The notes under the pieces: generated by a model
What the model was told of the DNA's origin: nothing
The model's input: the letters and a program-made list of their open reading frames with translations, nothing else
Databases searched by the model: none
Shown: one piece after another, positions 1 to 64,000 of the stretch
Layout of the letters: the number at the start of each line of letters is the position of its first letter
Position numbering within the stretch: the stretch's first letter is position 1
Made by a program: the position numbers and the translations under genes
Source of the DNA: Schmidtea polychroa
Lineage: Eukaryota
Direction of reading: 5' to 3'
Assembly (NCBI GenBank): GCA_044892525.1
Contig: CM097885.1
Span: 155,124,001 to 155,188,000, forward strand
Length of the DNA stretch: 64,000 bases

Positions 1-289
1 AAAGTTCAATTTTAATGAAATAAATTTAAAGTCACCCTTACTGCTTTAGTAAGTAATACCCTAAAAATGGGTAATTTACATTTTATAAATTAAATTTAAA
101 GTTCAATTTTAATGAAATAAATTTAAAGTCACCCTTACTGCTTTAGTAAGTAATACCCTAAAAATGGGTAATTTACATTTTATAAATTAAATTTAAAGTT
201 CGATTTTAATGGAATAAATTTAAAGTCACCCTTACTGATTTAGTAATTAATACCATAAAAATGGGTAATTTACGTTTTATAAATTAAAG
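1..289. repeat. 97-bp tandem repeat, ~3 copies, truncated at window start
   Basis: AAAGTTC(A/G)ATTTTAATG recurs at 1, 98 and 195 with near-identical units. Confidence 0.9.
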
Positions 290-340
290 CTAACATTATT
301 CATTTTAGAATCCGTTGTTTAAGTTAATTAAAATTTTAAT

Positions 341-375
341 TTGTTAATTGATAGTATTAGTAATGATAATAATAA

Positions 376-407
<32 letters not shown>

Positions 408-548
408 AATTAATAGCATTAGTAATGATAATAATGATGGTAATGATAATCGTAATGATAATAACAATAACAATTTTTAATAATAATGATTATAGTAATA
501 GAGATAGTAATAATAGTGATACTTTACCAATAATAATAATGATAATAC

Positions 549-587
<39 letters not shown>

Positions 588-650
588 GAATAATCATAAT
601 CGTAACACCAAAGACAATACAACAGCAATGTTAATAATGGCAATAACGAT
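341..650. repeat. (AAT)n-rich low-complexity tract
   Basis: Long AAT/TAA runs; they explain the poly-N/poly-I ORF at 341..634. Confidence 0.85.
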
Positions 651-699
651 AAGGTTAATCCTGATAAAAAGTGTAAGTTTTATGCAGTGGGTAATAGAT

Positions 700-1240
700 G
701 TATAATCCAGGGGGGTGTTCATGAAATTATTAGTTTACCATTTTAAAGACTAAGTATATATTGAATAGGTTACTTTCAGATATTAGTATAATAGATAATG
801 AAGGTAGGATTCAGGGGGGGATGTTTATGAATATTTATAAATTAGTGATTCCATATTACATAAGCTAAATATATATAAAAATAAGTGAACTTAGGACAAT
901 TAGGTAAATATATAATTTAGGGGCTAATTATGTAGATTTATAAATTATCATTTTAACATTTTGTAAGTTGAATATATATCAAAATAAATTAGGATATCTA
1001 GGTATTGGACGATAGATATATAATTCAGAGGATCATCTATGAAAATTTATAAACTATCATTTTTATATTTTATAAGTTAAATATATATACCCAAATAAGT
1101 TAGGATCTTTCTATATGAAAATTTATAAACTGTCATTTTAATATTTCATAAGTTAAATATATACATCAGAATAAGTTAGGATATTGATGAATAAATATAT
1201 AGTTCAAAGAACCATTTATGAAACTAGGTAAGTTATACAT
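700..1240. repeat. Degenerate ~100-120-bp tandem repeat inside family I element
   Basis: Recurrent (T/C)AGGGG...TTTATGAA...TTATAAA...TAAGTT...TATATA units; the same unit type is at 6312-7728. Confidence 0.6.
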
Positions 1241-1639
1241 ATTCCAGTGGGGTTATAACCATGAACTGGTGGTTTGACGACTTTGTGACATTGGCAAGAA
1301 AGATTACCTTTTCTTTAAGTTTAATATACCGCTATATGCAATTACATACTGATGGTAATGACACACTCTCTATGAAGACAACGAGAAAAGGGTGTTGAGG
1401 ATAATGATAATAATCCTGGAGGTGATAGTACTATTAAGGCAAAATAGAATTCTTAAGGATTTCAATACCCGTAAGGTAAGTATAAAGACTTGTAATTAAT
1501 ACATCATTGAACGTGATTAGATTATCTTTAAAATCGAACATAATTATGAATAATATCAATAAAATCTAATAACAATAGTTAATATTGAGCATATTGAATA
1601 ATAGTTTGTGCAATTAGCCGACTACTTGATAACTTTTGT

Positions 1640-2000
1640 GATAAATTGAGTCTGGGATCTTTCCCGTTTAGCTGTTCCTAATGATGTATTTCCTATAGAA
1701 TATTTGAGTGTGTAATTTAGATGTGTCGTTTACCGGAAGGTCGAATTAATTAAAATTTTCCTACTTTCCCGATTCAACTGAATACGGTACGATAGGCCTT
1801 ATTGTAATATGTTTCCCGCGATTACTTACCCGCATTTTATTTCGTCCGCATAGTCCCTGTGACTATGTTTACTACCTGGATGGATTTACCGCCCTACTCC
1901 TGGTTAAAAACCATTTGTTCGTGGCGACCTTCCGGTTAAAAAATTGAAATTTAGTGCATGTGAGGTCGTAGACCCGTATAGTGCATGTGAAATAATTAGT
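1640..2000 (-). ncRNA. Conserved structured block A (putative cis-acting RNA), copy 1
   Basis: Direct repeat of 15920-16280. Stem CATAGTC/GACTATG (1849-1867) is invariant with a variable loop; a compensatory T-A to C-G change is seen in CCGATT..AAT(A)CGG (1769-1787). Strand inferred from the upstream TATA box. Confidence 0.5.
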
Positions 2001-2108
2001 GGGAGCAAGGCTGATCAGCGTCGTGGATGCCATCCGTTTACGACGACGCTGGTCACTCTTGTTCAGTAATAGTAAAAAAATCAACAAGATAAAAAATATA
2101 ATAAACAT
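1872..2108 (-). CDS. Small ORF: hydrophobic N-terminus followed by RRRKR (putative membrane peptide)
   Basis: MFIIFFILLIFLLLLNKSDQRRRKR from ATG at 2108, just downstream of the family I TATA box; may be non-coding. Confidence 0.25.
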   Translation of the reverse strand: MFIIFFILLIFLLLLNKSDQRRRKRMASTTLISLAPTNYFTCTIRVYDLTCTKFQFFNRKVATNKWFLTRSRAVNPSR

Positions 2109-2216
2109 AATAATAATGCAAAACAAATAAAAATGAAATTAATCAACAGTCCTTACTTTCAGTGTTGTCCAAAATTTCGGTAAAAAAAATTTTTGGCATA
2201 CAAGAATATCTGAATT

Positions 2217-2263
2217 GTGACGAAAATGCGTCGGTATATATACCTATTTTGTACACGTGTATG
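2217..2263 (-). promoter_or_regulatory. Putative Pol II promoter of family I element
   Basis: Minus strand ACACGTG..GGTATATATA..TTTTCGTCAC, homologous to 17224-17270 (ACACGTC..CTATATAAA..TTTCGTCAC). Confidence 0.5.
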
Positions 2264-2863
2264 TATTGATGCATTAAAACAAACTCGAATTCTTTTTATT
2301 CCAGAACTTTCTATTTTGTAATTTTGATATTTTTAATGGCGATTTTTGCGTCATAATTTTTATTTTTATTTTTAAAATTTTATTTCCTAAATATTTTTTG
2401 CTAATTTTTCCTCCATGATGGATTTGGAACGGTTCCAGAACATTCCATATTACTTTTAATTCAATTTTTATTTTTAACTGATATTCTACGAATTTCTTTT
2501 TAAGAAATTTTATTTTTAATACTAATTTATTTATTTTCTACATTTTATTGTTTAAGGTAGCTTTTATGATGGTCATCGCCATTTTTATGGAATGTTCTGG
2601 GTTTTTCGGGAATTTTTTGCTATTTTTACCATCTTTTAAGTTATTCGAGTTTGTTTTTTGTAACTCTGTGTTTATTTGGCTATTTTGAGTTAGATTTTGC
2701 ATAACTTCTTGTTTTTGTATAATTTTATTTAATTTCTGTGTTTTAGGTTTTGTTGTTTTCTCCTTTAATTACTATTGGTTATTTGGTGTAGTTTTTAATA
2801 TTTAACTATACTTTTTGCTTTTTACATGTTGTGTACCTACGCATTTCAGTCACAATTAGAAGT

Positions 2864-2893
2864 TTGGGTCTAGAAATCAGTTCTAGCCCAACA
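2864..2893. repeat. Terminal hairpin of family I element
   Basis: TTGGGTCTAGAA-ATCAG-TTCTAGCCCAACA, near-identical to 17315-17344. Confidence 0.7.
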
Positions 2894-4849
2894 AAAGTAA
2901 CGAGAAACGTGGAGTTGAACTACTCCATGTCATGGTGTGAGGTGCCTTCGGGAGCTCAGCCGGTGGACATGGAGTTTTTCAATCACGCAGCTAGATTGGG
3001 CCGAAATGTGAAGGCTTCTTCACGGGTCCAATTGCTGAAGGTGCGACTAAATTATCACAATGGGATATTGTTCAAGGAATAACAGGCAGACAATGATTTC
3101 ACAGAGATGGCCGTATGAACGGAGGGATTTTCGAGAATTCGCACAGTGATTGAGGGCGTCGCATTATTCTTTCATCAAGTCGTTTTCGTAAAGCTTACGC
3201 CTATCGAAAATTGAAATCCAGACAATGATTTAGTAAATTTCGTCAAAGGTAACGTCATCTCATAGTGCACTTCATCTGGAAACATGGTTTTATCAAATTG
3301 ATTATTACAACGTCTATTTTCCGAACTCAGTAAAACTAATTTCGTATGAAATTCCGTTATCACACATCCAATGTCCTTTAGTCTGTCCAGATTGCAAGTC
3401 ATGTTCCAAAAGTTTTCTAAAACTGTAACTATCTCAAAACTATAAAATGTAAGAGTCTACGAAAATCCTTCTAATATTATACTCCAAAATTATTATAAAA
3501 ATTTAATCATTTATAAACAGATAAAATACCAAAATTCCATCTAATAATATTTATTGTTACAAATGAGAACTAGGCTTTCACTTTGTCTACCCGAATTATT
3601 GAACGTATAACACTTGAGGGAAAGTTGCGAATGGCTAAGAGCAGGTTCCATCGAAGCGATATTTATTTTCGAAAACAACAACTCGACATCACGTCCGTAC
3701 AGCATATTGAATACATCGAGATAGGATCAAAATTGCAAGAAGCATAGTAGCCTGCCAAACGAATAAATTCCAACAGTATAATAAGAGAGCTGAACGTTAG
3801 AAAATTTCTTGTCGTTGGCTTCCATCGATCGTTTAGATAGTCAGAAAAAACCCCAGTAATAATGACGAAAACGAGAGAATCCATGATGAGAGATCACCGT
3901 AGCATAGATCAACGATTTTCTGAGACTAGTCATACGGTGAGAGTAGATTATGTGAGTAACCGGTTAGCGATAAAAAACATATTGAATAAGATAACCTCAC
4001 GGAATTTGCAGTGAAACGATCAGCAGCACGTTGACAGAGTAGGATACACGCGACAGATAGACATGCATGTCATGTAACCGACATTGAGAATACACACACG
4101 AGGAAGATAAGGATCTTCAACCAAAATACCGATTCTGCCATCTGATATAACGACATGAATTTTTCACAAGTCAATAACAGACAAGTGGTAGTGAATTGGC
4201 AGTTGCCTCGAGAGAAATGAAATCCATGTGTCCATTCCGCGCATGTTACTAAGATAGGAGTTGAGTAATATTGCAGTGCAAACTGATTAGATAATCCATA
4301 GTCGATATTTTAAGGCGTAAAAAATTCACCAAGCTCATGTACAGAATAATTCACTAATTAATCATCTCGAATGCTTAAAGTAACATAAGATTTAGGTGCA
4401 AAAATTCCCTCTAGAAATGGTAGCCATCGAGCGTAATAAATGATTTACCATTTTTAAAATGAATTATGATAACGGGGGGTAATAACATTCCTATTCAAGA
4501 TCGTTCTAATATTACGATTTCCTGATTGTATTAAATGGTATAAATTATATCGACCAACCGGTATCAGAAATGACAAGAAGATGGTTAGGATTTGTAAAGG
4601 TACCCATGAACCTGTATTAATCGAATTGCATTCGTCAAATCAGTATAGTTTGGTTGAGTAAAAATTTTTATCCGTCAAACTAGTATTATTTAATTGAATC
4701 AAGTAATTTTGTAAATAATTTAAATCGACGTGTAAGGAGATTCATTTTTGTTTATCGGCCGAATATCCACGAGCAGTCGATTATTCGTATTCCACGTATT
4801 TCTTCAACCATACATATATTACGTCTTAACCTTATTCTTTATAGCGAGC

Positions 4850-5599
4850 ATGATACCAGCTACCAAACCCGCGTTACGTCCGTGCTTCTCTTGCGCGGAT
4901 AAAAACGTCATTATCAAAGATCTGCAAACCCAGATTGGACGTTACAAAAGGAAGATAGACGAGCTGGAAGGGACATGGTTTAGTCCCGCTCGGATGAAGG
5001 AGACCCAGAAGAAGCTCTACCGGAGCGAGCACTGTCGAGATGCTTTGATCGCTGAAAGTCGCTCCCAGAGGAGCTTGATCAAGGAGCAGTCCGAAGCACT
5101 GCATAAAGTTTATCTGCAAGCAACTACCACCCGGAAGATAGTAAAAATCCCGATCAAAGACGCCGACGAACTCTTTCCGGCGCACCATGATATTTCGTCA
5201 AAATTGTCGTCTCCTGCCAAGAAGTCCTGCAAGGAATGCGTAGAGACCCAGCTCTCACCCAAACAGCCAGATATCATTTTCATGGGTACAAGTCAGGTAT
5301 CCCTGGTGCTCGCCTCTACGTCTAAGGCGATTCCGACCAACACAGCAACATCCAAACCGAAACGTCGGCAAATGTCTAGGGCTGAACGAAAAAGAAAACA
5401 ACGAGAACGGATGGTTGCCAAGTCCAATATACCCCTATCGAACCTCGTAGATGTAGTCAACGTTCCTTCGGTAACAGTAGTCCCCACATCTGAAGTGACT
5501 GGGCGAATTATCTCTGCCGCCGGAATCACTTGGGAAGAGAACGCTTCCGAGTTTTTCGACCTCGAAGAGCTGTTAGCCGCCACTGAGTGGGAGAAATGA
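4850..5599 (+). CDS. ORF-X copy 1: unknown ~249-aa protein (CxxC, coiled coil, CxxC, basic NLS-like tract, acidic-hydrophobic C-terminus)
   Basis: First ATG at 4850 within ORF 4748..5599. About three-quarters identical by eye to 8292..9059 over the N-terminal ~150 aa, with many synonymous differences. Confidence 0.75.
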   Translation: MIPATKPALRPCFSCADKNVIIKDLQTQIGRYKRKIDELEGTWFSPARMKETQKKLYRSEHCRDALIAESRSQRSLIKEQSEALHKVYLQATTTRKIVKIPIKDADELFPAHHDISSKLSSPAKKSCKECVETQLSPKQPDIIFMGTSQVSLVLASTSKAIPTNTATSKPKRRQMSRAERKRKQRERMVAKSNIPLSNLVDVVNVPSVTVVPTSEVTGRIISAAGITWEENASEFFDLEELLAATEWEK

Positions 5600-5899
5600 G
5601 AATACCTTGTGGGATAATTCTGCCGATGGCGAAATCAACGAACTAAAATCATGGTGTTGTGTTTTTCTCATCTGGTCATCTTATGCTGTATACACTTTAC
5701 GGATATTGTATAGATATGATATTGCTACAAATAAATCTTTGCGTCTTGGTACCAGTTCGTTTTATAAACGGTATTAGTATGACAATAATAACGAGAGTAG
5801 GAAGTTTTTTTTTTGTTTTGTTTTGTTTTTTCGAGATTTCAGTAGAATTAGCTAGTCGAATCCCAACCAAAGATAAACAGTGAATTTTTAACTTGGATG

Positions 5900-6140
5900 G
5901 ACGTAAGACCTTCTATCGGCAGTCGAGGATGGTAAGTCGAGGCCTCAGTAAGGAGTAGTTCTAAGGCAGGGGCTCACCTGCTTACTGGCGTCTCGCCGGC
6001 ATGGTACAGTACCAACGTGAGGTGTCTCACGGGTATCATGTTGGAGGGAAGGTTATGCGGGGCTCTGCTCAGGGTTGACACCGTGGTGACCAAAATAATC
6101 GTACTGGACATTCATCTCCTAGACTAGAAATTGGAATTGT
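5900..6140 (+). other. Conserved block D downstream of ORF-X
   Basis: CGTAAG..TTCTATCG(G/A)CAG, AAG(G/A)AGTAGT and CAGT(A/T)CCAAC shared with 7780-8010 (rc) and 18905-19080. Confidence 0.6.
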
Positions 6141-6311
6141 GAGTGGTNNNNNNNNNNNNNNNNNNNNNNNNNNNNNNNNNNNNNNNNNNNNNNNNNNNNN
6201 NNNNNNNNNNNNNNNNNNNNNNNNNNNNNNNNNNNNNNNNNNNNNNNNNNNNNNNNNNNNNNNNNNNNNNNNNNNNNNNNNNNNNNNNNNNNNNNNNNNN
6301 NNNNNNNNNNN

Positions 6312-7728
6312 GGGAAAGTTATTTATGGAAAAATTATAAATTATAGTTTTATAAATTTGGTATCTGTACATATATAAGTTAATTTATTACTATAAATATT
6401 GTTTTCGACTATTCGGTAACTTAGGGGGGTAGTTAGGGAAAATTTAATAATTTATAATTTTATGGATTTATTTTCAATTTATAAGTAATTTAAATCAGCA
6501 CTCTTAAAATTAATTTGAGCTATCATACTACTTAAGGGAGGCACCTATGAAAAAAAGTAAATTATACTTTTATAAGTTTAATATGCTTATATATGCTTTA
6601 TATTATTAACATAAGCCCCTTTTGATTATGATATAACTTAGGGGGATACTAATGAAAGATTACAAATTATACTTTTATAAGTTCAAATTATGCAATTATA
6701 GTTTAGAATATTACTTTGAACATGTGTTTTGGCTATTTAGGAAAATTTTAGAAATTATAGTTTTATGAGTTTATTATACATGTATGTATTTTAGATTAGT
6801 ATTTTTAACATTGATTTTGACCAGAGGTGGGGAACCTGCGGCCTTTTGGCTATTCTAGTGCGGCCTTTTGAGTAATACCGATTTTTTTATTTTTTGGTAA
6901 TTTTTTGTGTGGTTTCACTTTACGCGATCGAGAAAAAATGTTTATGATGCATATGAAAGGTTTACCGATTTTGAAAAAAATGAAACAGCAATGAAATTGG
7001 CGTTTCAGCCTCACCTAGTTGAAATCAACGAGGCACCTATAGATCTACAGATGGAATTAATTGAACTCTCTGTTGATGATTTTTTAAAATCATTGTTTAA
7101 TACTAAAAAAAACCCAATTGAAATTTGGAAAACTGCTTTAGAATATCCACGTCTTCGACAACATGCCAGAAAAATGCTTTCTTGCTTCTCAACAACTTAC
7201 TGCTGTGAATCATCATTTTCTTATTAAACGCAAATAAAGTCCAAATTACGAACTCAAATAACTGATCAACATTTAGAAGACCAACTGATACTGCGAACGT
7301 CTATGCTTGAACCGAATATTCAAATGCTTTCTAACAAAAAGCAGAAGCAAATAAGCCATTAAAAGTTGATAAATTGAAACATTAACAAATATTTTTAATG
7401 ATGTACAATGTATATATGTATTATGTTTTATGTATGTATAACATTTTTTTAACAATATACAATATAATAAATTAGATTTGTAAATATATATTTTTTTCAT
7501 AAAAGATTATTTTAAATTGCGTTTTGGCTAATTTATAATGTGAATTAAAATAAACAGTTTATAGGGGGGGGGGGGGGTTAACGTTTTATTTACTGCGGGC
7601 TTATGTTAAATCAGATAAGTGAAAGTGGCCTTTTGAAATGAAAAGGTTCCCCAGCCTTGATTTTGACTATTATACAACTTGAAGGGAAAAAAATAAAAAT
7701 TTTCTTAGAAAATTAAAATACATACTTA
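6312..7728. repeat. Degenerate tandem repeat of the family I type, interrupted by a hAT MITE
   Basis: TTAGGGGG...TATGAAA...AATTATA..TTTTATAAGTT units similar to 700-1240. Confidence 0.55.
6822..7659 (+). mobile_element. Non-autonomous hAT (Charlie/SPIN-type) element with transposase C-terminal fragment
   Basis: TIRs CAGAGGTGGGGAACCT / AGGTTCCCCAGCCTTG; perfect 8-bp TSD ATTTTGAC (6814-6821, 7660-7667); hATC-like motif STTYCCESSFS followed by an in-frame stop. Confidence 0.9.
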
Positions 7729-8291
7729 TGTTGCGGGTATCTACTCGGACGACCCCCTTTTAGTACAGCTTTTAGTCTAGAGGATGAATGCCCACATCGA
7801 TTACGCTCGTCCTTATTTTTGTCATCGCCGAGCAGGACCCGTACATAACCTACACTCCAACATAGCACCCGTGAATCGCTTCACGTTGGAACTGTGCTAT
7901 GCCGGCGAGACGCCAGTAAGCAGGTGAGCCACCTCCTTCGGACTACTCCTTACTGAGGCCTCGACTTCCTAACCCTGACTGCCGATAGAAGGACTTACGT
8001 CTAATCATTCCGTCGCCCCATCGCAATGTTTCTAGTTGGGATTGCCAACTGACTGATGCTCCTCGTTTTCTGCGACTCTCAATGCTATTCACCAATTTCA
8101 TATCAACTGTCTTAAGATAAAACAAAACACGTATGCAGACGAAAATGGTTTATTGTTAGAATTATTATACAAATATATCGAAAACTTATACAACAAAATT
8201 CACAAGAACAGGAAAAAACACAAGGATAGAAAATGATATCAGAAGATGTTCAGGTCTCTCTAGAGGATGAGGCCATTTTACGGGGAAGTTC

Positions 8292-9059
8292 TCATTTTCC
8301 CCACTCCGAGTCGGCGAGTAACTCGTCTAAATCAAAAAATTCGGCGGCGTTTTCTTCCCATGTCACCCCGGCGGCGGAGATGACTCGCCCTGAGATTCCG
8401 GTGGTTAGATCGACTACGGTTGGGTTGCTGTCGCTGTCGACTGGAGTGACGGTCGATGGTATAATCTGTTTGATGGAAGCCCGCTCTCGTTGCTTTCGTT
8501 TACGTTCGGCGCGTGACAGCTGCCGACGTTTAGGTTTTGAAGCTGCTGGTGTTTGCACGGTTGATGAAGATGCGATGTTTGACTTGCTAGTCCCGGTAAA
8601 TACAATATCTGGACCTCTGGGAGAAAGCTCGGTCTCCACGCACTCACGGCAAGACTTCCCGAATGGAGATGAAGACCCGACAGAGGTATCGTGGTGCGCT
8701 GGGAAAAGATTACTGGCTTCACTAATTGGGATCTTTGCGATTTTCCTAGTGGTTGCTGCTTGGACGTATAATTTATGCAGCGCCTCCGACTGCTCTTTTA
8801 TTAAGCTTCTCTGCGCCCGACTCTCGGAAATTAGCGCATCACGACAGTGCTCGCTTCGGTATAACCTCTTCTGAGTCTCTTTCATCTGAGTGGGACTAAA
8901 CCATGTCCCCTCTAACTCGTCTATCTTTCTTTTGTACTTTCCGATTTGGGCCTGCAGATCTCTGATGATTGAATTCTTGTCTGAACAAGAAAAGCAAGGT
9001 CTGAGAATGGTCTTGGAATTGGGTAACATCTTGGGTAGCTGTGAAGAAAAGATGGACAT
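8292..9059 (-). CDS. ORF-X copy 2 (255 aa)
   Basis: Open frame homologous to 4850..5599 (RPCFSC, GTWFSP, RSEHCRDALI, SRAERKRKQRER, WEENA.EFFDL.ELL). Confidence 0.8.
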   Translation of the reverse strand: MSIFSSQLPKMLPNSKTILRPCFSCSDKNSIIRDLQAQIGKYKRKIDELEGTWFSPTQMKETQKRLYRSEHCRDALISESRAQRSLIKEQSEALHKLYVQAATTRKIAKIPISEASNLFPAHHDTSVGSSSPFGKSCRECVETELSPRGPDIVFTGTSKSNIASSSTVQTPAASKPKRRQLSRAERKRKQRERASIKQIIPSTVTPVDSDSNPTVVDLTTGISGRVISAAGVTWEENAAEFFDLDELLADSEWGK

Positions 9060-9349
9060 GAAAAATAAATTAAATCAATTAGAAACGTCTTCATCTGGTC
9101 ACCTTTATACTTTACTGATCATAGATAGTTTCGCAGACAAAGTGGGTTTATTAGCCGAAGGAATTCCCCTACGTTATGGACTTGTTGTTCACCTTGGGTC
9201 ATTATTTATAAGAACATAAATCAGTCAAGCACGATTTTACACCAGGGAAGTAAGGTACTACTACTGATAAGAAAAATTCTAGGTCGAGGAAATTACGATT
9301 TGGTTAATTCACTTGAAGATAGCAAATAGCATTTGAAGAGAGTTGAATC

Positions 9350-12300
9350 CAGGCCCGACGCTAGAGTATTTGGCGCCCTAGGCAAACTAAAAAAATGGCG
9401 CCTCTAGTCTAGAAACAAACCCAATAATTAAAGAAGTAAATGAAAATAAAATAACTATACTTCATTTATTTATTACACAAAAATATATATAAAAACAAAA
9501 ACCATTTAAAATTTAATTTTTCGTGCTTTTAGTTTAGCGAAATCTTCAAGCAGCAACTTCGTATCTATATCACGCGCCATTTCGTGTTCAATCGACAATA
9601 TTGCTAATCCCACAAGCCGTTCTTGTGACATTGTAGATCTTATATATGTTTTGATCTGTTTAAGCTTCGAAAAGCTTCGTTCACCGCTTGCCACAGAAAC
9701 TGGTAGGGTTAATAAAATTCGCAAAGCAACAAATATATTTGGAACGCTGTCCACTATATTATTTTTACAAATATAATTAAGTACATCTTCCGGCAATAAG
9801 TTTTTTGGAATATGTCTAGCTATAAATATCAATTCGTTCAATAAATCTGTACCATCAATATCTTTAGAATCATCGTGCCGTAAAAAATTTTCAAGTTTAA
9901 GACAATCCTCTAATATTTTCTTTGACGAAATATATTGCAAATTATGTATGTTGTATAGAAATCCAAATGTTGAATTTATCGTTGACATTTGGGTGAATCT
10001 TTGCTCAACAGATTTTTAAGCTCTATCCAAAACTGCGAAGTAAAAGCTGATCTTAAATTTTTCTTTTGGGTTCTGAATGGGCTCATCGTTGGCTTCATAT
10101 TCGAACTGTTTTTTTTGTTTTCTGATACGCTGAGTTTGTTTAAAGATTGGGGAAATTTCTGATTCTTCAGCAAGTTCTCGCGCATCTACCAATATTCTTT
10201 CAAAACCTTCATCATTTCGGGAGTTGAATAGAAATTTTTGGTATCTTCTAGTAGCTTCATAGCATCTTGAATATTAATTTTCTCAGATTGAAGTTGTTTG
10301 CTTGTAATATTTATGTTGAAAAGAATATCATACCAGATAATAACAGAAACTACAAACTCGAAATTCGAAATAGCTTTAGCAAGGCCCTGTGCTTCTATAC
10401 GTGAAGTATTACCAGAAACTCCTGTTTGAGAAGTATCTTGAAAAATATCAATAAGTGCAGCAATAACTTTACTTAGCTGATAGCGTAGAGGTTTAAGGGC
10501 ATCGATTCGGCTCTCCCATCTTGTATCGCTCAATGGCTTCACTGTCAAGTTTGAAGCATGACGTTTTAAAACTTCCCATCGACGTGTTGAAGCGGCAAAA
10601 TAGACATATATTCGTTGCACTAACATAAAAAATGATGTAGCATCTAAACAACAGCTTACAGCGTCATTAACAACCAGATTCAAAGAATGCGCAGAACAAG
10701 GAACAAATAGTGCTCGTGGATTTAGATTCAGAATTCGCCGTTGCACGCCATTTTCTTTGCCTTTCATATTGCTACCATTATCGTATCCTTGGCCACGCAA
10801 GTTCTCAATAGGTAATGACATATCTGCTAACATCTGAACGATTTCATCGGTCATACCAGCACCAGTTGTATCTGTTAGTTTCACAAATCCCAAAAAATGT
10901 TCTCTTATGCATATGGGATCTAAATCACAATTTTCTGTATTTGTATGGACAAAACGAATAATCAACGTCATTTGTTCAGTATGGCTAACGTCTGGTGTGC
11001 AATCCAGGATTATTGAAAAATATTTAGCCATGGAAATCGATTTTAAAATTTTTGTTTTAATACTCTTAGATAAAAGTTGTATTAACTCATTCTGAATATC
11101 TTTTCCCAAATAATGAACTTGTGTTTCATTGTTCTTTATTCTGCGAAGATGCTCACCCATAATTGGATCAAAAGAGGCCAAATATTCTACAAAGCTAAGG
11201 AAGTTTCCATTTCCAGGAGAATACAATTTTTCATTGCTTCCGCGAAATGCAATATTTTGCGTAGCAAGCACTTTAACTAGACCTATAAGACGCTCTAAGA
11301 CTTGTTGCCAGTGTCTCTCTTCTTGTTTTATGAGACGCAAATTATCCTGGTCAATAGTTTTATTCTTTTTTAAACGCAATTCTAGCTCCTTCCAAGTTTG
11401 AAAATTAATTAAATGATCCTTATTTTTCTCATGTCTTTCTAAAATTACAGACATATTTTTCCAATCGCTTGATCCTTTATCGGAGAGATGTATTACACGC
11501 TGGTTATTATTAAAAATTTTGCAACAAAAGCAGAAAGCCGAATTAGTTGTTTTGGAATACTGTAGCCAATGACGCCGCATTTCTTCTCCATTTGCAAGTC
11601 TCCTTCTATAAAAATTCATTGAAAATTTTCTATGGCTCTCATTTTGAGGAAAATCAAATTCTTCAATTTGTTCTGGTCCGTGTTCAACCAAAATTTGCCT
11701 CAAACGGCCAGAACGTAAGTCATGTGAATTTAACCAAGTTGCCGGATCACTATAATCAAGACTCGAATTTACGCTTTCTAATATTTCCAAAGTTTCATTA
11801 ATTAAAATTTCTTCAGTGTCTTCTATAGTTTCTAATACAATTTCTTCTATAGGTTCTTCAACAGTTTCTTCAATTGTTTCAACTTCAGTTTCTTCTATAG
11901 TTTCTTCCACATTCGTATGTGGAAACTCAGTCAAAATAGGCACCTCTGCATTTCTAGTTGTAGAGTTCCTATCCATTTGCTCTTCCAAATTGCAGTATAC
12001 TTGTTTTCTCGGAGTCATTTCATTTCGATTTTTATCTTGTGATTGTTGACGACAAATATATTTCAGAAAAGCACCTTCTTGCTTTTTTTCTTCATTTTTC
12101 TTTTCAGCTTTACGTTTTCTATTTTGTGCGCCAGATAATTTTTTTCTATCTGCCATTATGCTACCTCAAGTAAAAATTAATAGAATATAATAGATTTAAT
12201 AATAGGTGTAGAAAAATCCAATATAAATTAAATTACTGTGTTGTATATATGTAAAAATTATACTGGAAGTACGACCGAAATTATATATACTTTAAATAAA

Positions 12301-12901
12301 AAAAATTTGAGCCCTGCACTAATTAAATTTTATTTTTTTTTTCACTTTCTGTTTATTTATTTTTTAACTTTTTTAACATTTACTTTAGTCTTTTAAAACT
12401 TTACTGCATGTGACTTTATTCTTTTAAAATAAAACTAAAAATTATTGCGTAATTTAAAAAAATTTCAGAGCATGCTATATGCTAAATTTTTTTTAAAACC
12501 GCTTTTCAGTTAACTTTTTTGAACTTGCAAAATATTTTTTTAAATCGATTTTCCGTTGTATTTTTTTAAATTTTAAAAGAAATAAGTAATCGGTATCGGA
12601 CTAAAACAACGATGNNNNNNNNNNNNNNNNNNNNNNNNNNNNNNNNNNNNNNNNNNNNNNNNNNNNNNNNNNNNNNNNNNNNNNNNNNNNNNNNNNNNNN
12701 NNNNNNNNNNNNNNNNNNNNNNNNNNNNNNNNNNNNNNNNNNNNNNNNNNNNNNNNNNNNNNNNNNNNNNATCAATATAAAGATAGAAAGTTTATAAAAT
12801 ATTTAATTTACTTGATAAAAAAAGCAGAACTATTTGGCGCCCGCTTGTAAATCGGCGCCCTAGGCTGCTGCCGACGTCGCCTATGCCTAAAACCGGGCCT
12901 G
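9350..12901 (-). mobile_element. hAT transposon (ZMYM1-like/DUF4371 type) inserted in family II copy 2
   Basis: TIR CAGGCCCG / CGGGCCTG; perfect 8-bp TSD GTTGAATC (9342-9349, 12902-12909). Confidence 0.95.
9506..12156 (-). pseudogene. hAT transposase, disrupted
   Basis: TTF-type zinc finger (FCFCCKIF), IILDCTPDVSH, GQGYDNG, CSAHSLNL, DTRWESR, SGERSFSKL. Frameshifts at ~10230 and ~10110 and an in-frame stop near 10020. Confidence 0.9.
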
Positions 12902-14149
12902 GTTGAATCAAATTACTGACTTATCCCAAAACAAATAATTTCGATGTGTAGATCTTATACATAGGTCGATTAATTTTAGATTAATTATTTAAGGTAAATA
13001 GGAATCTGTAAATTGCTCTTGAATAGTTTATGTATGATAAACGGGAATTTATTAATTAATTTTCAATTATTTATTTATTATAAACGAAAATTTGTCAAAA
13101 TTGAATAAATAAATTAATTAATCCCACTAAGGGGACTCAAAAGGTCTGTCTGACCGCTGACTATTATTTCCGACCGGTGGGAATCTAGTGGCTGTCCGCG
13201 GTTTAATTTGATAACTGAAAATTCCAGCTGACACGTCCGGTCTGATTTTCTACGAGTAATAGTCAGTGTAAATCTACACACTGCGATTAACCGCTGTAGT
13301 GAGTCTAAAACGTGTGACGCCTGAAAATTTTCTCTCACGTACTTATCTTCAATCATAATCACTGACTGGTGTTCTCAGTCTGGAATCTATATCGTGTGCC
13401 TATGTAATCCTGATTGACCAGCTGCGTAAATGCTCAAACTCCACTTCACACGATGTTGGCATGCTATCTCTCACGGAAATTTTGGAAAATTACGATTCCT
13501 TGCATTGCTAATGTTGGATATAATTTGCTCCGAGGATGGATTATGCGACCACTCAAATGCTATTTATCAATCCGTTCCCGACGATTTGGAAATTTATTGC
13601 CTATCTCATCGCTGGGTTTTTCAACTCAATGAAATGCAGATATTTTACATTTAATAAGTAAGAATTATCATGCTAAATTGTTTTTTAGAAAATATATTTT
13701 TCCGGACTAGAGTTATTTGCATTGTACGTTTAAAAATTATTTGAAACTAATCATTTTATGTAATTCTAAAAATTATTTGAAACTAATCATTTTATGTAAT
13801 TCCCTACAACTACACCTTTAAGAGAACATACAGATGATGAAAATAACAGTTACGAAAGGTCGTAGGCTGAAAATTAGTAGGAATAAATTTCGAGGGTAAA
13901 ACATGAACACCGATGGTATGTCACATATAGTGATACTAATGTTTGAACGGTTTTGACAACACAAAAAAACTTGCATAGATCGTTGGGATGATAGAGAAAA
14001 TTTGAGCTTGGTAAAAACGATATCGTGATACGATAGTGCGACACCCTCAATCACTGCGCGAATATATAAAAACTCTCTGATTCATTTATACATCTCTGTT
14101 TTCGATCGCTGTATGACTACCAATTTTCTAGCAAAATTTTTCTATAGAC

Positions 14150-14300
14150 TTTAGTCGCACCTTCAGCGACGGACCCGTGAGGAAGCCCCCACATTACGGC
14201 CCGAATCAGCTGCGTGATTGAAAAACCCCATGTCCACCGGCTGAGCTCCCGAAGGCACCTCACACCATGACATGGAGTATCTCAACGCCACGTTTCTCGA
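14150..14300 (-). ncRNA. Conserved UUCG-capped hairpin C, copy 2 (copy 1 at 2900-3050)
   Basis: CTCCATGTC...C-TTCG-G...GACATGG(A/G)G; the 52 nt are identical between copies except one change that keeps a G-U pair. Confidence 0.5.
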
Positions 14301-16350
14301 AAATTTAAGTAGCATTAAATAATAATTCATAAAAATCAACAATTCATAAAAATCAATAATTCCTAGAAATCAATAATTCATAGTCAATCATTTATTGTTA
14401 AATAACTAAATCATTTAATTAAGCAAAGTATTTGAATCAAGCGAAAAGAAAACAAGTTCTTTAAATTAAAAATATAATTAGTTCATACGCATAACTATTA
14501 CTTAAAAGTTCAACATATAAAATCAAAAGATCCTTACCGAGTGTTTAATATGAGTATATAGGCTGAGTCGAAAAAGTACTGGGTCGAATTAATTAATGCT
14601 CGAATATTGTATAGATTCAACTGAAATTTCTTGGATCCTGAAATAGTCCTCGTAAGTTGCTCTGAGTTGGTTGTTTAATTGTGAGTTGCTGTTTCTTCGG
14701 CAAATTTATCTATTGAAGTTGTTAGATTAACAGTAATCATTATGATTTTAATGCCTGCTTATATATTAATTTTTTGTTTGCGCGGACCAATCAGAATTGA
14801 GTACCGCTTAATTTTACTACTTTAATTTATTTTTCTTGTTTTTGAGTTATTTCTTCCTATTTTCTTTATTTTTATTGTGTTTTTATTTATTTTCCTTAAT
14901 TTCCTTATTATCTACTATATTTTACGTTATTTTTCGTCATTCTATTGTCCTATTTTAATTGTTCTTATTTTTATATTTTTTGTTTTAATTCTTATTTTCT
15001 AATTATTGCTTTTTCTTATATTCTATTTTATTTTATTCGTCAATCTATTTATTTTATTTTTTTATTTTACTTTAGTTAAGTTTAACCTGATTTCCCAGCT
15101 ACCCTTCGGCTCAGCCCAACACTTAAGAGAATCTAGTATATATAATTTATATATATAATCATAAGGTTTTTGTTATTGCTACACCTCTTAGGGGTGGGAC
15201 AGTTGTACCTGAAAGTCTATATTTTCCTTGGTTTTGATTTATGCTTTATGTTGAAATAATATTTATGCTTGCAAGTTATCCATGTAGCCTTGTTTTAGTT
15301 ATGATGGAGAACACTTTTACGGTAGATCGATTTTGTGGATCCCTACATCATATCTAGAGAAAATTTATGCCTGTAAAATATCATTTCAACAACTTTTGAG
15401 ACGAATGAAAAGAACTTTCAATGGAAATTTTTTTTGTTATGAATCTATATATTGTAATTACATAACATTTGTGTCGACAATTTACTTTTTATAGCTATTC
15501 AACTTAGTATAGAATAATGTGAAGATGTTGCCCGAATTTATAAGTTATAGATATAATATTAGTAGTTTATAGATAAAGAAACTTTGTCAATATGTTGACG
15601 GGAATTTTGCGCATACCAGAACCATCTACGATAGAGAAATTTAGTTTGCATCAAAATAGGTTATTTTGTGGGCATCTATAGATATTAGTTCGCTTACCAA
15701 TGCGATTGAGATTATATCATCTTAGGTCCTACTCATCGCATGAACTTTAGGTTGCAATATTCTGACAGGAAATAGTTCAGAATTTTTAAGTCTTTAAATG
15801 CCTTAAAAATCTTTGCGCAGGGATCTCCCTGTTATTTAGAGTTAATTAGTTTCTTAGGTTCACTTTGACTTTATCGTTTAAGAGGGATTCGTTTAGAAAT
15901 TACCAGCTACACTAACATGTTGTATTGTGTGAAATTTGAGTCAGGGGATATTTCCCGTTTATCAGTTACCAATGTTGTGTGCAAAATAGTATAATTTAAG
16001 TGTTATTCTAGATATGTAAGTTAACGAAAAGATCGATTTAATTAAAATTTACCTACTTTCCCGACTACACTGAGTACGGTACGATAGGCCCTATTGTGTT
16101 ATTTACCCGCGATTAGTATCCCAAAAATTGTTTCGTCCGCATAGTCCCTACGACTATGCCAACTACCAAGAAGGATTTATACGCCCTACTTCTGGTTAAA
16201 CACCATTTGTTCGTGGCGACCTCTGGCAGTTGAAATCATTTTAATGCATGTAAGGTCGTGGACCCGTAATCATTGTGATAAAGTGCATAGATGCAGGGTT
16301 GACTTGTATCTCGCTCAAAAATCAATGATAACCGACGATCTCACTCAAAC

Positions 16351-16938
16351 CTACACCTCTATAATCAAATAGAAATAACGAAAACAACGTTTCAATAATT
16401 TATAATTCACAATGAAATCGTCCTTACTTACAATCCCAGAAAATCTCAAAATCAAAATCAAAATGGAACCTGTATCATTAGCTGCGATGATTTTCTGGAC
16501 TTGAAATTTCTCAATATCTGCCTCATTTGCTGGTGGAGGACCACTCTGTTCAACTTGATTCATAATACTCGTTAGAAAATTGTCGAAACTTTGATCTAAA
16601 AATATGTAATCTGATGAATCGGATCTAAAATCCAGCGGCAGCAATCCACCAAATAAATTTGATATTAGTTGGCCAAAAATACTATTTCTGTTATCAGGAT
16701 CTCTTGGAGTCATAAAAAAGGAACCATCAGTTTCGTTTGTAGTACTTCTATTTTCCATTGAGTTATCACGACTAATATGAAAAGCATTCAAGGCATCATC
16801 ATCATTTTCCATTGAGTTACCATGAATAATTCTTTCAATAAATCCATCATTGCACGTCACACATTTACCATCCTGAGATATGTGAACGTCCCTGTTGCAT
16901 TGAATATCATAGTAATTATCTTTATTAATTGAAGTCAT
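16351..16938 (-). CDS. Intronless RNF126/RNF115-like ORF with degenerate RING
   Basis: N-terminal zinc ribbon YYDIQCNRDV..KCVTCNDGFIE; SDY..LDQSFDNFLTSIMNQVEQSGPPPA; the RING start reads GIVSKDDF instead of CxVCKDD(Y/F), with the later Cys/His ligands missing. Confidence 0.7.
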   Translation of the reverse strand: MTSINKDNYYDIQCNRDVHISQDGKCVTCNDGFIERIIHGNSMENDDDALNAFHISRDNSMENRSTTNETDGSFFMTPRDPDNRNSIFGQLISNLFGGLLPLDFRSDSSDYIFLDQSFDNFLTSIMNQVEQSGPPPANEADIEKFQVQKIIAANDTGSILILILRFSGIVSKDDFIVNYKLLKRCFRYFYLIIEV

Positions 16939-17223
16939 TAAAGAACCAAAATCCGAATATCAATTTTATTAACCTTCGCGCAAATTCAAATTCACAAAAA
17001 CCATTTTTAAATTTAAACAACAATTCTACCAAACTTCCAGAATTCGAAAAACTCCAACCATCCTAAAATCGATACAAATCCAAATCGACACGACAAAACA
17101 CAAAACCTGACTAATAATTCGACACAGTTGTCCGCGTCTGTGTGCGCACACAAATCAAAAACAAAAGCGTAAGAAAGCGCACACAGACACGAGAACCGAT
17201 AATTAACCAGTAAGCATTGAAAA

Positions 17224-17270
17224 GTGACGAAATGTGTTAGTTTATATAGCCTCTGTTTGACGTGTAAGTA
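17224..17270 (-). promoter_or_regulatory. Putative TATA promoter upstream of the RNF126-like ORF
   Basis: CTATATAAA followed ~24 nt later by TCAC; homologous to 2217-2263. Confidence 0.5.
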
Positions 17271-18337
17271 TACATGCGTGTTGTGTACTGACACATTTCG
17301 TCCCATTTCTAACTTTGGGTTTAGAAATCAGTTCTAGCCCAACACCTCTCATCAAAACCAAAAAAGAAAATATGTCAAACATTCAAGAATCTGAAGCCTT
17401 TGTTTTCCTAGCTGTGATATCTCTGTTGATGAGCTTGATCATGAACACCTTCTATTCCATCAAAGAAAATTTCCTCAGATTATTAATTCGCGATTCTAGT
17501 GATTCTCCTGATATAGTTTGTTACGAGAACCGGACTGACCCATCCGTCTTCATTCAAAAGGAGTTAATGAACAAAGTTATTCCAAATAAAGATTCCAATA
17601 CTTTGACATCGCACGTTACTGGAGTCTACATGCCCAAATGCAAGTTCATCAACAATCTCAGTACAATTGCCAGATCAAGAGTCTATGCTTTCCTGTGAAC
17701 ATTGACTGCTGGAGCAAATATTTCCATGATCGCTTTCAATGTCGTTTACAATAAAAACTTTATTCAAATTACTAATTAGTTCATGTCCTTACAATGTGTG
17801 CTGTGTTTATATGTAAAATTATTATTCTGCCACTTTCTCAATTTCTATATAAAAACTTTTAAGTTTTTACACGCATGTAAGTTTGTGTGTTCCTCTACTA
17901 TAACTTAATCATTTTTTTATATTACAACTACTGCCAGTTGGAGTGATGAGCCTTGCAGATAAATAAATTTTCTGATACCGCGTCTTTACACACGACACAC
18001 CTTGAAGGGAATGGAAACCAATAAAAATAAGATAAATTGTGCGGAGCATGAAATGCACATTAACTGTCACCTTTCATTAATTAAAACTCTCTAAGCAAGG
18101 ATCATTTCTGGAAAATAAATTTATTTTGTTTATTTGATCATTTATAAATCAATATCCCTTCACTCGCTCAACACCTATGAAATCAATAACGTCTCCCATA
18201 GGGCATAATTTTGGCTGTTAAGCAGGGTAAGTTATCGAGAATGAGAAGGAATGACGGATGGGATTTTATTTATTTTTGCTTATTTTTGGTTATAGTGACA
18301 GGTCCATCAAAGAGATTTAAACTAAACGCATGATACC

Positions 18338-18810
18338 AAATTAAAGGATCAAATCAGAAATATCCAGACTGAACTCAAGAAGACTATCTGGTTCACTCCC
18401 CAGTAAGTTCACGTCCCACAACAGAAAGTCTTTAGTCTGAATAAACTCGAGATAGACTCGTCACAAAGAATAGAGTGCAACGGTTGCTAATCGGCGAGCA
18501 AAGTAGGGCCCTCGTGGCAGTGTTTACTGAAAACGAGCTAAAGTGTCTGATTTCGAACTTGAAGATGGTAGAGACTTGTAACGTGATACTCATCAAATAA
18601 ATCCCGGATGCTCCGCCGCAAAAAGATGTAGTACCAACCATAATTCCGTTGGGAATCCGCAAAGGGATATAACCGTGTAAAGGGTGACGCATGAGACGAA
18701 GGAGGAGACTGAAAAAGCAAATCCTACAGAACCTGTATCCCAGAGGAGAAACCTGGAGTAAGGCCAACGAGGAACGAAGTAAGCTGGACGACTTTAAGCT
18801 GGGACTTTGA
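18338..18810 (+). pseudogene. ORF-X copy 3, disrupted
   Basis: KLKDQIRNIQTELKKTIWFTPQ*, then in another frame RDRLVTKNRVQRLLIGEQSRALVAVF (cf. RDALIAESRSQRSLIKEQSEALHKVY), basic tract RRRRRLKKQ and GETW; stops and frameshifts. Confidence 0.65.
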
Positions 18811-19084
18811 TTTTTGAAAATGATAATGCGTCAATGTTATGTTAAAAAATATGATTGGGTATGACTAAAGGGTTAAAGCAGTAAGTAAATACAATTTGTG
18901 AGCTAAGCAGCGTAAGCCATTCTATCGACAGCTAGGAATCCGAAAGTGAAATAGCAATAAGAAGTAGTTCTGGCAATGAAACTAACCTGGTCATTGATTT
19001 TCGGCCACTATGCACAGTACCAACATGGTAGTTTCCATGAGTATATGGATGGTAGATAAAGATAATAATCACGAAGGCAGTTAA

Positions 19085-19317
19085 CCCTACACTGCATGAC
19101 TTTTTATATTTGATTTCACTTAAACTGTAAGACGTTTTAAAAATTGATTTGGTAATACAAAACTATTGAGAATTACATTACGGTTTTTTTGTATTATATT
19201 GCAAATATAGCCAATACAATGTAATATGAGAGAACATTTACCGAGAACAAGAGCGAGACAGTTTTTATTCTAATAAGATAATTGTGTATCACCAGTGATA
19301 CAATATGCAGTGTAGGG
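19085..19317. mobile_element. piggyBac-type MITE (233 bp)
   Basis: TTAA|CCCTACACTGCAT ... ATGCAGTGTAGGG|TTAA. Confidence 0.9.
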
Positions 19318-20145
19318 TTAAGGAGGAAATGATGATAAAAATACACCCTAAGTACCAACAAAGTATTTTTTTAAATATATAATATTTTTTGAAATTTTTA
19401 TTTTGGAAAAATTTACTTTTAATGTCTTTGTTAATCATATGCTGTTATTATTCAGACATCAAGGAAAGAAAATATGACTACCTGACATAAAGTAATGATG
19501 TGCGTGTAAGGGTCAATAATAAAGGCCAAAACCAGAAATTTACAAAGGAATACATGTTATATTGTCAAATTTTATAAAAAATGTATTTTTGGCTGAAAAT
19601 GTGTCTGCATAAAAAATTGACAGCAAAACGCTAAATTTAAGTGCAAAATAAGAAAATTATGATTTTTTAACATAGAAAAATGAGTAGCATTTCTAAATTA
19701 TCGATAGGCTTCTAAACTACTTCGTTGAATGAAAAATGCTTCAGTTAAAATTGTGCAACCAAATCAATATCATTTTAGTGGTATTTGTGATATTCAAGAA
19801 CTTTTCCACAAATAGATTTTTAAACATTCTGTAACTCGATTTTTCACATTTTTAGAGATTTGTAGCAAATTGGTTGCAAGCCGAAGTTTGCTCATAACTG
19901 AATAAAATAAATCATTTGCCACAATTACTGGTGACCCTTAAGCACTCCGGAAGGGACCAATCAAGTGACAATAATAAATGATTCACGAAAAGTCCCCTTA
20001 TAAAAATATTAAGATAACATTTCATAAATATTATACCTGAACTCACAGAGAAACTCTAAAGGAAAAAATATCAATACAAAATGCTCCACCATAAAAAATA
20101 TTGGAAAATCTAATGGAAAAACTCATTGGTTTATTAAACAAATGT

Positions 20146-23100
20146 TTATTTCTCAAAATGTGGAGAGAATGCGTCTAACTGGTGAGATAATATTTCTTCT
20201 CGATCAGATCGGTTTGACAAGTCAAGCCAATTCTCCCGGGCTGCCGGGTCAATCGACCTTATCGGAACCGTAAATCTAGTACGGTTAACAGGGGGATGCC
20301 GTTTTGGTCGATATTTGAGAGCGGTGAGATTCGGATTGGATAGATCAGAATTAATCGATGAGCGCGATGACGGAATCGATCCGACCGGTGATTGGCCTGG
20401 TGATCGCTGGTCCATCAATATATTATTCGGCACGATCGTCATGGTTGAGCTGCTCGAATACAATGATGTGTCTTTCCGTTCCAAAGGCAAGATTACGACT
20501 GTCGATCGTTTTAGTAATGGCTTTCTTCGTTTGAGATTATCAGCTGGTTTTGTTACCGGTTCATTTTCATTGACCATTTCACGTGAGCAAGTTCGTTTGT
20601 TGCAAAATTCCATATCAAATTTCAAATTCCCGTAAACTGATATGTAGGCTTGTGTGTTGCTTGTTACAATATCCCATTTGTGATGGCACGAGTGTTGAGT
20701 GTCGAAAGCTGGATGACATTCCTTTAAACTGTGTACATGGGTACCAATGCAACTCTTATTTCCACTGTGATGTGATTGAATACATCTATGGTGATCGTCA
20801 TCTTGATCACTACTAGAGAATTTTGAGGAGGTGGAAGTAATAGAATCTGATCGATTTAATAGGCTGTCATCTAATAGATCAGAAGATGTTATATTTGAGA
20901 GATCTGAATCATTTAGTAAATCTTCAATACTATTTCCATGTCCTTTATAATTTGCTTGAGCTTGGCTACTATTACTAAGACTTTGGCTGACTTTATCATC
21001 GATATAACTAAAATAACAAAATTATAATATTTTAATTAACGTTTAATTTCTACCTTGTTGAATTCAATCCAGAATCCTGAGATGCAAATTGATTTCGTTT
21101 GTTATCTTCTGAAAAATTAAAACTATTTAACAATGCGATAAATGCGACAATGCGATAAAATGCGACAATGTAATAAATGAATCACGAATATATAGTTACA
21201 TAATTAAATTCATGATGAATATGCATTTTTTAAAAACAATCAATACTTTAAATCACATTTTTTGATTTGTAAGTCTTTAAATAATATACTCCAATTCCTG
21301 ATTGGCACTGACTAAACCATTGATTTGAAAATAAATTAATTAATTCAAAGAACAATTTGAATAGTTCGTAAGTATATATAATTACTTAAACAATTTTCAT
21401 TTTTACCATAATTAAAAGAAAATTAATTTAATAATTTACTTTAATAAATAAAAAACATAGAAAGTATGTAAGACAATATTATATAATTTTTAATGTAATT
21501 ATTATTTGCAATTTATCACAGTTGATGCAATCTGATATTTATATTTTTTTGATTAAATTTTCTAAAAAGTACCAAATTTAGACTCTATTATATTGGAGTT
21601 ATATTTGAATAATTTTTCTCCGTACCACTCTGGATAGTCGAAACTCTGTTGATTTTAATTTGGGTAATATATTTAATTTCTTAATAATATTAATTATTAT
21701 TAGTTGGTCAACATTAAAGATAACTCTGTATAAACTAAATAATAATAGAAGTAATTCGTTACAAATATAATTATATAATGAAAATACATTATATTGTCAT
21801 CAAAAACACAACACTAAAAATGGTACATAAAAAATATAAATAAGCTATTTTCCACACATAAGTCGTCAACAAACATAGAATGGTTATATTTACAACTAGC
21901 TAATTAATAAACATTGGTTCATGTGATGTGAAATGAAATGTTTGATGAAATGTTTTCGAAATTCTATTTTTTATTGGTGTTCAATAAAATTCCGTCATAA
22001 AGTAAAAACCTTCTAATATTTTAAAATTTATTTATTAAACTATTGAGCGCTTTGTTATTTTGCAAATGTACCATTGGTGCTGGCTCGTCGATTTTGCTAC
22101 CACCGTGTTTATACGACATAAGTACTTTAATAATTTTTAAAAAATACTTTGATTTATATAAAGTTTCATTATTCATCATAGATTTGTTTTGGCGGCAATT
22201 GCACTCAAGCGAACTTATTCGTCAAAAACAGGAAGAATAGTAACGATTTGTAGGAAGAAATAAAGTCGTGAATGCTAGCCATTTAATTTAGAGATGACGG
22301 ATATATGTATCATTAAGTCTTTAACAGATTAAATTATTTGTGTGATGATGAGCATTTTGTATATTTGATGAAAAAATTAAAAATTTTCATTTAACATTTA
22401 ATTCAAATTTTTTAACTTGGTTAATTAATTTTTTATTGATTAATTACGATTTCACCTATCTACATTCTTTTAGATTGTAAATCAATCTGTTAAATAGAAA
22501 GCGTCATGGGCCAAACATTTCAAAAATTTGAAGGAAAAAAGTTGAATAGGCTATTATTGAATCTGCTATAGGCCTATTACACATTGGTGTCATATGCAAT
22601 ATAGATTAAATTTATTTTTAAACATATCAATTTCTTGTTATTTTTTTGTTGAATAGGCTATAGTATAAAAGAATTAGGGTGAACTATATTTATTATGAAA
22701 TTTGTATAAAATATATGATTACCAGTTTTTGAACTTATGTTAAAGCGAATAACATTTTTAGAGTAACTCATGTTATGAAAAATATGACTTTGACTCATGT
22801 AAAAATTCATTTCCGTTAAACACGCCAACTATAAATCATATTAATACAAAAAAATATCCTGAAGATGTACAATCTGTTGAAAAATTTCTGGAGGCAATTG
22901 TGATAAGTTTTAGTACTGATCACAAAATGACAGTAAAGTAAATTGAATGTGCTTGTTGGTACAACTTTTATTTTGTCCTTTATGATTACTTTTTTATTTG
23001 TCTTCATAATAAATTAAAAGAATTTAATATTATCATATAAGGTGATTAAATAAAAATTGAAGTCACATGGACAATTAGAGGTACAAATATAAAAATCAAG

Positions 23101-26100
23101 CTTAATGATGTATTTTCTAATTAGCCTTTCCAACATAAAAATATGGCTTGTACGAAAATGCTCCATTAAAGTTCAATAAAATAATTTAATTTTAAAAGAT
23201 TGTTACAACAAATTGCAGTTAGTTGGTCTGGTAAGGGTTGCTTAATTTTCTTGTTTAAAATACAAGAAATATATATATATAATTTCCCAATATTTATTTT
23301 TAAAGTTAATAAAATAAAAGTCAATATATAAACATTTATATTACCCAATGACTTTTCATCATCATGAAGATATTGAATCACCAAAGAGTTACCGATTTCA
23401 ATGAGACACTTCTGAATATTTACATACTGATGGGGTTCCATTAAAATCTTTGCGTGATTAATCATGACATCCAACAAGTCCACAAAAATCGAGAGAACCT
23501 TCACATTTTTCATATCAAAAACTTTCTCAAAAAAACAAGGCAAAAAAACAATGCTCAAAGATTTACTGGACATGGAATTTTCTTTTTGATTTTCTATAAT
23601 GCCCCCGCTAATTACAAGGAAATGGAATAATAAATTCCTATTGGCTTGTGGTAATTTCTGTATAATACTACAAATGATATCATTATAAGCGTGGGATCAT
23701 TTTCTTTACCTTTTCAATTTAAACAACATTTGCTCCTCGTCTGTTAAACGTGCTATTTTTAGCCATTCATTTTTCAGCTTTTTCACCATCAATCCATTTG
23801 GTATGTCTCTAACATAAGCCTTTTATATATAAATTTAAAAGATTCTTATTAAATTGGTCATCATTTACTTTTACTGCTGAACAAACATCATAAATCATAG
23901 ATAATGACAACAGAGGTTGACTGTTCATGTTCTTTTTCAAACAATTTAAAAGACTTCCATGAGCAATCTCGTTTCCGTTTCTTCTGAAAACATTCACAGT
24001 CTTGAGATGATGGCAATATATAAATGCTAAACTGCTCTGAAATATATACCCAATAATAAAAAGATACTAAATTTTGAACAGTTTTTGAAAATTCATAGGG
24101 TTTCAACTATACTAGTTGGTTATACATTTGATCAATTAATGATGCAATCATCTCTCATTTTCAGATAGGATTTGATTAAAATGTTAAGAAGTGTATATGA
24201 AGTATACTTTGTCAAAAATTGTATGAAAAATTAATATAATTTATTCAAATTATAATTTCTATACTCCAATCTGTTGACATCGAAATTTCATGTTTTCTAA
24301 CATGCAAAAAATTACTATAGATTGCACTCAATTTAAATAACCATCTGTAAAAGAAAGAATGTTGTCTTCAAAATAAAATTAAATACACTTCCATGTGAAA
24401 GAATAGCTATTAAAATCATCCATCATTTAATATTATCTATGTTCTAACAAACAAATAGTAAAATCTTTTATTCTTATCGCAATTGATCTACTGGAATCAT
24501 TTTAAATTTCGTTTTTAGGATTTTTTAGGACTTTAGATCAGGGCTTTTCAAACTGGGGTCCGTGACCGATTTTAATTTTTTAGTAAAATGGTCCGTAAAC
24601 TAAGCGTAATAAAAATTAGGGGTCCCTTGTTTAAAAAGTTTGAAAACCCTGCTTTAGATCAATATTTTTTATTTGTTAAACTCCAAATTTGGCACCACCT
24701 TTTCTATTCACACTTGACAAAGGCTGCCGAAAATTCATAGTAAATAAATAAACAATTGATCTATGAACATTGACAAAATATCAGTACAATTTTTATTTTT
24801 TTGTCACTTTTGGTCAGTTTTCTTTTTTTTTGATAATATTCCACTTATTTTCATTGTGATAAAAGATCAAAAATTTGTATTGCGTAAAATCAAAATTCTA
24901 ATCTTTTTTCAAAATGAAAATAAATAAAATATCATTGACAAACCGTTTCGATAATTTTATTATTTATTCAAAAACATGATTCTGAATATAAATCTCCAAA
25001 CAAAACATTTATTCATAACAATAATTCTTTTTTATAATAAATATTACAAATATTGAGTAGAAAAATAAAATATGTAATAAATATGCAAATATATTAATGT
25101 TTTTGTCAATTTGATCTATTTTCGTTTTTTAATGATATTTCATTTATTTTATTCTGACAAAAGTTCAAAAATTTAAATTCTACACAATAAAACTTGATAA
25201 AGGCAAAGCCGAAAATTTGTGTTGATTAGAATAAAAAATCATTATCTTTTGTCAAAATAATAATAAATGAAATAAATAAATTATTATATTTTTAAATCTT
25301 ATTTTCCTGCTGTTATTTTTCTAATTTTATTAAGCATGACGATTCATAAGAATTTTAGAAAAATCGGTGACCACATACGTACAAATACTACTACAAACAT
25401 TAAAATATCAAGATAAAAAAACTCATATGTTTAATGGTCACCTAGTTATTAATGAAATTTGGTTTTAGAAACCTCTTTCATATTTTACGAGATAAATTTG
25501 TTTTCAAAATTGTTAACTGTATTGAAAAATTAATGCTCACATTCAAGAAATTTTACTGACTAAAGCACTCATTTGGCTTTCAGATTTCAACCTCATGGCG
25601 ACTCACTCCATTACGTGCATGAGAAAAAAAGCTGTAAGATAATAATCAAAGATTTCATAAATTTATCGAAGACAACAAATATGATAAAAATTAAATAAAT
25701 CAAATTCTGAACAGCCTTTTAACCTCTTCAGGTCCTCAATCATAAATCTTATAGATATTTTATATTCACTAATAAAACTATTACAAAAATAAATGTAAAA
25801 TTTTTATTAAATTTTCAAATTGGAAAATAAATCCCAACAAACTCATAATAAAATTTTTTAAGTATTAATTTAAAAATTAAAATTTTTTTGTAATTACTGA
25901 AATTAAAAATTCATCCGTAAAGAATACGGACTTTATTTAAAAAATGAAACACTTGAATTTATCCAATTCGCTTGATGTGAAAGGTTAACCATTTGTATAT
26001 TACAATTTTTATGAAGGTCAATTTTAAACGGTTTTGCGGAAAATTGGCTCTAAAAGTCAAGGAATTGTTCAAAAAAATTTCTTGCTGAAAAATATTTTTA

Positions 26101-26677
26101 CTAGATATTCTACAACATATTTAGGCCCCAAATTTTTTTAAATGCACGAAGCTCATAATTAAATATTAACCTGCTATATTGCATAATATACTGTACTTCT
26201 AGATTATTATTTTTTATTAATTCAAATTACATAGGACTAGATAAATTTAATTCAATTTTATTTAAAATTAACAAGATGCGCTAGAACATTTTCAAAATTT
26301 GAACTGCTTTAAAAATTGGCAATTTTCAAAATGACAAGCGTTTACTATTCCAATCAAACATCTAGAAAAATTCTCATTTTTAAAGTTTGTATCAAAAGGT
26401 CAAAAAAACTGACAAAAAATTCAAACTGTTTTGGTTTCCGGGTGACTTACTGAATAAAATAATGTTTCTTAAAGTGAATATCATTCTCATTGAATATCAC
26501 ATTAAAAATGTTGTGATAACTTTAAAATTTAATTTAACACTTTTATGTAATTAATTTTTATTAAAAAATACTTACCTTTAAAGCATATGGAATTTCATCT
26601 CCATTCCACAATTCACGCAACGTAATTCTATCTGAAAGTCTGATTATTGGAAATAAGTTTAAAGTTTTCTTGTGCAT
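20146..26677 (-). CDS. Host RhoGAP-domain gene (multi-exon)
   Basis: Phase-consistent GT-AG exons 26576-26677, 23869-24036, 23710-23819 and 23345-23667 give EIPYALKSSLAFIY..VFRRNGN..YDVCSAVKAYVRDIPNGL..IQKLPQANRNLL..ENSMSSKSLSIVFLPCFF. 3' exons are 21054-21108 and 20146-21007. Exons between 22000 and 23300 are not resolved, so joining the 3' exons to this gene is inferred. Confidence 0.8.
24539..24651. mobile_element. hAT MITE (113 bp)
   Basis: TIR CAGGGCTTTTCAAACT / AGTTTGAAAACCCTG; 8-bp TSD CTTTAGAT. Confidence 0.9.
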
Positions 26678-27637
26678 AATTAAATCAAAAATAATCCAAA
26701 AGATCAACGATCAAAACAAAAATAATTTTAGCAAAATCAACCCGATGATCGTTTGAATAATAAAATTAATAAATTTGAAAAAAAATTCAAATGATCATGT
26801 TCATTACTTGTAATAATTTTATCTGATCTGTAATCTATAAACTGATGTAACACACAATCAACGTAACATACAAGAGTGTGTGTAAAAGTCGAGAATGTGT
26901 GCAAACCTGTCAGAATTACGTCTTATCTTTTGTCGGATTCGTTATTATTGTTTTGCGGTTTGTTTGTGTGTCGATTTGTTTTTTATGCACACAACAAAAT
27001 GAAAATTAATTTGACTTAATTAGGAAACGATTTCAATATTTTCTTATTTTTGTAATCAATTTATTACTAAAAATGATAAAATCAGAAAAATTTTTTGACA
27101 TGGCAAACTACAAATTTTCTGTTTGAACTGATTCTTTAAGAATGCTTGATTGAAGTCGAAATTGTAATCTGGTAATCATTTCATTGCACAATCGTCCGGT
27201 TCACAGATCGGAATTGAAGTCCAAACATGGAAGTCTGGCAAATATTTATCTAATGAATCGGTGCTTGAATTTTATCAACTAATGACAACAAATCTTTCAA
27301 ATAAGGTTATTTCAACAAGTGAACTCTTGGCAGATTTTTTGTATTTATTGTATGTTTTCAGAAAAATTTATAGTTCAAGAACGTTAGTGAGAGAAAATGA
27401 ATTCTAATATTTTACAGCATGATGCCTTTATGAGCTCTCAAAATTTTTTTGAGTGCTTCATTATTTGATGACATGTAAGACATTTTACCACTCATATTTC
27501 AAATTTATATACACCCAGTAAAATTATTACACATTGTTACATTTCTTGTGTTTCCACTATTATATATACTGGAAGTGGCCCGAGTTTTCACAGTTCGAGC
27601 CTTAGTTACATACAAAAAATCACTGATCTTATGACAG

Positions 27638-27638
<1 letters not shown>

Positions 27639-27707
<69 letters not shown>
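27639..27707. repeat. (TA)n microsatellite
   Basis: ~34 TA units. Confidence 0.95.
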
Positions 27708-27709
<2 letters not shown>

Positions 27710-28944
27710 CAAGACACGAGCCTCATGAGTGTCATTTTGGACACCGTGGATATACAACTTATCATCAACAATCGCTATATTAGACTCTAGATGGATACTA
27801 TTAACCATTTGCGGTCCTATGTCGAGTCTGACTAGGTATCGACTTTTTTAAACGCAGGTCCTATTAAAATGAATGTCCATTTAAATGAATTTTTCAATAA
27901 TGTATCATTTTCTCTTAAAACATTTCAAAAGTCTTCACGTGTATACTGAAGATTCACCTTCACCGAAGTCACAACTGATCTCGATTTGCACTTCTCCTGC
28001 AATAATTAATAATTAAAAAAATACTCAGTACCGGCTTTAGACAATAATGGCGTTCTAGGCGGGTAATCAGCTTGGGTAATCTGTTACCACAGGGGATCGC
28101 AGTGCTGGCCATAGACAATTTTGTGCTATATAAAAAGTGATATTAGTAGCAAGAAGCACAAAAACTAATTTTCATAACATGAAAAATATTTTTAAATTTA
28201 AATTTTTCATAATTTTCCCGCACCTTAAAATAATGCCGCCTTTGTCGCCTATATTTAAAGCTGACACTGAAAATACTCATTCAACCGTCCCATTTGTGCC
28301 CGATAAGCATAGTGAAAATTTCAAATTTTTTATTTAGTGAAAATATTTAAATATAACAAAAAAGTTCTATTTTAATTTGTATTCCATTCATATAATTTTT
28401 CCGTGGATCAATACGAGCTTAATTTTTGGGGTCAGAGATTACTTGAAAAGGCCCACTACTCATTGATCTACGTTTTATAACGATATAAGTGAATAATATA
28501 TTATTTAACGATTAAATATTTATTTTCGTCGAATTAAGGTAAAGTGAAGTAATCATACACTGGTTTTTGCAAAGTTGCAATGTAAACCTATGTATTTTTA
28601 GACTGATATGCAAATACTTGACGCTGTCGATATCGAACGCTTTACTCAATTACTACTATTTAATTATTATTAACTTTGACTTTAATTTTCATTGTAAATT
28701 TTCGTTTTGATAGGAAATTATTTAAAATGTCAATTACTCTGCACTTTCCCCGAAAGTGGGATGAGAACGTAATAGGGGAAATTATTAACATACCTGCTAG
28801 AAAATGCTTTTAACTGCATTAAAATATATTGTTTAGTTTTACAGTTATCCATTTTTAGACAAACAAGTACTTTTTGCTGAAATATAAAAAGGGGTATTGT
28901 GAAATTAAACAAGGTTTAAAATAGAAAAAAAATTGTCGCTACAA

Positions 28945-29100
<156 letters not shown>

Positions 29101-29714
29101 CGAAGAAGAAGCATTTTTGATATGGACTGAATAAAATATCTTATTATAAAAATAGATTAACTAGACTTAGGAATCGGGTAAAACTAAGTTTAGTTGATAA
29201 AGAAGGAACTAAAGTTTATGAAGAGTATTCAGAAATGTACGAAATGGTTATAAAGAAATTCACAAATTTAGAAATATTGGGAGAAAAATTGGGAAGAATT
29301 ATTGAATTGAAAAAGATAAAAAATGATTTAAAAAAAATTTAATTATGATTTATTTGATTTTGATGACTAAGGCGACTCAGGTGCCATTTTTGTCATTTTT
29401 AATTTTTTAAAAAACATGATTTATGTTTAAATTTTGCTTAAATATATTATTAATTATATTTTTGAAGACACCCAATGGAGAAAACTAAAACGAAGAAAAT
29501 CTCAAATTCACAAAGATTTGCGCCCATTTTTTCAACTGAATTTATGGTACATCCAAGTGGCGATTTATGTGGAGTAGTCGTAAATTCAGACAAAAAGTAT
29601 TTTGTAGATGCATATCGTTCAACCAGAAAACATATTAACGCGAGCAATATAAACATAAAACCAAATGTACAAACTTTTTTTATACAAAGTCGAGTTACAA
29701 GAAAACGATAGAGA

Positions 29715-30560
29715 AACAAAGACCGACAGGAAACAGATACAGCCGGATTAATGGAATCGAAGATGAAGTGGAAATGGAATCGTGCGTAGAGACAAATGAA
29801 GTTAATTTTAGTAGGACGTACCCAAACAACATGGCTCCACCAGTAGAGGAGATGGTTGGAGCCATATACTAACAGAAAGTGGATAGGGGTAGAAAAGTGG
29901 GAGAATGTGGGAAGGGTAAGTGAGAAAGTATACAGGTTCCTAAGGAGAGAAAGGTTAGAAAAGGAAGTGGAAAGAATTGGAACAATTGAAACAGGACAGG
30001 AGGTAGAAATTGTATATAACAAGCTACAGGGAAGACCTAGTGTAACAGTAATGATGAATGGGGAAATTTTCGAATGTTTATTAGACACCGGAGCACGAAT
30101 AAACGTAATGAGTGTGAACTGTTTTAACAAGTTACGAGGACAACAATTGATGAGAAGCGACGATAAGTTACGATGTGCAAACGAAAGTACGATAGAGACA
30201 ATTGGAAGAACAAAGGTTAAAGTAACTATCGGAGATATTTCTAAGGAAGTTAGATTCATTGTGGCGGAGAAAGTGACACCAGATGTGATTGGAGGAGTAG
30301 AATTACAAGAAGCATTTGGATATAGGCTGGCAAAAAAAGAAAGATATCGAATCTAGTGAAAAAGACAAGAACTATATTTGTAACATTGAAGCAAAATTCG
30401 GCAGACAAATAAAGAATGGAGAAAGATTGATGAGGATAGTAAATTAAAGGAAATAATAACGAACAGTGGAAACGTGTTTATGGCGGATAAATGGGATGTG
30501 GGTCGCACATAAGATAATTACAATAGGTGAACCGATAAACATAAAACCATATCGTCAACC
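29715..30560 (+). mobile_element. Ty3/gypsy gag-protease fragment
   Basis: Aspartic protease CLLDTGARINVMS, later IILGxDF-equivalent VIGGVEL and INIKPYRQP. Confidence 0.85.
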
Positions 30561-31227
30561 ATTGAATTTGGAAACGGATGTTCTCACGGATGAGAATCCT
30601 AATAGATATATTTATAATAATTATTATATAAGGATATTTTACGACCATGTATTCATGTTAAAATATCCTCGCATATTTATTAATTTATATTAGAATAAAT
30701 TAGTTGTTAATTTATACTTTATCTTTTACAGGTACCTATTGTTTAAACAGTTGTACCCTGTGCCTTGTTGTTTCATTGTACTATTAGCAAAATTTGAATT
30801 TAAAGTTGTTTCAATGAGATGTTTTCTGATTTATTTACCTCTCAAAAAATTTCTAATGATAAATCAAAATCCATCTCAACTTTTGCGATAGAAATTACCA
30901 AATTAATAATTTTTCTCCAATTTGTAAACACTGATCAAATTTTTACAAATTAAATTAAATCGAATTTTTTAACCAATTATTTTACTTTTTATTAAATGAA
31001 TTTTTCAATAAATCAATAAAATATATGGTAAATTTTATTGATTAGAATAATAATAGAAAAAAATCGTTGACAGTTGTGCATAATTATGGAAATCCGTGGA
31101 TTTGAATGTCGACAAATAAGATTTAATTAATGAAATTTTAAATATTGGTAACGAAATAACTTGAAAATTTTTGATTAATTCAAAAATTAAAAAAAAATTA
31201 ACACTAGTATAAAATGTTGATAGAGTA

Positions 31228-31980
31228 CAGTCAACCCTCCTACAACGTGACGGATACGTTCTTAGGAAACGTCGCGTTGTAAGAGACATGAACTCTATAG
31301 ATAAAAATGGGTTAGGTTCCAAGTATAAAAAACTGCATTTAAATTAATAAAATGAAACTTTAATAAGTTAATATTCAAGATTTTATTAGGAAGTCTTCAA
31401 TAAAATTATAATAAATTAATAAAATTTAACAAAATAATTCATATTTTTAAAAATTAAGAACTAAATAAAAATTAAAATTTATAAAAATTAAAATATAAAA
31501 AGAAATGTTGATGCATATTATTTATTTATTTATCTTCTTTATCACAGCTAAGCGGATGCTACTTAATTCCTAATTTTTTCTTCTAATTGTTGACTCATTT
31601 AAATTAAAATATTTGGCAACATCAAGTCTTCTTTTGATCTTTAAGCCTATCCAAAATTTGAATTTTGGTTTAAAGTGAAATAAATTTTCGGATTTTTTTT
31701 TCATTCGGCATTTTGAATGGTATAATGATTTTTTTCCTATAAATTTAAATTATATAAATTTAAATTTATAAATTTATTATATGTATGTACATATAATAAA
31801 ATTTCTTTTCATCCTAAATTTACTTTAACTGCCAAACACACACACATTTCTGTATTTATACACTGATTTATTTAAAACGTACATTTTTTTAAATCGCGTT
31901 GTAGGAAAAAAAACTCGTGTTGTGAGAAAAATTGCCCTAATTTATAAATCGCGTTCTAGCGAAAACTCGTTGTAGAAGTG
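31228..31980. mobile_element. Tc1/mariner-pogo (Tigger-like) MITE, right end truncated
   Basis: TA|CAGTCAACCCTCCTACAACG with the partial inverted end CGTTGTAGAAGTG. Confidence 0.55.
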
Positions 31981-31987
31981 TATGGCT

Positions 31988-32078
31988 AATGAATGGCTAA
32001 AAATAGCACGTTTAACAGACGATGAGCAAATGTTGTTTAAATTGAAAAGGTAAAGAAAATGATCCCACGCTAATAATG
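31988..32078 (+). repeat. Inverted ~91-bp copy of RhoGAP exon/intron sequence 23681-23771
   Basis: Only 2 mismatches; includes the splice donor and intron bases. Confidence 0.9.
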
Positions 32079-32149
32079 GTTTTACTGTAAATAAATATAG
32101 AATAAAATTAATTTGATTATCATTAAAAATGTTTCATTCTCCAGAGAAA

Positions 32150-32620
32150 ATTTTAATCCAAATTTCGAGTATTTTACGATTTGATAAATGCTCAGATTGG
32201 AAAGAACGTCACAATAATGACAAATTAGCTGCATCAGAAAATTGTGGGAAAATGGATTTATCTTTTACCGAAATACTATAACATTGAATATAGCAAAACT
32301 ACTGACTGGTAGCTAGTTACCTTTCGTGGCCGATACCCTTTTCTCTAGCATTTCAAACAAACCTGCAAAATATAACATCAAATTCTGGTTATTGTGTGTA
32401 GGAACATACAACTAATTCGTAAGATATATTAATCGAATTCCACAAAGTATATTTGGCGTTTTGAAGATTTTTCTATCAGAATACATTTCATTGAATGTGA
32501 CTACTATTTCCAGGTTGCTTGGATATTCAATTGCGATGGTGCAGTCTCCATTATCAGAGGTAATTGTTGATTTGTCTTGACGTATCCATTGACTGAATGT
32601 TCTGTGATCCAACGAACAGT
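32150..32620 (+). pseudogene. piggyBac transposase relic
   Basis: DKLAA, FRGRYPFL, NKPAKYNIKFWLLC across stops and frameshifts. Confidence 0.75.
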
Positions 32621-33499
32621 AGAAGTATCAGCAGCAGTTTTACAAAATTTATTATTTGTAATGTATATAGTAGCTTATCATTTATATATAACATTCAATG
32701 TTATACAGGGAAGCTACCTGAAATTTACCTGAAAAGAACAAAGTAATCTGGCTACTGTTAGATCTAACTCAAGGAATGAAAGGGTACAAATTAACTCGTG
32801 GAAAAATTGTTGCAGAACAAAATAACGATTATTGGTACTTTATGAAAATGTAAACCACAAATTCCTACTGGTCTTCTTGAAACCTAAAACGTACTCTAAA
32901 CTCATCAGTTTGCATTTAGAATTAATATGAATTTTTAAATTATGATTGAAATACTAGAGAAGTGATCCTTAACCAGTGCTCCTCAACCTTATCTTAGATC
33001 CTCCGCCCAAAATTTGTATTAAATTAAAGTTATGATATATTATTTTTGTAAAAGTTTGTAATCGTGTTAGACGTCGCTATTTGAACATAATTTTTTGTGT
33101 ACTTAGAAGTAAATATTAGAAGTAAAAAATGTAATTCAGTTTATTTATAATTCAATCGATTTTTAATAAATATTAAAAAATTAATTGAAATTAATTAGCC
33201 ATTTACTAAAATTTAAAAAAATAAAATACAAAAACGATTAAAGTTTAATCGTTTTAATATATTAATTTTTTAGGTCATTAAACATTTGCAATATAAACCA
33301 ATTACCTATTTTGTAACGAAAAGTAAGCAAATATAAATGTATTTGTTTTATTCAAAATTTATTTAAAATAGTAGTATGGACAAATTTTTAAAAGAAAAAG
33401 TAATTCGAATCAAATATTAATGATAAAACAAATACAAGTCTCGAAAGTATTACAATTGGCAATACAAAAGGGGGTCTCCAAAAAGTAGCATCAAATTTA

Positions 33500-34760
33500 C
33501 TAAGTATAATCATTGGTCCTGGAATTTTCAATACAAAATCCGACTATCACTAAAAACGCATGGATATTTCTAAGTATTATTAAAGTGGGTCTCCTTGGTT
33601 CTGGGATTTTCAATGCAAAAAGGGGGTATATGATAAAAAGCATACATTTATTTTGACACTTCCTTAGTCCTGCTTCTTCGATCGCTTTTAATACTTCACT
33701 GAGTATTGTATAATGTTTTTCTTTACTATTCGAATAAATCAGAATGTCATCCAAATACACCATTGCTCCATTTATTTTACCTATTACCTTTGTCATCATT
33801 TCCTGGAAAGTACCTGGTGCTGCACCGGCTGTATCTGTTTCCTGTCGGTCATTGTTTCTCTATTGTTTTCTTGTAACTCGACTTTGTATAACATTATTCA
33901 GATCTATGACCATTTCTGTTGCATCTTTTACACCGTATTTCTTGACATAACCTTCCTATATGACCTTTCCCACAACCAAAACATCTTTGCACTTTTTATC
34001 TGGACAATTCCTACTTATATGTCCGCTTCTGTGACACGTCCAGCACTCTATCTTACTTCTTACTGGACATTCTATTTTCGTGTGACCTATTTTGTGGCAT
34101 AGCCAGCACTCTAGTTCTTCTCGTCGCCTGCCTTCTTCTCTTTCATCTTTCTGCTTGTACTGTCTTCTTCTCTGTGGATCCTGATAGACCACTCTTGCAT
34201 AACTTTTCTATGTTTCCTATATCTCCTCTGTGCTTTTTTTCTTCCGCAATATTACTTCTTTCTCAACTTCTTTATTCTCAGCACATACTATCAACATCTT
34301 TGCTGTTATTTTCTCTTTGGTGAATTCTTTGTTCTCAAACAACCTGTCAACAAGGTCCTTCACTTTTTTAAAATATGTTTCAATCTCTTTGCCTCTTCTT
34401 TTATAATTCAATAAACTTTCCATATCCTTTATTACATCTCTTTTGTAATCAAATGCCATTCGTAACCTGGTTTGAAATCCTTCTGCTTTTTTAACTGTCT
34501 TCGCATATTTCTCCAATAGATCCTCGTCGATCATCAATGTAATCAATCTTTCCTGTTCTTTTTTATTGATGCCTTTAGCATCGAAATAAATCTCGCATCT
34601 TCTAATGAATTTTTCCAAGTCATCACCTTGACAGAACACCTTTGGCAATAATCTTTCGGTAATCGCGTCATTGTTTACCGTGTCTACCATATTTGGATTC
34701 TCATCCGTTACAACATTTATATATGTTTGCAAATCACTAAATAATTCCATAAATTTTATA
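33500..34760 (-). mobile_element. Ty3/gypsy gag (two CCHC knuckles) joined to an RT fragment
   Basis: CWLCHKIGHTKIEC and CWTCHRSGHISRNC; MVYLDDILIYS; 33820-33900 is homologous (inverted) to 29660-29750. Confidence 0.85.
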
Positions 34761-34949
34761 TAAATTTTAACTCAAAAACTTGTCTTTCTTATCTTTGTTA
34801 TTTAAACAAATTTATTTTTTCTAAAAATATTTTTTGATAAAAAATTTTTTAAGAATGCTAAATTTCAGTCTTCTTTTTAAAATATTTTTCAATAAAAATA
34901 TACTTTAAATTTTAACAAAATTTCTAATTAATCTTTAAGAATCTTTCAA

Positions 34950-35390
34950 CTTCCTCATAATATCAACATGTGATATCAAGGTCAATCACATGCTTGATAT
35001 CATATAACACTGCATATCGATAAGCAGGGTTAACATTTCTAGTTATGCGAACTGGATAACGGCGCATTTGTTTAATTTTTCGAATACTTGTTTCTCGAGA
35101 TTGGATAGTATATCACCCGGAATTCTTTTTACTTGTATTTTTTTTGTATTTCCTTTGAATCACACTTCCTATATTATCTCATAAAAAATAAGTCCACTGA
35201 TTCTAACTGAAATGGTCCATAGCATTTAGAAATATTAAATTGTTCATTCTCTCTTTTAACCATAACCATATCTCCGGTATCAATTTTCTGTGAATTCTTC
35301 ATTTGTCATAATGTTTTTTCTGAATAGCTTGTTTGTTTTTAATGTTTTCTAATACACATTTCTGATTTCTTTCATGTCCATTTTTCGGAA
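34950..35390 (-). mobile_element. Gypsy integrase C-terminal relic
   Basis: IDTGDMVMVK...KCYGPF (GPY/F-like motif), degraded. Confidence 0.5.
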
Positions 35391-36237
35391 ATTGTAAATT
35401 AATAATTAAAATTAATAAAATGCAAGAAGTCGCTGAAAATAAACATATTGGAAAATGCAATAAATAGAAATAATATTTAAAGATAAATTAAAATCTTTAA
35501 ATTAAAAAATTTAAATAAATTAAATAAAATAAATTACAACAAATCTGGTGGTTTATTTTATTAATTATTTGGAGGTCTTTATAACTTTAAATAAACCTTT
35601 TGCGACATATATATGTTATGTTTTGCTAGTTCCAACAGTCCTATTTTAATTGTTTTTATTTAATTAATTTGATTGTTAATTAATGGCCTTATGACCCAAC
35701 ATTATTATAAATATTCTTGCAGATTGAAACTGAATGTATCATAACATATCTATATATAACAGGGATGGGAAAACGTTTAAGTCTCATGTGCGACTTTTGA
35801 CTAGATTAATCTTTACAGTCTATCTGAGAAATTATTTGAAATATCAAAAGTGATTTCAACAGTAATCTATTTATTTTATTTAAAAACAAATTAGTAAACT
35901 ATGAATAGTAAAATTAGAAAAAATTGCTCAAATTAAAAAAAAATTATTCATCTATACTTAAGAAATCTAGTTGTATTATTAAAAATCATATAAAGTAAAA
36001 AGATATTAAAAACTAAACATTTATCAGAATCCATGAGATATTCGAACACTATCTACTCTCCAAATTGGTGATATGACATATTTGCTATTCATTTTATATT
36101 CCTGCATTGAAATACTTACAAAACAGATATATAAACAGATATATAAAACAGATATATAAATATATATATTGTAATTATGTATTAGTATATTCTAATAACT
36201 ATGTATATTATGTTTATGTATTTGTATACTTGCGTGT

Positions 36238-39120
36238 TGTAAGGAATTTGTAGGACTCGGTAGAGTCACCAGTAAAAAGTATAGGGACGACCGGAATGCT
36301 TGTATATTCAAAGACAATCAAAATATAAAATAGCCGTTAATCAATAAATACAACTTTATTATAAAAAAATAATAAAATACTTTATGATATTGTTAGGACA
36401 AAATTCAGTATACTGTTTATGATCGTTATTATAATAGTATCTGGAAAGACAATTGTCACAATGATAGTCGGAATGGGAGATCTAATGAAAATAGTAAATT
36501 ATAAAATTCACAACACGATTGGGGTCTATGAATACTGTCCAGTGTTGGATTAATATTTCTTGGATTTGTAGGTTACTTGACTTTTCTCTTTTGAAATATA
36601 GGAGGATTTCGGGTTATTGTGAAGTTGGTTTAATTATTTAGATTACTTGACTTTTCTCTATTAACATATAAGAGGATTTCGGATTATTGTGAAGTTGGTT
36701 TAATTATTTTACAATTTATAACCTTCTTATTTCTTTCAATTGATATTTTTCAATTTTTTTGATTTTTTAATTTATAATTTCTCTATAGTAAATTATTACT
36801 ATAGAGAATTACTATATAGATTATTTTTCATGGGTGGCGGGGATGTGACTCAAATAAAAAATAATTAATACAATTTATAAGTGCATTTAAAAAGTTATAT
36901 ACAACCAATTAACGCTACATTACATAACTTCCCCCTTTAAAGCCGGAGATTAACATGAATGGATAAAAAGCAATAACATTTTTACAATAACCTTTTTCTA
37001 ATTTTGTTATATGCTTATGTGTATTTTATTTTTTTTAATACAACCTGGAATAAAATTTACAATCTGTTACATATTTACAAAGGAATAAAAAACTGTACAA
37101 TTAACCTTGGTTGTGCTTATGCTCTGTTTGTGTAAGTTTTTATTTAAACCATTCACTATATTGTTTTTTTGTATGAGGGTGTGATTATTGTGTCTTTGTC
37201 GAATAGTTTAACGGAGTTTTTGTAGTTGAATGTGATGTTTTGTGGGATGGCCATGTTTTTGTTTGTTTTTGAGTTTGTGTTTTGTCTTTTGGTGGGTTGT
37301 TTTGTGGGTTTTCGTTCTGGGGGTAGGGTTTTATTCGCCTTATGTTTATTTTAATGTTGTTCTTGTTTTTAATTATTGTGGCTACGTTTTTGTTGATTTC
37401 TAGGAGTTTGCATGGATCATCGTATTTGGCTTCGAAGAAATTTGTGAATGGTTTATTTATTAGGATGAAATTTGTTGTTAAAATGCTTTTCCATTCAATT
37501 CGGATTCAGGTGTCCTTTTTAGGATTCCCTTTGGTTTCTCTTCAGTGGTTTCGCTGTTTTTGTTTGTTATTTGTTTGATGTTTTCGGTGTTTTTAGTTGT
37601 ATCTTATTTAAGTGATGGTAGACTTGTTACTTTTCCCAAAACTTTGTATGTTGGATTTTCATTATCTGTTGAGTTTGGCCTATTTCTCAGTCCGATTAGT
37701 ATTGTGGGTAGTTGATTATCCAGTTTTGATTACTGTCTTTTGTTCTGATGCTTTCTTTTATTATTCTGTGAAACCGTTCAATTTTTCCGTTTGATTATGG
37801 GTAGTAAGCTATTGTTCGGTCCCTTTTCATGTTGTATTTGTCGCAGAGTATTTTGAACATTTCTGATTCGAATTGTCTGCCTTGATCAGTTATGATTGTT
37901 TTCGGTTGGCCATAATGAGCTATCCAATTTAGTTTGATCATTTCGCAAATTTTTTTGCAGTGATTTATTTTATTGGGATCACTTCGAACCAGTTGGATTT
38001 CCTGTCTATAATTGTCAGCAGGTATTTGTAGTTGTCGTTTGGTGGTAGTTCTACCACGTCTGTGTGTATAGTTTCAAAAATCTTCGCTGGTTGGGAAGTT
38101 TACGTTTTGTGTTTTGAGTTTTATTTGTTGTTTTGTTTAATTGGCAGCTGTGGCAACTTTTTGCATGTAAGGCCAATTGTTATGTATTAGTTCGAATGTT
38201 ATTTTGTTTTCCGAGTGATTAATCTTGTGTATCTTTTCGATACAGTTTTGACGGAATTCCTTAGGGAGTAGTATTTGTTTGTTGCTTTCGTAGGAGACGT
38301 CGTACCATACTCCGTTGAGTTCTTATAGTTTTAGGCTGTGTTTAGTGGGGAGTTTGTTAATTATTTCATTTTGTTTAGATTTGATTTGATCCAATTCGAT
38401 TATCTCTTCGAATTCCAGGGAATTTATATCACTCTCGATTCTAGAAAAAGCATCTGATGCTATGTTTGATTTTCCTGCTACGTAGTTTATAGTGCATTTG
38501 AATTGTGAAATGAAGTTGATTTGTCTAATCTGCCCTGGGGAGGGGTTTTTCATTTCAATTGCATTAGTTAGTGGTTTGTGATCCATGAATATTTTGAAGG
38601 TTCTCCCTTCGAGTAAATGTTGAAAGTGTGTGATTGCTTCATGTATTGCTAGGAGTTCTCTATCGAAAGTCGACTATCTAGTTTGGTGTGACTTTAGTTT
38701 GTTTGAGAAGAATCCTAATGGTTATTTGCCAAATTTGTTTTCCTGAAAAATTACTGCGCCCATTGCGAAACCTGAACAGTCTGTTGTTAGTTGGTAATTT
38801 AGCTCTGGATCTGGGTAACCAAGTAATGTTGCCATTGAAAGAATTTCTTTGGCTTTCTCAAATGTGTTGGTTGTTTACTGTGTCCAGTTTATTGCGATTT
38901 TTTTTTGTCTTGATAATTTCATTTAGTGGTGCTAGTAGTTTATTGCAGTTTGCGATGTAAGAATGGTAAAAGTTTGCCATTCCTAGAAATCTCCTCAACT
39001 CCCTTGTGTTTATTGGCAGTTTGTAATTTATTATTTTGTTTATTTTATTTTCGATTGGTTGTGTTCCTTTGTCGTTTAGTGTGTGACCAAGGAAGTTTAT
39101 TTCTGCTTTCGGTCATTTTT
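36238..39120 (-). mobile_element. Degraded Ty3/gypsy pol (RT-RNaseH-integrase) with PPT and probable 3' LTR
   Basis: RFLGMANFY, TFDRELLAI..HFQHLLEGRTFKIFMDHKPL, ITDQGRQFES, SNGKIERFHR; PPT AAAGGGGGAAG at ~36928-36938; LTR about 36238-36927. Confidence 0.8.
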
Positions 39121-39334
39121 TAATATAATTTAACATGCTAGTTTACTTCATTAGAATTCAACTTGATGTCTCTAATTTGCTCTCGAATGACAGAGAGTGC
39201 TGTAAAAACAGATTCAGACGTGTTGTTGTTCTCTGAAAATTGAGTCAAAATCTCCAAACCTGCTTGAGCTTGTGAATACACTACAGTAAGCTTGAGTAAA
39301 TTTAAAAATATGAAAATAAAAGTTGGTTAAATAA

Positions 39335-39720
39335 ATTACAAAAATGTCATAGTCACCGATTATTTATATCAAGAAGCTAATAAAGAAAAAGATTTCAATA
39401 ATTTATTCACCAAATTAGTAGACAAATTGGTGTTACAATTATTTTTATTACACCAAATCTATTTATAAATGCGGAGCTGATCGAACACGTAATTTTAATG
39501 TACAATATTTGATTTCAAAAATTCGAGAGATGTAACTGTTATCGATTTACTTGCAAGACAAACATATGCAAATAATCATAATTTCCTTGTTGTTGCATTT
39601 CAAGATGTAACCAAAAACTCTCACGAACAAATTTTTCTCGATTTCACTCAGCAATACCCAGACAATTAAAGGGTTAGGATTGATATTATCAATAAAGAAG
39701 GAGCCATGATTTATAAATGA
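39335..39720 (+). pseudogene. Maverick/Polinton packaging ATPase C-terminal relic
   Basis: Across frameshifts: VIVTDYL..NLFTK-SRQIGVTIIFITPNLF..RTRNFNVQYL-FKNSRD..LLARQTY..FLVVAFQDVT..IFLDF..PDN*RVR. Confidence 0.65.
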
Positions 39721-40809
39721 AGTTGAAATCGACTTTTAAATAAATAATGTATCTAAAGGCGCGAATGAAGCATAAAAAGATGACTAAACAGCGAAAAATG
39801 AAAAAACAACCAAAGTTCGCCAAAGTCAAGAAAATGTTTAAAAAGAAAATGAAATTAGCCTTACCAAAAACTAGTTGCACTTCACCGAAAATGCTTGTAA
39901 CTGAGAATTCTCCAACATCGAATTTTATTTCGAATAATTTAAAAGAGAAAGCAATAAAATAAGTTAAAAATCATCGGAGCTTTCCGGTTTTCACAGGATC
40001 ACTAAAGGCTCCAAGTATGAAAAAATGAATATTTTGTCATTGATACTTTAATTGATATTTTATTAAAAGTTACCAAAGACAAGATTAAAATAAACAAATG
40101 TGAAAAGATTATTTAAAAAAGCATAAGAAACCATTATTATAATTTGTTAATTCAAAAATTAAGAAAATGTTGCACCAAATCATATATTGGGTTTATTGCT
40201 TCAATGATAACATTGGTATTATCGCTATTAGGTAGAGCAGGCTAACTAAAATCATCATAAGCAAATGGGTGCTAATCCTTCATTGTCCAATCTTAAATTA
40301 AATTTCAAATCTTCTTGTTGTAATGGAAAAGATATGGACAGACTCGAAAGACAAATATTTCTAAAGCAATAAAAATAATTATTGCAAATCATGAGTCATA
40401 GCGTGCTCACATCTACCTACTCGATAGGCCGTTTGAATCGTAACCACTATGAACTCATCTACCAATTTAAAGGTGGATGGAACACCGCAACATATAAAGG
40501 AAATTCGATTAAAAGACGCAAAGTAATGTTCGAGACAATTAATTATATGTGATTCACCAAGGGGTCAGTCAACTTGAACCTAATTGCATCATAAATTATC
40601 ATGATCAACTCTTAAACGAATAAAAATTGCAATGTTTCCTAAATAAAGTTAGTTTTAATTTATTTCTATTTTTAAGTATAACAATTAGAAAATTAAGCCA
40701 TTTTAAAGAAAAATAAAATAAAAGCCCTAAATTTTGATAATTACTAACCCAATAATATTTTTGGGTAATCGATTCTACTATTTGCCTTCATCCAGAATAT
40801 GCTGTATAA

Positions 40810-43067
40810 CAGGGGTGCCCATAAGGTCGATCGCGATCTACCGGTAGATCGCGAGGGATTTTTTAGTAGATCTTCATAAAAAAATATTTTTTATATAAAT
40901 TTAGATTTTATATAAAATTTCTGTTTTATGCTTAAATTTTTGTGTAACAAAGTGAAAAATTTTCTTAAGCTTTTTTGTTAAATTAATTTTGTTTAAAAAT
41001 GCTAAATAAAAAAGCCAAGACTTATCATTATAGCGAAGAAATGGAGAAGGAGTACTTTTTTGTAATGATTAAAGGTAAATGTTGTTGCTTAATTTGTAAA
41101 GCTACTATTTCATTACCAAAAATAGGGAATTTGGAAAGGCATTTCAAGACAATTCATAAGAATTTTGCAGTTGAATATCCACTTGACAGTGAACTACGCA
41201 AGTCTAAAATCATGGAACTGAAAACATGCATTTCTTTTCAACAGTCATTTTTTACGAAGCTAACATCCAAATCAAAGTCAGCTACAGCTGCATCTTTCCG
41301 AGTAAGCTACATTCTGGCAAAAAATAAGAAATCTTTTAGTGATGGAGTAATTGTAAAAGAAGCATTTTTAGAAGCGGCAGAATCATTATTTTGTGATTTT
41401 AAAAATAAATCAGATATAATTTCTGCTATTACTGATATGCAATTGTCCCGTAATAGAGTTACACGGAGAGTCCAAGAAATAAGTACCAATTTAAAAAATC
41501 AGTTAATGTTAGAAATAGGAAATTGTACCGCATTTTCATTGCAAGCAGACGAATCAACTGATGCGGCTGATATTTCGCAGCTTATAATTTTTATTCGAAT
41601 GGTCTTTAAAGATTTTTCTACGAAGGAAGAATTATTAACAATTATACCACTCAAAAGTAAAACTCGAGGTGAGGATATATTTCAGAATTTTAAAGCTTAT
41701 GCCAACAGCATTAAGCTCCAAATTTGTAAGCTTGTATCAATAACAACAGATGGCGCACCAGCTATGACAGGGCGTCACAACGGATTTATAGCATATTGTA
41801 GGAATGATTGTGAATTCCCAGATTTTCTTTCCTACCACTGTATTATTCATCAACAAGCCTTGTGTGCTAAAATTCTGAATATGAGAGATATTATGGAAAT
41901 AACATTCAAAATTGCTAACTCGATTCGTGCAAGAAGTCTTCAGAGACGACTTTTCAAATTACAAATTGAAGAAAGTAATAGCGAAGGTCCTGCTGAATTA
42001 CTGATGCATTCAGATGTAAGGTGGCTAAGTAGAGGAAAATTCTTACAAAGATTTAGAGATTTGCTTTCTGAGATTAAGTTGTTCCTTGCCACAAGAGGTG
42101 ATGAGTTCAAGCAATTGGAAGATGATGTTTGGCTCTTGGATTTGGCATTTTTAGTAGATATTACTGCAATTCTGAATGAATTAAATCTCGACTTACAAGG
42201 TAAGGATAAATTGATATTCGATATGATAAGTTCAATCAATGCATTTATACAAAAGCTTCATTTACTTATTACCAAAATAGAAGACAAAAATTTAAGTTAT
42301 TTTCCAAATACGTTGTCACAATTAAAAGAATCTGAAAATGTCAACTTTAATATTACGAGATATGCGGAACAGATCAAAATTTTGGTTTAAGAGTTCGAGA
42401 GACGTTTTCAAGACTTCAAGAAACTTGAAATTGTGGCTGCATTTATGTCCTTTCCGTTTAATCCAAAAATAAAACCAGAAATTGTTGCAGATTCAATTTC
42501 AACTTTGTTTAAAATGGATATCCCTATACTTGAAATGGAAATAATCACACTTCAAAATGATATCTTCATTAAATCAAGATCTTCCGAACCAAATGTATGG
42601 AAATATCTATCAGAGGATAAATATTCAAACTTGAAAAAATGCTTCGAAAATTTAGTATCATGTTTTGGTTCAACTTATATATGTGAGTCTGCATTTTCAC
42701 ATATGAAAATTATAAAGTCAAAGTACCGAGCAACATTAACAGATGACCATTTGGAATCCAGCCTAAGAAGTTGTCTTAGCACTTATATCCCAAACTACAA
42801 AAATCTAGTGGATTCAACCCAGTGTAGAGCATCAACATCGAAAAGTTCTATATAAAAATAATTTTCATTAAATTTGATTTCCTAAGTTACATTTTTTTAT
42901 AATAAATAGTTATATAGTTTAATTTTCCATATTTTGACATATATTTGTTTTATTGTGATGAATTTATTGCATTGTAGGTAAATATTATGTAAGTATTAAA
43001 AAAGTAGATCGCATACACATTTTGGATGTGAATGTAGCTCTCCTAGAAAAATGAGTGGGCACCCCTG
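40810..43067 (+). mobile_element. hAT transposon (Charlie/SPIN/Buster, GTF2IRD2-like)
   Basis: Perfect 12-bp TIR CAGGGGTGCCCA; perfect 8-bp TSD CTGTATAA (40802-40809, 43068-43075). Confidence 0.97.
40999..42855 (+). pseudogene. hAT transposase with one in-frame stop
   Basis: BED-like CLIC..NLERHFKTIH, DESTD, ITTDGAPAM, HCIIHQQAL, VRWLSRG, STYICESAFS. The two ORFs are in the same frame, separated by TAA at 42388-42390. Confidence 0.92.
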
Positions 43068-43602
43068 CTGTATAAAAATATGACATATTTTTTACCAGTT
43101 GCAATTCGTAAATTTAAATTTATTTCTAACTTTAAAATACAAAAATAACGATTATCATTTTATTCACAAATAGTTATGCACGTTTTTAAAATAACTTCTT
43201 AATTTTGGCTAATATACTAAACATTGTTTTAACTACTTATTGATTAATTCACAGTAGTAGGAATTGAAAAATGAAAACAAACTAACAATAATTAAAAGAA
43301 AAAGAAATAGTAGAATCATGCGAAATCATGATAGAAATTCCAGCCAATCAAAATTGACTTCAGCAAAATTTCACTGATATCAACCTGTTAAATTTTGAAA
43401 TGGAATTATGAGTATGTATAATAAACTTATCGAATGATATGCCTGGTAATTTTCTGTAATTGATTTCTAATAGACATTTATTGGCACTTTAAATACATTT
43501 AATTATCCTTTCTTTTCACTTTTTATAAAATACCATTAAATATTTATCGAATTAATAAAACGTTTTTACAATATAAACAAATATTAGAGATATGTGTAGA
43601 AC

Positions 43603-46205
43603 TCAAGAATCTGAAACAGGATTTGCAGGAAATGTTTGCGTTAAGATTTGCGAGATTTGTGGAGCCTTATCACTCCCGATGATATTTTGTTTCAATGGAG
43701 TCGATGATTTTAATTGCCATTGATTATTTCCAATGTAAACCATAGGATGGCATAAGACTTTATCAGGTCGAATAATGTGTCCTTCTGATAAATCTGAACA
43801 TGAAGAATCAGTTTCTATGAGAGTATGAACTTGTCCTGGCCACAATGTTTGCCCAAGACAAGACAATGAATGGTACTGAAGAAGTGCGAGTTGTGCAGCA
43901 ATAACAGCCTGTCCCCAATTTATTGATCCTGTTGGATGTTGGCTCATCATTTGCTGCTGCCAAAGTGACATTATCGTTTGATTTACTCCGGTTATACCTA
44001 TTCCTTCAATTTTAGATAGTTCTTCTTTTATAGACGGAGATGAATTTAGTGTTCCGCATTCAACATCAGGAATTTCGTCGTTGCTAATGATCTCTGAATT
44101 TCTTTCTTGCTTAATTATATTTGTCACTACAATCTCTGAATGATGTTTTGTTGAATCAGATTCATTCAAAATCCGTTCACTGCTATTGTTGTTAGATATA
44201 ACTGACCCATCAGAATGCGTACTCTATTCACAATTAATANNNNNNNNNNNNNNNNNNNNNNNNNNNNNNNNNNNNNNNNNNNNNNNNNNNNNNNNNNNNN
44301 NNNNNNNNNNNNNNNNNNNNNNNNNNNNNNNNNNNNNNNNNNNNNNNNNNNNNNNNNNNNNNNNNNNNNNNNNNNNNNNNNGGCATTAATTAAATTTTAA
44401 ACAATTAAATGATAATTTAAGACTTTTGCTGTAAATAATATATTTAATACTGTTGGGTTGCTGGGTCATTGGCGATATTTGTAATTTTAAAATTCTTACC
44501 CTGACTACAAGCGTGCTTTTAACTAATCAACAAATAACATTTGAAAACAGGAATCTTTATTGATAATCACAAATAATTTTCACTTTACACTGACACAATC
44601 AATTCAACAATCTGATCGGTGATTATATAATGCATATTATGACACTCTGTTAAGAATTGCACTCGCGTATAACACCGGGTTTGAAGGATCACTAACTACT
44701 GATTTGCTTTAACTACTCGAAATTTGAGCTGGTTGTTTTCTTTGGAGTGACGTGAATTCTACTCGCTAGACCTTTCCTTTTTGACAACTTTCTTCAAAAA
44801 TTCCAATAACTTCTGTATTTTTTCAATTAATTCTTCTCTTACAATTCTTCTCTTACAATTCTTCTCTAACAATTACTCCTTTAGCAATTCATCTCCGACA
44901 ATATTCGTATCGGTAAAGTTACACAATTCTTTTCCTACAGTTTCTGTTTTTGTTTTCTCGCAATTCTCTTTTATATAGCTCGTAAATTTGAGGTACTTGA
45001 TCTTATCTTTCTGTTTTTCCCAATCTGCCCTTGGGACACTGCACATAATTTTGTTTCACACTATCTCTGACAGCTGTCGAGATAATTTTTAATTTCCTTT
45101 TTTGTTTACCCGCCTTTTCCCTTCGAATTCGCTATCTCTGACAGGCTTTCAAGATATGCATTTCTTTCTGTTTTTTTTGGGATTTGAAATTCCTCTATCC
45201 CCTTTTGTACTTCTTAATTGATGACCTTTATTTTAATTTCTTGTTTGCTTTCTTTTGTTTGATTTTTTTCTCATTTCCCATTTCTTTTTACTTCCACTTT
45301 CTTTTCCGAGTTCCCATAAATCGTCTCGTTCGTCATGACAATTTCAAAATTGACAAGAGCTATCTTATAGTAGAAAATCTTTTCATTTGTAGTAAATATA
45401 TTATTCGCGGCAANNNNNNNNNNNNNNNNNNNNNNNNNNNNNNNNNNNNNNNNNNNNNNNNNNNNNNNNNNNNNNNNNNNNNNNNNNNNNNNNNNNNNNN
45501 NNNNNNNNNNNNNNNNNNNNNNNNNNNNNNNNNNNNNNNNNNNNNNNNNNNNNNNNNNNNNNNNTAGCAGCGTTGATTACATTTTAAATAATTTTCATTT
45601 GTATTATATATATTATTTGCATTAAAATGCTTAAATTATCATTTAATTTTTTAAAAACAATAATAATAATAATGAGAAATACCGAAATGATTTTAGCAAA
45701 TAAATAATTTTGTTACCAAAGATTCAAGTTGCTTAATATCTCCTTCATCTATACGGCCAACTGAAGAACTCTTAATTCCTTTATCCCGTATAATTCGATT
45801 GATTGACGATATACTTGGAGCCGATCTCTCTGTGCAAGCTCCTTCATCCACTAGTCTTTGTCTGATTTCCCAAGCGAAAATCTGAGGATTTTTTTCTCTA
45901 TAAGATTTTACGAGTGACACAATTTCTGGAGTTGTAACTTTAGGTTTCGAACCCCCAATTTGACCAGGATTGATAGATCCTGTTCGCGAATATCTACAAT
46001 TTTTTGTAATTATAATAGAACTAAAATCAATTATACCTATTTAAAATTTTGCTTACGCATCCATGAGATACTTGTAATTGCCTTGAAATTTCACAAGGTC
46101 TGACATTTTCCATTGCCATTTTTAAAATTTTCAACCTCAAATCTTCTGGCAATGGTCTACCATTTGTGAATACTCGACCATATTGATTGACATTTTGACC
46201 AGCTC
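43603..46205 (-). CDS. Paired-domain transcription factor, Pax-beta-like
   Basis: Exons 46037-46205, 45717-45993 and 43603-44223 (GT-AG, phase-consistent): [81 protein letters not shown]. Additional exons may lie in the N-gaps. Confidence 0.9.
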
Positions 46206-47770
46206 CTGAATTTTATTTATAATAAAGAAATTATTTATTTTAACTTATATTTCTAGTGACACTTTCAAATTTCTTGTAATAAATCACTGAAATACACATT
46301 TTTTAATGATTAAAATATTTTTACGTGTAAAATTTGATAGAACTCCTAAATTCATACTTTAAATTTTATTTAAAAAAAAATTTTAGCATCATTTCCCATT
46401 AAGTTGAAATCACCGAAATGTTTATTATCCACTGAATCTACAATACGCATAATATTTTATTATTTTCTAAAAAGTTGCAGAAAAAAGAATGTTAGGCGCA
46501 CACTGACTTCTAAATATTAATGGGAATTTTGTAAATAGAATTTCAAACGGGTACAAAATGTTTTAGGAATTTGTTTTCTTTAAATTTATTGACTGCTAAA
46601 AAGGTCTACTACACACCGAAAATCTAACAAAATTAACCGGAACTCGTTCTTACAACATTCGAAAACAATCGAATACCAAAATAATGAAAATAATCAAAAA
46701 TGGCCTAAATAAGCCGATGAAAGTTTCATTTTCATTTTTTAACATTAATATTTGTTTTAATGTTGGCAATCACAACTAACGTTCGAAGCAAGCTAGATTT
46801 TTTGGGCTCCTTATGCTTCAAAATAACTCAAAATGTCACGGAACTCATTATGAAAAATAGATCAATCTATCATAAATTCTTCTCTTCTGATATATTTTAA
46901 TTTGCAATTTCGACAATCTCATCTCTTTCCAATTATTGTTTTCTTTGTAACCAAAATTTTCAGTAATCTTTGAATTCAGCGCTTGATGAATTATTTCTGT
47001 TTTTTAAAAAAAAACTTAATATACAATCTTTTGTTAGTTTGTCAAATTTCGACAGTCCAGCTCATAACTTGATACTCCTTTTTTATACAATTGAAAAACT
47101 CTATCTAGTTTTCCGCCCAAATGTAAATTTTTTTTGATTTTTGTAAAGAATAAGAATATCTTGAGAAATTCCAAAAAAAAACTTTATTTAAGAAATTGTG
47201 GTACTATTTATAATACTCGATGTGCCGACACCAACACAATCAGCAATAGCTTATTGGGAAATAATAATCAGTGATATAATTTGATGATCCAGACAATCAA
47301 AAATAATAAATCACACATGCAGGCATTACATAATATAGGGTAAAGGTTAGGGAAATCAAATATCCCATTATAATTACATCACATTTCTATTCTTAAATTT
47401 TTAATATTAAGCCTAATATTGAACCAGCGTTTCTCAATAATGATAGCCTTCGAAGAATAATGGTTGGAAATTTATTTTGATTTAACTTCATAACATCGAC
47501 GAATTTAGTTGACAAAATGTTTCATTTATCAATGAATTTTAAATAAACTTCTTTATTATAAATTTCTTTAATTTAAATTGAAGTTACTAAATCAGTTCTT
47601 TGGTAATGTTCAATAGTTTTAAGTCATTCATTATATGATTTCAATGAAAATGTTAATCATATAAGATTGATAGAGATATAGGAAAGTTTTTTGTCAGGAG
47701 TAAAGGGGAATTTTCATTTTTGCTAGATTCTGTAGAATTTTTTTTCTTTTTCATTATGCATCCTTTAGAG

Positions 47771-48012
47771 AAATGTTTCCCACTGTGGGGCATCATACGT
47801 CAATAATTATCAACTATTCCAAATATATTTTTAATATAATATGTTCATTCACCACTAAAAAACAACTTGCATACAGCAATTTCATTGACATTTTTGCATA
47901 TTGGCAATACTGATTATCGAAGTTTGACAGCTACTTCAAAGGGGTCTGTGAGGCATATGACTTTTGAAAATATTACGGTGGGGCATAGTATAAAGAAAGT
48001 CGGGAAACACTG
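47771..48012. mobile_element. hAT MITE (242 bp)
   Basis: Degenerate TIR AAATGTTTCCCA / CGGGAAACACTG; 8-bp TSD CTTTAGAG. Confidence 0.75.
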
Positions 48013-48955
48013 CTTTAGAGACATATTAGGACTATTTTAAATTAGATTGAATAATAATCTTAGCCGAAGATTATATGAAATTGTTCAAATTTTACTATAA
48101 TAATTTAATATCATTTAATCAATATTACATTAAGTATCTCCCATGATAAAATAGATCCTGAACTTGCTAGTTTATTGAAATAATAATCTCAATAACAAAA
48201 CCTTTCACTTTGAAGTGGTAGAACGCAAGGAATCACTTAAGAATATTTTTTATAATGCCAATTTGCAATCACTTCAATACCAATTTTGACGTTCTTTTAA
48301 TAGTTCAAAATCCTTTTTTCAAAAAATACTTCAAATTCCAAGTGAATTTTTCAATATCCATGATTTTGACTTCTCTTTATTTTTATATTAAATTATAATA
48401 AATTTCTTCAATTCAATAACATTTCAACAATACATGTCTTCATTTAAAAAAATTGACAAATCCTTTTTATTTATTTGCGGTAATTTAAACAAAAACAAAT
48501 TAATTTTTAACAATAATTATTATTTTTTAAAGTCATCAGAATAATTTTGCCTCAAAATTATCCAGTGATGAAATTATCTATGATGAAATGTTATATATCG
48601 CTTTAAAGAGCAAAGAAATCCTTACAAGACGGTTTATGTTCCAACATTTTAAAATTTAATAAAATTTAATAAAATTTAATTAACACATAACACATTTGTA
48701 TGAACATTTATTTATAACATTTATAACATCATTTAAAATATCATAAAAAATTGTTATGATCATTGATCCTTATTTTGCACCATTATATTACCCCTATAAT
48801 CATCTTAGACATAAAATTTTCTAATTATTTGAGTTGACTTACATAAGATTTCGTGAAAAAACCTTGAAAATCGTAAAACATCGTATAATTTGAGTTTGAT
48901 CAACATAAAAATACCAGGAATTTTAAGGGAGGGAAATTCTCAGCAAGGAAGGGGA

Positions 48956-51900
48956 CAATGGCGGATTTAACATTAAAGAGGCCCGAGGCGCAAAAGAATT
49001 CAAGGGCTTCCTCTCACCCCCCCCTTGGGCAGAAAATTTGAGAAAATAAGTTAAGCATTTAAATATTTTTAAAAAATTTAATGTATAAAAACTTTTAACA
49101 AATTTTATTTTAATTTCAGAAGTACAATCATTATTCGCCCAATATACTTAGTATTTAATACATAATATTTAATACATAATATTTAATACATAATAATAAT
49201 TCAATAATAATACACCTAACCGCGAAAGTTAACCACCTGAGGTGAGTCACCAATTATATGACAATATTAACTTAATTTCATTTATTCTATTTTTCAAAAA
49301 TCATTTTAAGGTAAGTTTTTGAATTGAAGTAATTTTTAGGACTTGAATTTTGATTTTATATAATTATGAGATCATTATTCATCATTTATAATTTATCATT
49401 TATAAATATATTAATAATTAAATTTCAGGTGTTTTTTTAGGAAATTTATGATATTTTATGCATTAATATGGAATTATTTCGCTAAAATGTAAGTTAAATA
49501 TTTTTATATTTATAAATAAATAAAGTAATCATCATACACATTAATTTTTTTAATACATTTAGGGAAAAATCGGCGTACATGAACGAAATAGTTTTTTAAA
49601 TTTTTATAATCTTCTTTCTGCAGCTCATTTTCGATGGCTTTCTTTGACGACAAAATCCAACAAATTATTTCCCTGTTCTTCTGAAATAATTTGTTTTCTG
49701 CCACTTCTTTTTCCTTTTGTAATTTCGGCATATTTCTTATATTTGTAAATTATTGAAATAATTGAATTTTTGGGGATTCCGAGCAATCTTCCAAATTCTT
49801 TATAATTGTCCCCATTTTCAAATGCATTAATAAGCCGAATTTTTTCTATTTCTGTAATTCTTTGAAAATATTAATTTGTTAAAATAATTTATTAAAATTT
49901 ACGATTTGCGATTTTTTTTCTGCAAATTCGAAGTTGTCGAAGGACCTTCTTCAATATTTGAAATGGTACCTTCACGCAAAGAAATATCTGTTATACTGTA
50001 AAATATTTTAATATTTTATATTTTAATGAATAAATCTTACATTGTCAGATCTTCAACTTCGCAAAAAGCCACTGTGTCCTGTGAAATATCTGTAAATCCA
50101 AAGAAATTTTATATTCCAAATTATTTTATAATTAAATCTTACGATGTATCTTCTTTTTTCCCCTAAAGCTCAACGTAGAGCAATCGGAATCTGATTCAAA
50201 AGTTTTTTTGTACATCATTTTTTAAATAATTTAAAAATATTGATATGTTAATTATATGTTAATCAATCTGAATTTCGCATGAAAAACACTTTACTTAATT
50301 TTGTATGTATTTTTCATTATGTGTGCTGTGCTTGTATGCTTTATTATTTTCTCTCACTTTTTAGATTCCTATAATAAATATGTTAAATTTCGCGGCATTA
50401 AATTTCTACACACAGGTAAGTTTGTGTGTTCCTATAATATATATTTATTGATTTTTTTTTAGATTATAGATAATGTTATATTTCGCGGTTAGGTGTAATT
50501 CAAATATATTGCAAACACAAAAAATTAACATATTTATACAGGTCGAATAATTTCAAAATTAATTTGTTTATTTAGTCCATACTCATGGTGGAATTGAAGA
50601 ATGGCTCAAAATCATATAATACCATTTTGTAAACAGCAGATCTAGTAGAAATTGCCGTTTCAATTTTATCACAAATTGCATTGTGTTTCTACTACAAACA
50701 ATTCTTGTCCACCTGGCGTACATTATTTGTATGTGATTCATCGAACTGTATTTTTCGTGTCTTACGTCTTTCTTTATAATTTATATTATCAGTTAGTAAC
50801 GGTTAGCAATGCATTTTCGTACGTGTCTAAACAATTAAATAATTATTTTGCTTCTAATTTAGTCATTAGTTTTTCGTTAACATTTTCGCTAATACTATTA
50901 AGAACTGCTTTAGCAATTTTATAATTTAAACGTAAAGCAGAAACTGCATCAGCTCTTGCAGACCATCTAGTGTAAATAACTTTTTTTATAAGTTTTGAAT
51001 TATTATTGCTAGGTCTATCAACAAGTAGATTCCATCTGTACGTAGACGAAGAAAAAAATGCATAAATGTTTTGTATTAAAACGAAATAATAAACAGCCGT
51101 CGAACAAGTTTCCGCAGCACAATTTCCAATTAAATTTAGGGAGTGACTTGAACATGAAATAAAAGTGGCAGATTAGTTTAAATTCTTAATTCTAGCTTGT
51201 AAACCATTATACTTGCCAACCATATTAGGTGCATTGTCATAACTTTGCCCACGACAATTTTTTAAATCAAATGACAAGTTAGTTAACATTTCAATAATAG
51301 ATATTTGGATTCGTGACTCTTAATTTCCAAAAAGCCAAAAAATCGTTCTTTTGTACATCTCTCTTTGTCAACGTATCTTAATATAAATGTTAATTGATCT
51401 ATATGGCTTACGCCTGGCATAGAATCAATAATTATTGAATAGTACATAGCTTCTTGAACCTCTAAAATTATTTTCTCTTTTACATCAGTTCCCATTAAAT
51501 TAATAAATTCATCACAGGTCGTGTGAGATAAATAAATAACCCTTCCACGTCCAATATTACCATATCTCTCTAAATGATTTTTAAGGAAATCGTCAAACTG
51601 AGCCAAATATTCTATGCATGTTATAAAATTTCTTTATCTATGTGAGTCAACACCTTCTCGGCGTTCTCGAAATGCTATACACAAACTAGCTAACAATTTG
51701 ATTGTTGCCATAATTCTCTTCAAAATTTCTTGCTAATATTTAGGGAATCAATGCGTCCAGTTGTTGATAATTTTTTTTAAACTTCAACATTGGAGAAAAA
51801 TGGTCTTTAGAACATTCATCTTCTTTTAATGCACGATTAATACTTTTCCTGCCATTAAAGCCAGTTGTAAATTAAGTATTAGAACGTATAAAAAGTTTAC

Positions 51901-53480
51901 AAATATAAAATTAAACACATTTACTTGTTTCTGAAAAAAATAACAACTCGTGAAATTCTTTTCTGCCGTTTGCTTTAATACAATAAAAATTATTATTTGA
52001 AATATTTCTAAAATAGCTTCTATCTTTATGACGATATTTGACTTTTAAATTCATTATATCCCCGATATTACAAGGTTTGTTAAGTAAATAATTGCTGATC
52101 ATTTTTTCTGATATTGTTAATGACCATAGAGCAATATCTTTGGGAAATCATTTTCTCTCTCTATTTTTTCACTATCGCCTGGTCCTTCCTCTTTCTTGTT
52201 TACATTTTCTCTTCAGCTTCCTTTGTTGCCGAATCTTTATTTGTTTTGTTATTTGTTGTTAAAAATTCTAACATCGCATTTTGTTGATTGCCTAATATTA
52301 TTTCTTGTTGTTTCCTTTTGTTTCTTTTTTGAGTTCAAGACATATATGGCTATAATAAAATAAAAAATATAAATATATAAATACATAACCCTTTAACCAG
52401 ATGGGTAAAAGTAACCCATACTCCTATTATGTCACTCTAAGTTTTTAAAGTACACAAAACTCAAAAGTATTAATTTTCGAATATTCAATGCAAAAACAGC
52501 GTACTTTTACTACCCCCTCACTCCCCAGTAATCAATTTAAGCTTTATTATTGTAGTAGAATGTTAAATTTTTATTGTTTTTATGGGTTAAAACAAAACCT
52601 CAATTAGGTTTTTTATTATTATCATTTTCGTTCCCGTAGTGTTTGGGAAATAAAATGTTTATAAAAACTATATAGCGATAATTTACTATAGTAAATATTT
52701 ACTATAGAAAATCGCTATAGTAAAACAAATTGACAAAATTAAAAATTTTCGAAAAAAAATCCATAGAGAAATTACGAAAGATAAAATTACAGAAATTTAA
52801 TATTTTACTTAACAACTGAAGAATTAGAAGATTTACTAGTTTAAAACTCAAATTAATCTCAAAAACGACAATAAGAATATGTATTAATCAAAAAACCGCT
52901 TTATTCTTAACTATATTTTGAATGTTTATCGGTTCATTAAAAGGAAATGACTTTTAAAAAAATAAATAAAAAATATAATCAAATAAAAAATAATAATTTA
53001 AATTTGTTAAATAAGAAATTAAATAAACTGTTCTACTAAAATCATACATTATTTCAAATAAATATAAATAAAACAAATAATTTTTTTTAATTATGAAATT
53101 AATTACAAACTTTATCTTTAGACAGAACCCATTTTTTAATTGTATTTGTATTTAATTTTTAGTTATATATAAAAAGGCCTCATAATAATTATATATATTT
53201 AACAATTTAAATTTGCTCTAATAAGTTTTGTATTTAGATTTTTAATTACATTAATATATTTTAAAACTTCTATATAAGGTAACTGCTATGTTTATTCCAC
53301 TTCTATGTCTTTTTATTTTTTGTATTTATTTATTTTTTTACCTTATAAATTATGGGTTAAAATATAAAAATAAAGATCCAAAAATTAATTTATTAGTTTC
53401 CCACTTAGCAAAATAATTTTTTACTGTAGTTCGGGGACCGATGCACTAGCCTCCTGCGCCTGTGCGGAAATCCGCCACTG
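48956..53480 (-). mobile_element. Decayed hAT (ZMYM1-like) transposon
   Basis: TIR CAATGGCGGATTT / AAATCCGCCACTG; GGAAGGGG on both flanks (offset by 1 nt); fragments YYSIIIDSMPGVSHIDQLTFILRYV, GQSYDNA, CAAETCS, FTRWSAR. Confidence 0.85.
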
Positions 53481-54673
53481 GGAAGGGGTATATAAGTTAC
53501 CGGGCATCTATTTATCTACTCTCTCCTTGTTTCAAATAATAAATAAGATCTATTATTAATTTTACAATAATAAACAAATTTAAATAAATTGTTTTAATAA
53601 CTGAATAAATAATAAAAATTATATCATTATTATTATTATTAAATCATCTCATAAAATCATAATTGTGAAATTCCTAATTATAATTAAAACAAATCAAATA
53701 CTCGATTTTACAATTACCAACCGAAGCTGATGAAACTCGAAACGAGACAATTAGAACAAGAGAATTTTCTTATTTTAAATATTTATTTATTTTGTACCAT
53801 AAATGTTAAAATAATTTTGTATTTAATTCAACTTGAAAATCCCCAAATTATGTTTTAAGTTCCTAATAGAAATTTGTATCAATAGCATTATACTTAAATC
53901 ACAAAAATTGGTGGTGTTGCAAAAAGGCATAGCAATCGAATATAATCTTTACATAGAGCATTGAAAAATTTATAACATTAATTTTTGCATAAACAACGCT
54001 GACTGTCAAATGAACAACTGTTCAAATATCCAAAATTTTAGCGTAGCACCTGAGCAATTTGCAATAGCATTGGCAAATAGATACAAATTGAAATAATTTG
54101 AAAGTCAAACTATACAAAATAATTGTGCCATAACATTTTGTTTGGTTCATCATGAACCTGTTTGTTAATAATAAGTTTAATCAAAATATTTTTACTTTTA
54201 TCTACAGATCAAATGTTTTTTTTAACGATTATCTACTTTATTTTGAATCATTTTATATTCATTAACCCTTCGATTTAACTTCAACAAAAATTTCTTGGAA
54301 TTCTTATTTCTGAAAAGAAAATTAGACAATTTAAATTTTGAAGTCAAGCAATCCAACATTTCTTATTTTCGACGTTCATTTATTTATATATTTAAAATTA
54401 ACTCATATTTTGTTTTCATAAATTAACGTTGAGTTTNNNNNNNNNNNNNNNNNNNNNNNNNNNNNNNNNNNNNNNNNNNNNNNNNNNNNNNNNNNNNNNN
54501 NNNNNNNNNNNNNNNNNNNNNNNNNNNNNNNNNNNNNNNNNNNNNNNNNNNNNNNNNNNNNNNNNNNNNNNNNNNNNNNNNNNNNNNNNNNNNNNNNNNN
54601 NNNNNNNNNNNNNNNNNNNNNNNNNNNNNNNNNNNNNNNNNNNNNNNNNNNNNNNNNNNNNNNNNNNNNNNNN

Positions 54674-55069
54674 NTCTATCAATGACAAAATTTTACCCGC
54701 TCTTTCAGATTGTCTTCTGCAAGATGTTCCAGTTTTATTCCGTTTTGATGAATATTTCGATCGATAATTTGTTTTGTTATCTCCTAAAGATCCAAATGTA
54801 TCATCCTTATTGATAGAATTAGTCGATAAATCCAATACTTCACCATCGACATTCGGTTGGAGAATGAGTTTCTCTTTCAGTTTTTTTGGTTCTTTCTTTG
54901 GTGCAATAGCAATATTTGTTGCAGCAATTGATGGTTCCATGATTTTGTTATTAGAATTAATGGCAGTGACAACAATAATAGGATGGTCGCTATTGATCGA
55001 TAGAGACGTGATCAATGATGATTCGCAGAGTGAATTTTGCGTCGATTTTTCAATAATTTGTTGGTCCAT
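54674..55069 (-). CDS. Host exon, probably the N-terminal exon of the Pax gene (3' end hidden in N-gap)
   Basis: Open frame from ATG 55069 with EVLDLS (PxDLS-like) motif; the Pax exon at 46205 starts with a splice acceptor and needs an upstream exon. Linkage is inferred. Confidence 0.5.
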
Positions 55070-57308
55070 TTACGATTCTTCTAATTGAAAATTGAAATTT
55101 TAAATGAATCGATAATAAAAATTTGAGTTTATATTGATTATAAATAACATGCAGTGTTTTTTTTTGCGTCTCAAAGTATCTCAAACTCGATACCAACCGA
55201 ATAGCATCACGCGTATCTCTCAAGCATGTCAGAGTAAGGCTAAAGCACAAGCACACACATTACTGTTGAACTCGGCAGCTCGATAAACTGGGACATATGC
55301 ACACCAACTTGCAGTACTAGTAATCATGTTATGATGTTTGGCGTAGCAGATTGTCTTATCGAATGCCGAGCAGACATTACTCGATCATTACCGTGTAACT
55401 TGTTGTTGCTGTCAATTTGTTTACTCGGCGTTGCTATAAACAGCATCAATATCATTGGCTTAACATCATCGATTGGTGCTGCTATTCATTACCATAGTAA
55501 TAATTCCATAACGAACTTTGCACACAACTGAATTCGTGTTACGCTCTCATCCCAAATGATAAAAACAACAAATATTTTCGAAATAAAATCAATTTTTAGG
55601 AGTAAAAAAATATTTTTGAATAAATAAAAGAAAAATTTCTTGGACTTACTCGTGTCAACTTTCCGAGATTTCAACTGGTGCCAGTGATATTTTTTTCAAT
55701 AAGAAAAAAGAAGAAGAGTGTCAGTTCTCTGTTATTCGAGTGGTAATAACTCACTGTATGTATTACGGTTGAGTCGTAGCGAGGTGTGTCTTCATCGAGT
55801 AATACAATTGTAAACGAATTAGCACGACTCAGGTGAGTTCGATTTATACCTAAACCACAGTCGATTGGTCGTTACTGATTTACCGAATCGACTGTTTGCT
55901 CGGCAGACACGCGCGCGCACACACACATATATATATAAAAATATATACAGACCGATTTTTGCAAACAACCGTTCGGTTTGACCACGCTACTAGTGAGAAC
56001 TCGTCAGTTATCGATTTCAGCTCCGAACTACTAGTTGTCGGTGTGCTTGGTGGTCTTTGCTACGCTGTCATTTGCAACAACAACAGGCCAACTGAGTCAG
56101 TGTAAGCTCGATATTCGGGGCAGAAACGTTGACTCATGAAATTACATCCAAAATGGGGGCCAAAACAAATACATCTGTACTGTTCAGTTTGAAAACTATT
56201 GAAATCAATGCCAGCTAACAACGCGAAGAAATGAAATTAGAAAAGTGTAGAAAGTATGAATTTTCGAGTTTATTTAAACGAATTTTCGTGTGGAGATTTT
56301 GCATATATTTACTGATGTGATTTTATTGGTTTTGTATCGGATTTTATTATATTTATTATTATTTTATTCAACCAAACCAGGATAAATTTCCAGAAATAAA
56401 TTACAAAATTTGTTGGATCTAAACTTTAAATTTCAAATTTACACGATTTTTGTGTAAAATATGGCAAAAATCGGTTAAACAGTAAAACAACAAACAATAA
56501 TTTATAAGTAAAATTATTGAAGAATTAATAATAAATACTTTTACAATTATTTTTATCGCATATTTTTTTAACCCTTTTAATTAATATATTGATTGCATAT
56601 ATTTATAAACATTATAAAATAAATAATTATTTCAAAAATAAAAACTCTGACAATGAAAACATTTGTTAATTAATTTGTTTTAAATATATATTTTTAAAGT
56701 GATTTCCAAAACTATCAGCTTTAATAAATCTTTTTAAAATTTAACTTATTAATTTAATATTTTTTCGGTTTTAATAATTTTTCTCTGCACATATGTCCGA
56801 TTGTCGTGAAAGGTTTAAAAGCGTGGATGCAAAGGAGAAAATACCAAACTGATGTTAATTTCCGTCATTAGTATTATTGGAATAAGTAATTGCTATCAGA
56901 CATTTAAAGATATAATAACTATTAAATTATTTATCAGTATTATATTTTATTTAAAAAACAATTACGTGAGATACTATTTTGATTATTAGATAATTTAGAC
57001 AAATTATTTATAAAAATTATAATTGATAAACGCCAACTAAATATGTTGGATAACATCACGCTATATATTTCGATCGTTTAACAGTCTTCTACTGGCTACA
57101 AATCGTATTAATTATAACTAAATGAAAATATGAATATTTAATCAATAATCATCGTCATAAAATTGTATCAAACTAAAGGTATTTTGATAAAATTTTCTCT
57201 TTGAAAATAAAAAATTTAAATCTGTTGGGTTATTGGGTTGGTGATAAAATTAAAATTCTTTCTCTGACTCCAAGCGTCTCTTTGACTGATCCACAAATAA
57301 CACTTGAC

Positions 57309-57559
57309 AGTAGTGTGTATATAGCCCTAACCCAAACAACCCTCCCAACAAAACATACCTCCATTACGCTTAAACCATTACAAAAACAACCAAAAACTTA
57401 TACTTTTATAGTATTTTAACCCCATATTTTAAACAACAACCACCCTTAATCTTTAAAGCCTCAAACTCAAAAGCTTCAAACTAAAAAGAGAATAGAAAAG
57501 AAAATGGCATTATGAAAAAGTTAGAGGGCTATTTGGGATAGGGCTATATACACACTACT
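57309..57559. mobile_element. Miniature element with Polinton-type AGTAGT termini (251 bp)
   Basis: Perfect 21-bp TIR AGTAGTGTGTATATAGCCCTA, imperfect to ~40 bp; flanks CTTGAC / TTTGAT (4 of 6 match, possible decayed 6-bp TSD). Confidence 0.65.
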
Positions 57560-57645
57560 TTTGATCGCAATCAAACTCCGGAGTTGATCTTTATCAGATT
57601 ATTGATTTTAAATTATATAAATTAAAAAATAAATGAAAAATAGTA

Positions 57646-57710
57646 AAACTGCTCTGAGGGGACAGTGGTATTTTTTTTTTTTTTTTTTTTCACTGTCCCC
57701 TCAACAGTTT
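57646..57710. repeat. Hairpin with poly-T loop
   Basis: Perfect 13-bp stem TGAGGGGACAGTG / CACTGTCCCCTCA around GTA+T20, extended by AAACTG/CAGTTT. Confidence 0.85.
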
Positions 57711-58057
57711 TTTTGATCCGGATCATTTTTTTATTTATCAACCTCTTTCGTTTATCAAATCTCTTCCAATATACAAGCTGGCCAGACTCATACATCAGAA
57801 TCAATCCGATAATAGCAGCACACCTTATTATTCGCTTCTCGCTCGAATACGATTTCATCGGCGTTTTAAGTGTGCTGCTCGACAGTACAAATGAATTCGA
57901 AAGTGAATCCGAAAGAGGTCCGAAAACAACTGAGAAATAAATGTGCACATTATAGAATCGATCCGGGGGTGTTCGAAAGACAGGTGGCGATAATTACCGG
58001 TTCGCCACCATCACCCGTTTCAATAATTTTTTTTTCATATTTATGTTTAAAAATAAA

Positions 58058-58135
58058 ATAATTAATAAAATAAATAAAATAAATAAAATAAATAAAATAA
58101 AATAAAATAAAATAAAAATAAATAAAATAAAATAT
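58058..58135. repeat. (TAAAA)n simple repeat
   Basis: Directly visible. Confidence 0.85.
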
Positions 58136-58186
58136 AAATCTAAGATACCCACACTATTATTTTCAAATTTAAAAAAAAAAAAAAAA

Positions 58187-58261
58187 CTAACCACAGTTAG
58201 GATTTGAACCGCTATCCATTTGAACCACGGTGCCGGTCTAGCCCACTGCGCTATCTAGGTT
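58187..58261 (-). ncRNA. tRNA-like Pol III unit 1
   Basis: A box TAGCGCAGTGG (58243-58253), B box GGTTCAAATCC (58200-58210), 32 nt apart, then GGTTAG+T16. Confidence 0.6.
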
Positions 58262-58507
58262 TGGATTTTTCTCATTTTTTAGACTATAAATAATCGATTC
58301 AAGTTCTTTAACTCTTTCCTGTAATTGTTTCATTTTCTTCAATCTTATATCAGCAACATCTACAGCCTTCATATAAAAATGTCGATACTTTTCATTATCT
58401 ACCATCAACTCTTTGATGTATTCTAATGGTTCTTCTTCTCTTCTTTTCATTCTCTTATGTTTAACTTCATTCAATTCATTTCTCATTCTTTCTTTTAACT
58501 CATCCAT
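58238..58507 (-). CDS. Small coiled-coil/basic protein (89 aa), unknown
   Basis: ATG in TATAAAAATG context, heptad-rich; its last codons overlap the A box of unit 1. Confidence 0.55.
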   Translation of the reverse strand: MDELKERMRNELNEVKHKRMKRREEEPLEYIKELMVDNEKYRHFYMKAVDVADIRLKKMKQLQERVKELESIIYSLKNEKNPNLDSAVG

Positions 58508-58677
58508 TTTTATAAATATTTTTTTTATTGGATATATTAATTTTTGGTAGCTTAAGTTAAAACGTTTTTGATCTTAAATTTCCAAGAGTTGCCGTTGACC
58601 AATCTCCTTAAAAATTTGTACAAGTACTAAATCGAGTATGCTGATCAATATTTCGTTAAAAAAAATTTGAAAAAAAA

Positions 58678-58750
58678 TGACCGAAATGGGATTTGAACCC
58701 ATTGGTATTGGCAATGCAGTCGAGTGCTATTACCACTAAGCTATTAGAGC
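58678..58750 (-). ncRNA. tRNA-like Pol III unit 2 (5' half resembles tRNA-Cys GCA)
   Basis: A box TAGCTTAGTGG, B box GGTTCAAATCC 33 nt away, perfect T-arm ATGGG/CCCAT, partial D-arm, unpaired anticodon stem, ends GGTCA+T8. Confidence 0.65.
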
Positions 58751-58920
58751 TATACTCAATATAAAATAAGTTGTTAATGTGTGACTATTTATTGATGAAA
58801 TTAATAATTAATTATTCATTTTCTCGACAACTACCACTCAGATCCATCTGAAAATTTAAATATATACTAAAATCAGTACGCTGAATCAGATTCCGTTGAA
58901 AAAAAAATATCGAAAAAAAT

Positions 58921-58994
58921 TGACCAAAATCGAAAATTGAACCCGGTACTCCCGGTGATAAAATTGAAGCCTATTCCCACTCCGCTATAATGGC
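58921..58994 (-). ncRNA. tRNA-like Pol III unit 3
   Basis: A box TAGCGGAGTGG, degenerate B box GGTTCAATTTT 33 nt away, CCGG-GAGTA-CCGG hairpin, ends GGTCAA+T7. Confidence 0.55.
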
Positions 58995-59050
58995 TTACAT
59001 AATATATTTAATTAATCCTATTTTGTGTGTGTAAATTTTAATATATAAAA

Positions 59051-60337
59051 ATGAATAATATAAAAATTCAAGAAAAAAATAAATTAAATCTTGATTATAA
59101 TAAAGAATTTACTCATGAAATCAAGAAAAACGATGTACTTAAAATCTCCCCAACTTCAGGATCTATTGCAAACTTAAATCGTAGGGGTGATATAGTTTTT
59201 CAATCTCTTCAAACATCAAACCCTATAGATATTTGTAATGCCAAATTATATTATAAAATCGAATTAGAAATTGAAGCAAACAAAGATATAACCCTAGAAA
59301 ATAATTTCTTTCCAAATTTATTCTCCAACATGAGATTAAAACTAGGATCATCAGAAATTGAAACTGTTTTGCATCCGGGAGTATATTCTACAATGTTAAA
59401 TTTTATTTTGACTGGTTGTGATTATAAAAATGAATATGGTGAATTAACAGGCTGGATTCCTGATGTTAATAAAGGAGATTTAGATAAAGATGGATTAGAT
59501 ATAAATTATGGTTACTATAAAAGAGCTGAACTTTATAAATCTAAAAAATTTGAAGGTTATTTTGAATTAAAACACTTGTTTGGATTCCTTCAAAACTATA
59601 ATCGTATACTTCATAATGTTTTTATAGAATTAGTTTGTAATAGAGTAGAAGGTGATAAAAGATTGTTGTATGGAGATAAGGATACAACAGCTAAATTAAA
59701 AATATCAACACTTGAATTGCATATACCTGAATGAACATTAAATCTACATTCTGAAATCAAACTCCCTGAAAGATTAAATTCCAACAAGTCTATAAATGTA
59801 AATTATTTAAATAGAATCTGTAGTGAATTTAGTATGACAGAGGGTTCAACATATTCTATAAAGGTAGCAAATTTAGCATACCGACCAAGATATATCTTGA
59901 TTGGATTCAAAGAAGTAGATTCATCTTTCCAAAAAAATAACAACTTGTTTATTCAAAAGATTGGAGTTGATAATTTAAAAACAATCCAAATTCAATTAAA
60001 TAGTTCTTATTATCCAATAAATAGAATGGAATTTAATATTGAAAATAATGAAAACATATTCCCATATCTAAATTATATTGAAACATGTTATGATTTCAAA
60101 GTTGAACCGCAATTAAGTTTAGAAGATTTAAAAAATTTATATTCTATATTTTGTATAAATGTTTCAGACCAAGATGATCGCCTAGCCATAAATAATGTTG
60201 ATGTTACACTTCATGTAACAAAGGATTCTAATTTTAAAGCTAAAGTATATACATTAATATTAGAAGAAAAGAAAATAGAAATGAAATTATATGGTGGAAA
60301 GATTTCAATAATCGAAAATGTTAGGGGAGATTCTTGA
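59051..60337 (+). pseudogene. Double-jelly-roll major capsid protein (Polinton PY/hexon-like), one in-frame TGA at 59732-59734
   Basis: LENNFFPNLFSNMRLKLGSSEIE..PGVYSTM and RPRYILIGF..IQLNSSYYP..FCINVSDQ match Polinton MCP patterns; the frame continues through the stop. Confidence 0.8.
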
Positions 60338-60366
60338 TATAATCCTTGATATTTTAACATTTTAAA

Positions 60367-61764
60367 ATGTCTCTCTATTGGAGATGTGAAAGTTGTAATT
60401 GTCAAGTTACAAGACATCATAAAGCAAGTCATCTAAAAACTAAAAAACATATAGGAGGCGACATGATTCCACGAGCCGGAGGCGACCTACAATCTTCAGA
60501 ACTGACATCTTCAATATTAAAACCTTTTACTACAGAAAAATATCCAGGTGAAAGACATTTATTTAAACACAACTATACCGGACCAGGAACAAGATTAGAT
60601 ATTAGATTAGATGAAAATAATAATCCCAAACAAGGAGAAGAACCAATAAATAGAATCGACCAAGCAGCTTTAAAACATGATATTGCTTACAATTCAGAAG
60701 ATCTTAGAGATAGACATGTTGCAGATGTTAATTTAATACATGATTTAAATAGTATCCAAAATCCATCAACCCAAGAAAAGATTCAAAGAGCTCTAGTTAA
60801 ATTAGCAATGAAAGGTAAGATTTTCATAGGCTTAGGACACAGTCCGATCGCCATGGGTGCAAGACTTCCTAGGAAAGCAAAAGATGTTGCTAATAAAAAG
60901 ATTATTGAACAAGCAGATGCTGAAAGATCCCTCGAGAATATATCCAAGACTAGTTTATTAACCCCAACAGAATCACAAATAAAATATGCCAACGAATTAC
61001 ACCATGAATTTAGAAAAAATAAAAAATATTTAAAAGTTCAAGTACATGAAAAAGATCAAACATGGTCTGCAGATTTAGTCTTTATGCCAACCAAATCATC
61101 AGACCCTGAAAAATATAAAATAATTTTAACTGTAATAGATTTATATACAAGATTTGCCTTTGCAAGGTGTTTAGAAAATAAAACAGGATATTCCATTACA
61201 GAAGCATTTGAAAATATATTTGAAGAACATCAAAGAATTCCAAAATATTTATGGAGTGATAAAGGAACAGAATTTTATAACAAAGTTTTTACAAAGTTTT
61301 TAAATGAAAATGATATTAAATTATATTCAACAGAAAACGAAGGAAAAGCAGTTGTGTTTGAAAGATTAAATAGAACATTAAAAAATAAAATGTGGAAATA
61401 TTTTACTGCTATTGGAAAACAAAAATGAATTGTTACAAAAGATTGTAAATGAATATAATAATGATGTACATAGTTCTATAAAATCAACACCTTTAAATGC
61501 TTCCATAAATCCTGAAACCATTAAAGTGGTAAATATTGAAAATGATGTTATTGAAAAACCAAAGTTTAAAATTGGTGACCGAGTAAGAATATTTAAATAT
61601 AAAAATAAATTTGAAAAAGGATTCACAGCAAAATGGCAAATGAAATTTTTATTATAAATAAAATAAATTATACAACTCCAATAACATATAGCATCATTGA
61701 TTTAAATAATGAAAAAATATTAGGTAGATTTTATAATAATGAGTTACAGAAAACAGATTTCTAA
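60367..61764 (+). pseudogene. C2H2 zinc finger + parvovirus-type phospholipase A2 + rve integrase in one frame; two frameshifts in the integrase 3' part
   Basis: CESCNC..HKASHLKTKKH; NYTGPGT..DQAALKHDIAY; WSADL, VIDLYTRFAF, WSDKGTEF, ERLNRTLK; then YNNDVHSSIK, FKIGDRVRI, FEKGFT, ITYSIIDL..GRFYNNELQKT. Shifts at ~61425 and ~61640. Confidence 0.88.
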
Positions 61765-62567
61765 GTCGACAAACTTTTCCATATTTCAGCTTCTTCTATA
61801 TCCAAATAAATATAATTATATTTTTCTTTCCAATGATTATCAACAAACATATCAAACATATTCTTATCAGGTTCAACATTTGAAAATAAATCATTATAAA
61901 TCATATTCTTATCACGCCTATCTAATTTAAAAAATATAAAACAATTGGAATTATTTCTTATTGAATTTTTATCTAAAGCATAATATGTTTGAGATATATA
62001 AATAACATTACAATTATTATGTCTTCCTCTTGTAAAGTAACTCTTTTGGATCTCTTGATTTTTCATGTTGACAACATCATCAAATATAACTAGATTCTTT
62101 TTATCTTTAGGAAGTAAATCACAATGTAAAACATCTTCAGGTTTATTAGAGAATAAAACTTGAATCGCCTGCCCCTCTTCACAGATGTAATCATTTTTAT
62201 TACTAATATCTGATTCTAAAATCATTTCCTTATACCAATCAACCATATCACAAGGTTGAAAAACTTCTTCAGGACATCTATGTTGATTTTTAAAAATATC
62301 AATTATAGCTTTTTTAGTTAAGTTATTTTCAAATCCACATTTCAAAAGTTGTAATTCTGGTTGATTTATGGTTGTAGAGTAAAAGATTAAATTATTATAA
62401 TCTAAAAAATCATCTTCAAGCAACATTTTCAAAACAAGTACATTCTTTCCACATCCAGAAGAACCAACAAATAATAATCTAAAATTATCAGGAAATACTT
62501 TATTATTAAATTTAGATTTATGTCTATTTAAAATTGGTTTCCAAATTATTGGACTTCGTACATCCAT
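61761..62567 (-). CDS. A32/FtsK-like DNA packaging ATPase
   Basis: Walker A GSSGCGKN (N at the usual S/T position), Walker B LVIFDD, FTRGRHNNCNVIYISQ, IRNNSN; ATG at 62567. Confidence 0.92.
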   Translation of the reverse strand: MDVRSPIIWKPILNRHKSKFNNKVFPDNFRLLFVGSSGCGKNVLVLKMLLEDDFLDYNNLIFYSTTINQPELQLLKCGFENNLTKKAIIDIFKNQHRCPEEVFQPCDMVDWYKEMILESDISNKNDYICEEGQAIQVLFSNKPEDVLHCDLLPKDKKNLVIFDDVVNMKNQEIQKSYFTRGRHNNCNVIYISQTYYALDKNSIRNNSNCFIFFKLDRRDKNMIYNDLFSNVEPDKNMFDMFVDNHWKEKYNYIYLDIEEAEIWKSLST

Positions 62568-62582
62568 TTTATTTATTATAAA

Positions 62583-63206
62583 ATGACCTCGAAGAGTTCC
62601 TCTACTGAAGAATCTTTGCAAGAATTAATAAATTCAAATAAAAATAAATCAGTAGTAATTGATGGTAAAAAATATTTTATTGGAAAACATGTAAAAGAAC
62701 AAGTTAAAGAACGTATAGGGAGTTCCTCCAAATCCGGTGGCATTCTTCCATTAGCTGCTTTAATACCTGCAATCATTGCCGGACTATCAGGTGCTGCTGG
62801 AATAGCTGGAGGAATTGCAACTACAGTTCAAAAAGCTAAAGAATCTCAAAAGACAGACCTAGAAAAAGAAAAACTACAAACTGAAATCGATTCAATGAAG
62901 AAGGTAGGGCAAGCTAAAGGGGGAGTGTCCGTTGGAAAAGGCCTCTATCTTAATCCATATGAGGGGACTCTGTCTGAAGGTCAAAAGTCTCAGGGGACTC
63001 TGTCCAAGGGAAAGGGTCTCTATCTTGATCCTTATAAAGGTAGAGGTTTAAATGATTTTTTAAAAAATCAAATTTCTACATCTGAATCTTTATCTTCAAA
63101 AGATAAAGATGATTTAAAAAAAATATGTAAATCTTTAAAGAATGGATGCCTTTGTAAAACTAGAAATGGTAAAGGTTTATACTTGAAGCCCTTCGAACCC
63201 CATTGA
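62583..63206 (+). CDS. Adenovirus pX (mu)-like core/membrane-active protein with GKGLYL repeats
   Basis: GGILPLAALIPAIIAGLSGAAGIAGGIAT resembles adenovirus pX GGILPLLIPLIAAAIGA..GIA. Confidence 0.7.
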   Translation: MTSKSSSTEESLQELINSNKNKSVVIDGKKYFIGKHVKEQVKERIGSSSKSGGILPLAALIPAIIAGLSGAAGIAGGIATTVQKAKESQKTDLEKEKLQTEIDSMKKVGQAKGGVSVGKGLYLNPYEGTLSEGQKSQGTLSKGKGLYLDPYKGRGLNDFLKNQISTSESLSSKDKDDLKKICKSLKNGCLCKTRNGKGLYLKPFEPH

Positions 63207-63228
63207 TACCATTTTTAATACCATAAAA

Positions 63229-64000
63229 ATGGTATATGAAGAAAGATTAGCACTTTTAAAAAAATTACAATCTGAACAAGATAAATATAATAAAAAAGAT
63301 ACAACTCAACATGCTGAATCTATAATATTAAATGAGGTAATAACACAACAACAGGGGCCAACAATTAAAGCTATAGAGGGACTTAAAACTATAGAAGCTC
63401 CTCTAACCCCTGAACTTAAAGCTATAGAACCTTCTAAAAAGGAATTATCAAGATTAATGGGTTTAAGAAAACGTAGAAATACTATTGATTTAGAAGAAGA
63501 TGAATTTCTTTCAAGATTAACACCTCTTAAGACTCCAGTTAATTTTAAAATTAATACATCACTAGCTAAATCAATTATACCTACTATAGGTTATGATCCT
63601 AGAGGTTTTCAAACAATAACAATTAATAATCAAAAATTTTATATATATTTAAATTCAAAAAATAATCCAGCGATTATTTCAACAAATACTTTTATGAATA
63701 GAGAGCGTGTAGACATTGAACTTTCAGATGGTTTTCATGGATTAATTTCTGGATATATTCCAGATGGTGTCAAGAATGAAGAATTTGATAAATATTTAAA
63801 CTTAATAAAATTAATAAATGGTAGCCCTAAAGCAAAACATATTCAAGATTTAAAGAAATATTTAAATAAAAATGAAAGGGGTTATGTTGTTACAGAGGGT
63901 AAGGGGATGCCTGAGGCTGCAAACCCAATCAATCTTTTTATTGAATTAAGAAAACTATTAGCAGCTAAAAAGCAGGACATAATAATTTAGATTCTGATAT
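63229..64000 (+). CDS. Polinton PZ-like virion protein, probably frameshifted near 63970 and running off the window
   Basis: NPINLFIELRKLLAAKK, with AGHNN in the adjacent frame (cf. DPNEL..RL.LL.A...AGN); GFHGLISG..DKYLNLI block. Confidence 0.6.

Follow-up and report, generated by a model that had tools for sequence, protein, structure and literature searches.

What does the protein encoded by ORF-X do for the DNA that carries it? The question arises in a 64,000-nucleotide stretch of the Schmidtea polychroa genome (the window), where the original prediction described two intact copies of this open reading frame (ORF) and a distant decayed one, recognized no known family, and proposed a nuclear zinc-binding dimer with an acidic activation motif, functionally similar to the Tax/Tas/Rev-type regulators. 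The copies are as described: two open frames are 68% identical and the third is homologous by profile (table 1). Copy 2, given earlier as 8292–9059, most likely starts at the ATG at 9029 and not at 9059, because the putative splice acceptor lies at about 9039. The setting was absent from the earlier reading. ORF-X sits within the long terminal repeat (LTR) of a giant Burro-like Ty3/gypsy element, with an LTR of about 4.2 kb and a total length of 26–30 kb.

Table 1. Features of the window discussed in the text; positions are counted from its first nucleotide.
Feature	Position	Strand	Remarks
LTR-B, about 5 kb, of a second giant gypsy family	1..2893, extending upstream of the window	-	inserted reversed into LTR copy 1; the off-window part bears ORF-Y
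LTR copy 1, 3' ~3.3 kb of a ~4.2-kb LTR	2894..6147	+	92–95% identity to sister LTRs
Block B, two adjacent covarying hairpins	2908..3037	+	in the putative intron of LTR copy 1; candidate response element
Polypyrimidine tract and YAG, putative splice acceptor	4826..4844	+	5 nt before the ATG of copy 1
ORF-X copy 1	4850..5599	+	open frame, 249 aa
AATAAA, putative poly(A) signal	5730..5735	+	downstream of the copy 1 stop
Block C, conserved structured RNA	5900..6050	+	3' of the poly(A) signal, in putative U5; common to LTR-B and copy 3
LTR copy 2, solo LTR	7729..15121	-	matches full-element LTRs at 78%; 4-bp target-site duplication, identical on the two flanks; split by hAT
ORF-X copy 2	8292..9029	-	open frame, 245 aa counted from the ATG behind the acceptor
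hAT transposon	9350..12901	-	DUF4371 match; 8-bp target-site duplication; inside the putative intron of LTR copy 2
Block B, second copy	14164..14292	-	within LTR copy 2
CCAAT–TATA promoter with cap-proximal unit, in LTR copy 2	14700..14795	-	sequence motifs; single unit
ORF-X-family copy 3, decayed	18338..18810	+	frameshifts and stops; profile E 1e-11 in one frame
Block C homologue	18900..19080	+	behind copy 3

The element that carries ORF-X

At least 150 copies were scored in a genome search with ORF-X, from 6,662 first-look candidates; 128 of the 150 scored matches have no internal stop. Many of the matches form same-strand pairs 15–29 kb apart. In all five pairs that were fetched, ORF-X is present in both of two direct repeats of 4.1–4.2 kb, which are 99.9% identical, and it matches these two LTRs only and no internal ORF. 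The four elements with inspected ends have TG..CA termini, 4-bp flanking duplications and a primer-binding-site-like motif, which we take to resemble a tRNA-Pro site. Two of the five fetched elements carry a polyprotein frame of 4,732 codons, with Pfam matches above the cut-off for Retrotrans_gag, CCHC knuckles, a viral fusion glycoprotein, protease, reverse transcriptase (RT), RNase H, integrase and ankyrins; an accessory ORF downstream of the polyprotein has RING-TRAF/MATH matches, likewise above the cut-off. There are three more accessory ORFs 3' of the TRAF ORF (368, 232–253 and 219 aa; loci L033–L034), none with a Pfam family above the cut-off. The last of them (219 aa) is 35% identical between clades, a divergence as fast as that of ORF-X.

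Burro and GYPSM1 are giant gypsy-like planarian LTR retrotransposons (PMC6431247, citing Grohme 2018 and Jurka 2007). The present element is the same in its length of 26–30 kb, its single polyprotein of about 4,700 aa (gag, CCHC, a fusion glycoprotein set in frame between gag and pol, protease, RT, RNase H, integrase, ankyrin), its TRAF/MATH accessory ORF and its high copy number; the Burro-like assignment rests on this anatomy as described in the text of PMC6431247 and not on the sequence of the named Burro-1 to -4 or GYPSM1.

The window holds two LTRs of this element. The first ~840 nt of LTR copy 1 are found 2.7–1.9 kb upstream of the window (L111:7297-8132), and its final ~20 nt fall under N. 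LTR-B separates the two parts; the blocks at 1634–1978 and 2827–2893, considered as parts of the ORF-X element, belong to LTR-B and were rejected. LTR-B contains a long hairpin of its own, and its first 70 nt form an inverted repeat with its TATA region (window 2009–2070 and 2200–2860, minus strand). Several LTRs of the family hold a reversed Burro-type LTR about 700–880 nt from their start (window 2893/2894, window 17344, L053 and L064), a possible insertion hot spot. Twelve of 20 single ORF-X loci are solo LTRs flanked by a 4-bp duplication, one is a 3' LTR, two have mismatched flanks and five could not be scored.

Other features of the window include a Polinton/adintovirus-like cluster at 59042–63990, with a double-jelly-roll capsid, PLA2-like plus integrase, and an A32 ATPase; similar clusters appear to be nested in two of the fetched giant elements. 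Host exons are represented by a paired-box (PAX) exon at 45693–46040 and a RhoGAP exon at 23166–23696, both on the minus strand.

Conservation and architecture of the protein

Selection was analysed by Nei–Gojobori counts on 81 intact frames (240–262 aa), retained from 104 non-redundant motif-bearing frames after 23 were dropped. Between ORF-X subfamilies dN/dS is 0.04–0.17, in the 15 of 28 pairs with unsaturated dS, in agreement with the purifying selection that the original prediction expected between copies; for copies 1 and 2 of the window dN is 0.254 and dS 3.3. Among five regions, pN/pS is lowest in the basic tract (0.056), followed by N-terminal residues 9–100 (0.09) and the C-terminal tail (0.13), and the linkers are the least constrained (0.40 and 0.66). 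Changes private to one copy are less constrained than shared changes (0.29 versus 0.14, p 2e-5, for copies picked for being intact), a pattern in line with selection acting during replication. These data show ORF-X to be an element-encoded gene for a strongly conserved protein under purifying selection. Domestication by the host was considered and rejected: the copies are dispersed, the LTR pairs are recent and private changes, in the intact copies, are the less constrained ones.

A second ORF-X clade, 30–38% identical, is carried by a backbone with 94% identical protease–RT. The motifs described earlier as invariant are so in the clade of the window only. The divergent clade has LEHCRD in place of SEHCRD, CxxH in place of the second CxxC and, where the window clade has its TWEENA tail, a different acidic-hydrophobic helix; in the alignment the first CxxC is also absent from distant homologues and from ORF-Y (see below). 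The invariance of T42, W43, P46, H61 and C62 is partly built in, since the extraction pattern demanded these residues; the alignments of the divergent clade, the distant homologues and ORF-Y do not rest on that pattern alone.

AlphaFold2 places helices at residues 15–39 and 46–98, a disordered middle, a basic helix at 177–192 and a short tail helix at 238–243, in a model with mean pLDDT 62 and pTM 0.25. Two copies of residues 8–115 are predicted to form an in-register coiled coil with a score of 0.55, against 0.01 for the best control. Of the reference cases, 21 of 30 solved pairs, seven of 16 animal pairs and none of 23 single chains reach this mark; generic likeness may by itself give a long coiled coil the score of a dimer. 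The runs agree on at least 91% of contacts, pLDDT is at least 77, and Cys12 and Cys15 fall at the predicted interface. The core of ORF-X is thus predicted to be a coiled-coil dimer broken by a TWFxP kink and followed by a basic helix, whose tract contains 4–5 Lys and 5–6 Arg. The dimer of the original prediction stands in this form, but its putative zinc ligands and acidic tail are clade-specific and do not belong to the core.

That ORF-X belongs to no recognized family, and is neither a host nor a gag protein, agrees with all of the searches. A word-indexed search gave no match among 712 candidates; the Pfam matches are sub-threshold only; no match in a PDB sequence search is under E 0.77; the best ESM Atlas match (0.81) is at most a lead; and Foldseek, queried with the pTM 0.25 model, gave no match at E 0.001 in PDB and viral libraries.

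Relatives were found in two places. The first is the second giant family, whose polyprotein is about 55–59% identical over env–pol and whose LTR contains ORF-Y, with an acceptor-like motif before it and a poly(A) signal and block C homologue after it. ORF-Y matches the ORF-X profile (E 1.3e-6, probability 90.6), at least 150 copies of it were scored, and two copies compared have dN 0.17 and dS 0.89. It has neither the acidic tail nor CxxC. Its residues before the first Met are conserved, and there may be an upstream coding exon. LTR-B also contains ORF-Z, a second ORF of about 153 aa that lies 5' of ORF-Y and has its own acceptor-like motif (L125, about 5616–6095, minus strand).

The second place is the protein databases, where 18 of 1.84 billion proteins were matched in an HMM search. 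Of the 17 inspected, 14 have, next to the match, a Pfam domain unrelated to it, and are apparently chimeric gene models. These fusions of host genes with ORF-X are probably annotation artefacts from intronic solo LTRs, and real exonization is possible; the strong acceptor of ORF-X would in the former case already be corrupting gene models, most of the 17 being such chimeras. With two of the database homologues as queries, the closest match in this genome is about 44% identical. The distant homologues have an Arg-rich tract after the same core, and one of the 17 matches Pfam REV at 19.1 bits, below the cut-off of 22 and on low-complexity sequence. The core shared by the whole family consists of a coiled coil, a TWFxP-type kink, a second coiled coil, PxHH and a basic tract. 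Zinc binding was rejected as part of this core, since the CxxC pairs are not common to the distant homologues and ORF-Y.

Gene signals and RNA structures of the LTR

In all 81 intact copies a YAG follows a pyrimidine tract 0, 3, 5, 8 or 9 nt before the ATG; because these spacings mix phases, the upstream exon would be non-coding. AATAAA is present 125–150 nt past the stop in 60 of the 81, and the other clade mostly has weaker hexamers at this place. Upstream, a CCAAT + TATA pair is found 2.0–3.3 kb 5' of the ATG in 45 of the 52 copies whose flank is long enough. A donor follows some 55 nt further on in 43 of them, only two of which have an ATG within exon 1. Such a pair is close to ORF-X in only four of 79 copies. 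Taken together, these motifs make the LTR look like a self-contained gene, with a promoter, an exon 1 of about 25 nt with its donor, an intron of about 2.4 kb, an acceptor and a poly(A) signal. The promoter of the LTR itself is likely to drive ORF-X expression, through a short spliced mRNA. Contigs of uncertain kind from four of 12 runs lack the joint of exon 1 to ORF-X among the 15 of 27 joints inspected, which weighs neither way; in one of these runs there is a 48-nt skip at the duplicated unit described below, indistinguishable from a DNA variant.

A unit of about 25 nt, starting some 26–31 nt after the TATA and ending at the donor, is repeated 45–54 nt later in 60 of 69 LTRs; both LTR copies of the window have a single unit. 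The first and second units of one copy are identical at the median, compared with 54% identity between copies. There are 29 distinct versions of the unit among 61, and in 58 of the 61 no unit matches better than the second one of the same copy. The duplication was not seen by eye in LTR-B. The cap-proximal duplication evolves in concert, and it hints at an R region of about 3.3 kb. Unit 1 would be the exon from cap to donor and unit 2 the end of a tiny intron, the GT..AG ends of the skipped piece being partly built into the search. If strong-stop DNA is made on a spliced 5' end, it would anneal to unit 2 of the 3' R, rebuilding the intron and overwriting unit 2. Such a model would explain why the homology starts at the expected cap site, and it would imply that R measures about 3.3 kb. 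Alternatively, the tandem units could be homogenized by misaligned template switching between them.

The extent of R depends further on a TGT(A/G)TA motif about 37 nt before AATAAA, TATA-like in 46 of 79 3' regions compared with 14% of shuffles. It could be a second TATA box, which would leave R short and place ORF-X in U3. The motif also fits an upstream poly(A) element, however, and it is degenerate in several subfamilies and not at that place in the inspected copies of the other clade. We consider a long R region somewhat the more probable arrangement. The concerted duplication of the first exon provides a sequence-level handle on the copying of a very long LTR.

Two structured RNAs accompany the gene. 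In block B, two-sided changes occur in 15 of 51 pairs and 97.8% of cells are paired. None of 500 shuffles scores as high, a control that kinship among the copies can inflate, and slid controls fall to 38–47% paired. The block covaries with G–U pairs on the sense strand and is located between donor and acceptor; it would consequently remain on intron-retaining RNA only. The RRE is likewise kept only on intron-retaining RNA, in the same geometry. At the corresponding position the divergent clade carries another covarying hairpin (two-sided changes in 10 of 28 pairs), whose model has no match in the window or in seven loci of the window clade. Block B is a candidate response element. One RNA per protein clade amounts to two data points and falls short of shown co-evolution. 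Block C differs in position, being 3' of the poly(A) signal (table 1). An Rfam search of window 1–20000 gave no family, and hammerhead or other ribozyme identities for blocks B and C were weighed by eye and dropped.

Possible roles and known systems

In the favoured but tentative proposal, which we hold to be plausible but rather short of probable, ORF-X regulates the intron-retaining genomic RNA and is Rev-like in logic. The element needs an RNA of about 26 kb in which the LTR intron is kept and which extends past the first poly(A) signal, while the spliced form would give only ORF-X. ORF-X would be made early, from a short spliced mRNA ending in the first LTR; its dimer would bind the intronic RNA structure through the basic helix and would favour the making or the export of the intron-retaining, read-through RNA, as an early/late switch. 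Solo LTRs keep the entire unit and could supply ORF-X in trans. In favour of an RNA regulator are the location in the LTR, the low pN/pS of the basic tract, the gene signals, the covarying block B, the predicted dimer and the Arg-rich homologues. A dimeric basic protein from a spliced RNA, together with a clade-specific intronic structure, follows the logic of Rev-like systems, and the gene geometry leans slightly towards a role at the RNA level. The basic tract may, however, be only a nuclear localization signal. The pattern of a canonical leucine-rich export signal, which would miss non-canonical signals, is unmatched in the last 40 residues of 77 of the 81 copies; this argues against Rev-like export and, together with the lack of homology, sets ORF-X outside the Rev family.

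The acidic-hydrophobic tail retained in the two local clades is just as compatible with an activation domain, which counts against the RNA-regulator reading. ORF-X could activate transcription from the LTR promoter in the manner of Tas or Tax: its dimer would attach to DNA or to a host factor, and its acidic C-terminal helix would bring in co-activators. This we regard as possible, on present evidence rather unlikely. The tail is constrained, Cys12 and Cys15 at the dimer interface and the basic helix at 177–192 would suit such a protein, and the zinc-binding acidic activator of the original prediction survives, in weakened form, as one of two live readings. However, ORF-Y has neither the acidic tail nor CxxC, the distant homologues lack CxxC, PDB sequence and Foldseek searches gave no DNA-binding fold, and the intronic RNA structures are left unexplained. 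The wider class of Tax/Tas/Rev-type regulators is retained as the likeliest for ORF-X.

An unlikely reading makes ORF-X a host-directed effector, an anti-silencing protein or a modulator of immunity or apoptosis with a Nef/Sag/VANC-like role, placed in the LTR for early and solo-LTR expression. ORF-X diverges much faster than pol (38% identity between clades against 94% for protease–RT), the element already holds ankyrin and RING-TRAF/MATH modules, and planarian PIWI silences BURRO1, as stated in the available text of PMC8532177. Yet all measurable dN/dS values are below 0.2, with no sign of positive selection, synonymous sites are near saturation in pol too, and there is no host-derived domain. 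A structural or replication helper (a particle component, or an RNA chaperone for very long strong-stop transfer) is improbable: the long coiled coil and basic helix are compatible with it and an R of about 3.3 kb would be unusual, but Gag already has zinc knuckles, and a regulator agrees better with expression from a short spliced RNA of its own and with the long disordered half of the protein.

Burro elements are already known; the LTR-internal gene, a putative regulator, is the new part, subject to the original Burro descriptions. The LTR ORF, spliced gene, structured RNAs and duplicated cap-proximal unit are absent from the account of Burro in the text of PMC6431247, in which the ORF drawing of figure 2A may include an LTR ORF. 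An LTR-internal gene of Burro elements is not described in the available portions of PMC6431247, PMC8532177, PMC13238120, PMC11410931 and PMC13524379; Grohme 2018 and the Repbase GYPSM1 entries may bear on the point. If the proposal is true, a protein of viral type could be produced from hundreds of solo LTRs in an animal that keeps stem cells as an adult.

The Rev-type export proteins, among which Rec is counted, are a close parallel to the regulation of intron-retaining RNA proposed here. Rev-like proteins carry CRM1-dependent export signals, according to the available text of PMC3856414. Like Rev, Rex and Rem as presented there, ORF-X would combine a short spliced mRNA, a basic helix, a predicted multimer and a structured RNA on intron-retaining transcripts (PMC3856414). 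Unlike these and Rec, it has no sequence or fold relationship found with them and no canonical export signal, its gene lies wholly in the LTR and its host is a Ty3/gypsy element. MMTV sag and lentiviral nef are accessory ORFs in or overlapping retroviral U3 and are expressed by splicing. ORF-X is similarly an accessory ORF in LTR sequence, probably expressed by splicing, but it is unrelated in sequence, is a soluble coiled-coil protein and is placed by the promoter-like motifs about 2.4 kb past the main TATA of the LTR, and thus likely in R and not in U3.

For the acidic tail and nuclear signal, HTLV Tax is the system of comparison. ORF-X resembles it and foamy virus Tas (the latter in the available text of PMC3856414) in its possible acidic activation tail and basic nuclear signal. 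It differs in having no homology to either, in that the Tas and Tax genes lie between env and the 3' LTR, and in that its own role in activation is putative. Complex retroviruses are characterized by regulators that act in trans on cognate RNA elements; to our knowledge no such regulator is established for Ty3/gypsy elements, and none appears in the titles and abstract openings of the literature searched. It is conceivable, if doubtful, that a Ty3/gypsy lineage independently evolved the switch of complex retroviruses inside its LTR, with an R of about 3.3 kb containing a spliced regulator gene and a clade-specific RNA target, solo LTRs as stand-alone sources of the regulator, and a tiny cap-proximal intron rebuilt in each cycle by the annealing of strong-stop DNA to the second unit.

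Follow-up and report, generated by a model that had tools for sequence, protein, structure and literature searches.

The LTRs of Ty3/gypsy elements are usually regarded as non-coding control regions. The LTR of MMTV, about a third as long as the 3.8-kb unit described here, carries a gene (sag) in its U3 region, and the regulator Tat shows an Arg-rich RNA-binding/import motif and has a structured RNA partner. The R region of MMTV measures just 11 bp (PMC3601003), and its spliced Arg-rich regulator, Rem, has a response element (RmRE) at the 3' LTR (PMC2661877). Rev-like proteins require a leucine-rich export signal (PMC10746203). The giant gypsy-like elements of planarians (Burro/GYPSM1) exceed 30 kb, with internal regions of up to 25 kb and accessory ORFs (PMC6431247). 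The mean LTR lengths in animal gypsy training sets are 174–695 bp (PMC3601003), and 3.8 kb lies far above these values.

In the window (the whole 64,000-nt stretch of Schmidtea polychroa DNA analysed), a unit occupying positions 7729-15121 is likely to be the solo LTR of a very large Ty3/gypsy-type retroelement. A sequence-only reading had described an element of ~3.8 kb with a perfect CTTA duplication and TGTTG/CAACA ends, split by a hAT transposon and devoid of gag/pol. Each of these points was confirmed: CTTA (7725-7728) is followed by TGTTG from 7729, CAACA runs to 15121 and is followed by CTTA (15122-15125), removal of the hAT leaves 1,621 + 2,212 = 3,833 bp, and no gag/pol motif was found within 7729-15121. 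The ends and the inserted transposon comprise the following features.

7725..7728, no strand: target-site duplication, left copy, CTTA
7729..7735, minus strand: 3' end of the unit, CGCAACA, matching the LTR consensus YNYAACA (PMC3601003)
9342..9349, no strand: 8-bp duplication made by the hAT, GTTGAATC; second copy at 12902-12909
9350..12901, minus strand: nested hAT DNA transposon (Pfam DUF4371, 1e-19; Dimer_Tnp_hAT, 4.5e-12)
14582..14625, no strand: 44-bp motif in common with neighbour element Y1 (1739-1782), 32/44 identical; weak
14758..14791, minus strand: upstream promoter-like motifs, inverted CCAAT (14791) and TATATAAG (14765)
15113..15121, minus strand: 5' end of the unit, TGTTGGGCT, matching TGTTRNR; common to the ends at 2893 and 17344
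15122..15125, no strand: target-site duplication, right copy, CTTA

The nested hAT, which has the ends CAGGCCCG, encodes a transposase (12153-9509, minus strand) interrupted by one frameshift and one stop; an assembly gap (12615-12770) lies inside it. The 44-bp motif scored 40 against Y1 (shuffle maximum 35 in 40 shuffles) and was not seen in the comparison with Y2.

The unit fits the end consensus of Ty3/gypsy LTRs, TGTTRNR...YNYAACA (PMC3601003), and its 4-bp duplication, recorded for one insertion only, lies within the 4-6 bp range of Ty3/gypsy solo LTRs (PMC12440569). Terminal motif and duplication are weak proof alone, because 24 of the 1,930 TGTTG/CAACA pairs lying 1-15 kb apart in the 64-kb window carry equal 4-mer flanks, as do 33 of 2,476 motif pairs when the 7-nt LTR consensus is used. 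The ends of the unit rest on relatives with common termini. TGTTGGGCT occurs three times in the window (2893, 15121 and 17344), against 0.14 expected, and the third family member (17345-19360) has a CCAACA end downstream of its own block C (defined below). The GC content steps from 0.26 to 0.47 at 7729, and the similarity of block C extends to ~35 nt from the left end of the unit.

Ends of the form TGTNR with a 4-bp duplication also occur in Ginger DNA transposons (PMC2836005), and a Ginger integrase had been put forward as an alternative source of mobility. The terminal inverted repeat of the unit measures only 5-7 bp, as opposed to 40-270 bp in Ginger1 and 50-180 bp in Ginger2/Tdd (PMC2836005), and the insertion target reads ACTTAA (duplication CTTA), which is neither CCGG/CCGT (Ginger1) nor RTATAY (Ginger2/Tdd). 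Repeat length and target sequence led us to reject a non-autonomous Ginger element, for which there is no transposase either, and we regard it as extremely improbable.

Two stretches (2900-6147 and 17345-19360) had been read as further copies of the unit. They proved to be, respectively, a diverged and incomplete sister, with 68-79% identity confined to three blocks, and a decayed member. The gene, its candidate signals and the conserved blocks are distributed as follows.

7770..8001, minus strand: block C, non-coding, two hairpins; begins with donor-like CGTAAG (GT at 7998); putative R/U5
8110..8185, minus strand: AATAAA (8154-8149), then a GT-rich stretch; putative U3/R border
8292..9029, minus strand: intact ORF, 245 aa; coiled coil, Arg-rich helix, acidic-aromatic tail
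9039..9062, minus strand: splice-acceptor-like site, a pyrimidine tract without AG, then CAG, 9 nt ahead of ATG 9029
14014..14299, minus strand: block B, non-coding, long hairpin with a CUUCGG loop cap; putative U3 RNA element
2894..6147, plus strand: sister-family member, incomplete; 5' part missing, 3' end in the gap 6148-6311
2901-3186, 4844, 5730 and 5900-6129, plus strand: block B, acceptor-like site, AATAAA and block C of the sister
4850-5599, plus strand: intact ORF of the sister, 249 aa
17345..19360, plus strand: decayed distant member; acceptor-like site at 18295, broken ORF from ATG 18330 to ~18830
18911-19044, plus strand: block C core of the third member (block C E 2e-7); the unit ends ACCAACA

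The third member is matched by a profile built from database relatives alone (E 1.2e-13); its end is one base off the YNYAACA consensus, and block B was not found within 17345-19360. Neither this member nor Y1 or Y2 yielded a matching pair of target duplications. The neighbour element Y2 contains a host-like zinc-ribbon ORF; a continuation of Y2 in 6312-6820, suggested by likeness to 830-1185, is unsupported (score 101, shuffle maximum 100). A host exon separates the element from the remnants of gag, protease, RT and integrase found at 29.8-38.9 kb, which possess ends of their own; no link between them and the element was seen. No tRNA genes were found.

The unit carries just one gene, on the minus strand, and not the plural genes claimed earlier. 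Its frame is indeed open across 8295-9059, which would give 255 aa from ATG 9059, but the product is probably 245 aa long: ATG 9029 is the likely start, because ATG 9059 is unconserved, sitting in the pyrimidine tract and being absent from the sister. In the 255-aa numbering, the coiled coil covers residues ~25-105 and the Arg-rich helix residues 183-199, followed by the acidic-aromatic tail. Comparison with the window sister revealed strong purifying selection on the ORF (dN 0.24, dS 2.4), the third codon positions of which are 46% identical, compared with 90% identity in block B and 84% in block C.

Blocks B and C, which lie on either side of the gene, match the sister at 136/151 and 143/171 positions, respectively, including a 52-nt identical run in block B. 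One frame of block B is open for ~45 codons in both members; a coding origin of the blocks was nevertheless rejected, as the identical run takes in third positions, and in the true ORF these have reached saturation. Of the conserved hairpins proposed earlier, the folding stood up, and the covariation, judged on two sequences, was not significant (38/500 shuffles). Block C folds better than shuffled sequences (z -3.41), as does block B on the minus strand (z -2.93, compared with -1.19 on the opposite strand). Profiles of blocks B, C and D did not match one another, and a comparison of 1-21000 with Rfam, aimed at retrozymes and other structured-RNA families (among them hammerhead, twister and HDV-like), gave six matches, all with E 0.49 or worse and below gathering scores.

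What is newly recognised is an acceptor-like site directly before the ATG in all three members, together with a donor-like motif past the poly(A) signal. The acceptor-like site lies at most 40 nt from the ATG in 3/3 window members, whereas such a site accompanies 43 of the 2,113 ATGs counted across the window; the tracts of the two relatives in the window score 0.75, below the 0.80 cut first tried. The motif CGTAAG is found downstream of the ORF in 3/3 members; the complete GTAAGT is kept in one member only, and GTAAG occurs 97 times in the window. AATAAA with the GT-rich stretch is present in both intact members (8154 and 5730) and not in the decayed third one. Candidate TATA boxes were located at 14765, 9210 and ~8170, none of them clearly conserved, the first two being better than the weak AT-rich stretch ~16 nt upstream of AATAAA 8154-8149. 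The order acceptor, ORF, poly(A) signal, donor suits a two-LTR provirus in which the 5' LTR is spliced into the 3' LTR. The gene could also be expressed from a single unit, since the better TATA boxes, as well as donor-like sites at 14537, 13474 and 13338 (between the upstream TATA boxes and the acceptor), precede the acceptor.

A single unit of this kind might be a complete non-autonomous cassette that has integrase sites at its edges, a single gene (promoter, intron, ORF and poly(A) signal) and no parent provirus. Gypsy-type machinery would then mobilise it in trans, and blocks B and C would act in replication or packaging. The CCAAT and TATA motifs near the 5' end, from which the three upstream donors could feed the acceptor within one unit, would suit such a cassette, as would the intact ORFs of two members and the occurrence of three members in 20 kb and of 11 database relatives, none with gag/pol. 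We nevertheless consider it unlikely: the unit has no internal paired repeats, PBS or PPT for reverse transcription, and no long inverted repeats for cut-and-paste, and the donor-like motif kept in all three members sits downstream of the ORF. TRIM and LARD elements are defined by a pair of direct terminal repeats that enclose a PBS and a PPT; this type was rejected, a terminal direct repeat being absent in self-comparisons.

The protein-coding solo LTR proposed at the outset gains from the consensus ends, the AATAAA/GT-rich stretch, the signal order, and the lack of internal terminal repeats, of PBS- or PPT-like flanks and of a second near-identical copy. It is not proven, because neither a paired copy nor a gag-pol body belonging to it is visible in the 64-kb window; the lack of gag/pol fusions among the relatives (0/11) and the unusual length of 3.8 kb also count against it. 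A 64-kb stretch that shows solos alone is no surprise, since solo LTRs often outnumber full elements, e.g. 429 as opposed to 162 for rice Retrosat2 (PMC3485330).

The encoded protein belongs to an unnamed family with 11 database relatives; in eight of these, the gene model joins the family sequence to host domains unrelated to it. Two of these fusions have identical junction residues ahead of Met; fusions with common junction residues are as expected of a mobile exon with its own acceptor. The search for longer proteins reached 2,000 aa, and the Burro/GYPSM1 polyprotein measures 4,900 aa. At least six Arg within 17 residues occur in 9 of the 11 aligned rows, a count made on sequence only, and relatives have the motif as NRRRRERRR; an acidic tail can be clearly recognised in no more than 6 of 11 rows. 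The protein is predicted to be a dimer with an N-terminal parallel coiled coil: the homodimer model scored 0.54 (best control 0.02; a coiled-coil dimer may score through likeness to solved coiled coils), its runs share at least 67% of contacts and pLDDT is at least 78. The mark set for this score was reached by 21/30 microbial homodimers, 7/16 animal homodimers and 0/23 monomers. The AlphaFold model is helical (pTM 0.32).

Searches for similar folds and sequences gave nothing at E 0.001 with Foldseek (viral and PDB sets), generic coiled coils only with VIA-align (best Z 6.6), and a best value of 0.83 for the window protein in the ESM Atlas (structure TM at most 0.45 by query), where residues 1-200 of P0005 had no usable feature match. 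A PDB sequence search returned one match (E 2.1), a single-protein word search 0 relatives among 607 candidates, Pfam only sub-threshold coiled-coil matches for both intact ORFs, and prokaryotic genomes 284 pattern matches, none confirmed.

On balance we favour, as the best overall reading, a giant Ty3/gypsy-type solo LTR that encodes its own trans-regulator. LTR-LTR recombination would have left the 3.8-kb unit, whose sense strand is the minus strand. From the 5' end this would comprise a long U3 (block B, splice acceptor and ORF), with the poly(A) signal close to where U3 meets R; block C would follow, forming the structured beginning of the genomic RNA and supplying a splice donor, and then the 3' end. 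In a full element, judging by the candidate signals, splicing of the 5'-LTR transcript would remove gag-pol by joining the donor in block C to the 3'-LTR acceptor, and the transcript would end at the 3' poly(A) site, yielding a short mRNA for the 245-aa protein. This protein is most likely a nuclear, dimeric trans-regulator: the modelled coiled coil would dimerise it, the Arg-rich helix would serve nuclear import and bind one of the hairpins (in block C or B), and host machinery recruited by the acidic-aromatic tail would raise expression of the element. Given a solo LTR, such an activator role is a tentative assignment, possible rather than probable.

Alternatively, the protein could be a Rev/Rex/Rec/Rem-like factor that multimerises on block B, which the genomic RNA would carry at its 3' end, and exports unspliced RNA. 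Such a factor would also account for the NRRRRERRR-form motif, the modelled oligomerisation domain, the candidate signals of a spliced mRNA and the strand-specific hairpin in block B, and it has a parallel in the MMTV response element at the env-3' LTR junction (PMC2661877). We judge it distinctly unlikely, as a scan with one leucine-rich export pattern matched 0/2 window proteins and 3/11 rows (at unrelated positions), Pfam REV matched 1/11 rows (19.1 bits, cut-off 22 bits) and the third member yielded no block B. A Tat/Tas-like role is more likely than a Rev-like one, because there is no conserved export signal.

In a further reading, the protein may counteract defence or manipulate the host, e.g. 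against PIWI silencing or as a decoy for coiled-coil/bZIP factors, without binding the hairpins, which would then serve dimerisation or packaging. Gypsy-related LTR elements are among the prime targets of planarian SMEDWI-2 (PMC8532177), Burro elements carry host-regulatory domains (PMC6431247), and the zinc-ribbon ORF of Y2 points the same way. No sequence or fold link to a known suppressor was found, and we think this role improbable.

If the trans-regulator reading is true, an invertebrate retroelement would join the complex retroviruses in this mode of regulation, by way of a selected, spliced LTR gene that has Rev/Tat-like features and is accompanied by strand-specific hairpins. The unit has an acceptor, an ORF and a poly(A) signal, therefore sense insertions into introns can hijack host splicing, and it already contaminates public gene models of at least eight unrelated proteins. 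A broader and rather doubtful extension is that complex-retrovirus regulation evolved independently in an invertebrate Ty3/gypsy lineage, wholly within the LTR (a spliced dimeric Arg-rich activator plus its RNA targets), that the same LTR lineage carries other cargo genes (Y2), and that each solo LTR is a portable exon trap or expression cassette, regulating intact elements in trans and truncating host transcripts.

The open-access papers searched were not found to describe this protein family or any gypsy LTR with a gene in it. Repbase, which lies outside that literature, may already contain the element, judging by a by-eye resemblance to the GLT2 probe of Schmidtea mediterranea (PMC8532177, Table S1; 400 of 485 characters). 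On the opposite strand of this probe, an acceptor-like AG closes an AT-rich stretch and is followed by a helical frame, in which TWxxPE and KLxxxIxxL stand in register with the best-conserved motif of the family; the second motif, ESRxQR, is not evident in those characters. If the family includes GLT2, it would be tied to a known tissue-specific PIWI target. Burro/GYPSM1 (PMC6431247) are likewise very large and gypsy-type, with multi-kb LTRs implied by their sizes and with accessory ORFs, but their accessory domains are described as part of the polyprotein or of an ORF upstream of it, and no gene within the LTR is described. Rice Retrosat2, RIRE3 and RIRE8 and plant aORF elements share LTRs of more than 3 kb, many solo LTRs and an orphan extra ORF, which in their case belongs to the internal region, either preceding gag-pol or separating pol from the 3' LTR (PMC3485330; PMC7264820). 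MMTV resembles the predicted layout of the unit in its U3 gene, short R and spliced Arg-rich regulator with a 3' LTR response element; it is, however, a betaretrovirus, its Sag is a membrane superantigen, and searches turned up no similarity in sequence. HIV Rev/Tat, HTLV Rex and HERV-K Rec (PMC10746203) share the features predicted here, i.e. an Arg-rich RNA-binding/import motif, oligomerisation, a structured RNA partner and a spliced mRNA, whereas in the present protein a predicted long coiled coil and acidic tail take the place of a conserved export signal, and the whole coding sequence sits in one LTR exon. The layout proposed here, a conserved gene for a small, probably nuclear regulatory protein within an LTR, is one familiar from complex retroviruses.

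The borders of the focal unit read CTTA followed by TGTTGCGGG on the left (7725-7737) and GCCCAACA followed by CTTA on the right (15114-15125), which confirmed the CTTA duplication and the TGTTG/CAACA ends described in the sequence-only reading. Removal of the nested hAT leaves 3,833 bp, in agreement with the ~3.8 kb estimated there. The features concerned are:

7729-15121, minus strand: focal unit
9350-12901: nested hAT transposon flanked by an 8-bp duplication, with CAGGCCCG termini and a transposase interrupted by one frameshift and one stop
8292-9029, minus strand: ORF of the focal unit
14014-14299 and 7770-8001, minus strand: conserved non-coding blocks B and C
2894-6147, plus strand: sister
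17345-19360, plus strand: third member, decayed
1634-2893 and 15918-17344, minus strand: Y1 and Y2, a second family with the same TGTTGGGCT end as the focal family

The end motif and duplication alone are weak evidence, because chance pairs are numerous in this AT-rich window: equal 4-mer flanks accompanied 24 of 1,930 TGTTG/CAACA pairs and 33 of 2,476 pairs defined by the 7-nt LTR consensus, and one chance end-motif partner with equal flanks lies at 7604. The ends are, however, established by independent evidence. The window contains exactly three occurrences of TGTTGGGCT (2893, 15121, 17344; 0.14 expected), GC content steps from 0.26 to 0.47 at 7729, the focal-sister similarity extends to 7762, and the third member terminates in CCAACA, downstream of its block C. 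With the ends independently fixed, two random 4-mers would be equal with a probability of 0.008.

The regions 2900-6147 and 17345-19360 had been regarded as two more copies; they are sister families instead. The sister, in opposite orientation, matches the focal unit in three blocks only (78%, 68% and 79%); Y1 takes the place of its 5' end, and its 3' end falls in an assembly gap. The third member retains a broken ORF and the block C core. A profile built solely from the nine database relatives detected the three window members (E 2.6e-26, 4.4e-23 and 1.2e-13).

Y1 and Y2 each adjoin a focal-family member, head to head. They match each other over 67 terminal bp (85%) and over a conserved block D of 350 bp (261/353 identical; best folding window in Y2, z -5.7); neither far ends nor duplications could be located for them in the window. 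Y2 has a TATA box (17248) and an ORF (16351-16940, minus strand), absent from Y1, with a zinc ribbon (PF14369, E 7e-4, below the cut-off) and a GPPPA motif, as at the N terminus of RNF115/RNF126-type ligases, but lacks the RING. It may represent a host gene captured by an LTR-like unit.

The two intact ORFs (focal and sister) share 69% amino-acid identity over 244 aligned codons, with 73%, 82% and 46% identity at codon positions 1, 2 and 3 (dN 0.24, dS ~2.4, saturated); selection on the protein is of long standing. Among 1.84 billion protein representatives searched, nine relatives were found (29-39% identity), and profile searches added two more, giving 11 (P0001-P0011); the nine that were looked up have no protein names. 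The family has in common the motifs GTWxxPE, ESRxQRxxIxxQS and NxIPxxH plus an arginine-rich stretch. In eight of the 11 the family sequence is joined to an unrelated host-type domain (subtilase, SNF transporter, glycine cleavage P, actin, CRAL-TRIO, tyrosine phosphatase, L21, ABC) and three have no Pfam domain. Neither gag nor pol was found in any of them; the search for longer relatives scored 8,000 candidates of 437-2,000 aa, so that a fusion with a giant polyprotein may have escaped it. Such fusions are the pattern of a mobile exon taken up by gene predictors, and these gene models probably reflect annotation errors, unless the exon trapping is real.

The 255-aa ORF reported earlier is intact, but the protein is probably 245 aa, because ATG 9059 falls within a pyrimidine tract. 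AG-free pyrimidine tracts that end in YAG precede the ATGs at 9029, 4850 and 18330 by 9, 5 and 34 nt (pyrimidine fractions 0.80, 0.75 and 0.75). With a 0.75 cut, chosen after these values were known, acceptor-like sites lie within 40 nt of 43 of the 2,113 window ATGs and within 12 nt of 19. These splice signals are an addition to the sequence-only reading, which did not mention them. P0001 and P0007 have four identical residues ahead of the Met and different upstream sequences, consistent with a shared splice junction.

The stop codon is followed by a weak TATA-like stretch, an AATAAA (at 8154, and at 5730 in the sister) trailed by GT-rich sequence, and block C, which begins with CGTAAG in all three members. 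A donor located 3' of both acceptor and poly(A) site would be useless in a single unit but suitably positioned in an element with two LTRs, in which the block C donor of the 5' LTR would be spliced to the acceptor of the 3' LTR. Against this model, the full GTAAGT is present in the focal member only, the window holds 97 instances of the pentamer GTAAG, and other donor-like sites occur in the interval from the upstream TATA (14765) to the acceptor.

Blocks B and C are far more similar between focal unit and sister (136/151 and 143/171 identical, with identical runs of 52 and 32 nt) than ORF third positions, which recent recombination between the families could also cause. On the ORF strand block B folds into a long hairpin capped by CUUCGG (z -2.93, 1/200 shuffles equally good; opposite strand z -1.19, 20/200) and block C into two hairpins (z -3.41, 0/200), in windows picked after a sliding scan. 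The conserved hairpins noted earlier thus outperform shuffles, but their covariation is not significant: changes on both sides preserve pairing at 4 of the 54 pairs in B and at 4 of the 39 in the C hairpins, and two sequences are insufficient to prove structure, because 38 of 500 shuffles equalled the C value. There was no Rfam match.

In the AlphaFold model (pTM 0.32), helices span residues 26-52 and 56-108, followed by a basic helix (183-199) and short helices near the C terminus, and the stretches separating them are disordered. For residues 18-128 a parallel dimer in register was modelled (score 0.54 against 0.02 for the best control; contact agreement at least 67%, pLDDT at least 78), a mark reached by 21/30 microbial homodimers, 0/23 monomers and 7/16 animal homodimers, and one that coiled coils may pass through likeness. 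Nine of the 11 aligned rows have 6-11 arginines per 17 residues and six a clear acidic-aromatic stretch; no conserved export signal was detected among them, and sequence and fold searches returned no named relative. The modelled dimer, basic helix and acidic tail point to a nuclear activator, which may bind RNA or DNA.

The window (GC ~30%) contains hATs, gypsy remnants, a Polinton-like element and a RhoGAP exon, a make-up compatible with a planarian host. Host exons (20146-23696, minus strand) comprise part of a RhoGAP domain at 23166-23696 and, at 20146-21021, a long exon-like ORF rich in Ser; the nested elements appear to be situated downstream of this gene. A small hAT derivative (6822-7659; 8-bp duplication ATTTTGAC, transposase C-terminal remnant) lies 70 bp from the focal unit, and a longer hAT of similar type spans ~40987-42855. 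The Polinton/Maverick-like cluster (59042-63990) encodes a double jelly-roll capsid interrupted by a stop, a phospholipase A2-like domain-integrase fusion and an A32-type ATPase. A 115-bp repeat (44430-44544 and 57202-57307, 76% identical) starts near TGTTGGGTT in both copies, the latter followed by CCCAACA at 57344; positions 1-288 hold a 97-bp tandem repeat (x3), then a long TAA-rich run up to 600. Degenerate gypsy-type remnants occupy 29847-38900:

~30.1 kb, plus strand: protease
33.5-34.1 kb, minus strand: CCHC knuckles and RT
37.5-38.9 kb, minus strand: RNase H-integrase, then a purine tract and TGTAATGT

The focal element is a genuine mobile unit, with an orphan gene under selection, splice signals and two conserved RNA blocks, and it probably functions in the manner of a complex-retrovirus LTR; in MMTV, sag is located in U3. 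Neither the protein family nor a gene inside a gypsy LTR is described in the open-access literature searched, and the DNA may well be catalogued in Repbase already. The accessible parts of PMC11410931 and PMC13238120 contain nothing on LTR genes, and the plant elements in those of PMC7264820 and PMC3485330 differ in having extra ORFs in the internal region. Rev-like factors must oligomerise and carry both an Arg-rich domain and an export signal (PMC10746203, PMC2661877). The GLT2 probe (PMC8532177, Table S1, as available), from a silenced transposon (PMC10954484, in part), has by eye an acceptor-like site, then a frame with the family's TWxxPE...KLxxxIxxL spacing, a resemblance that is a lead only. 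The earlier alternative of a Ginger integrase was rejected on terminal repeat length and target sequence (PMC2836005). Burro elements offer a size precedent (PMC6431247, in part). The earlier proposal of a protein-coding solo LTR fares better: the ends, duplication, AATAAA and GT-rich tail are as in animal Metaviridae LTRs (PMC3601003 and PMC12440569, accessible sections), and the unit is likely to belong to Ty3/gypsy.

Follow-up and report, generated by a model that had tools for sequence, protein, structure and literature searches.

Two homologous repeat units with unrelated interiors, one of them enclosing a truncated RNF126-type gene fragment

Introduction

The 64,000-nucleotide stretch of Schmidtea polychroa DNA analyzed here (hereafter the window) contains two homologous units of non-coding repeat, unit 1 (1634–2893) and unit 2 (15925–17344), which lie in the same orientation, measure 1.3–1.4 kb each, and have three blocks in common, designated L, P, and A, around middles that differ. 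Our leading explanation, to which we commit only tentatively, is that both units derive from a single non-coding repeat and have since diverged, that this repeat is most likely a mobile element of the non-autonomous type or a relic of such an element, and that unit 2 holds a fragment of an RNF126-type gene as a passenger. The 195-aa open reading frame (ORF) in unit 2 is most likely a commonplace gene fragment that repetitive DNA carries along, and not a proven expression cassette. The features on which this account draws are collected in Table 1.

Table 1. Positions of the shared blocks, interiors, motifs, and reading frames of the two units within the window
Feature	Position	Strand	Description
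Block L, unit 1	1634–1978	none	345 bp; counterpart of 15925–16268
"Membrane-peptide" ORF, unit 1	1872–2126	minus	84 aa with TTG start, 78 aa with ATG start (2108); regarded as spurious
Interior, unit 1	1979–2210	none	232 bp, A/T low complexity; unrelated to unit-2 interior
Block P, unit 1	2211–2272	none	left arm 2213–2236
TATA-like octamer, unit 1	2235–2242	minus-strand sense	TATAWAWR match in P
Insert between P and A, unit 1 only	2273–2826	none	554 bp, GC 0.23
Block A, unit 1	2827–2893	none	right arm 2834–2857, then 11-bp hairpin 2864–2891
Block L, unit 2	15925–16268	none	non-coding left block; 78% identity to 1634–1978
Interior, L-side spacer, unit 2	16269–16455	none	unique; ORF runs partway through, without homology
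195-aa ORF, RNF126-type E3-ligase gene fragment, unit 2	16351–16938	minus	homologous part 16456–16938
5′ stretch before ORF start, unit 2	16939–17217	minus	279 bp, unique; fragment's own 5′ flank or leader
Block P, unit 2	17218–17277	none	left palindrome arm 17219–17241 and 45-nt core
TATA-like octamer, unit 2	17241–17248	minus-strand sense	TATAWAWR match in core of P
Block A, unit 2	17279–17344	none	right arm 17287–17309, then 10-bp hairpin 17315–17342

Organization of the two units

Block L aligns between the two units over 353 columns (E 5e-71) and has a GC content of 0.39, compared to ~0.31 in the flanks. Stops in all six frames of both copies rule it out as coding sequence, and its interpretation as a structured RNA was likewise rejected, with no Rfam family found at gathering or E-value thresholds and with RNA fold z values of −0.8 and −2.0. 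Block P (~60 bp) gives a local alignment score of 42 between the units, against a shuffle maximum of 32, and the 67-bp block A, which the original prediction had described as common to both copies and which is borne out as such, aligns at 85% identity (E 3e-16). A terminal hairpin had also been ascribed to both copies. A conserved hairpin with an 8-bp stem does lie within L (16139–16159 in unit 2), and another with a 10–11-bp stem stops 2 nt short of the sharp right unit boundary, but the left "terminal hairpin" amounts in unit 2 to a near-terminal stem of only 4 bp (15945–15956).

The homology between the units breaks off sharply at both ends: beyond them the flanking sequence is unalignable on either side, no spacer sequence is shared on either flank, and no significant extension was found leftward of 1634/15925. 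Within the units, the differing segment had been placed between the promoter and block A; it lies instead between L and P, where the interiors measure 232 bp in unit 1 and 949 bp in unit 2. P adjoins A in unit 2 and is parted from it in unit 1 by an AT-rich insert, which holds short tandem repeats and nested 15-nt inverted repeats. Neutral divergence by itself cannot account for an unalignable interior when the non-coding L retains 78% identity, and the interior must therefore have been replaced.

The unit-1 interior, which on our preferred explanation would be low-complexity filler, contains a 22-nt GC-rich inverted repeat (2003–2024/2043–2064). The short hydrophobic "membrane-peptide" ORF that had been put forward as its cargo had to be given up: 107 nt of the ORF belong to block L, a period-9 A/T low-complexity repeat accounts for its hydrophobic part, stops interrupt the corresponding frame in unit 2, and a Pfam search with it returned sub-threshold noise only.

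The window as a whole is rich in transposons, with hAT, LTR, and Polinton elements, and a hAT copy within it matches metagenome contigs at 99%. Profiles of the non-coding blocks, generated by hmmbuild from their sequences in units 1 and 2, found no third copy in the 64-kb window, a 19-mer from L used as the query against metagenomes matched only nine GC-rich bacterial sequences, all by chance, and pattern scans of viral contigs and genome contigs gave no match. With only two units, both old (78–85% identity between the copies), and no others found, mobility is not established.

The pair of units could also have arisen, although we think this rather unlikely, by a local, originally near-tandem, segmental duplication of host non-coding DNA, with later indels replacing the interiors and one of them bringing in a partial E3-ligase duplicate. 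In its favor, the copies number only two and share one orientation, and target-site duplications and terminal inverted repeats were not found. The 11.4 kb that separate the units (2901–14299) form a single large palindrome, inside which a young hAT element is nested and at whose edges 6 of 8 positions match in what may be an 8-bp duplication; if this block is an insertion, the units would once have lain ~1.6 kb apart. A local duplication is harder to reconcile with the sharp stop of homology at both unit ends and the missing shared spacer, with an interior that is unalignable in its entirety beside a non-coding L that still aligns, and with the within-unit co-variation described below, which is more readily expected of element ends than of duplicated DNA that evolves neutrally.

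The palindromic end module and its TATA motif

Together, P and A make up a palindromic module of 126 bp that forms the right-hand part of the unit. Its inverted arms are 23–28 nt long in both units, with a score that was reached in 0 of 500 shuffles, and at four alignment columns, three with substitutions and one with an indel, both arms of a unit agree while the two units differ, a pattern of concerted arm evolution such as transposon end repeats show. The DNA fold of 17215–17344 has a z of −3.65, and that of the unit-1 hairpin (2864–2891) a z of about −3.5. The left end of L was considered as a third copy of the palindrome-arm motif and rejected, the resemblance being suggestive by eye but not significant.

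The sole TATAWAWR matches inside either unit are those in P, and in both units the motif reads, on the minus strand, toward the variable segment. TATA-like octamers number 270 in the 64 kb, about one per 240–340 bp, and they are so frequent in this AT-rich window that the promoter has to be regarded as a motif and not as a finding; the shared TATA promoter of the original prediction is upheld to the extent that a TATA-bearing P is present in both units.

The RNF126-type gene fragment

The 195-aa ORF lies where it had been predicted and is related, on the minus strand, to proteins of the RNF126 type, but it represents only the N-terminal 159 residues out of 220 and lacks the RING domain. The intact 220-aa protein with which it was compared (P0001; UniParc UPI00060A378E) is 78% identical to it (E 1e-73) over P0001 residues 1–159 only. 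P0001 has the architecture of the RNF126/RNF115 (BCA2) family of E3 ubiquitin ligases, namely an N-terminal Zn_ribbon_19 zinc finger, a linker with a PPPA-type motif, and a C-terminal RING-H2 domain; it carries zf-RING_2 (1.7e-15), and its RING matches RLIM and RNF126 structures (the RNF126 RING being 2ect). The ORF in the window, for which no relative was found in the PDB, differs from this family in that a single truncation takes away the entire RING domain. In the part that is kept, two zinc-ligand cysteines are substituted, one of which is one of the four cysteine ligands of the ribbon, and Zn_ribbon_19, the BCA2-type zinc ribbon, reaches 20.2 bits where the cut-off is 30.8, compared to 32.8 bits in P0001.

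A tblastn search of the window with P0001 (word size 2) gave a match that ends at residue 159 and no RING, nor did a regex pattern detect this domain in any of the six frames of the whole window. A hidden RING exon in the 187-bp spacer was rejected by per-frame Smith–Waterman comparison with shuffles, which revealed no residual similarity, and that the spacer nearly equals in length the 186 nt of coding sequence that are missing is regarded as fortuitous. The 3′ limit of the ORF homology falls within a hexanucleotide microsatellite. Neither the spacer nor the 279-bp 5′ stretch has a match in unit 1 or elsewhere in the window, and the latter contains a 15-nt inverted repeat (17133–17147/17177–17191) and two short upstream ORFs.

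Exact-match protein look-ups with the ORF, P0001, and two further ORFs of the window returned no record. Only two close relatives of the ORF were found among billions of proteins, P0001 and P0002, and the subfamily is small (220 aa) and lineage-specific; remote matches are annotated as RNF126-like, for example in Panonychus citri. P0002, a degenerate N-terminal copy of the same gene on a metagenome contig (86 aa, 50% identity), is consistent with multiplication of fragments of an RNF126-type gene. The ORF in the window is itself probably a dead, partial gene copy, and for the purposes of annotation it should not be called an RNF126 gene. Its frame is open for 195 codons where stops run at 0.07 per codon (P about 7e-7 in random sequence), which may leave room for recent decay or residual function.

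The possibility that the RNF126-like segment is an independent retrocopy, with a poly-A tail and target-site duplication of its own, had been raised at the outset; both signs were looked for and are absent. A processed retrocopy was accordingly rejected, as on the minus strand the fragment is followed by no A-run, only by the hexanucleotide microsatellite, and has no flanking direct repeats. A partial duplicated (unprocessed) pseudogene is a closer parallel, combining the 5′ part of a gene and its upstream sequence with a missing catalytic domain, lost ligands, and no poly-A, but here the fragment is enclosed precisely by two blocks that, at a distance of 14 kb, are found together again with no such fragment.

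The same region might instead be a native RNF126-type gene locus, in which P would be the promoter and L the 3′ flank, with unit 2 as a decayed paralogue that has lost its RING and unit 1 as one without its coding region, a reading that we consider improbable. The minus-strand order fits, running from the TATA motif in P through a 279-nt leader and the ORF to L, the shared block P extends in both units to ~30 nt past the TATA motif in the downstream direction, the place expected for a start site, and the spacer is nearly as long as the coding part that is missing. Against this, unit 1 has no RNF-like trace, and the spacer is without RING similarity in any frame.

A model for the variable interior

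In our preferred, tentatively held explanation, the ends of the repeat would be conserved, with L on the left and P and A on the right, closing with the near-terminal hairpin, and the interior would be free to vary. The interior of unit 2 would have been filled or replaced at the DNA level by the 5′ flank and the first ~160 codons of the lineage-specific RNF126-type gene, and we infer that template switching, filler-DNA repair, or read-through could have been the route of capture. Having no catalytic RING and having lost zinc ligands, the captured copy would be a passenger pseudogene fragment and not expressed cargo; the mobility of the unit and the non-function of the ORF are both what we infer. 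Mobility is favored by the conserved ends, the co-varying arms, the near-terminal hairpin, the Helentron/HINE-like layout of P and A, and the transposon-rich surroundings; it is disfavored by the lack of inverted repeats at the unit termini, of a target-site duplication, of canonical Helitron ends, of a T-run at the right boundary, and of a Rep/helicase gene in the window.

The original prediction had gone further and proposed a variable expression slot that captures host sequence. Conserved ends, unrelated interiors, and the derivation of one interior from a host gene agree with this proposal, but the data comprise two units and one truncated fragment, with no second gene, and, public collections having yielded no further copies, a slot of this kind is not established for a family. 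Passive internal heterogeneity, such as occurs in many non-autonomous transposons or old duplications, accounts for the same data.

We assign a low probability to the units being a cassette in which a conserved promoter drives a variable slot and from which a RING-less protein is expressed, for example as an adaptor or a dominant-negative form of the ligase. The position of the TATA motif is conserved in both units and the motif points into the variable segment, the 195-codon ORF is intact, and the host-derived segment is in the sense orientation. The second slot, in unit 1, however, contains no credible gene, the fragment has lost two zinc ligands as well as the catalytic domain, its start codon is preceded by a pair of upstream mini-ORFs, the window abounds in TATA-like octamers, and the evidence consists of two units, one gene fragment, and one TATA motif. 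Least probable of all, in our estimation, is the more far-reaching version in which L, P, and A delimit an active or recently active small non-autonomous family with its own TATA promoter that repeatedly swaps the downstream segment, and would thus be a natural expression cassette sampling host gene fragments, represented here by a RING-less RNF126-type adaptor.

Comparison with known element classes

Canonical Helitrons have 5′ TC and 3′ CTRR ends, insert between A and T, and carry a palindrome of 16–20 nt ~11 nt from the 3′ end. They were rejected as the class of the present units, which end in TG.../...ACA in both orientations and have flanking bases other than A and T; the hairpin at the right end of both units has a stem of 10–11 bp and ends 2 nt from the boundary. 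Pack-MULEs are defined by terminal inverted repeats and 9–10-bp duplications; TIR transposons, MITEs, and Pack-MULEs were likewise rejected, as the outer ends of L and A do not form an inverted repeat with each other and no duplication is present. Solo LTRs have TG...CA ends and a target-site duplication of 4–6 bp, and full elements have a PBS or PPT beside the LTR. The TGT...ACA ends of the units recall this arrangement, but the flanking pentamers mismatch in both units and no PBS-like or polypurine sequence adjoins them, and a solo LTR was also rejected.

With gene-fragment capture by Helitrons and Pack-MULEs the units have in common their conserved ends and unrelated interiors, one of which contains a truncated host-gene segment that looks non-functional and was copied as DNA; they differ in having neither canonical Helitron ends nor terminal inverted repeats nor 9–10-bp duplications. 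Nothing specific on RNF126 capture was found in the literature.

The Helentron/HINE elements (DINE-1-like; Thomas et al. 2014, PMC4067079) offer a comparison with likenesses on several points. Their inverted repeats are subterminal, with the 5′ one 2–4 nt from the end and the 3′ one 38–60 nt from the 3′ end, the arms are 12–15 nt long, a palindrome lies between the 3′ arm and the end, and they have a TT target with T-runs at the boundaries (PMC4067079). In the P and A module, the 5′ arm is at the module edge and its partner 35–57 nt from the 3′ end, and a short palindrome stands near the 3′ end of both units. AT-rich or short tandem repeats are allowed centrally, which may be compared with the unit-1 insert, and further likenesses are the lack of a target-site duplication and heterogeneous interiors, sometimes with gene fragments. 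The differences are that the right boundary reads ...AACA, the next base being C in one unit and A in the other, with Ts at the left boundary only; that the arms are 23–28 nt and not 12–15 nt long; that the arm layout fits the P and A module (17218–17344), which is just the right-hand 126 bp of the unit, and the left end of L gives no significant arm match; and that a Rep/helicase gene as a partner is absent from the window.

Significance

A new mechanism is not demonstrated by the data. The palindromic end module with its co-varying arms is the most distinctive feature of the units and could help to define a family. If the unit is mobile, it would add to the instances in which an animal element, unclassified and possibly of the rolling-circle type, carries a gene fragment, and the cataloguing of elements that carry gene fragments would benefit from its inclusion.

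Two Repeat Units and Their Shared Blocks

Comparison of the window with itself delimits, in two diverged repeat copies of the same orientation (units 1 and 2), a left block L (78% identity, E 5e-71) and a right block A (85%, E 3e-16), to which local alignment adds a short block P (score 42; 200 shuffles averaged 22.8 and peaked at 32). The sequences outside the units are unalignable with each other on either side, and unit 2, which the original prediction had placed at 15920-17344, is therefore a genuine and well-bounded entity whose limits are refined here to 15925-17344. Profile searches across the 64 kb yielded no further copy, no copy of block L or A occurred in the viral contigs or prokaryote genome contigs scanned, and a metagenome scan with a 19-mer returned chance matches alone, in GC-rich bacterial contigs.

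The interior, namely the segment between L and P, is 232 bp long in unit 1 and reaches 949 bp in unit 2; local alignment reveals no significant similarity between the two. Since block L is non-coding and yet alignable, the unalignable interior has been replaced rather than having drifted; the variable part had been expected between a promoter and block A, and is found between L and P instead. In unit 2, P adjoins A directly. Block L has a GC content of 0.39, somewhat above its surroundings, matches no Rfam family and folds no better than shuffles, and an 8-bp hairpin is kept in both units, with different loops.

Coordinates of the repeat units and of other features in the window
Feature	Positions	Strand	Remarks
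Unit 1	1634-2893
Unit 2	15925-17344
Block L	1634-1978 and 15925-16268
Block P	2211-2272 and 17218-17277
Block A	2827-2893 and 17279-17344
Insert between P and A, unit 1			554 bp; GC 0.23, short tandem repeats, nested inverted repeats
Inverted arms of P+A, unit 1	2213-2236 and 2834-2857
Inverted arms of P+A, unit 2	17219-17241 and 17287-17309
RNF126-like ORF	16351-16938	minus	RNF126-type homology to P0001
"Membrane-peptide" ORF	1872-2126 (predicted: 1872-2108)	minus	judged not a gene
108-aa ORF	17372-17698	plus
Palindromic segment	2901-14299
Its outer arms	2901-3195 and 14006-14299		78%, inverted
Its inner arms	4880-6129 and 7770-8999		68-79%, inverted
ORFs of the inner arms	4748-5599; 8292-9059	plus; minus	function not assigned
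Young hAT copy	9350-12902		3.55 kb
Second hAT-type region	40999-42855		two ORFs
Diverged hAT remnant	50903-51732
Aspartyl-protease fragment and possible gag-like ORF	29856-30356, 34217-34750
Inverted pairs around them	23681-23771/31988-32078; 29680-29746/33825-33891		97-98% identity
Satellite	1-291		97-bp unit; three copies, 92-100%
AAT-rich microsatellite field	304-676
76-103-bp repeat family	826-1189
Long (TA)n run	27639-27708
tRNA-like match	58678-58750		Rfam, 32.4 bits
Polinton/Maverick-like gene set	59051-64000		continues past the window end

Contents of the Interiors

A search of 5.8 billion proteins gave the ORF of unit 2 a single close relative, P0001, an intact 220-aa RNF126-type protein (UniParc UPI00060A378E; E 1e-73, 78% identity) with a Zn_ribbon_19 domain and a RING-H2 domain, the latter matching the solved RLIM and RNF126 RING structures; exhaustive HMMER search further gave only distant RNF126-like proteins, for example from Panonychus citri, and P0002, a degenerate N-terminal relative of 86 aa. 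The predicted RNF126-like character holds as homology, but for a truncated copy: similarity is limited to P0001 residues 1-159, with no residual similarity beyond, and none of the window's six frames contains the RING part. Two zinc-position cysteines of P0001 are other residues in the retained part, and the zinc ribbon scores under the Pfam cut-off; no solved structure is related to the ORF. The 3' homology bound falls inside a hexanucleotide microsatellite, past which the frame stays open for 36 codons (chance about 0.07). With neither an A-run nor a flanking direct repeat, the ORF bears no retrocopy mark, and we read it as one truncated, partly degenerate, putatively DNA-level copy of a genuine lineage-specific E3-ligase gene. 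Because its 160 homologous codons are open, it may be in recent decay or retain some residual function; that this is the native locus of an RNF gene family, with decay, appears improbable.

The second proposed cargo, a membrane peptide in unit 1, is not upheld: its hydrophobic stretch is encoded by an A/T period-9 repeat, its frame overlaps block L by 107 nt, stops and frame changes interrupt it over the homologous stretch of unit 2, and Pfam returned sub-threshold noise only.

The Palindromic Module and the TATA Motif

P and A together are more structured than L. An inverted repeat of 23-28 nt flanks a TATA-holding core in both units (0 of 500 shuffles reach its score), and its arms are 87-88% alike within a unit, closer than they are to their counterparts in the other unit; they co-vary at four columns (three substitutions, one indel). 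The 35-nt tail 3' of the right arm folds into a hairpin of 10-11 bp, 2 nt short of the sharp right boundary, with fold z-scores of -3.65 in unit 2 and -3.54 in unit 1. The small stem near the left end of L has just 4 bp.

Within the units the octamer TATAWAWR occurs only at the homologous positions 2235-2242 and 17241-17248, and in the minus-strand sense the shared block of both stops about 30 nt downstream of it, where one would expect a start site. The window holds 270 such octamers, so the TATA counts as a suggestively spaced motif, not as evidence for a promoter. A true promoter-plus-slot cassette is very doubtful in our judgment, and the idea of a natural cassette sampling host genes for expression is slightly more so.

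The 108-aa ORF, which has a hydrophobic N-terminal stretch and no family match, begins 28 nt past the right end of unit 2; were the module a two-way promoter, block A would serve as its leader. Unit 1 lacks a counterpart because the palindromic segment comes next there.

The Intervening Segment and the Window Setting

One large palindrome stands between the units, its 295-bp outer block lying directly right of unit 1 and its inner arms each encoding one ORF of 255-283 aa. The 8-base stretches that border it agree at 6 positions, which may represent a flanking duplication of 8 bp, although the signal is weak in so A-rich a context. Supposing that the segment was inserted, the two units would originally have stood in tandem about 1.6 kb from each other, which keeps a local duplication with later indels in play as a somewhat unlikely origin. 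Nested within the palindrome is a young hAT copy, interrupted by an assembly gap, that shares 99% identity with contigs in four public samples (metagenome or sequencing) and differs from the intact 883-aa transposase P0022 by one frameshift and one in-frame stop.

The AT-rich window (GC 0.23-0.41) looks like transposon-rich animal DNA, containing two hAT-type transposase regions (the second with DUF4371 and hAT dimerisation domains), an LTR-type protease fragment, a Polinton/Maverick-like gene set, satellites, microsatellites and five N runs. The protease fragment and the possible gag-like ORF, with the two short inverted pairs around them, suggest a rearranged LTR-type element. The Polinton-like set comprises a double-jelly-roll capsid protein split by one interruption over two ORFs, an integrase ORF that additionally bears a parvovirus-type phospholipase-A2-like domain, a poxvirus-A32-like packaging ATPase and two ORFs without assignment; just upstream lies a weak tRNA-like match that ARAGORN did not call.

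Nature of the Units

Conserved ends, exchangeable interiors, a palindromic module whose arms change in concert, a hairpin close to the terminus and an internal gene fragment lead us to favour, tentatively, an unclassified non-autonomous element that would have had its interior replaced and taken up the fragment passively. This feature set looks like that of non-autonomous DNA transposons, rolling-circle types especially. The geometry of P+A fits the published Helentron/HINE layout (PMC4067079), from which it departs in arm length and in the TT/T-run boundary; the definitions of canonical Helitron, LTR, TIR/MITE and retrocopy each fail at a tested feature. Gene fragments inside repeats are already well known; what is specific here is the small, lineage-restricted RNF126-type gene family together with the co-varying palindromic end module.

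Follow-up and report, generated by a model that had tools for sequence, protein, structure and literature searches.

A/B-box units at the end of a Polinton: a candidate structured Pol III RNA gene in the terminal repeats and a block matching the host rDNA spacer

Does a Polinton encode small RNAs of the kind that adenoviruses make with RNA polymerase III (Pol III)? Adenoviruses and Polintons have in common a capsid fold, an ATPase and a protein-primed polymerase type. The question was raised by an earlier note on a 64-kb stretch of DNA (the window), in which three tRNA-like Pol III units near a capsid gene were read as one virus-made set and as possible analogues of the adenovirus VA RNAs. Our results showed that the three A/B-box units are real, non-random, not tRNAs and not one set. 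The VA-like idea fits a neighbouring unit, here called U0, far better than it fits units 1-3.

The element carrying the units is a Polinton/Maverick of the adintovirus type by its termini and gene content, as proposed earlier. The host is an AT-rich animal with an assembly of 781 Mb, and a flank encodes a C4 zinc finger. The genome contains more than 1000 copies of the element. The five full copies were 14.8-15.1 kb long, with inverted repeats of 908-1030 bp and AG...CT ends; the 6-bp target duplication was exact in 3/5 and matched at 5 of 6 letters in 2/5. In the window, the left terminal inverted repeat (57309..58261) contains the terminal palindrome, U0 and unit 1, all of which are duplicated at the far end of full copies. 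The element end (AGTAGT...) and the imperfect terminal palindrome of about 250 bp occupy 57309..57559. Every subfamily had an imperfect palindrome end of about 210-250 bp in which the AGTAG termini were kept and the inner sequence was lineage-specific (window 57309-57559; ends in stretches L057, L063 and L069).

Four coding regions were annotated on the rest of this part of the element. A 90-aa ORF of no known family, with weak, unnamed look-alikes only, lies on the minus strand at 58238..58510 and was found at the capsid end only. The major capsid gene (PF21738, double-jelly-roll; 59051..60337, plus strand) has an in-frame stop in the window copy. It is followed by a PLA2-like domain (PF08398) fused to an rve integrase core (PF00665) at 60367..61428 on the plus strand, and by the packaging ATPase (PF04665) at 61761..62567 on the minus strand. 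Just outside the window, the element is interrupted by a second, unrelated Polinton, after which the first continues to its pPolB gene (PF03175). The nested family is about 15.2 kb long with 1.6-kb repeats (stretch L031:893 to L032:6095), encodes a small TBP-like protein (PF00352, L031:3054-3461) and had no A/B unit matching the generic A/B consensus. Candidate ORFs in stretches L031 and L032 for an adenain-type protease and a minor capsid protein, suggested by motif, had no convincing Pfam or PDB match.

The three co-oriented units lie where the earlier note had placed them, all on the minus strand. Unit 3 (58913..58994) has its A box starting at 58987 and its B box at 58943, unit 2 (58670..58750) at 58743 and 58699, and unit 1 (58171..58261) at 58253-58243 and 58210-58201, with a second B-box copy at 58226. 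The A-to-B spacers are 33, 33 and 32 nt, respectively. The units are 73-75 nt long and end in GGT(C/T)A followed by T7 (unit 3), T8 (unit 2) or T16 (unit 1). Unit 3 stands head-to-head with the capsid gene, 56 bp from its ATG (about 55 bp had been claimed), and in the window copy the end of the 90-aa viral ORF runs into unit 1, as described; some subfamilies are without this overlap. The motif of the earlier note had no match in the 64-kb window beyond units 1-3. A generic A/B consensus, taken from general knowledge, gave four matches in 57309-59050 against a mean of 0.026 in 1000 shuffles (25 with any match, maximum 2), and six in the whole window against 1.0 in 40 shuffles. The fourth match in 57309-59050 is U0, which the earlier note had overlooked.

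None of units 1-3 forms a full cloverleaf, in agreement with the earlier description, and ARAGORN called 0 tRNAs. When its threshold was relaxed to 90-85%, units 2 and 3 were called; unit 1 was never called, down to 80%. The low tRNA score that had been expected was also obtained: unit 2 reached 32.4 bits on the Rfam tRNA model, compared with 62.6-74.1 for host matches (63 scored), and over 57000-60000 no other Rfam family came near the cut-off. The anticodon arms are broken, and unit 2 keeps a perfect T arm. These sequences support the proposed tRNA-derived type-2 Pol III signals. The sequence between the boxes had been said to differ completely; it was unrelated in two of the three pairs and barely related in one (p 0.27, 0.79 and 0.03). 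Fold z-scores against shuffles were -0.1 for unit 1, -3.0 for unit 2 and +0.1 for unit 3. With lengths of 73-75 nt, and with units 1 and 3 folding like shuffles, units 1-3 are poor VA-RNA analogues.

Units 2 and 3 lie in a block (58544..59039, minus strand) that is near-identical to the host 45S rDNA intergenic spacer, with 7 substitutions in 494 positions and 8 gap columns. Unit 3 is identical to its host spacer copy. The 5' half of unit 2 comes from host tRNA-Cys(GCA): 26 of 30 aligned positions match from the D arm to the anticodon, and the remainder has been replaced. The tRNA-Cys pattern alone had 1000 matches in the genome. Long tandem arrays of host tRNA genes, each with one type (Lys, Arg, Cys or a further type in L264) repeated about every 280-420 bp, were seen on contigs C4, C140, C333 and C474 and at the end of C1. 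Twenty stretches sampled at contig ends or on small contigs included four, from three places, with unit 2 or 3 and no Polinton part; Rfam placed 18S, 5.8S and 28S genes around them. The first 30 unit-3 matches in genome order were beside Polinton parts in 29 cases and in rDNA in one. The three units are thus no single virus-made set, as units 2 and 3 belong to a host rDNA spacer repeat and a spacer-derived satellite. Their common 3' flank is real (61 of 84 columns), but the duplication behind it was not local, as had been suggested, because the pair is already present in the host spacer.

In the host 45S spacer, five tRNA-like A/B units follow one another in the same orientation, opposite to that of the rRNA genes (L271:464-1504; also L256/L257, L261, L280 and L281). 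Five spacers on three contigs had the same order: a further tRNA-like unit, unit 3, and three unit-2 copies with a 243-bp period, in a whole rDNA repeat of about 13 kb. Near its start, contig C1 has a tandem satellite of 1.25 kb (L276:4793-10000; L277:8299-9814) that begins directly beside an 18S gene. The satellite contains a decayed copy of unit 2 and its flank at 79-84% identity and follows the spacer about 165 bp past the farthest Polinton boundary seen. Because the satellite copy extends beyond that boundary, unit 2 appears to be an old spacer resident, and transfer from host to Polinton is the likelier direction. Judged by these alignments, units 2 and 3 were likely captured by the Polinton from the host rDNA spacer, and recently. 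A second Polinton lineage carries a slightly longer spacer piece at another position, and the variants that it has in common with the window type suggest a single capture followed by reshuffling. Within block 58544-59039, the substitutions against the spacer numbered 1/146 in the units and 6/348 in the flanks (p 0.68), which gives no sign of selection on units 2 and 3 inside the Polinton; the units being no more constrained than their flanks, recent exchange accounts for how alike the Polinton copies of them are. Units 2 and 3 may be passengers, although in the commonest subfamily sampled they place two additional boxes beside the capsid promoter.

Unit 1 has a different history. It lies within the inverted repeat at both ends of all five full copies and all 30 of its position-ordered matches had Polinton parts next to them; it was absent from one whole host rDNA repeat. 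Its copies are 82-100% alike, and it is older than units 2 and 3. The A box was intact in 88 of 91 copies and the B box in 85 of 91. Columns varying in at least 5% of the 91 copies numbered 2 of 22 in the boxes against 19 of 53 elsewhere (Fisher p 0.023, with related copies counted as independent), and both varying box columns still fit the consensus. This supports constraint on the boxes of unit 1. Selection on unit 1 thus appears, from this pattern of variation, to act on the promoter rather than on the fold. Strict covariation of the end stem was considered and rejected, as the 5' and 3' types assort freely. A minority form (5/29; e.g. L059:2834) has most of the A box and the next 9 letters as in unit 3, hinting at common ancestry or conversion with unit 3.

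U0 (57624..58016, minus strand) is a predicted Pol III gene that follows unit 1 in the same orientation after about 150 nt, with a putative RNA of about 370-390 nt whose start is placed from the A box. The A box (57997..58007) was intact in 55 of 56 distinct copies, as was the B box GGATCGATYC (57955..57964), and their spacing was 32 nt in 53 of 56. Shuffles of the U0 region gave a generic A+B match in 16/2000 cases, or 3/2000 when the last B-box C was required. T runs of T4, T5 and T6 lie at 57648, 57640 and 57629. An internal T4 at 57926 could cut the transcript short at about 90 nt. Since host tRNA-Lys and tRNA-Arg genes, where observed, end in T6-T7, read-through of this T4 is plausible. 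U0 was present in both inverted repeats of all five full copies, and Polinton parts adjoined each of its 30 position-ordered matches; one whole host rDNA repeat was without it.

The structure of U0 is strong and strand-specific. The 396-nt region had a fold z-score of -8.1 on the box strand against -4.3 on the opposite strand, and of -5.1 against -2.4 when the last hairpin was left out. With the helix set taken from the window copy, 99.2% of 4911 cells were paired across the 56 copies. All nine variants at paired columns that occurred in at least three copies preserve pairing, and 13 of the 89 pairs are G.U. Three of five structure measures beat all 500 shuffles; the other two were matched or exceeded by 198 and 367 of 500. 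Pairs changed on both sides numbered 2/89, covariation being limited because the copies are related (86-100% alike). A long hairpin at 57752..57812 on the minus strand has 25 pairs, nine of them G.U, and a pre-miRNA-like shape; 25 pairs are short for Drosha. This hairpin is firm as RNA and missing from the DNA centroid, and U0 as DNA had a fold z-score of -3.9. The last hairpin (57645-57711, minus strand) has a poly-A loop of about 9-25 nt, with one pair changed on both sides in 17/56 copies. A protein product was rejected, as the frame was open to the end in 6 of 56 copies, without an ATG in 12 and stopped early in 38. A known ribozyme, snoRNA or miRNA was also rejected, no Rfam match being obtained. 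From these sequence features, we believe that U0 is the real VA/EBER-like candidate of the locus.

Contigs from sequencing runs were also compared with a natural copy of the element. In three runs that we guess to be RNA, contigs cover U0 and parts of the capsid gene, and in two of the three they extend to unit 1 and, sparsely, to units 2 and 3. When contig depth was summed, it peaked over U0 in the three guessed-RNA runs and was flat in a fourth run, but contig depth cannot rank parts of the element, and we take the pattern as a lead at most. The internal A run of U0 could prime oligo-dT and so bias the depth of the guessed-RNA contigs.

Genome-wide pattern matches, exact or with one mismatch, numbered 3003 for the U0 head, 1941 for one unit 1 form and 2098 for unit 3. 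Position-ordered samples, drawn from the first part of contig C1, were beside Polinton parts in 89/90 cases and in rDNA in 1/90, with 0/90 free dispersed copies; unit-2 matches lay inside the element in 20/20. The expected confinement to Polinton copies was therefore found for unit 1, which is as exclusive as U0, and not for units 2 and 3, which also occur in rDNA and the satellite. Among 37 capsid loci (42 less 2 without a readable capsid start and 3 repeats, not a random sample), a unit lay within 100 bp of the ATG in 19, further out in 10, and none lay within 1.4 kb in 8. Presence in sister copies, also expected, thus held for 29/37 loci. One subfamily has unit 3 in this place near the ATG, head-to-head with the capsid gene, and others have unit 1.

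The unit-less loci include whole sister lineages with open capsid frames, and the cassette is therefore dispensable. In unit-less elements whose far end was visible, it too was without units (2/2); in that survey 7 of 10 stretches aimed at far ends had no recognisable end. The element end is modular, with units shuffled, doubled and lost between subfamilies. The copies in L059 and L060 group with the unit-less lineage in pPolB and capsid. Their capsid ends nevertheless have the units, arranged differently: unit 1 comes first, U0 second, and then either units 3 and 2 or only unit 2. This suggests cassette exchange between lineages. Beyond this genome, no units were found at 16 metagenome loci with distant relatives (33-52%), mostly without element ends. 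This negative is weak because the five loci with upstream DNA have a different gene order and no element end. Capsid relatives at 73-75% exist. Viral contigs gave no capsid relative and no U0 head, two distant capsids used as genome queries returned only subfamilies of the window Polinton family, and a 91-bp capsid DNA query had no matches and was uninformative.

How might such a cassette work? We give even chances to the reading that the Polinton inverted repeats carry an accessory Pol III RNA cassette, with U0 as its main product and predicted decoy, unit 1 as a companion, and units 2 and 3 as host-derived sequence. U0 and unit 1 face outward in both terminal repeats with intact A/B boxes and would likely be transcribed by host RNA polymerase III. 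TFIIIC would bind the A/B boxes, and Pol III would start about 7-9 nt upstream of the A box, pass the internal T4 and stop at the T runs near 57640. The predicted U0 transcript is a folded RNA of about 370 nt. It may act as a decoy for host small-RNA or double-stranded-RNA defences, which is the least supported step; PKR is a vertebrate protein. Unit 1 may yield a 75-nt RNA or merely help to recruit TFIIIC/TFIIIB, and units 2 and 3 would have come recently from the host and may or may not be of use. As each element has two such promoters, both internal, every integrated copy could make RNA without active Pol II genes. A bolder version seems to us unlikely: that the VA/EBER-like RNA from both repeats blunts RNAi/piRNA, that trading units with the rDNA spacer opens the capsid promoter, and that the cassette aided the expansion to more than 1000 copies.

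Other explanations were weighed against the RNA cassette. The boxes may act as DNA, with TFIIIC at both ends forming chromatin boundaries or opening the capsid promoter and any RNA a by-product. This is the main rival, and we hold it to be rather unlikely. The boxes are present in both inverted repeats, like the B boxes described in fission-yeast IR-L/IR-R in the part of PMC7474672 concerned with them. Unit 1 keeps its boxes and not its stems, a head-to-head unit lies within 100 bp of the capsid ATG in 19/37 loci, and the Polintons of a planarian are reported (PMC8532177) to be silenced via piRNA-guided chromatin change. However, a boundary needs B boxes alone. The A boxes at exact spacing, the terminators and 300 nt of strand-specific, G.U-rich structure would be left unexplained, and 18/37 loci have no unit near the capsid ATG. 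All units may also be passengers, host Pol III relics that recombined into a permissive element end and were copied along. For the whole set we think this doubtful, and for units 2 and 3 alone much more probable. It suits their 7/494 substitutions against the spacer, with no sign of added constraint on the units themselves, and the way in which modules are rearranged, duplicated or missing from one subfamily to the next; PMC12220804 considers the rRNA genes captured by polinton-like viruses to be probably without function. The structure-keeping variation of U0 and the box conservation of unit 1 among Polinton copies are not explained by it, and the whole rDNA repeat contains neither U0 nor unit 1.

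U0 may instead fold as single-stranded DNA or as part of an mRNA and serve the element's replication, packaging or 3'-end processing, its A/B match being incidental; we regard this as improbable. U0 does lie in the terminal repeat beside the palindrome, folds as DNA too (z -3.9), and at one end is downstream of a minus-strand ORF. Against this, a chance A+B match is as rare as the shuffles above indicate, the G.U-rich hairpin is unstable as DNA, and lineages without U0 have spread. That the units are inserted host SINEs or working tRNAs is largely refuted and can hardly be credited. Their tRNA-derived heads, the A-rich stretch near the U0 3' end and thousands of genome matches would suit such an origin, but no position-ordered match was free (0/90), all 20 unit-2 matches lay in the element, and the non-Polinton copies seen were rDNA and satellite. 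Moreover, the A run of U0 is a hairpin loop and not a tail, and the anticodon arms are broken. In these samples the units are thus not the dispersed SINEs that would have refuted the earlier note.

Among known systems, VA RNAs, EBERs and TMERs are the ones that the RNA cassette would resemble in its working, should it work, though it belongs to none of them. VA RNAs, EBERs, TMERs and BLV pre-miRNAs have type-2 Pol III promoters according to the sections of PMC4378190 and PMC8223928 that deal with them, and the adenovirus VA RNAs and EBV EBERs described there resemble U0 in their internal A/B promoter, T-run end and strongly structured RNA. All four units have A and B boxes at tRNA spacing and a T run. 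A stable predicted structure with a long duplex, conserved at the limited divergence depth of the copies, was found for U0 and not for units 1-3. In length, VA RNAs (about 160 nt) differ from units 1-3 (73-75 nt) and from U0 (about 370-390 nt). The candidate genes here also lie in the terminal repeats of an integrated element and have no Rfam homology beyond the tRNA score of unit 2. U0 and unit 1 were Polinton-encoded in all samples, and units 2 and 3 are host rDNA spacer. MHV68 TMERs and the BLV and foamy-virus Pol III pre-miRNAs resemble the cassette in that several tRNA-like units are grouped in one orientation and an A/B head is followed by a long hairpin. In TMERs, a tRNA and hairpins form a single transcript that is cut by RNase Z, as outlined in PMC4378190, whereas T16 and about 150 nt part unit 1 from U0, and the U0 head gave no cloverleaf at relaxed ARAGORN thresholds.

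There are precedents for tRNA genes and for captured pieces of host rRNA in Polinton-type elements (PMC12220804 and PMC8502044). The tRNAs of polinton-like and MELD viruses were called there by Rfam or ARAGORN and read as translation aids; the present units are degenerate, include a long structured RNA gene and derive in part from the rDNA spacer and not from rRNA genes. Fission-yeast IR-L/IR-R and ETC sites are similar in having B boxes in inverted repeats around a 15-20-kb domain. They have TFIIIC without Pol III in the account seen in PMC7474672, whereas full A+B promoters, terminators and an RNA fold are kept here. A narrow all-term open-access search found no description of Pol III units in Polintons; published ncRNA tables and figures and repeat databases may hold precedent. 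The same kind of search found no paper on tRNA-like units in rDNA spacers.

It is odd that a host rDNA spacer should carry five antisense tRNA-like A/B units, and their presence shows sequence traffic between rDNA and a virus-like element. The U0 idea is cheap to test because about 3000 U0-head copies exist in the genome, and natural lineages with and without the cassette offer a built-in comparison. Adenoviruses, herpesviruses and some retroviruses are known to make small RNAs with Pol III, and Polintons are adenovirus kin. If true, a structured Pol III RNA gene in Polinton repeats would be an RNA-level counter-defence or a chromatin tool.

Follow-up and report, generated by a model that had tools for sequence, protein, structure and literature searches.

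The window analysed here, by which we mean the whole stretch of 64,000 nt, comes from Schmidtea polychroa (GCA_044892525.1, CM097885.1, 155,124,001-155,188,000, forward strand) and holds, towards its end, part of a Polinton-like element. Judged by its sequence, this element belongs to a high-copy Polinton/adintovirus family and has decayed. The following features lie within it or next to it.

57309..57559, no strand assigned: 251-bp unit with 36-nt inverted arms (92% complementary) starting AGTAGT, a possible non-autonomous Polinton-end derivative (sequence)
58180..58985, minus strand: three tRNA-like units 5' of the capsid gene, each with A box, B box and a trailing T run (sequence, Rfam)
59051..60337, plus strand: capsid gene of the double jelly-roll kind, interrupted by one internal stop (PF21738 in both halves; matches capsid genes of related loci)
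60367..61428, plus strand: fused ORF of 353 aa, zinc finger, PLA2 and integrase core (sequence, Pfam, sister alignment)
61761..62570, minus strand: A32-like genome-packaging ATPase (PF04665, E 1.3e-7)
62583..63206, plus strand: gene for a pX-like membrane-active core protein, separate from the PLA2 (inspection, against the tails of stand-alone PLA2X)
63229..63990, plus strand: ORF without a Pfam match, probably a Polinton gene by its position (sequence)

Of the genes typical of a Polinton/Maverick (adintovirus, Eupolintoviridae), those for the rve integrase with its DDE triad, the capsid and the A32/FtsK packaging ATPase are present. Protein-primed PolB, penton and adenain-like protease gave no match within the window, whose edge falls inside the element; in larger PLA2-integrase relatives the capsid, penton, ATPase, protease and PolB genes are found, and the protease and penton occur both in relatives fused in frame and in those with a -1 integrase. 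Contigs of four public runs span all 30 bins of positions 59000-64000 (48,036 records in one run), and other copies among them differ from the window at its frame breaks. Polintons are recognized by terminal inverted repeats and a 6-bp target duplication; the AGTAGT-ended unit is self-contained, and the far end of the element lies beyond the window. The pX-like ORF contains a GG followed by a hydrophobic stretch and G-x-G-L repeats (G-x-G-L-Y-L). It also carries a 40-nt direct repeat at 75-nt spacing; together, these repeated motifs are possibly tandem protease sites.

The fused ORF and the sequence that follows it can be divided as follows.

60385..60450, plus strand: Cys2His2 finger, C-x2-C-x11-H-x5-H, with U1/JAZ-like spacing, an interchangeable N-terminal module (sequence)
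60448..60486, plus strand: a pair of GG-D motifs in a linker of low model confidence, of which the second, G38-G39, is conserved; a candidate protease site (alignment, model)
60538..60837, plus strand: parvovirus VP1u-type PLA2 with Ca loop, H104-D105, Y108 and D120, ending in K-x3-G-x-G (Pfam, alignment, model)
60838..60987, plus strand: in-frame linker of 50 aa without a slippery heptamer; linkers of homologs range from 1 to 71 aa (sequence)
60988..61425, plus strand: N-terminal helix of the integrase and its catalytic core, with D236, D298 and E332 as the DDE triad (Pfam, alignment, model)
61424..61764, plus strand: C-terminal third of the integrase, in two pieces in other frames (alignment to sister)

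The preliminary description treated 60367..61764 as one continuous frame. The ATG at 60367 does open a stop-free frame through the finger, the PLA2 and the integrase core, but a stop codon lies at 61426-61428, and, in comparison with an unbroken sister, two frame breaks divide the remaining integrase tail into 61424-61636 and 61627-61761. The proposed C2H2 finger is there in its residues (C7, C10, H22 and H28, spanning 7-28 of the 353-aa frame); however, it has no Pfam match, and a finger of this type occurs in only 13/119 two-domain homologs. The zf-U1 family was matched weakly, under the curated cut-off, in three homologs and not by the window finger. The other two domains are as described: the PLA2 matches PF08398 at residues 64-145 (E 1.7e-9) and has the YTGPG loop, H104-D105, Y108 and D120, so that the sequence features of a parvovirus-type PLA2, namely the Ca-binding GPG loop, HDxxY and a downstream Asp, are all present, and the rve core matches PF00665 at residues 227-320 (E 3.1e-12) with D236, D298 and E332 in place.

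An AlphaFold model of the 353-aa protein (mean pLDDT 78.7, pTM 0.42, 54 sequences) shows three domains, and the connecting segments at residues 31-44, 157-168 and 190-196 have pLDDT <50. With VIA-align, the integrase part resembles ASV integrase (Z 14.7, rmsd 2.5 over 122 residues), and the PLA2 part (54-156) resembles rice PLA2 at a middling level (Z 6.6, rmsd 3.8 over 88 residues). The Foldseek lists are dominated by integrases, and the PLA2 appears in them only through a densovirus VP1 at rank 50. A sister protein was folded without an alignment, and this model (pLDDT 32) was set aside.

A protein search limited to lengths of 194-618 aa found 264 homologs, and in the best 120 of these 264 both PLA2 and integrase are present in 119; because the length limit selects fusions, this count speaks for the existence and breadth of the architecture and not for its frequency. 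When the limit was removed, 29 of the best 150 PLA2 representatives continued in frame into an integrase, the remainder having short tails (84), long other tails (24), truncated ends (12) or pX (1). The long other tails (P0264-P0395) suggest that the PLA2 is a general carrier module. Among the 120 homologs the catalytic residues are kept almost without exception: H104 in 117/118, D105 in 117/118, D120 in 118/118, D236 in 120/120, D298 in 117/118 and E332 in 113/114. The fusion is therefore preserved in relatives, as the preliminary description had proposed to check, and two sister copies, P0001 (463 aa, 89% identical) and P0124 (470 aa), carry it unbroken, so that it is not a product of decay. 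A tree of 122 integrase sequences places the window in a 34-member clade (SH-like 0.99) whose members are all fused in frame, 32 of the 34 having been picked as fused proteins. The N-terminal module of 109 scored homologs is a C2H2 finger in 13, a C4 finger of the DUF5679 type in 47, another conserved start in 5 and something else or nothing in 44; as this module varies, the core unit is, by this comparison, PLA2-integrase.

In the PLA2 tree the members of the window's integrase clade do not all group together, and this tree therefore yields neither a single origin of the arrangement nor its order (frameshift or fusion first). Distances in the PLA2 and the integrase are nevertheless correlated (n=75; Mantel r 0.39, the highest value among 999 permutations being 0.20). 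Viral contigs scanned with a single protein gave no match. It should be mentioned that one PLA2-integrase locus, L097, and one with a DUF5679-like start, L098, sit in prokaryotic genome bins; the former is probably a eukaryotic contamination.

How does this gene compare with those already described? In adintoviruses, PLA2X consists of PLA2 and pX (Starrett et al. 2021, PMC8502044), and the parts of that account available to us mention no fusion with an integrase. The window gene shares with PLA2X the VP1u-type PLA2 within a Polinton virion module and the same K-x3-G-x-G end; PLA2X then continues into a basic tract and pX, whereas the window PLA2 continues into the integrase and a pX-like gene lies apart. 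In supplement file 2 of the preprint by Buck et al. 2024 (PMC11071296), two of the 59 PLA2 entries, from the genomes Adinto6405 and Adinto15303 (BK066529, BK066759), are labelled "PLA2-integrase". By inspection, Adinto6405, whose genome also lists Adenain and PolB in that supplement, is close to P0038/P0042 of the window clade. For both genomes there is a gene label only, and the starts shown have no zinc finger, unlike the window. The term "PLA2" does not occur in the main text of that preprint, where Penton and Hexon-Adenain are the only genes for which a -1 frameshift is proposed (PMC11071296). The same work defines the adintovirus integrase as having a C-terminal chromodomain (Buck 2024, PMC11071296). 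The window-type integrase departs from this definition: the unbroken sister P0001 ends without a chromodomain match, such matches being found in P0045 and the DUF5679 group, and the chromodomain of other adintovirus integrases is mostly absent from the window clade. The accessible portions of PMC3671162, PMC5803895, PMC4061559, PMC11161782, PMC11131425, PMC12567637 and 10.64898/2026.06.19.733378 do not mention the fusion. In the literature covered, which was mostly openly accessible, no paper reports a PLA2-integrase frameshift or discusses the fusion. The in-frame fusion was annotated before, without discussion, and the window's in-frame fusion alone adds a further member to this architecture; what is new here is the apparent -1 frameshift form in its relatives.

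To compare frames, 85 loci (5 viral and the best 80 of 439 metagenomic) were fetched with an alignment and joined by the window. These loci are related, and the counts among them are not independent. The PLA2 lies directly upstream of the integrase in 45 loci including the window, the integrase being in the same frame in 19, in the -1 frame in 19 and in the +1 frame in 7. In the 22 loci where each domain is in one stop-free piece, the figures are 13 in -1, 8 in the same frame and 1 in +1, although L003, counted among the 13, stays in frame across its linker and is more likely a fusion that has been broken. The preliminary description did not notice that a -1 frameshift appears to produce this fusion in many relatives.

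Canonical X_XXY_YYZ heptamers stand in phase in 14 of the 19 -1 overlaps, against about 1.1 expected from the background (22 per 5,899 codons), an expectation set too low because the junction is lysine-rich. A phase control, made without L003, L044 and the window, gives a modest contrast: the heptamer is found in phase in 15/18 -1 loci, in the other two phases in 9 and 9, and in same-frame loci in 5/17. The heptamer A_AAA_AAC, which is also the MMTV gag-pro site, recurs, always in the same phase, in 8 loci; their integrases share 47-74% identity and lie on separate branches. Hairpins lie 5-7 nt downstream of it in L023 (z -3.84), L030 (z -4.00) and L061 (z -4.27), a stimulatory structure being expected at 5-9 nt; that of L027 is weaker (z -2.27), and at 5/9 A_AAA_AAC sites the folding is not better than in shuffled sequences. 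Of the 14 slip sites tested, only 3 have a clearly significant hairpin downstream, the rest being marginal or absent. A home-made pseudoknot scan gave nothing convincing, the best p values being 0.02-0.025, uncorrected, in 2/14 sites. From these patterns in the sequences, several lineages probably set the ratio of PLA2 to integrase by a -1 frameshift.

A different view is that the window polyprotein is real and that the -1 pattern of its relatives reflects homopolymer errors, mutation of the A run or transcriptional slippage. A one-base deletion is enough to turn an in-frame fusion into the -1 class, and the copies of one family span all three frame classes, so that some of the -1 calls (e.g., L003) are A-run noise; in L097 the integrase is in +1, and the T_AAA_AAA sites of L002 and L065 are non-canonical. 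Cluster 8 is also mixed: among the 15 members listed, 9 are PLA2-only proteins of 173 aa and four are fusions of 472-473 aa, and the tails of the former, judged from the proteins, fit a shift of one base relative to the 472-aa fusions. Against this view stand the six-A heptamer, found in one phase in eight loci at 47-74% integrase identity, and two unrelated hairpin sequences at the classic spacing. The 0-frame tail encoded by one hairpin arm recurs in P0259 and P0277 and less exactly in P0391, and in L039 a 0-frame stop follows immediately 3' of the heptamer. We therefore consider it unlikely that noise of this kind accounts for the -1 pattern.

The next question is whether the fusion is cut. 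At the C-terminal end of the PLA2, GG or GxG is present in 108/117 homologs, and within 35 aa before the PLA2 in 93/109, compared with 9/751 control windows inside the integrase; G38 is kept in 103/107 aligned homologs. Both PLA2 borders (residues 31-44 and 157-168) are among the segments with pLDDT <50. The preliminary description likened three motifs of the window, HIGG/D, RAGG/D and FIGL/G, to adenain cleavage sites (the slash marks the cut). The motifs exist, but none of the three fits the adenain rule (M/I/L/N/Q)xGG/x or (M/I/L/N/Q)xGx/G, their P4 residues being H, R and F, and HIGG/D is absent from both sisters; all three do match the looser GG/X and GX/G. According to the part of the mavirus study accessible to us, the mavirus protease cuts at GG/X and GX/G (PMC6048507). 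The C-terminal G-x-G is also found in stand-alone PLA2X (L088, L089), where the basic tract and pX follow; this suggests that the motif was inherited and may be partly structural. Cleavage by a protease at these glycines is plausible from the sequence patterns.

It could also be that the protein works uncut, the PLA2 or the zinc finger tethering the integrase to membranes, RNA or chromatin and the glycines being structural only. The departure of the window sites from the P4 rule fits this idea, as does G155, which caps a helix in the AlphaFold model, and since the window clade is mostly without a chromodomain, the N-terminal module could replace it. However, the conserved N-terminal GG lies in a disordered linker, with tandem copies of it in P0002, and the N-terminal module is freely swapped among homologs. 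Moreover, the integrase is found in frame behind a protease as well, in L037:128-1432 and L046:274-1662 (weak PF00770, below the cut-off) and, by inspection, in L052:1787-3010. An uncut, tethering protein is, in our judgement, quite improbable. In-frame fusions of PLA2(X) to a protease are seen in L089:3989 onward and P0284, and such PLA2(X)-protease fusions are labelled PLA2X-Adenain in the supplement of Buck 2024 (PMC11071296).

The PLA2 and the integrase might instead be made separately, by an internal start or by splicing, with the common frame due to gene compaction. Met148 and Met163 lie upstream of the window integrase core, and in the published neighbour pair BK012049 the integrase has its own Met. 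Nevertheless, Met163 lies within a 10-aa insert that is absent from P0001, and an AUG before the first catalytic Asp was found in only 4/17 -1 loci (L003 and L073 being left out), compared with 38/40 loci without an upstream PLA2; three of these four AUGs are the codons of the PLA2 G-W-G read out of frame. An acceptor-like tract occurs in 0/17 -1 loci. By inspection, the Adinto13074 integrase annotated after PLA2X starts past the first catalytic Asp, as an unrecognized frameshift would predict. Separate synthesis is thus very unlikely. Finally, the probability that decay or misassembly of the window copy created the fusion is practically nil: the copy is indeed degenerate, its integrase tail being broken twice and its capsid gene holding a stop, but the artefact is refuted by the unbroken sisters P0001 and P0124 and the homologs. 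The clade fused throughout (its 32 preselected fusions included), homologs with a linker of 1 aa, the two published genomes labelled PLA2-integrase, and the absence of linker indels among the contig matches listed also speak against it.

The best explanation, which we hold with somewhat better than even confidence from these sequence comparisons, is that a virion PLA2 carries the integrase into the particle, either by frameshift or as a fixed fusion, and that a protease then releases it. The PLA2 gene would have lost the pX tail that such genes usually have and been joined to the integrase gene, and the PLA2, as a virion core protein, would take the integrase into the particle. The adenain-like protease of the element would cut at the GG before the PLA2 and at the G-x-G after it. 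The freed PLA2, being membrane-lytic, would then allow passage through the membrane at entry, and the mature integrase would insert the incoming genome once a new cell has been infected. According to the accessible part of PMC8502044, parvoviral PLA2 has a presumed role in breaking membranes at entry. In several related lineages, a -1 frameshift just past the G-x-G would yield much PLA2 and little PLA2-integrase, as with gag and gag-pol, and in the window lineage the fusion would have been fixed in frame at one to one.

The proposal that the product is a virion polyprotein, by which the preliminary description coupled endosomal escape with integrase delivery, is supported indirectly: by the conserved glycine motifs in low-confidence linkers, by the protease-integrase fusions and by the occurrence of both an integrase and a lipase in mavirus virions. 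What had been observed is thus partly confirmed, and its interpretation partly supported. In the sections of the mavirus study available to us, the virions contain the integrase and a lipase cut near GK/G (Born et al. 2018, PMC6048507). The likeness would lie in a virion with an integrase and a protease-cut lipase; unlike PLA2-integrase, the mavirus proteins come from separate genes, the lipase is an alpha/beta-hydrolase, and these sections mention no fusion or frameshift.

Retroviruses and LTR retrotransposons offer a further parallel. In their gag/gag-pol system, the ORF of a particle protein is followed by the rve integrase, reached by a -1 slip or in a single frame, and a protease releases the products. 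PLA2-integrase genes likewise would have a particle-protein ORF before an rve integrase, connected by a -1 slippery site with a structure or by one frame; they differ in belonging to a dsDNA virus with a jelly-roll capsid, in using a phospholipase as the carrier, in having no RT and in encoding the adenain-like protease separately. Whether a broad group of Polintons works in this gag-pol-like manner, with a start-less integrase made only behind a virion enzyme (PLA2 or maturation protease), dosed by frameshift or by fixed fusion and freed by protease in the particle, is to us an evenly balanced question. If it is true, it would point, on genetic grounds, to movement of these elements as virions with a pre-made integrase, and it would account for some annotated Polinton integrases that do not have the first catalytic residue. 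Were an integrase obtainable only when fused to a virion enzyme, an infectious cycle with packaged integrase would have strong genetic support. The frameshift hypothesis can be tested cheaply with a reporter, without a virus.

Upstream of the capsid gene, one of the three tRNA-like units exceeds the Rfam tRNA gathering score (32.4 vs 29 bits), ARAGORN found no tRNA at 58180-58985, and related loci gave no tRNA or Rfam match (30 and 12 loci examined). Inserts of a SINE-like kind are one reading of these units; another is Pol III RNAs carried by the element, similar to the VA RNAs of adenoviruses. Between the units lies a small charged ORF of about 90 aa (58238-58510, minus strand), with no match in the related loci. 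Further away, a paired-box exon of a host gene (45693-46040, minus strand; PF00292, E 1.6e-28) lies about 11 kb from the element, and a Spin-type transposase (40987-42855, plus strand) has one in-frame stop and weak matches to DUF4371 and the Spin-doc finger; both are consistent with an AT-rich animal genome.
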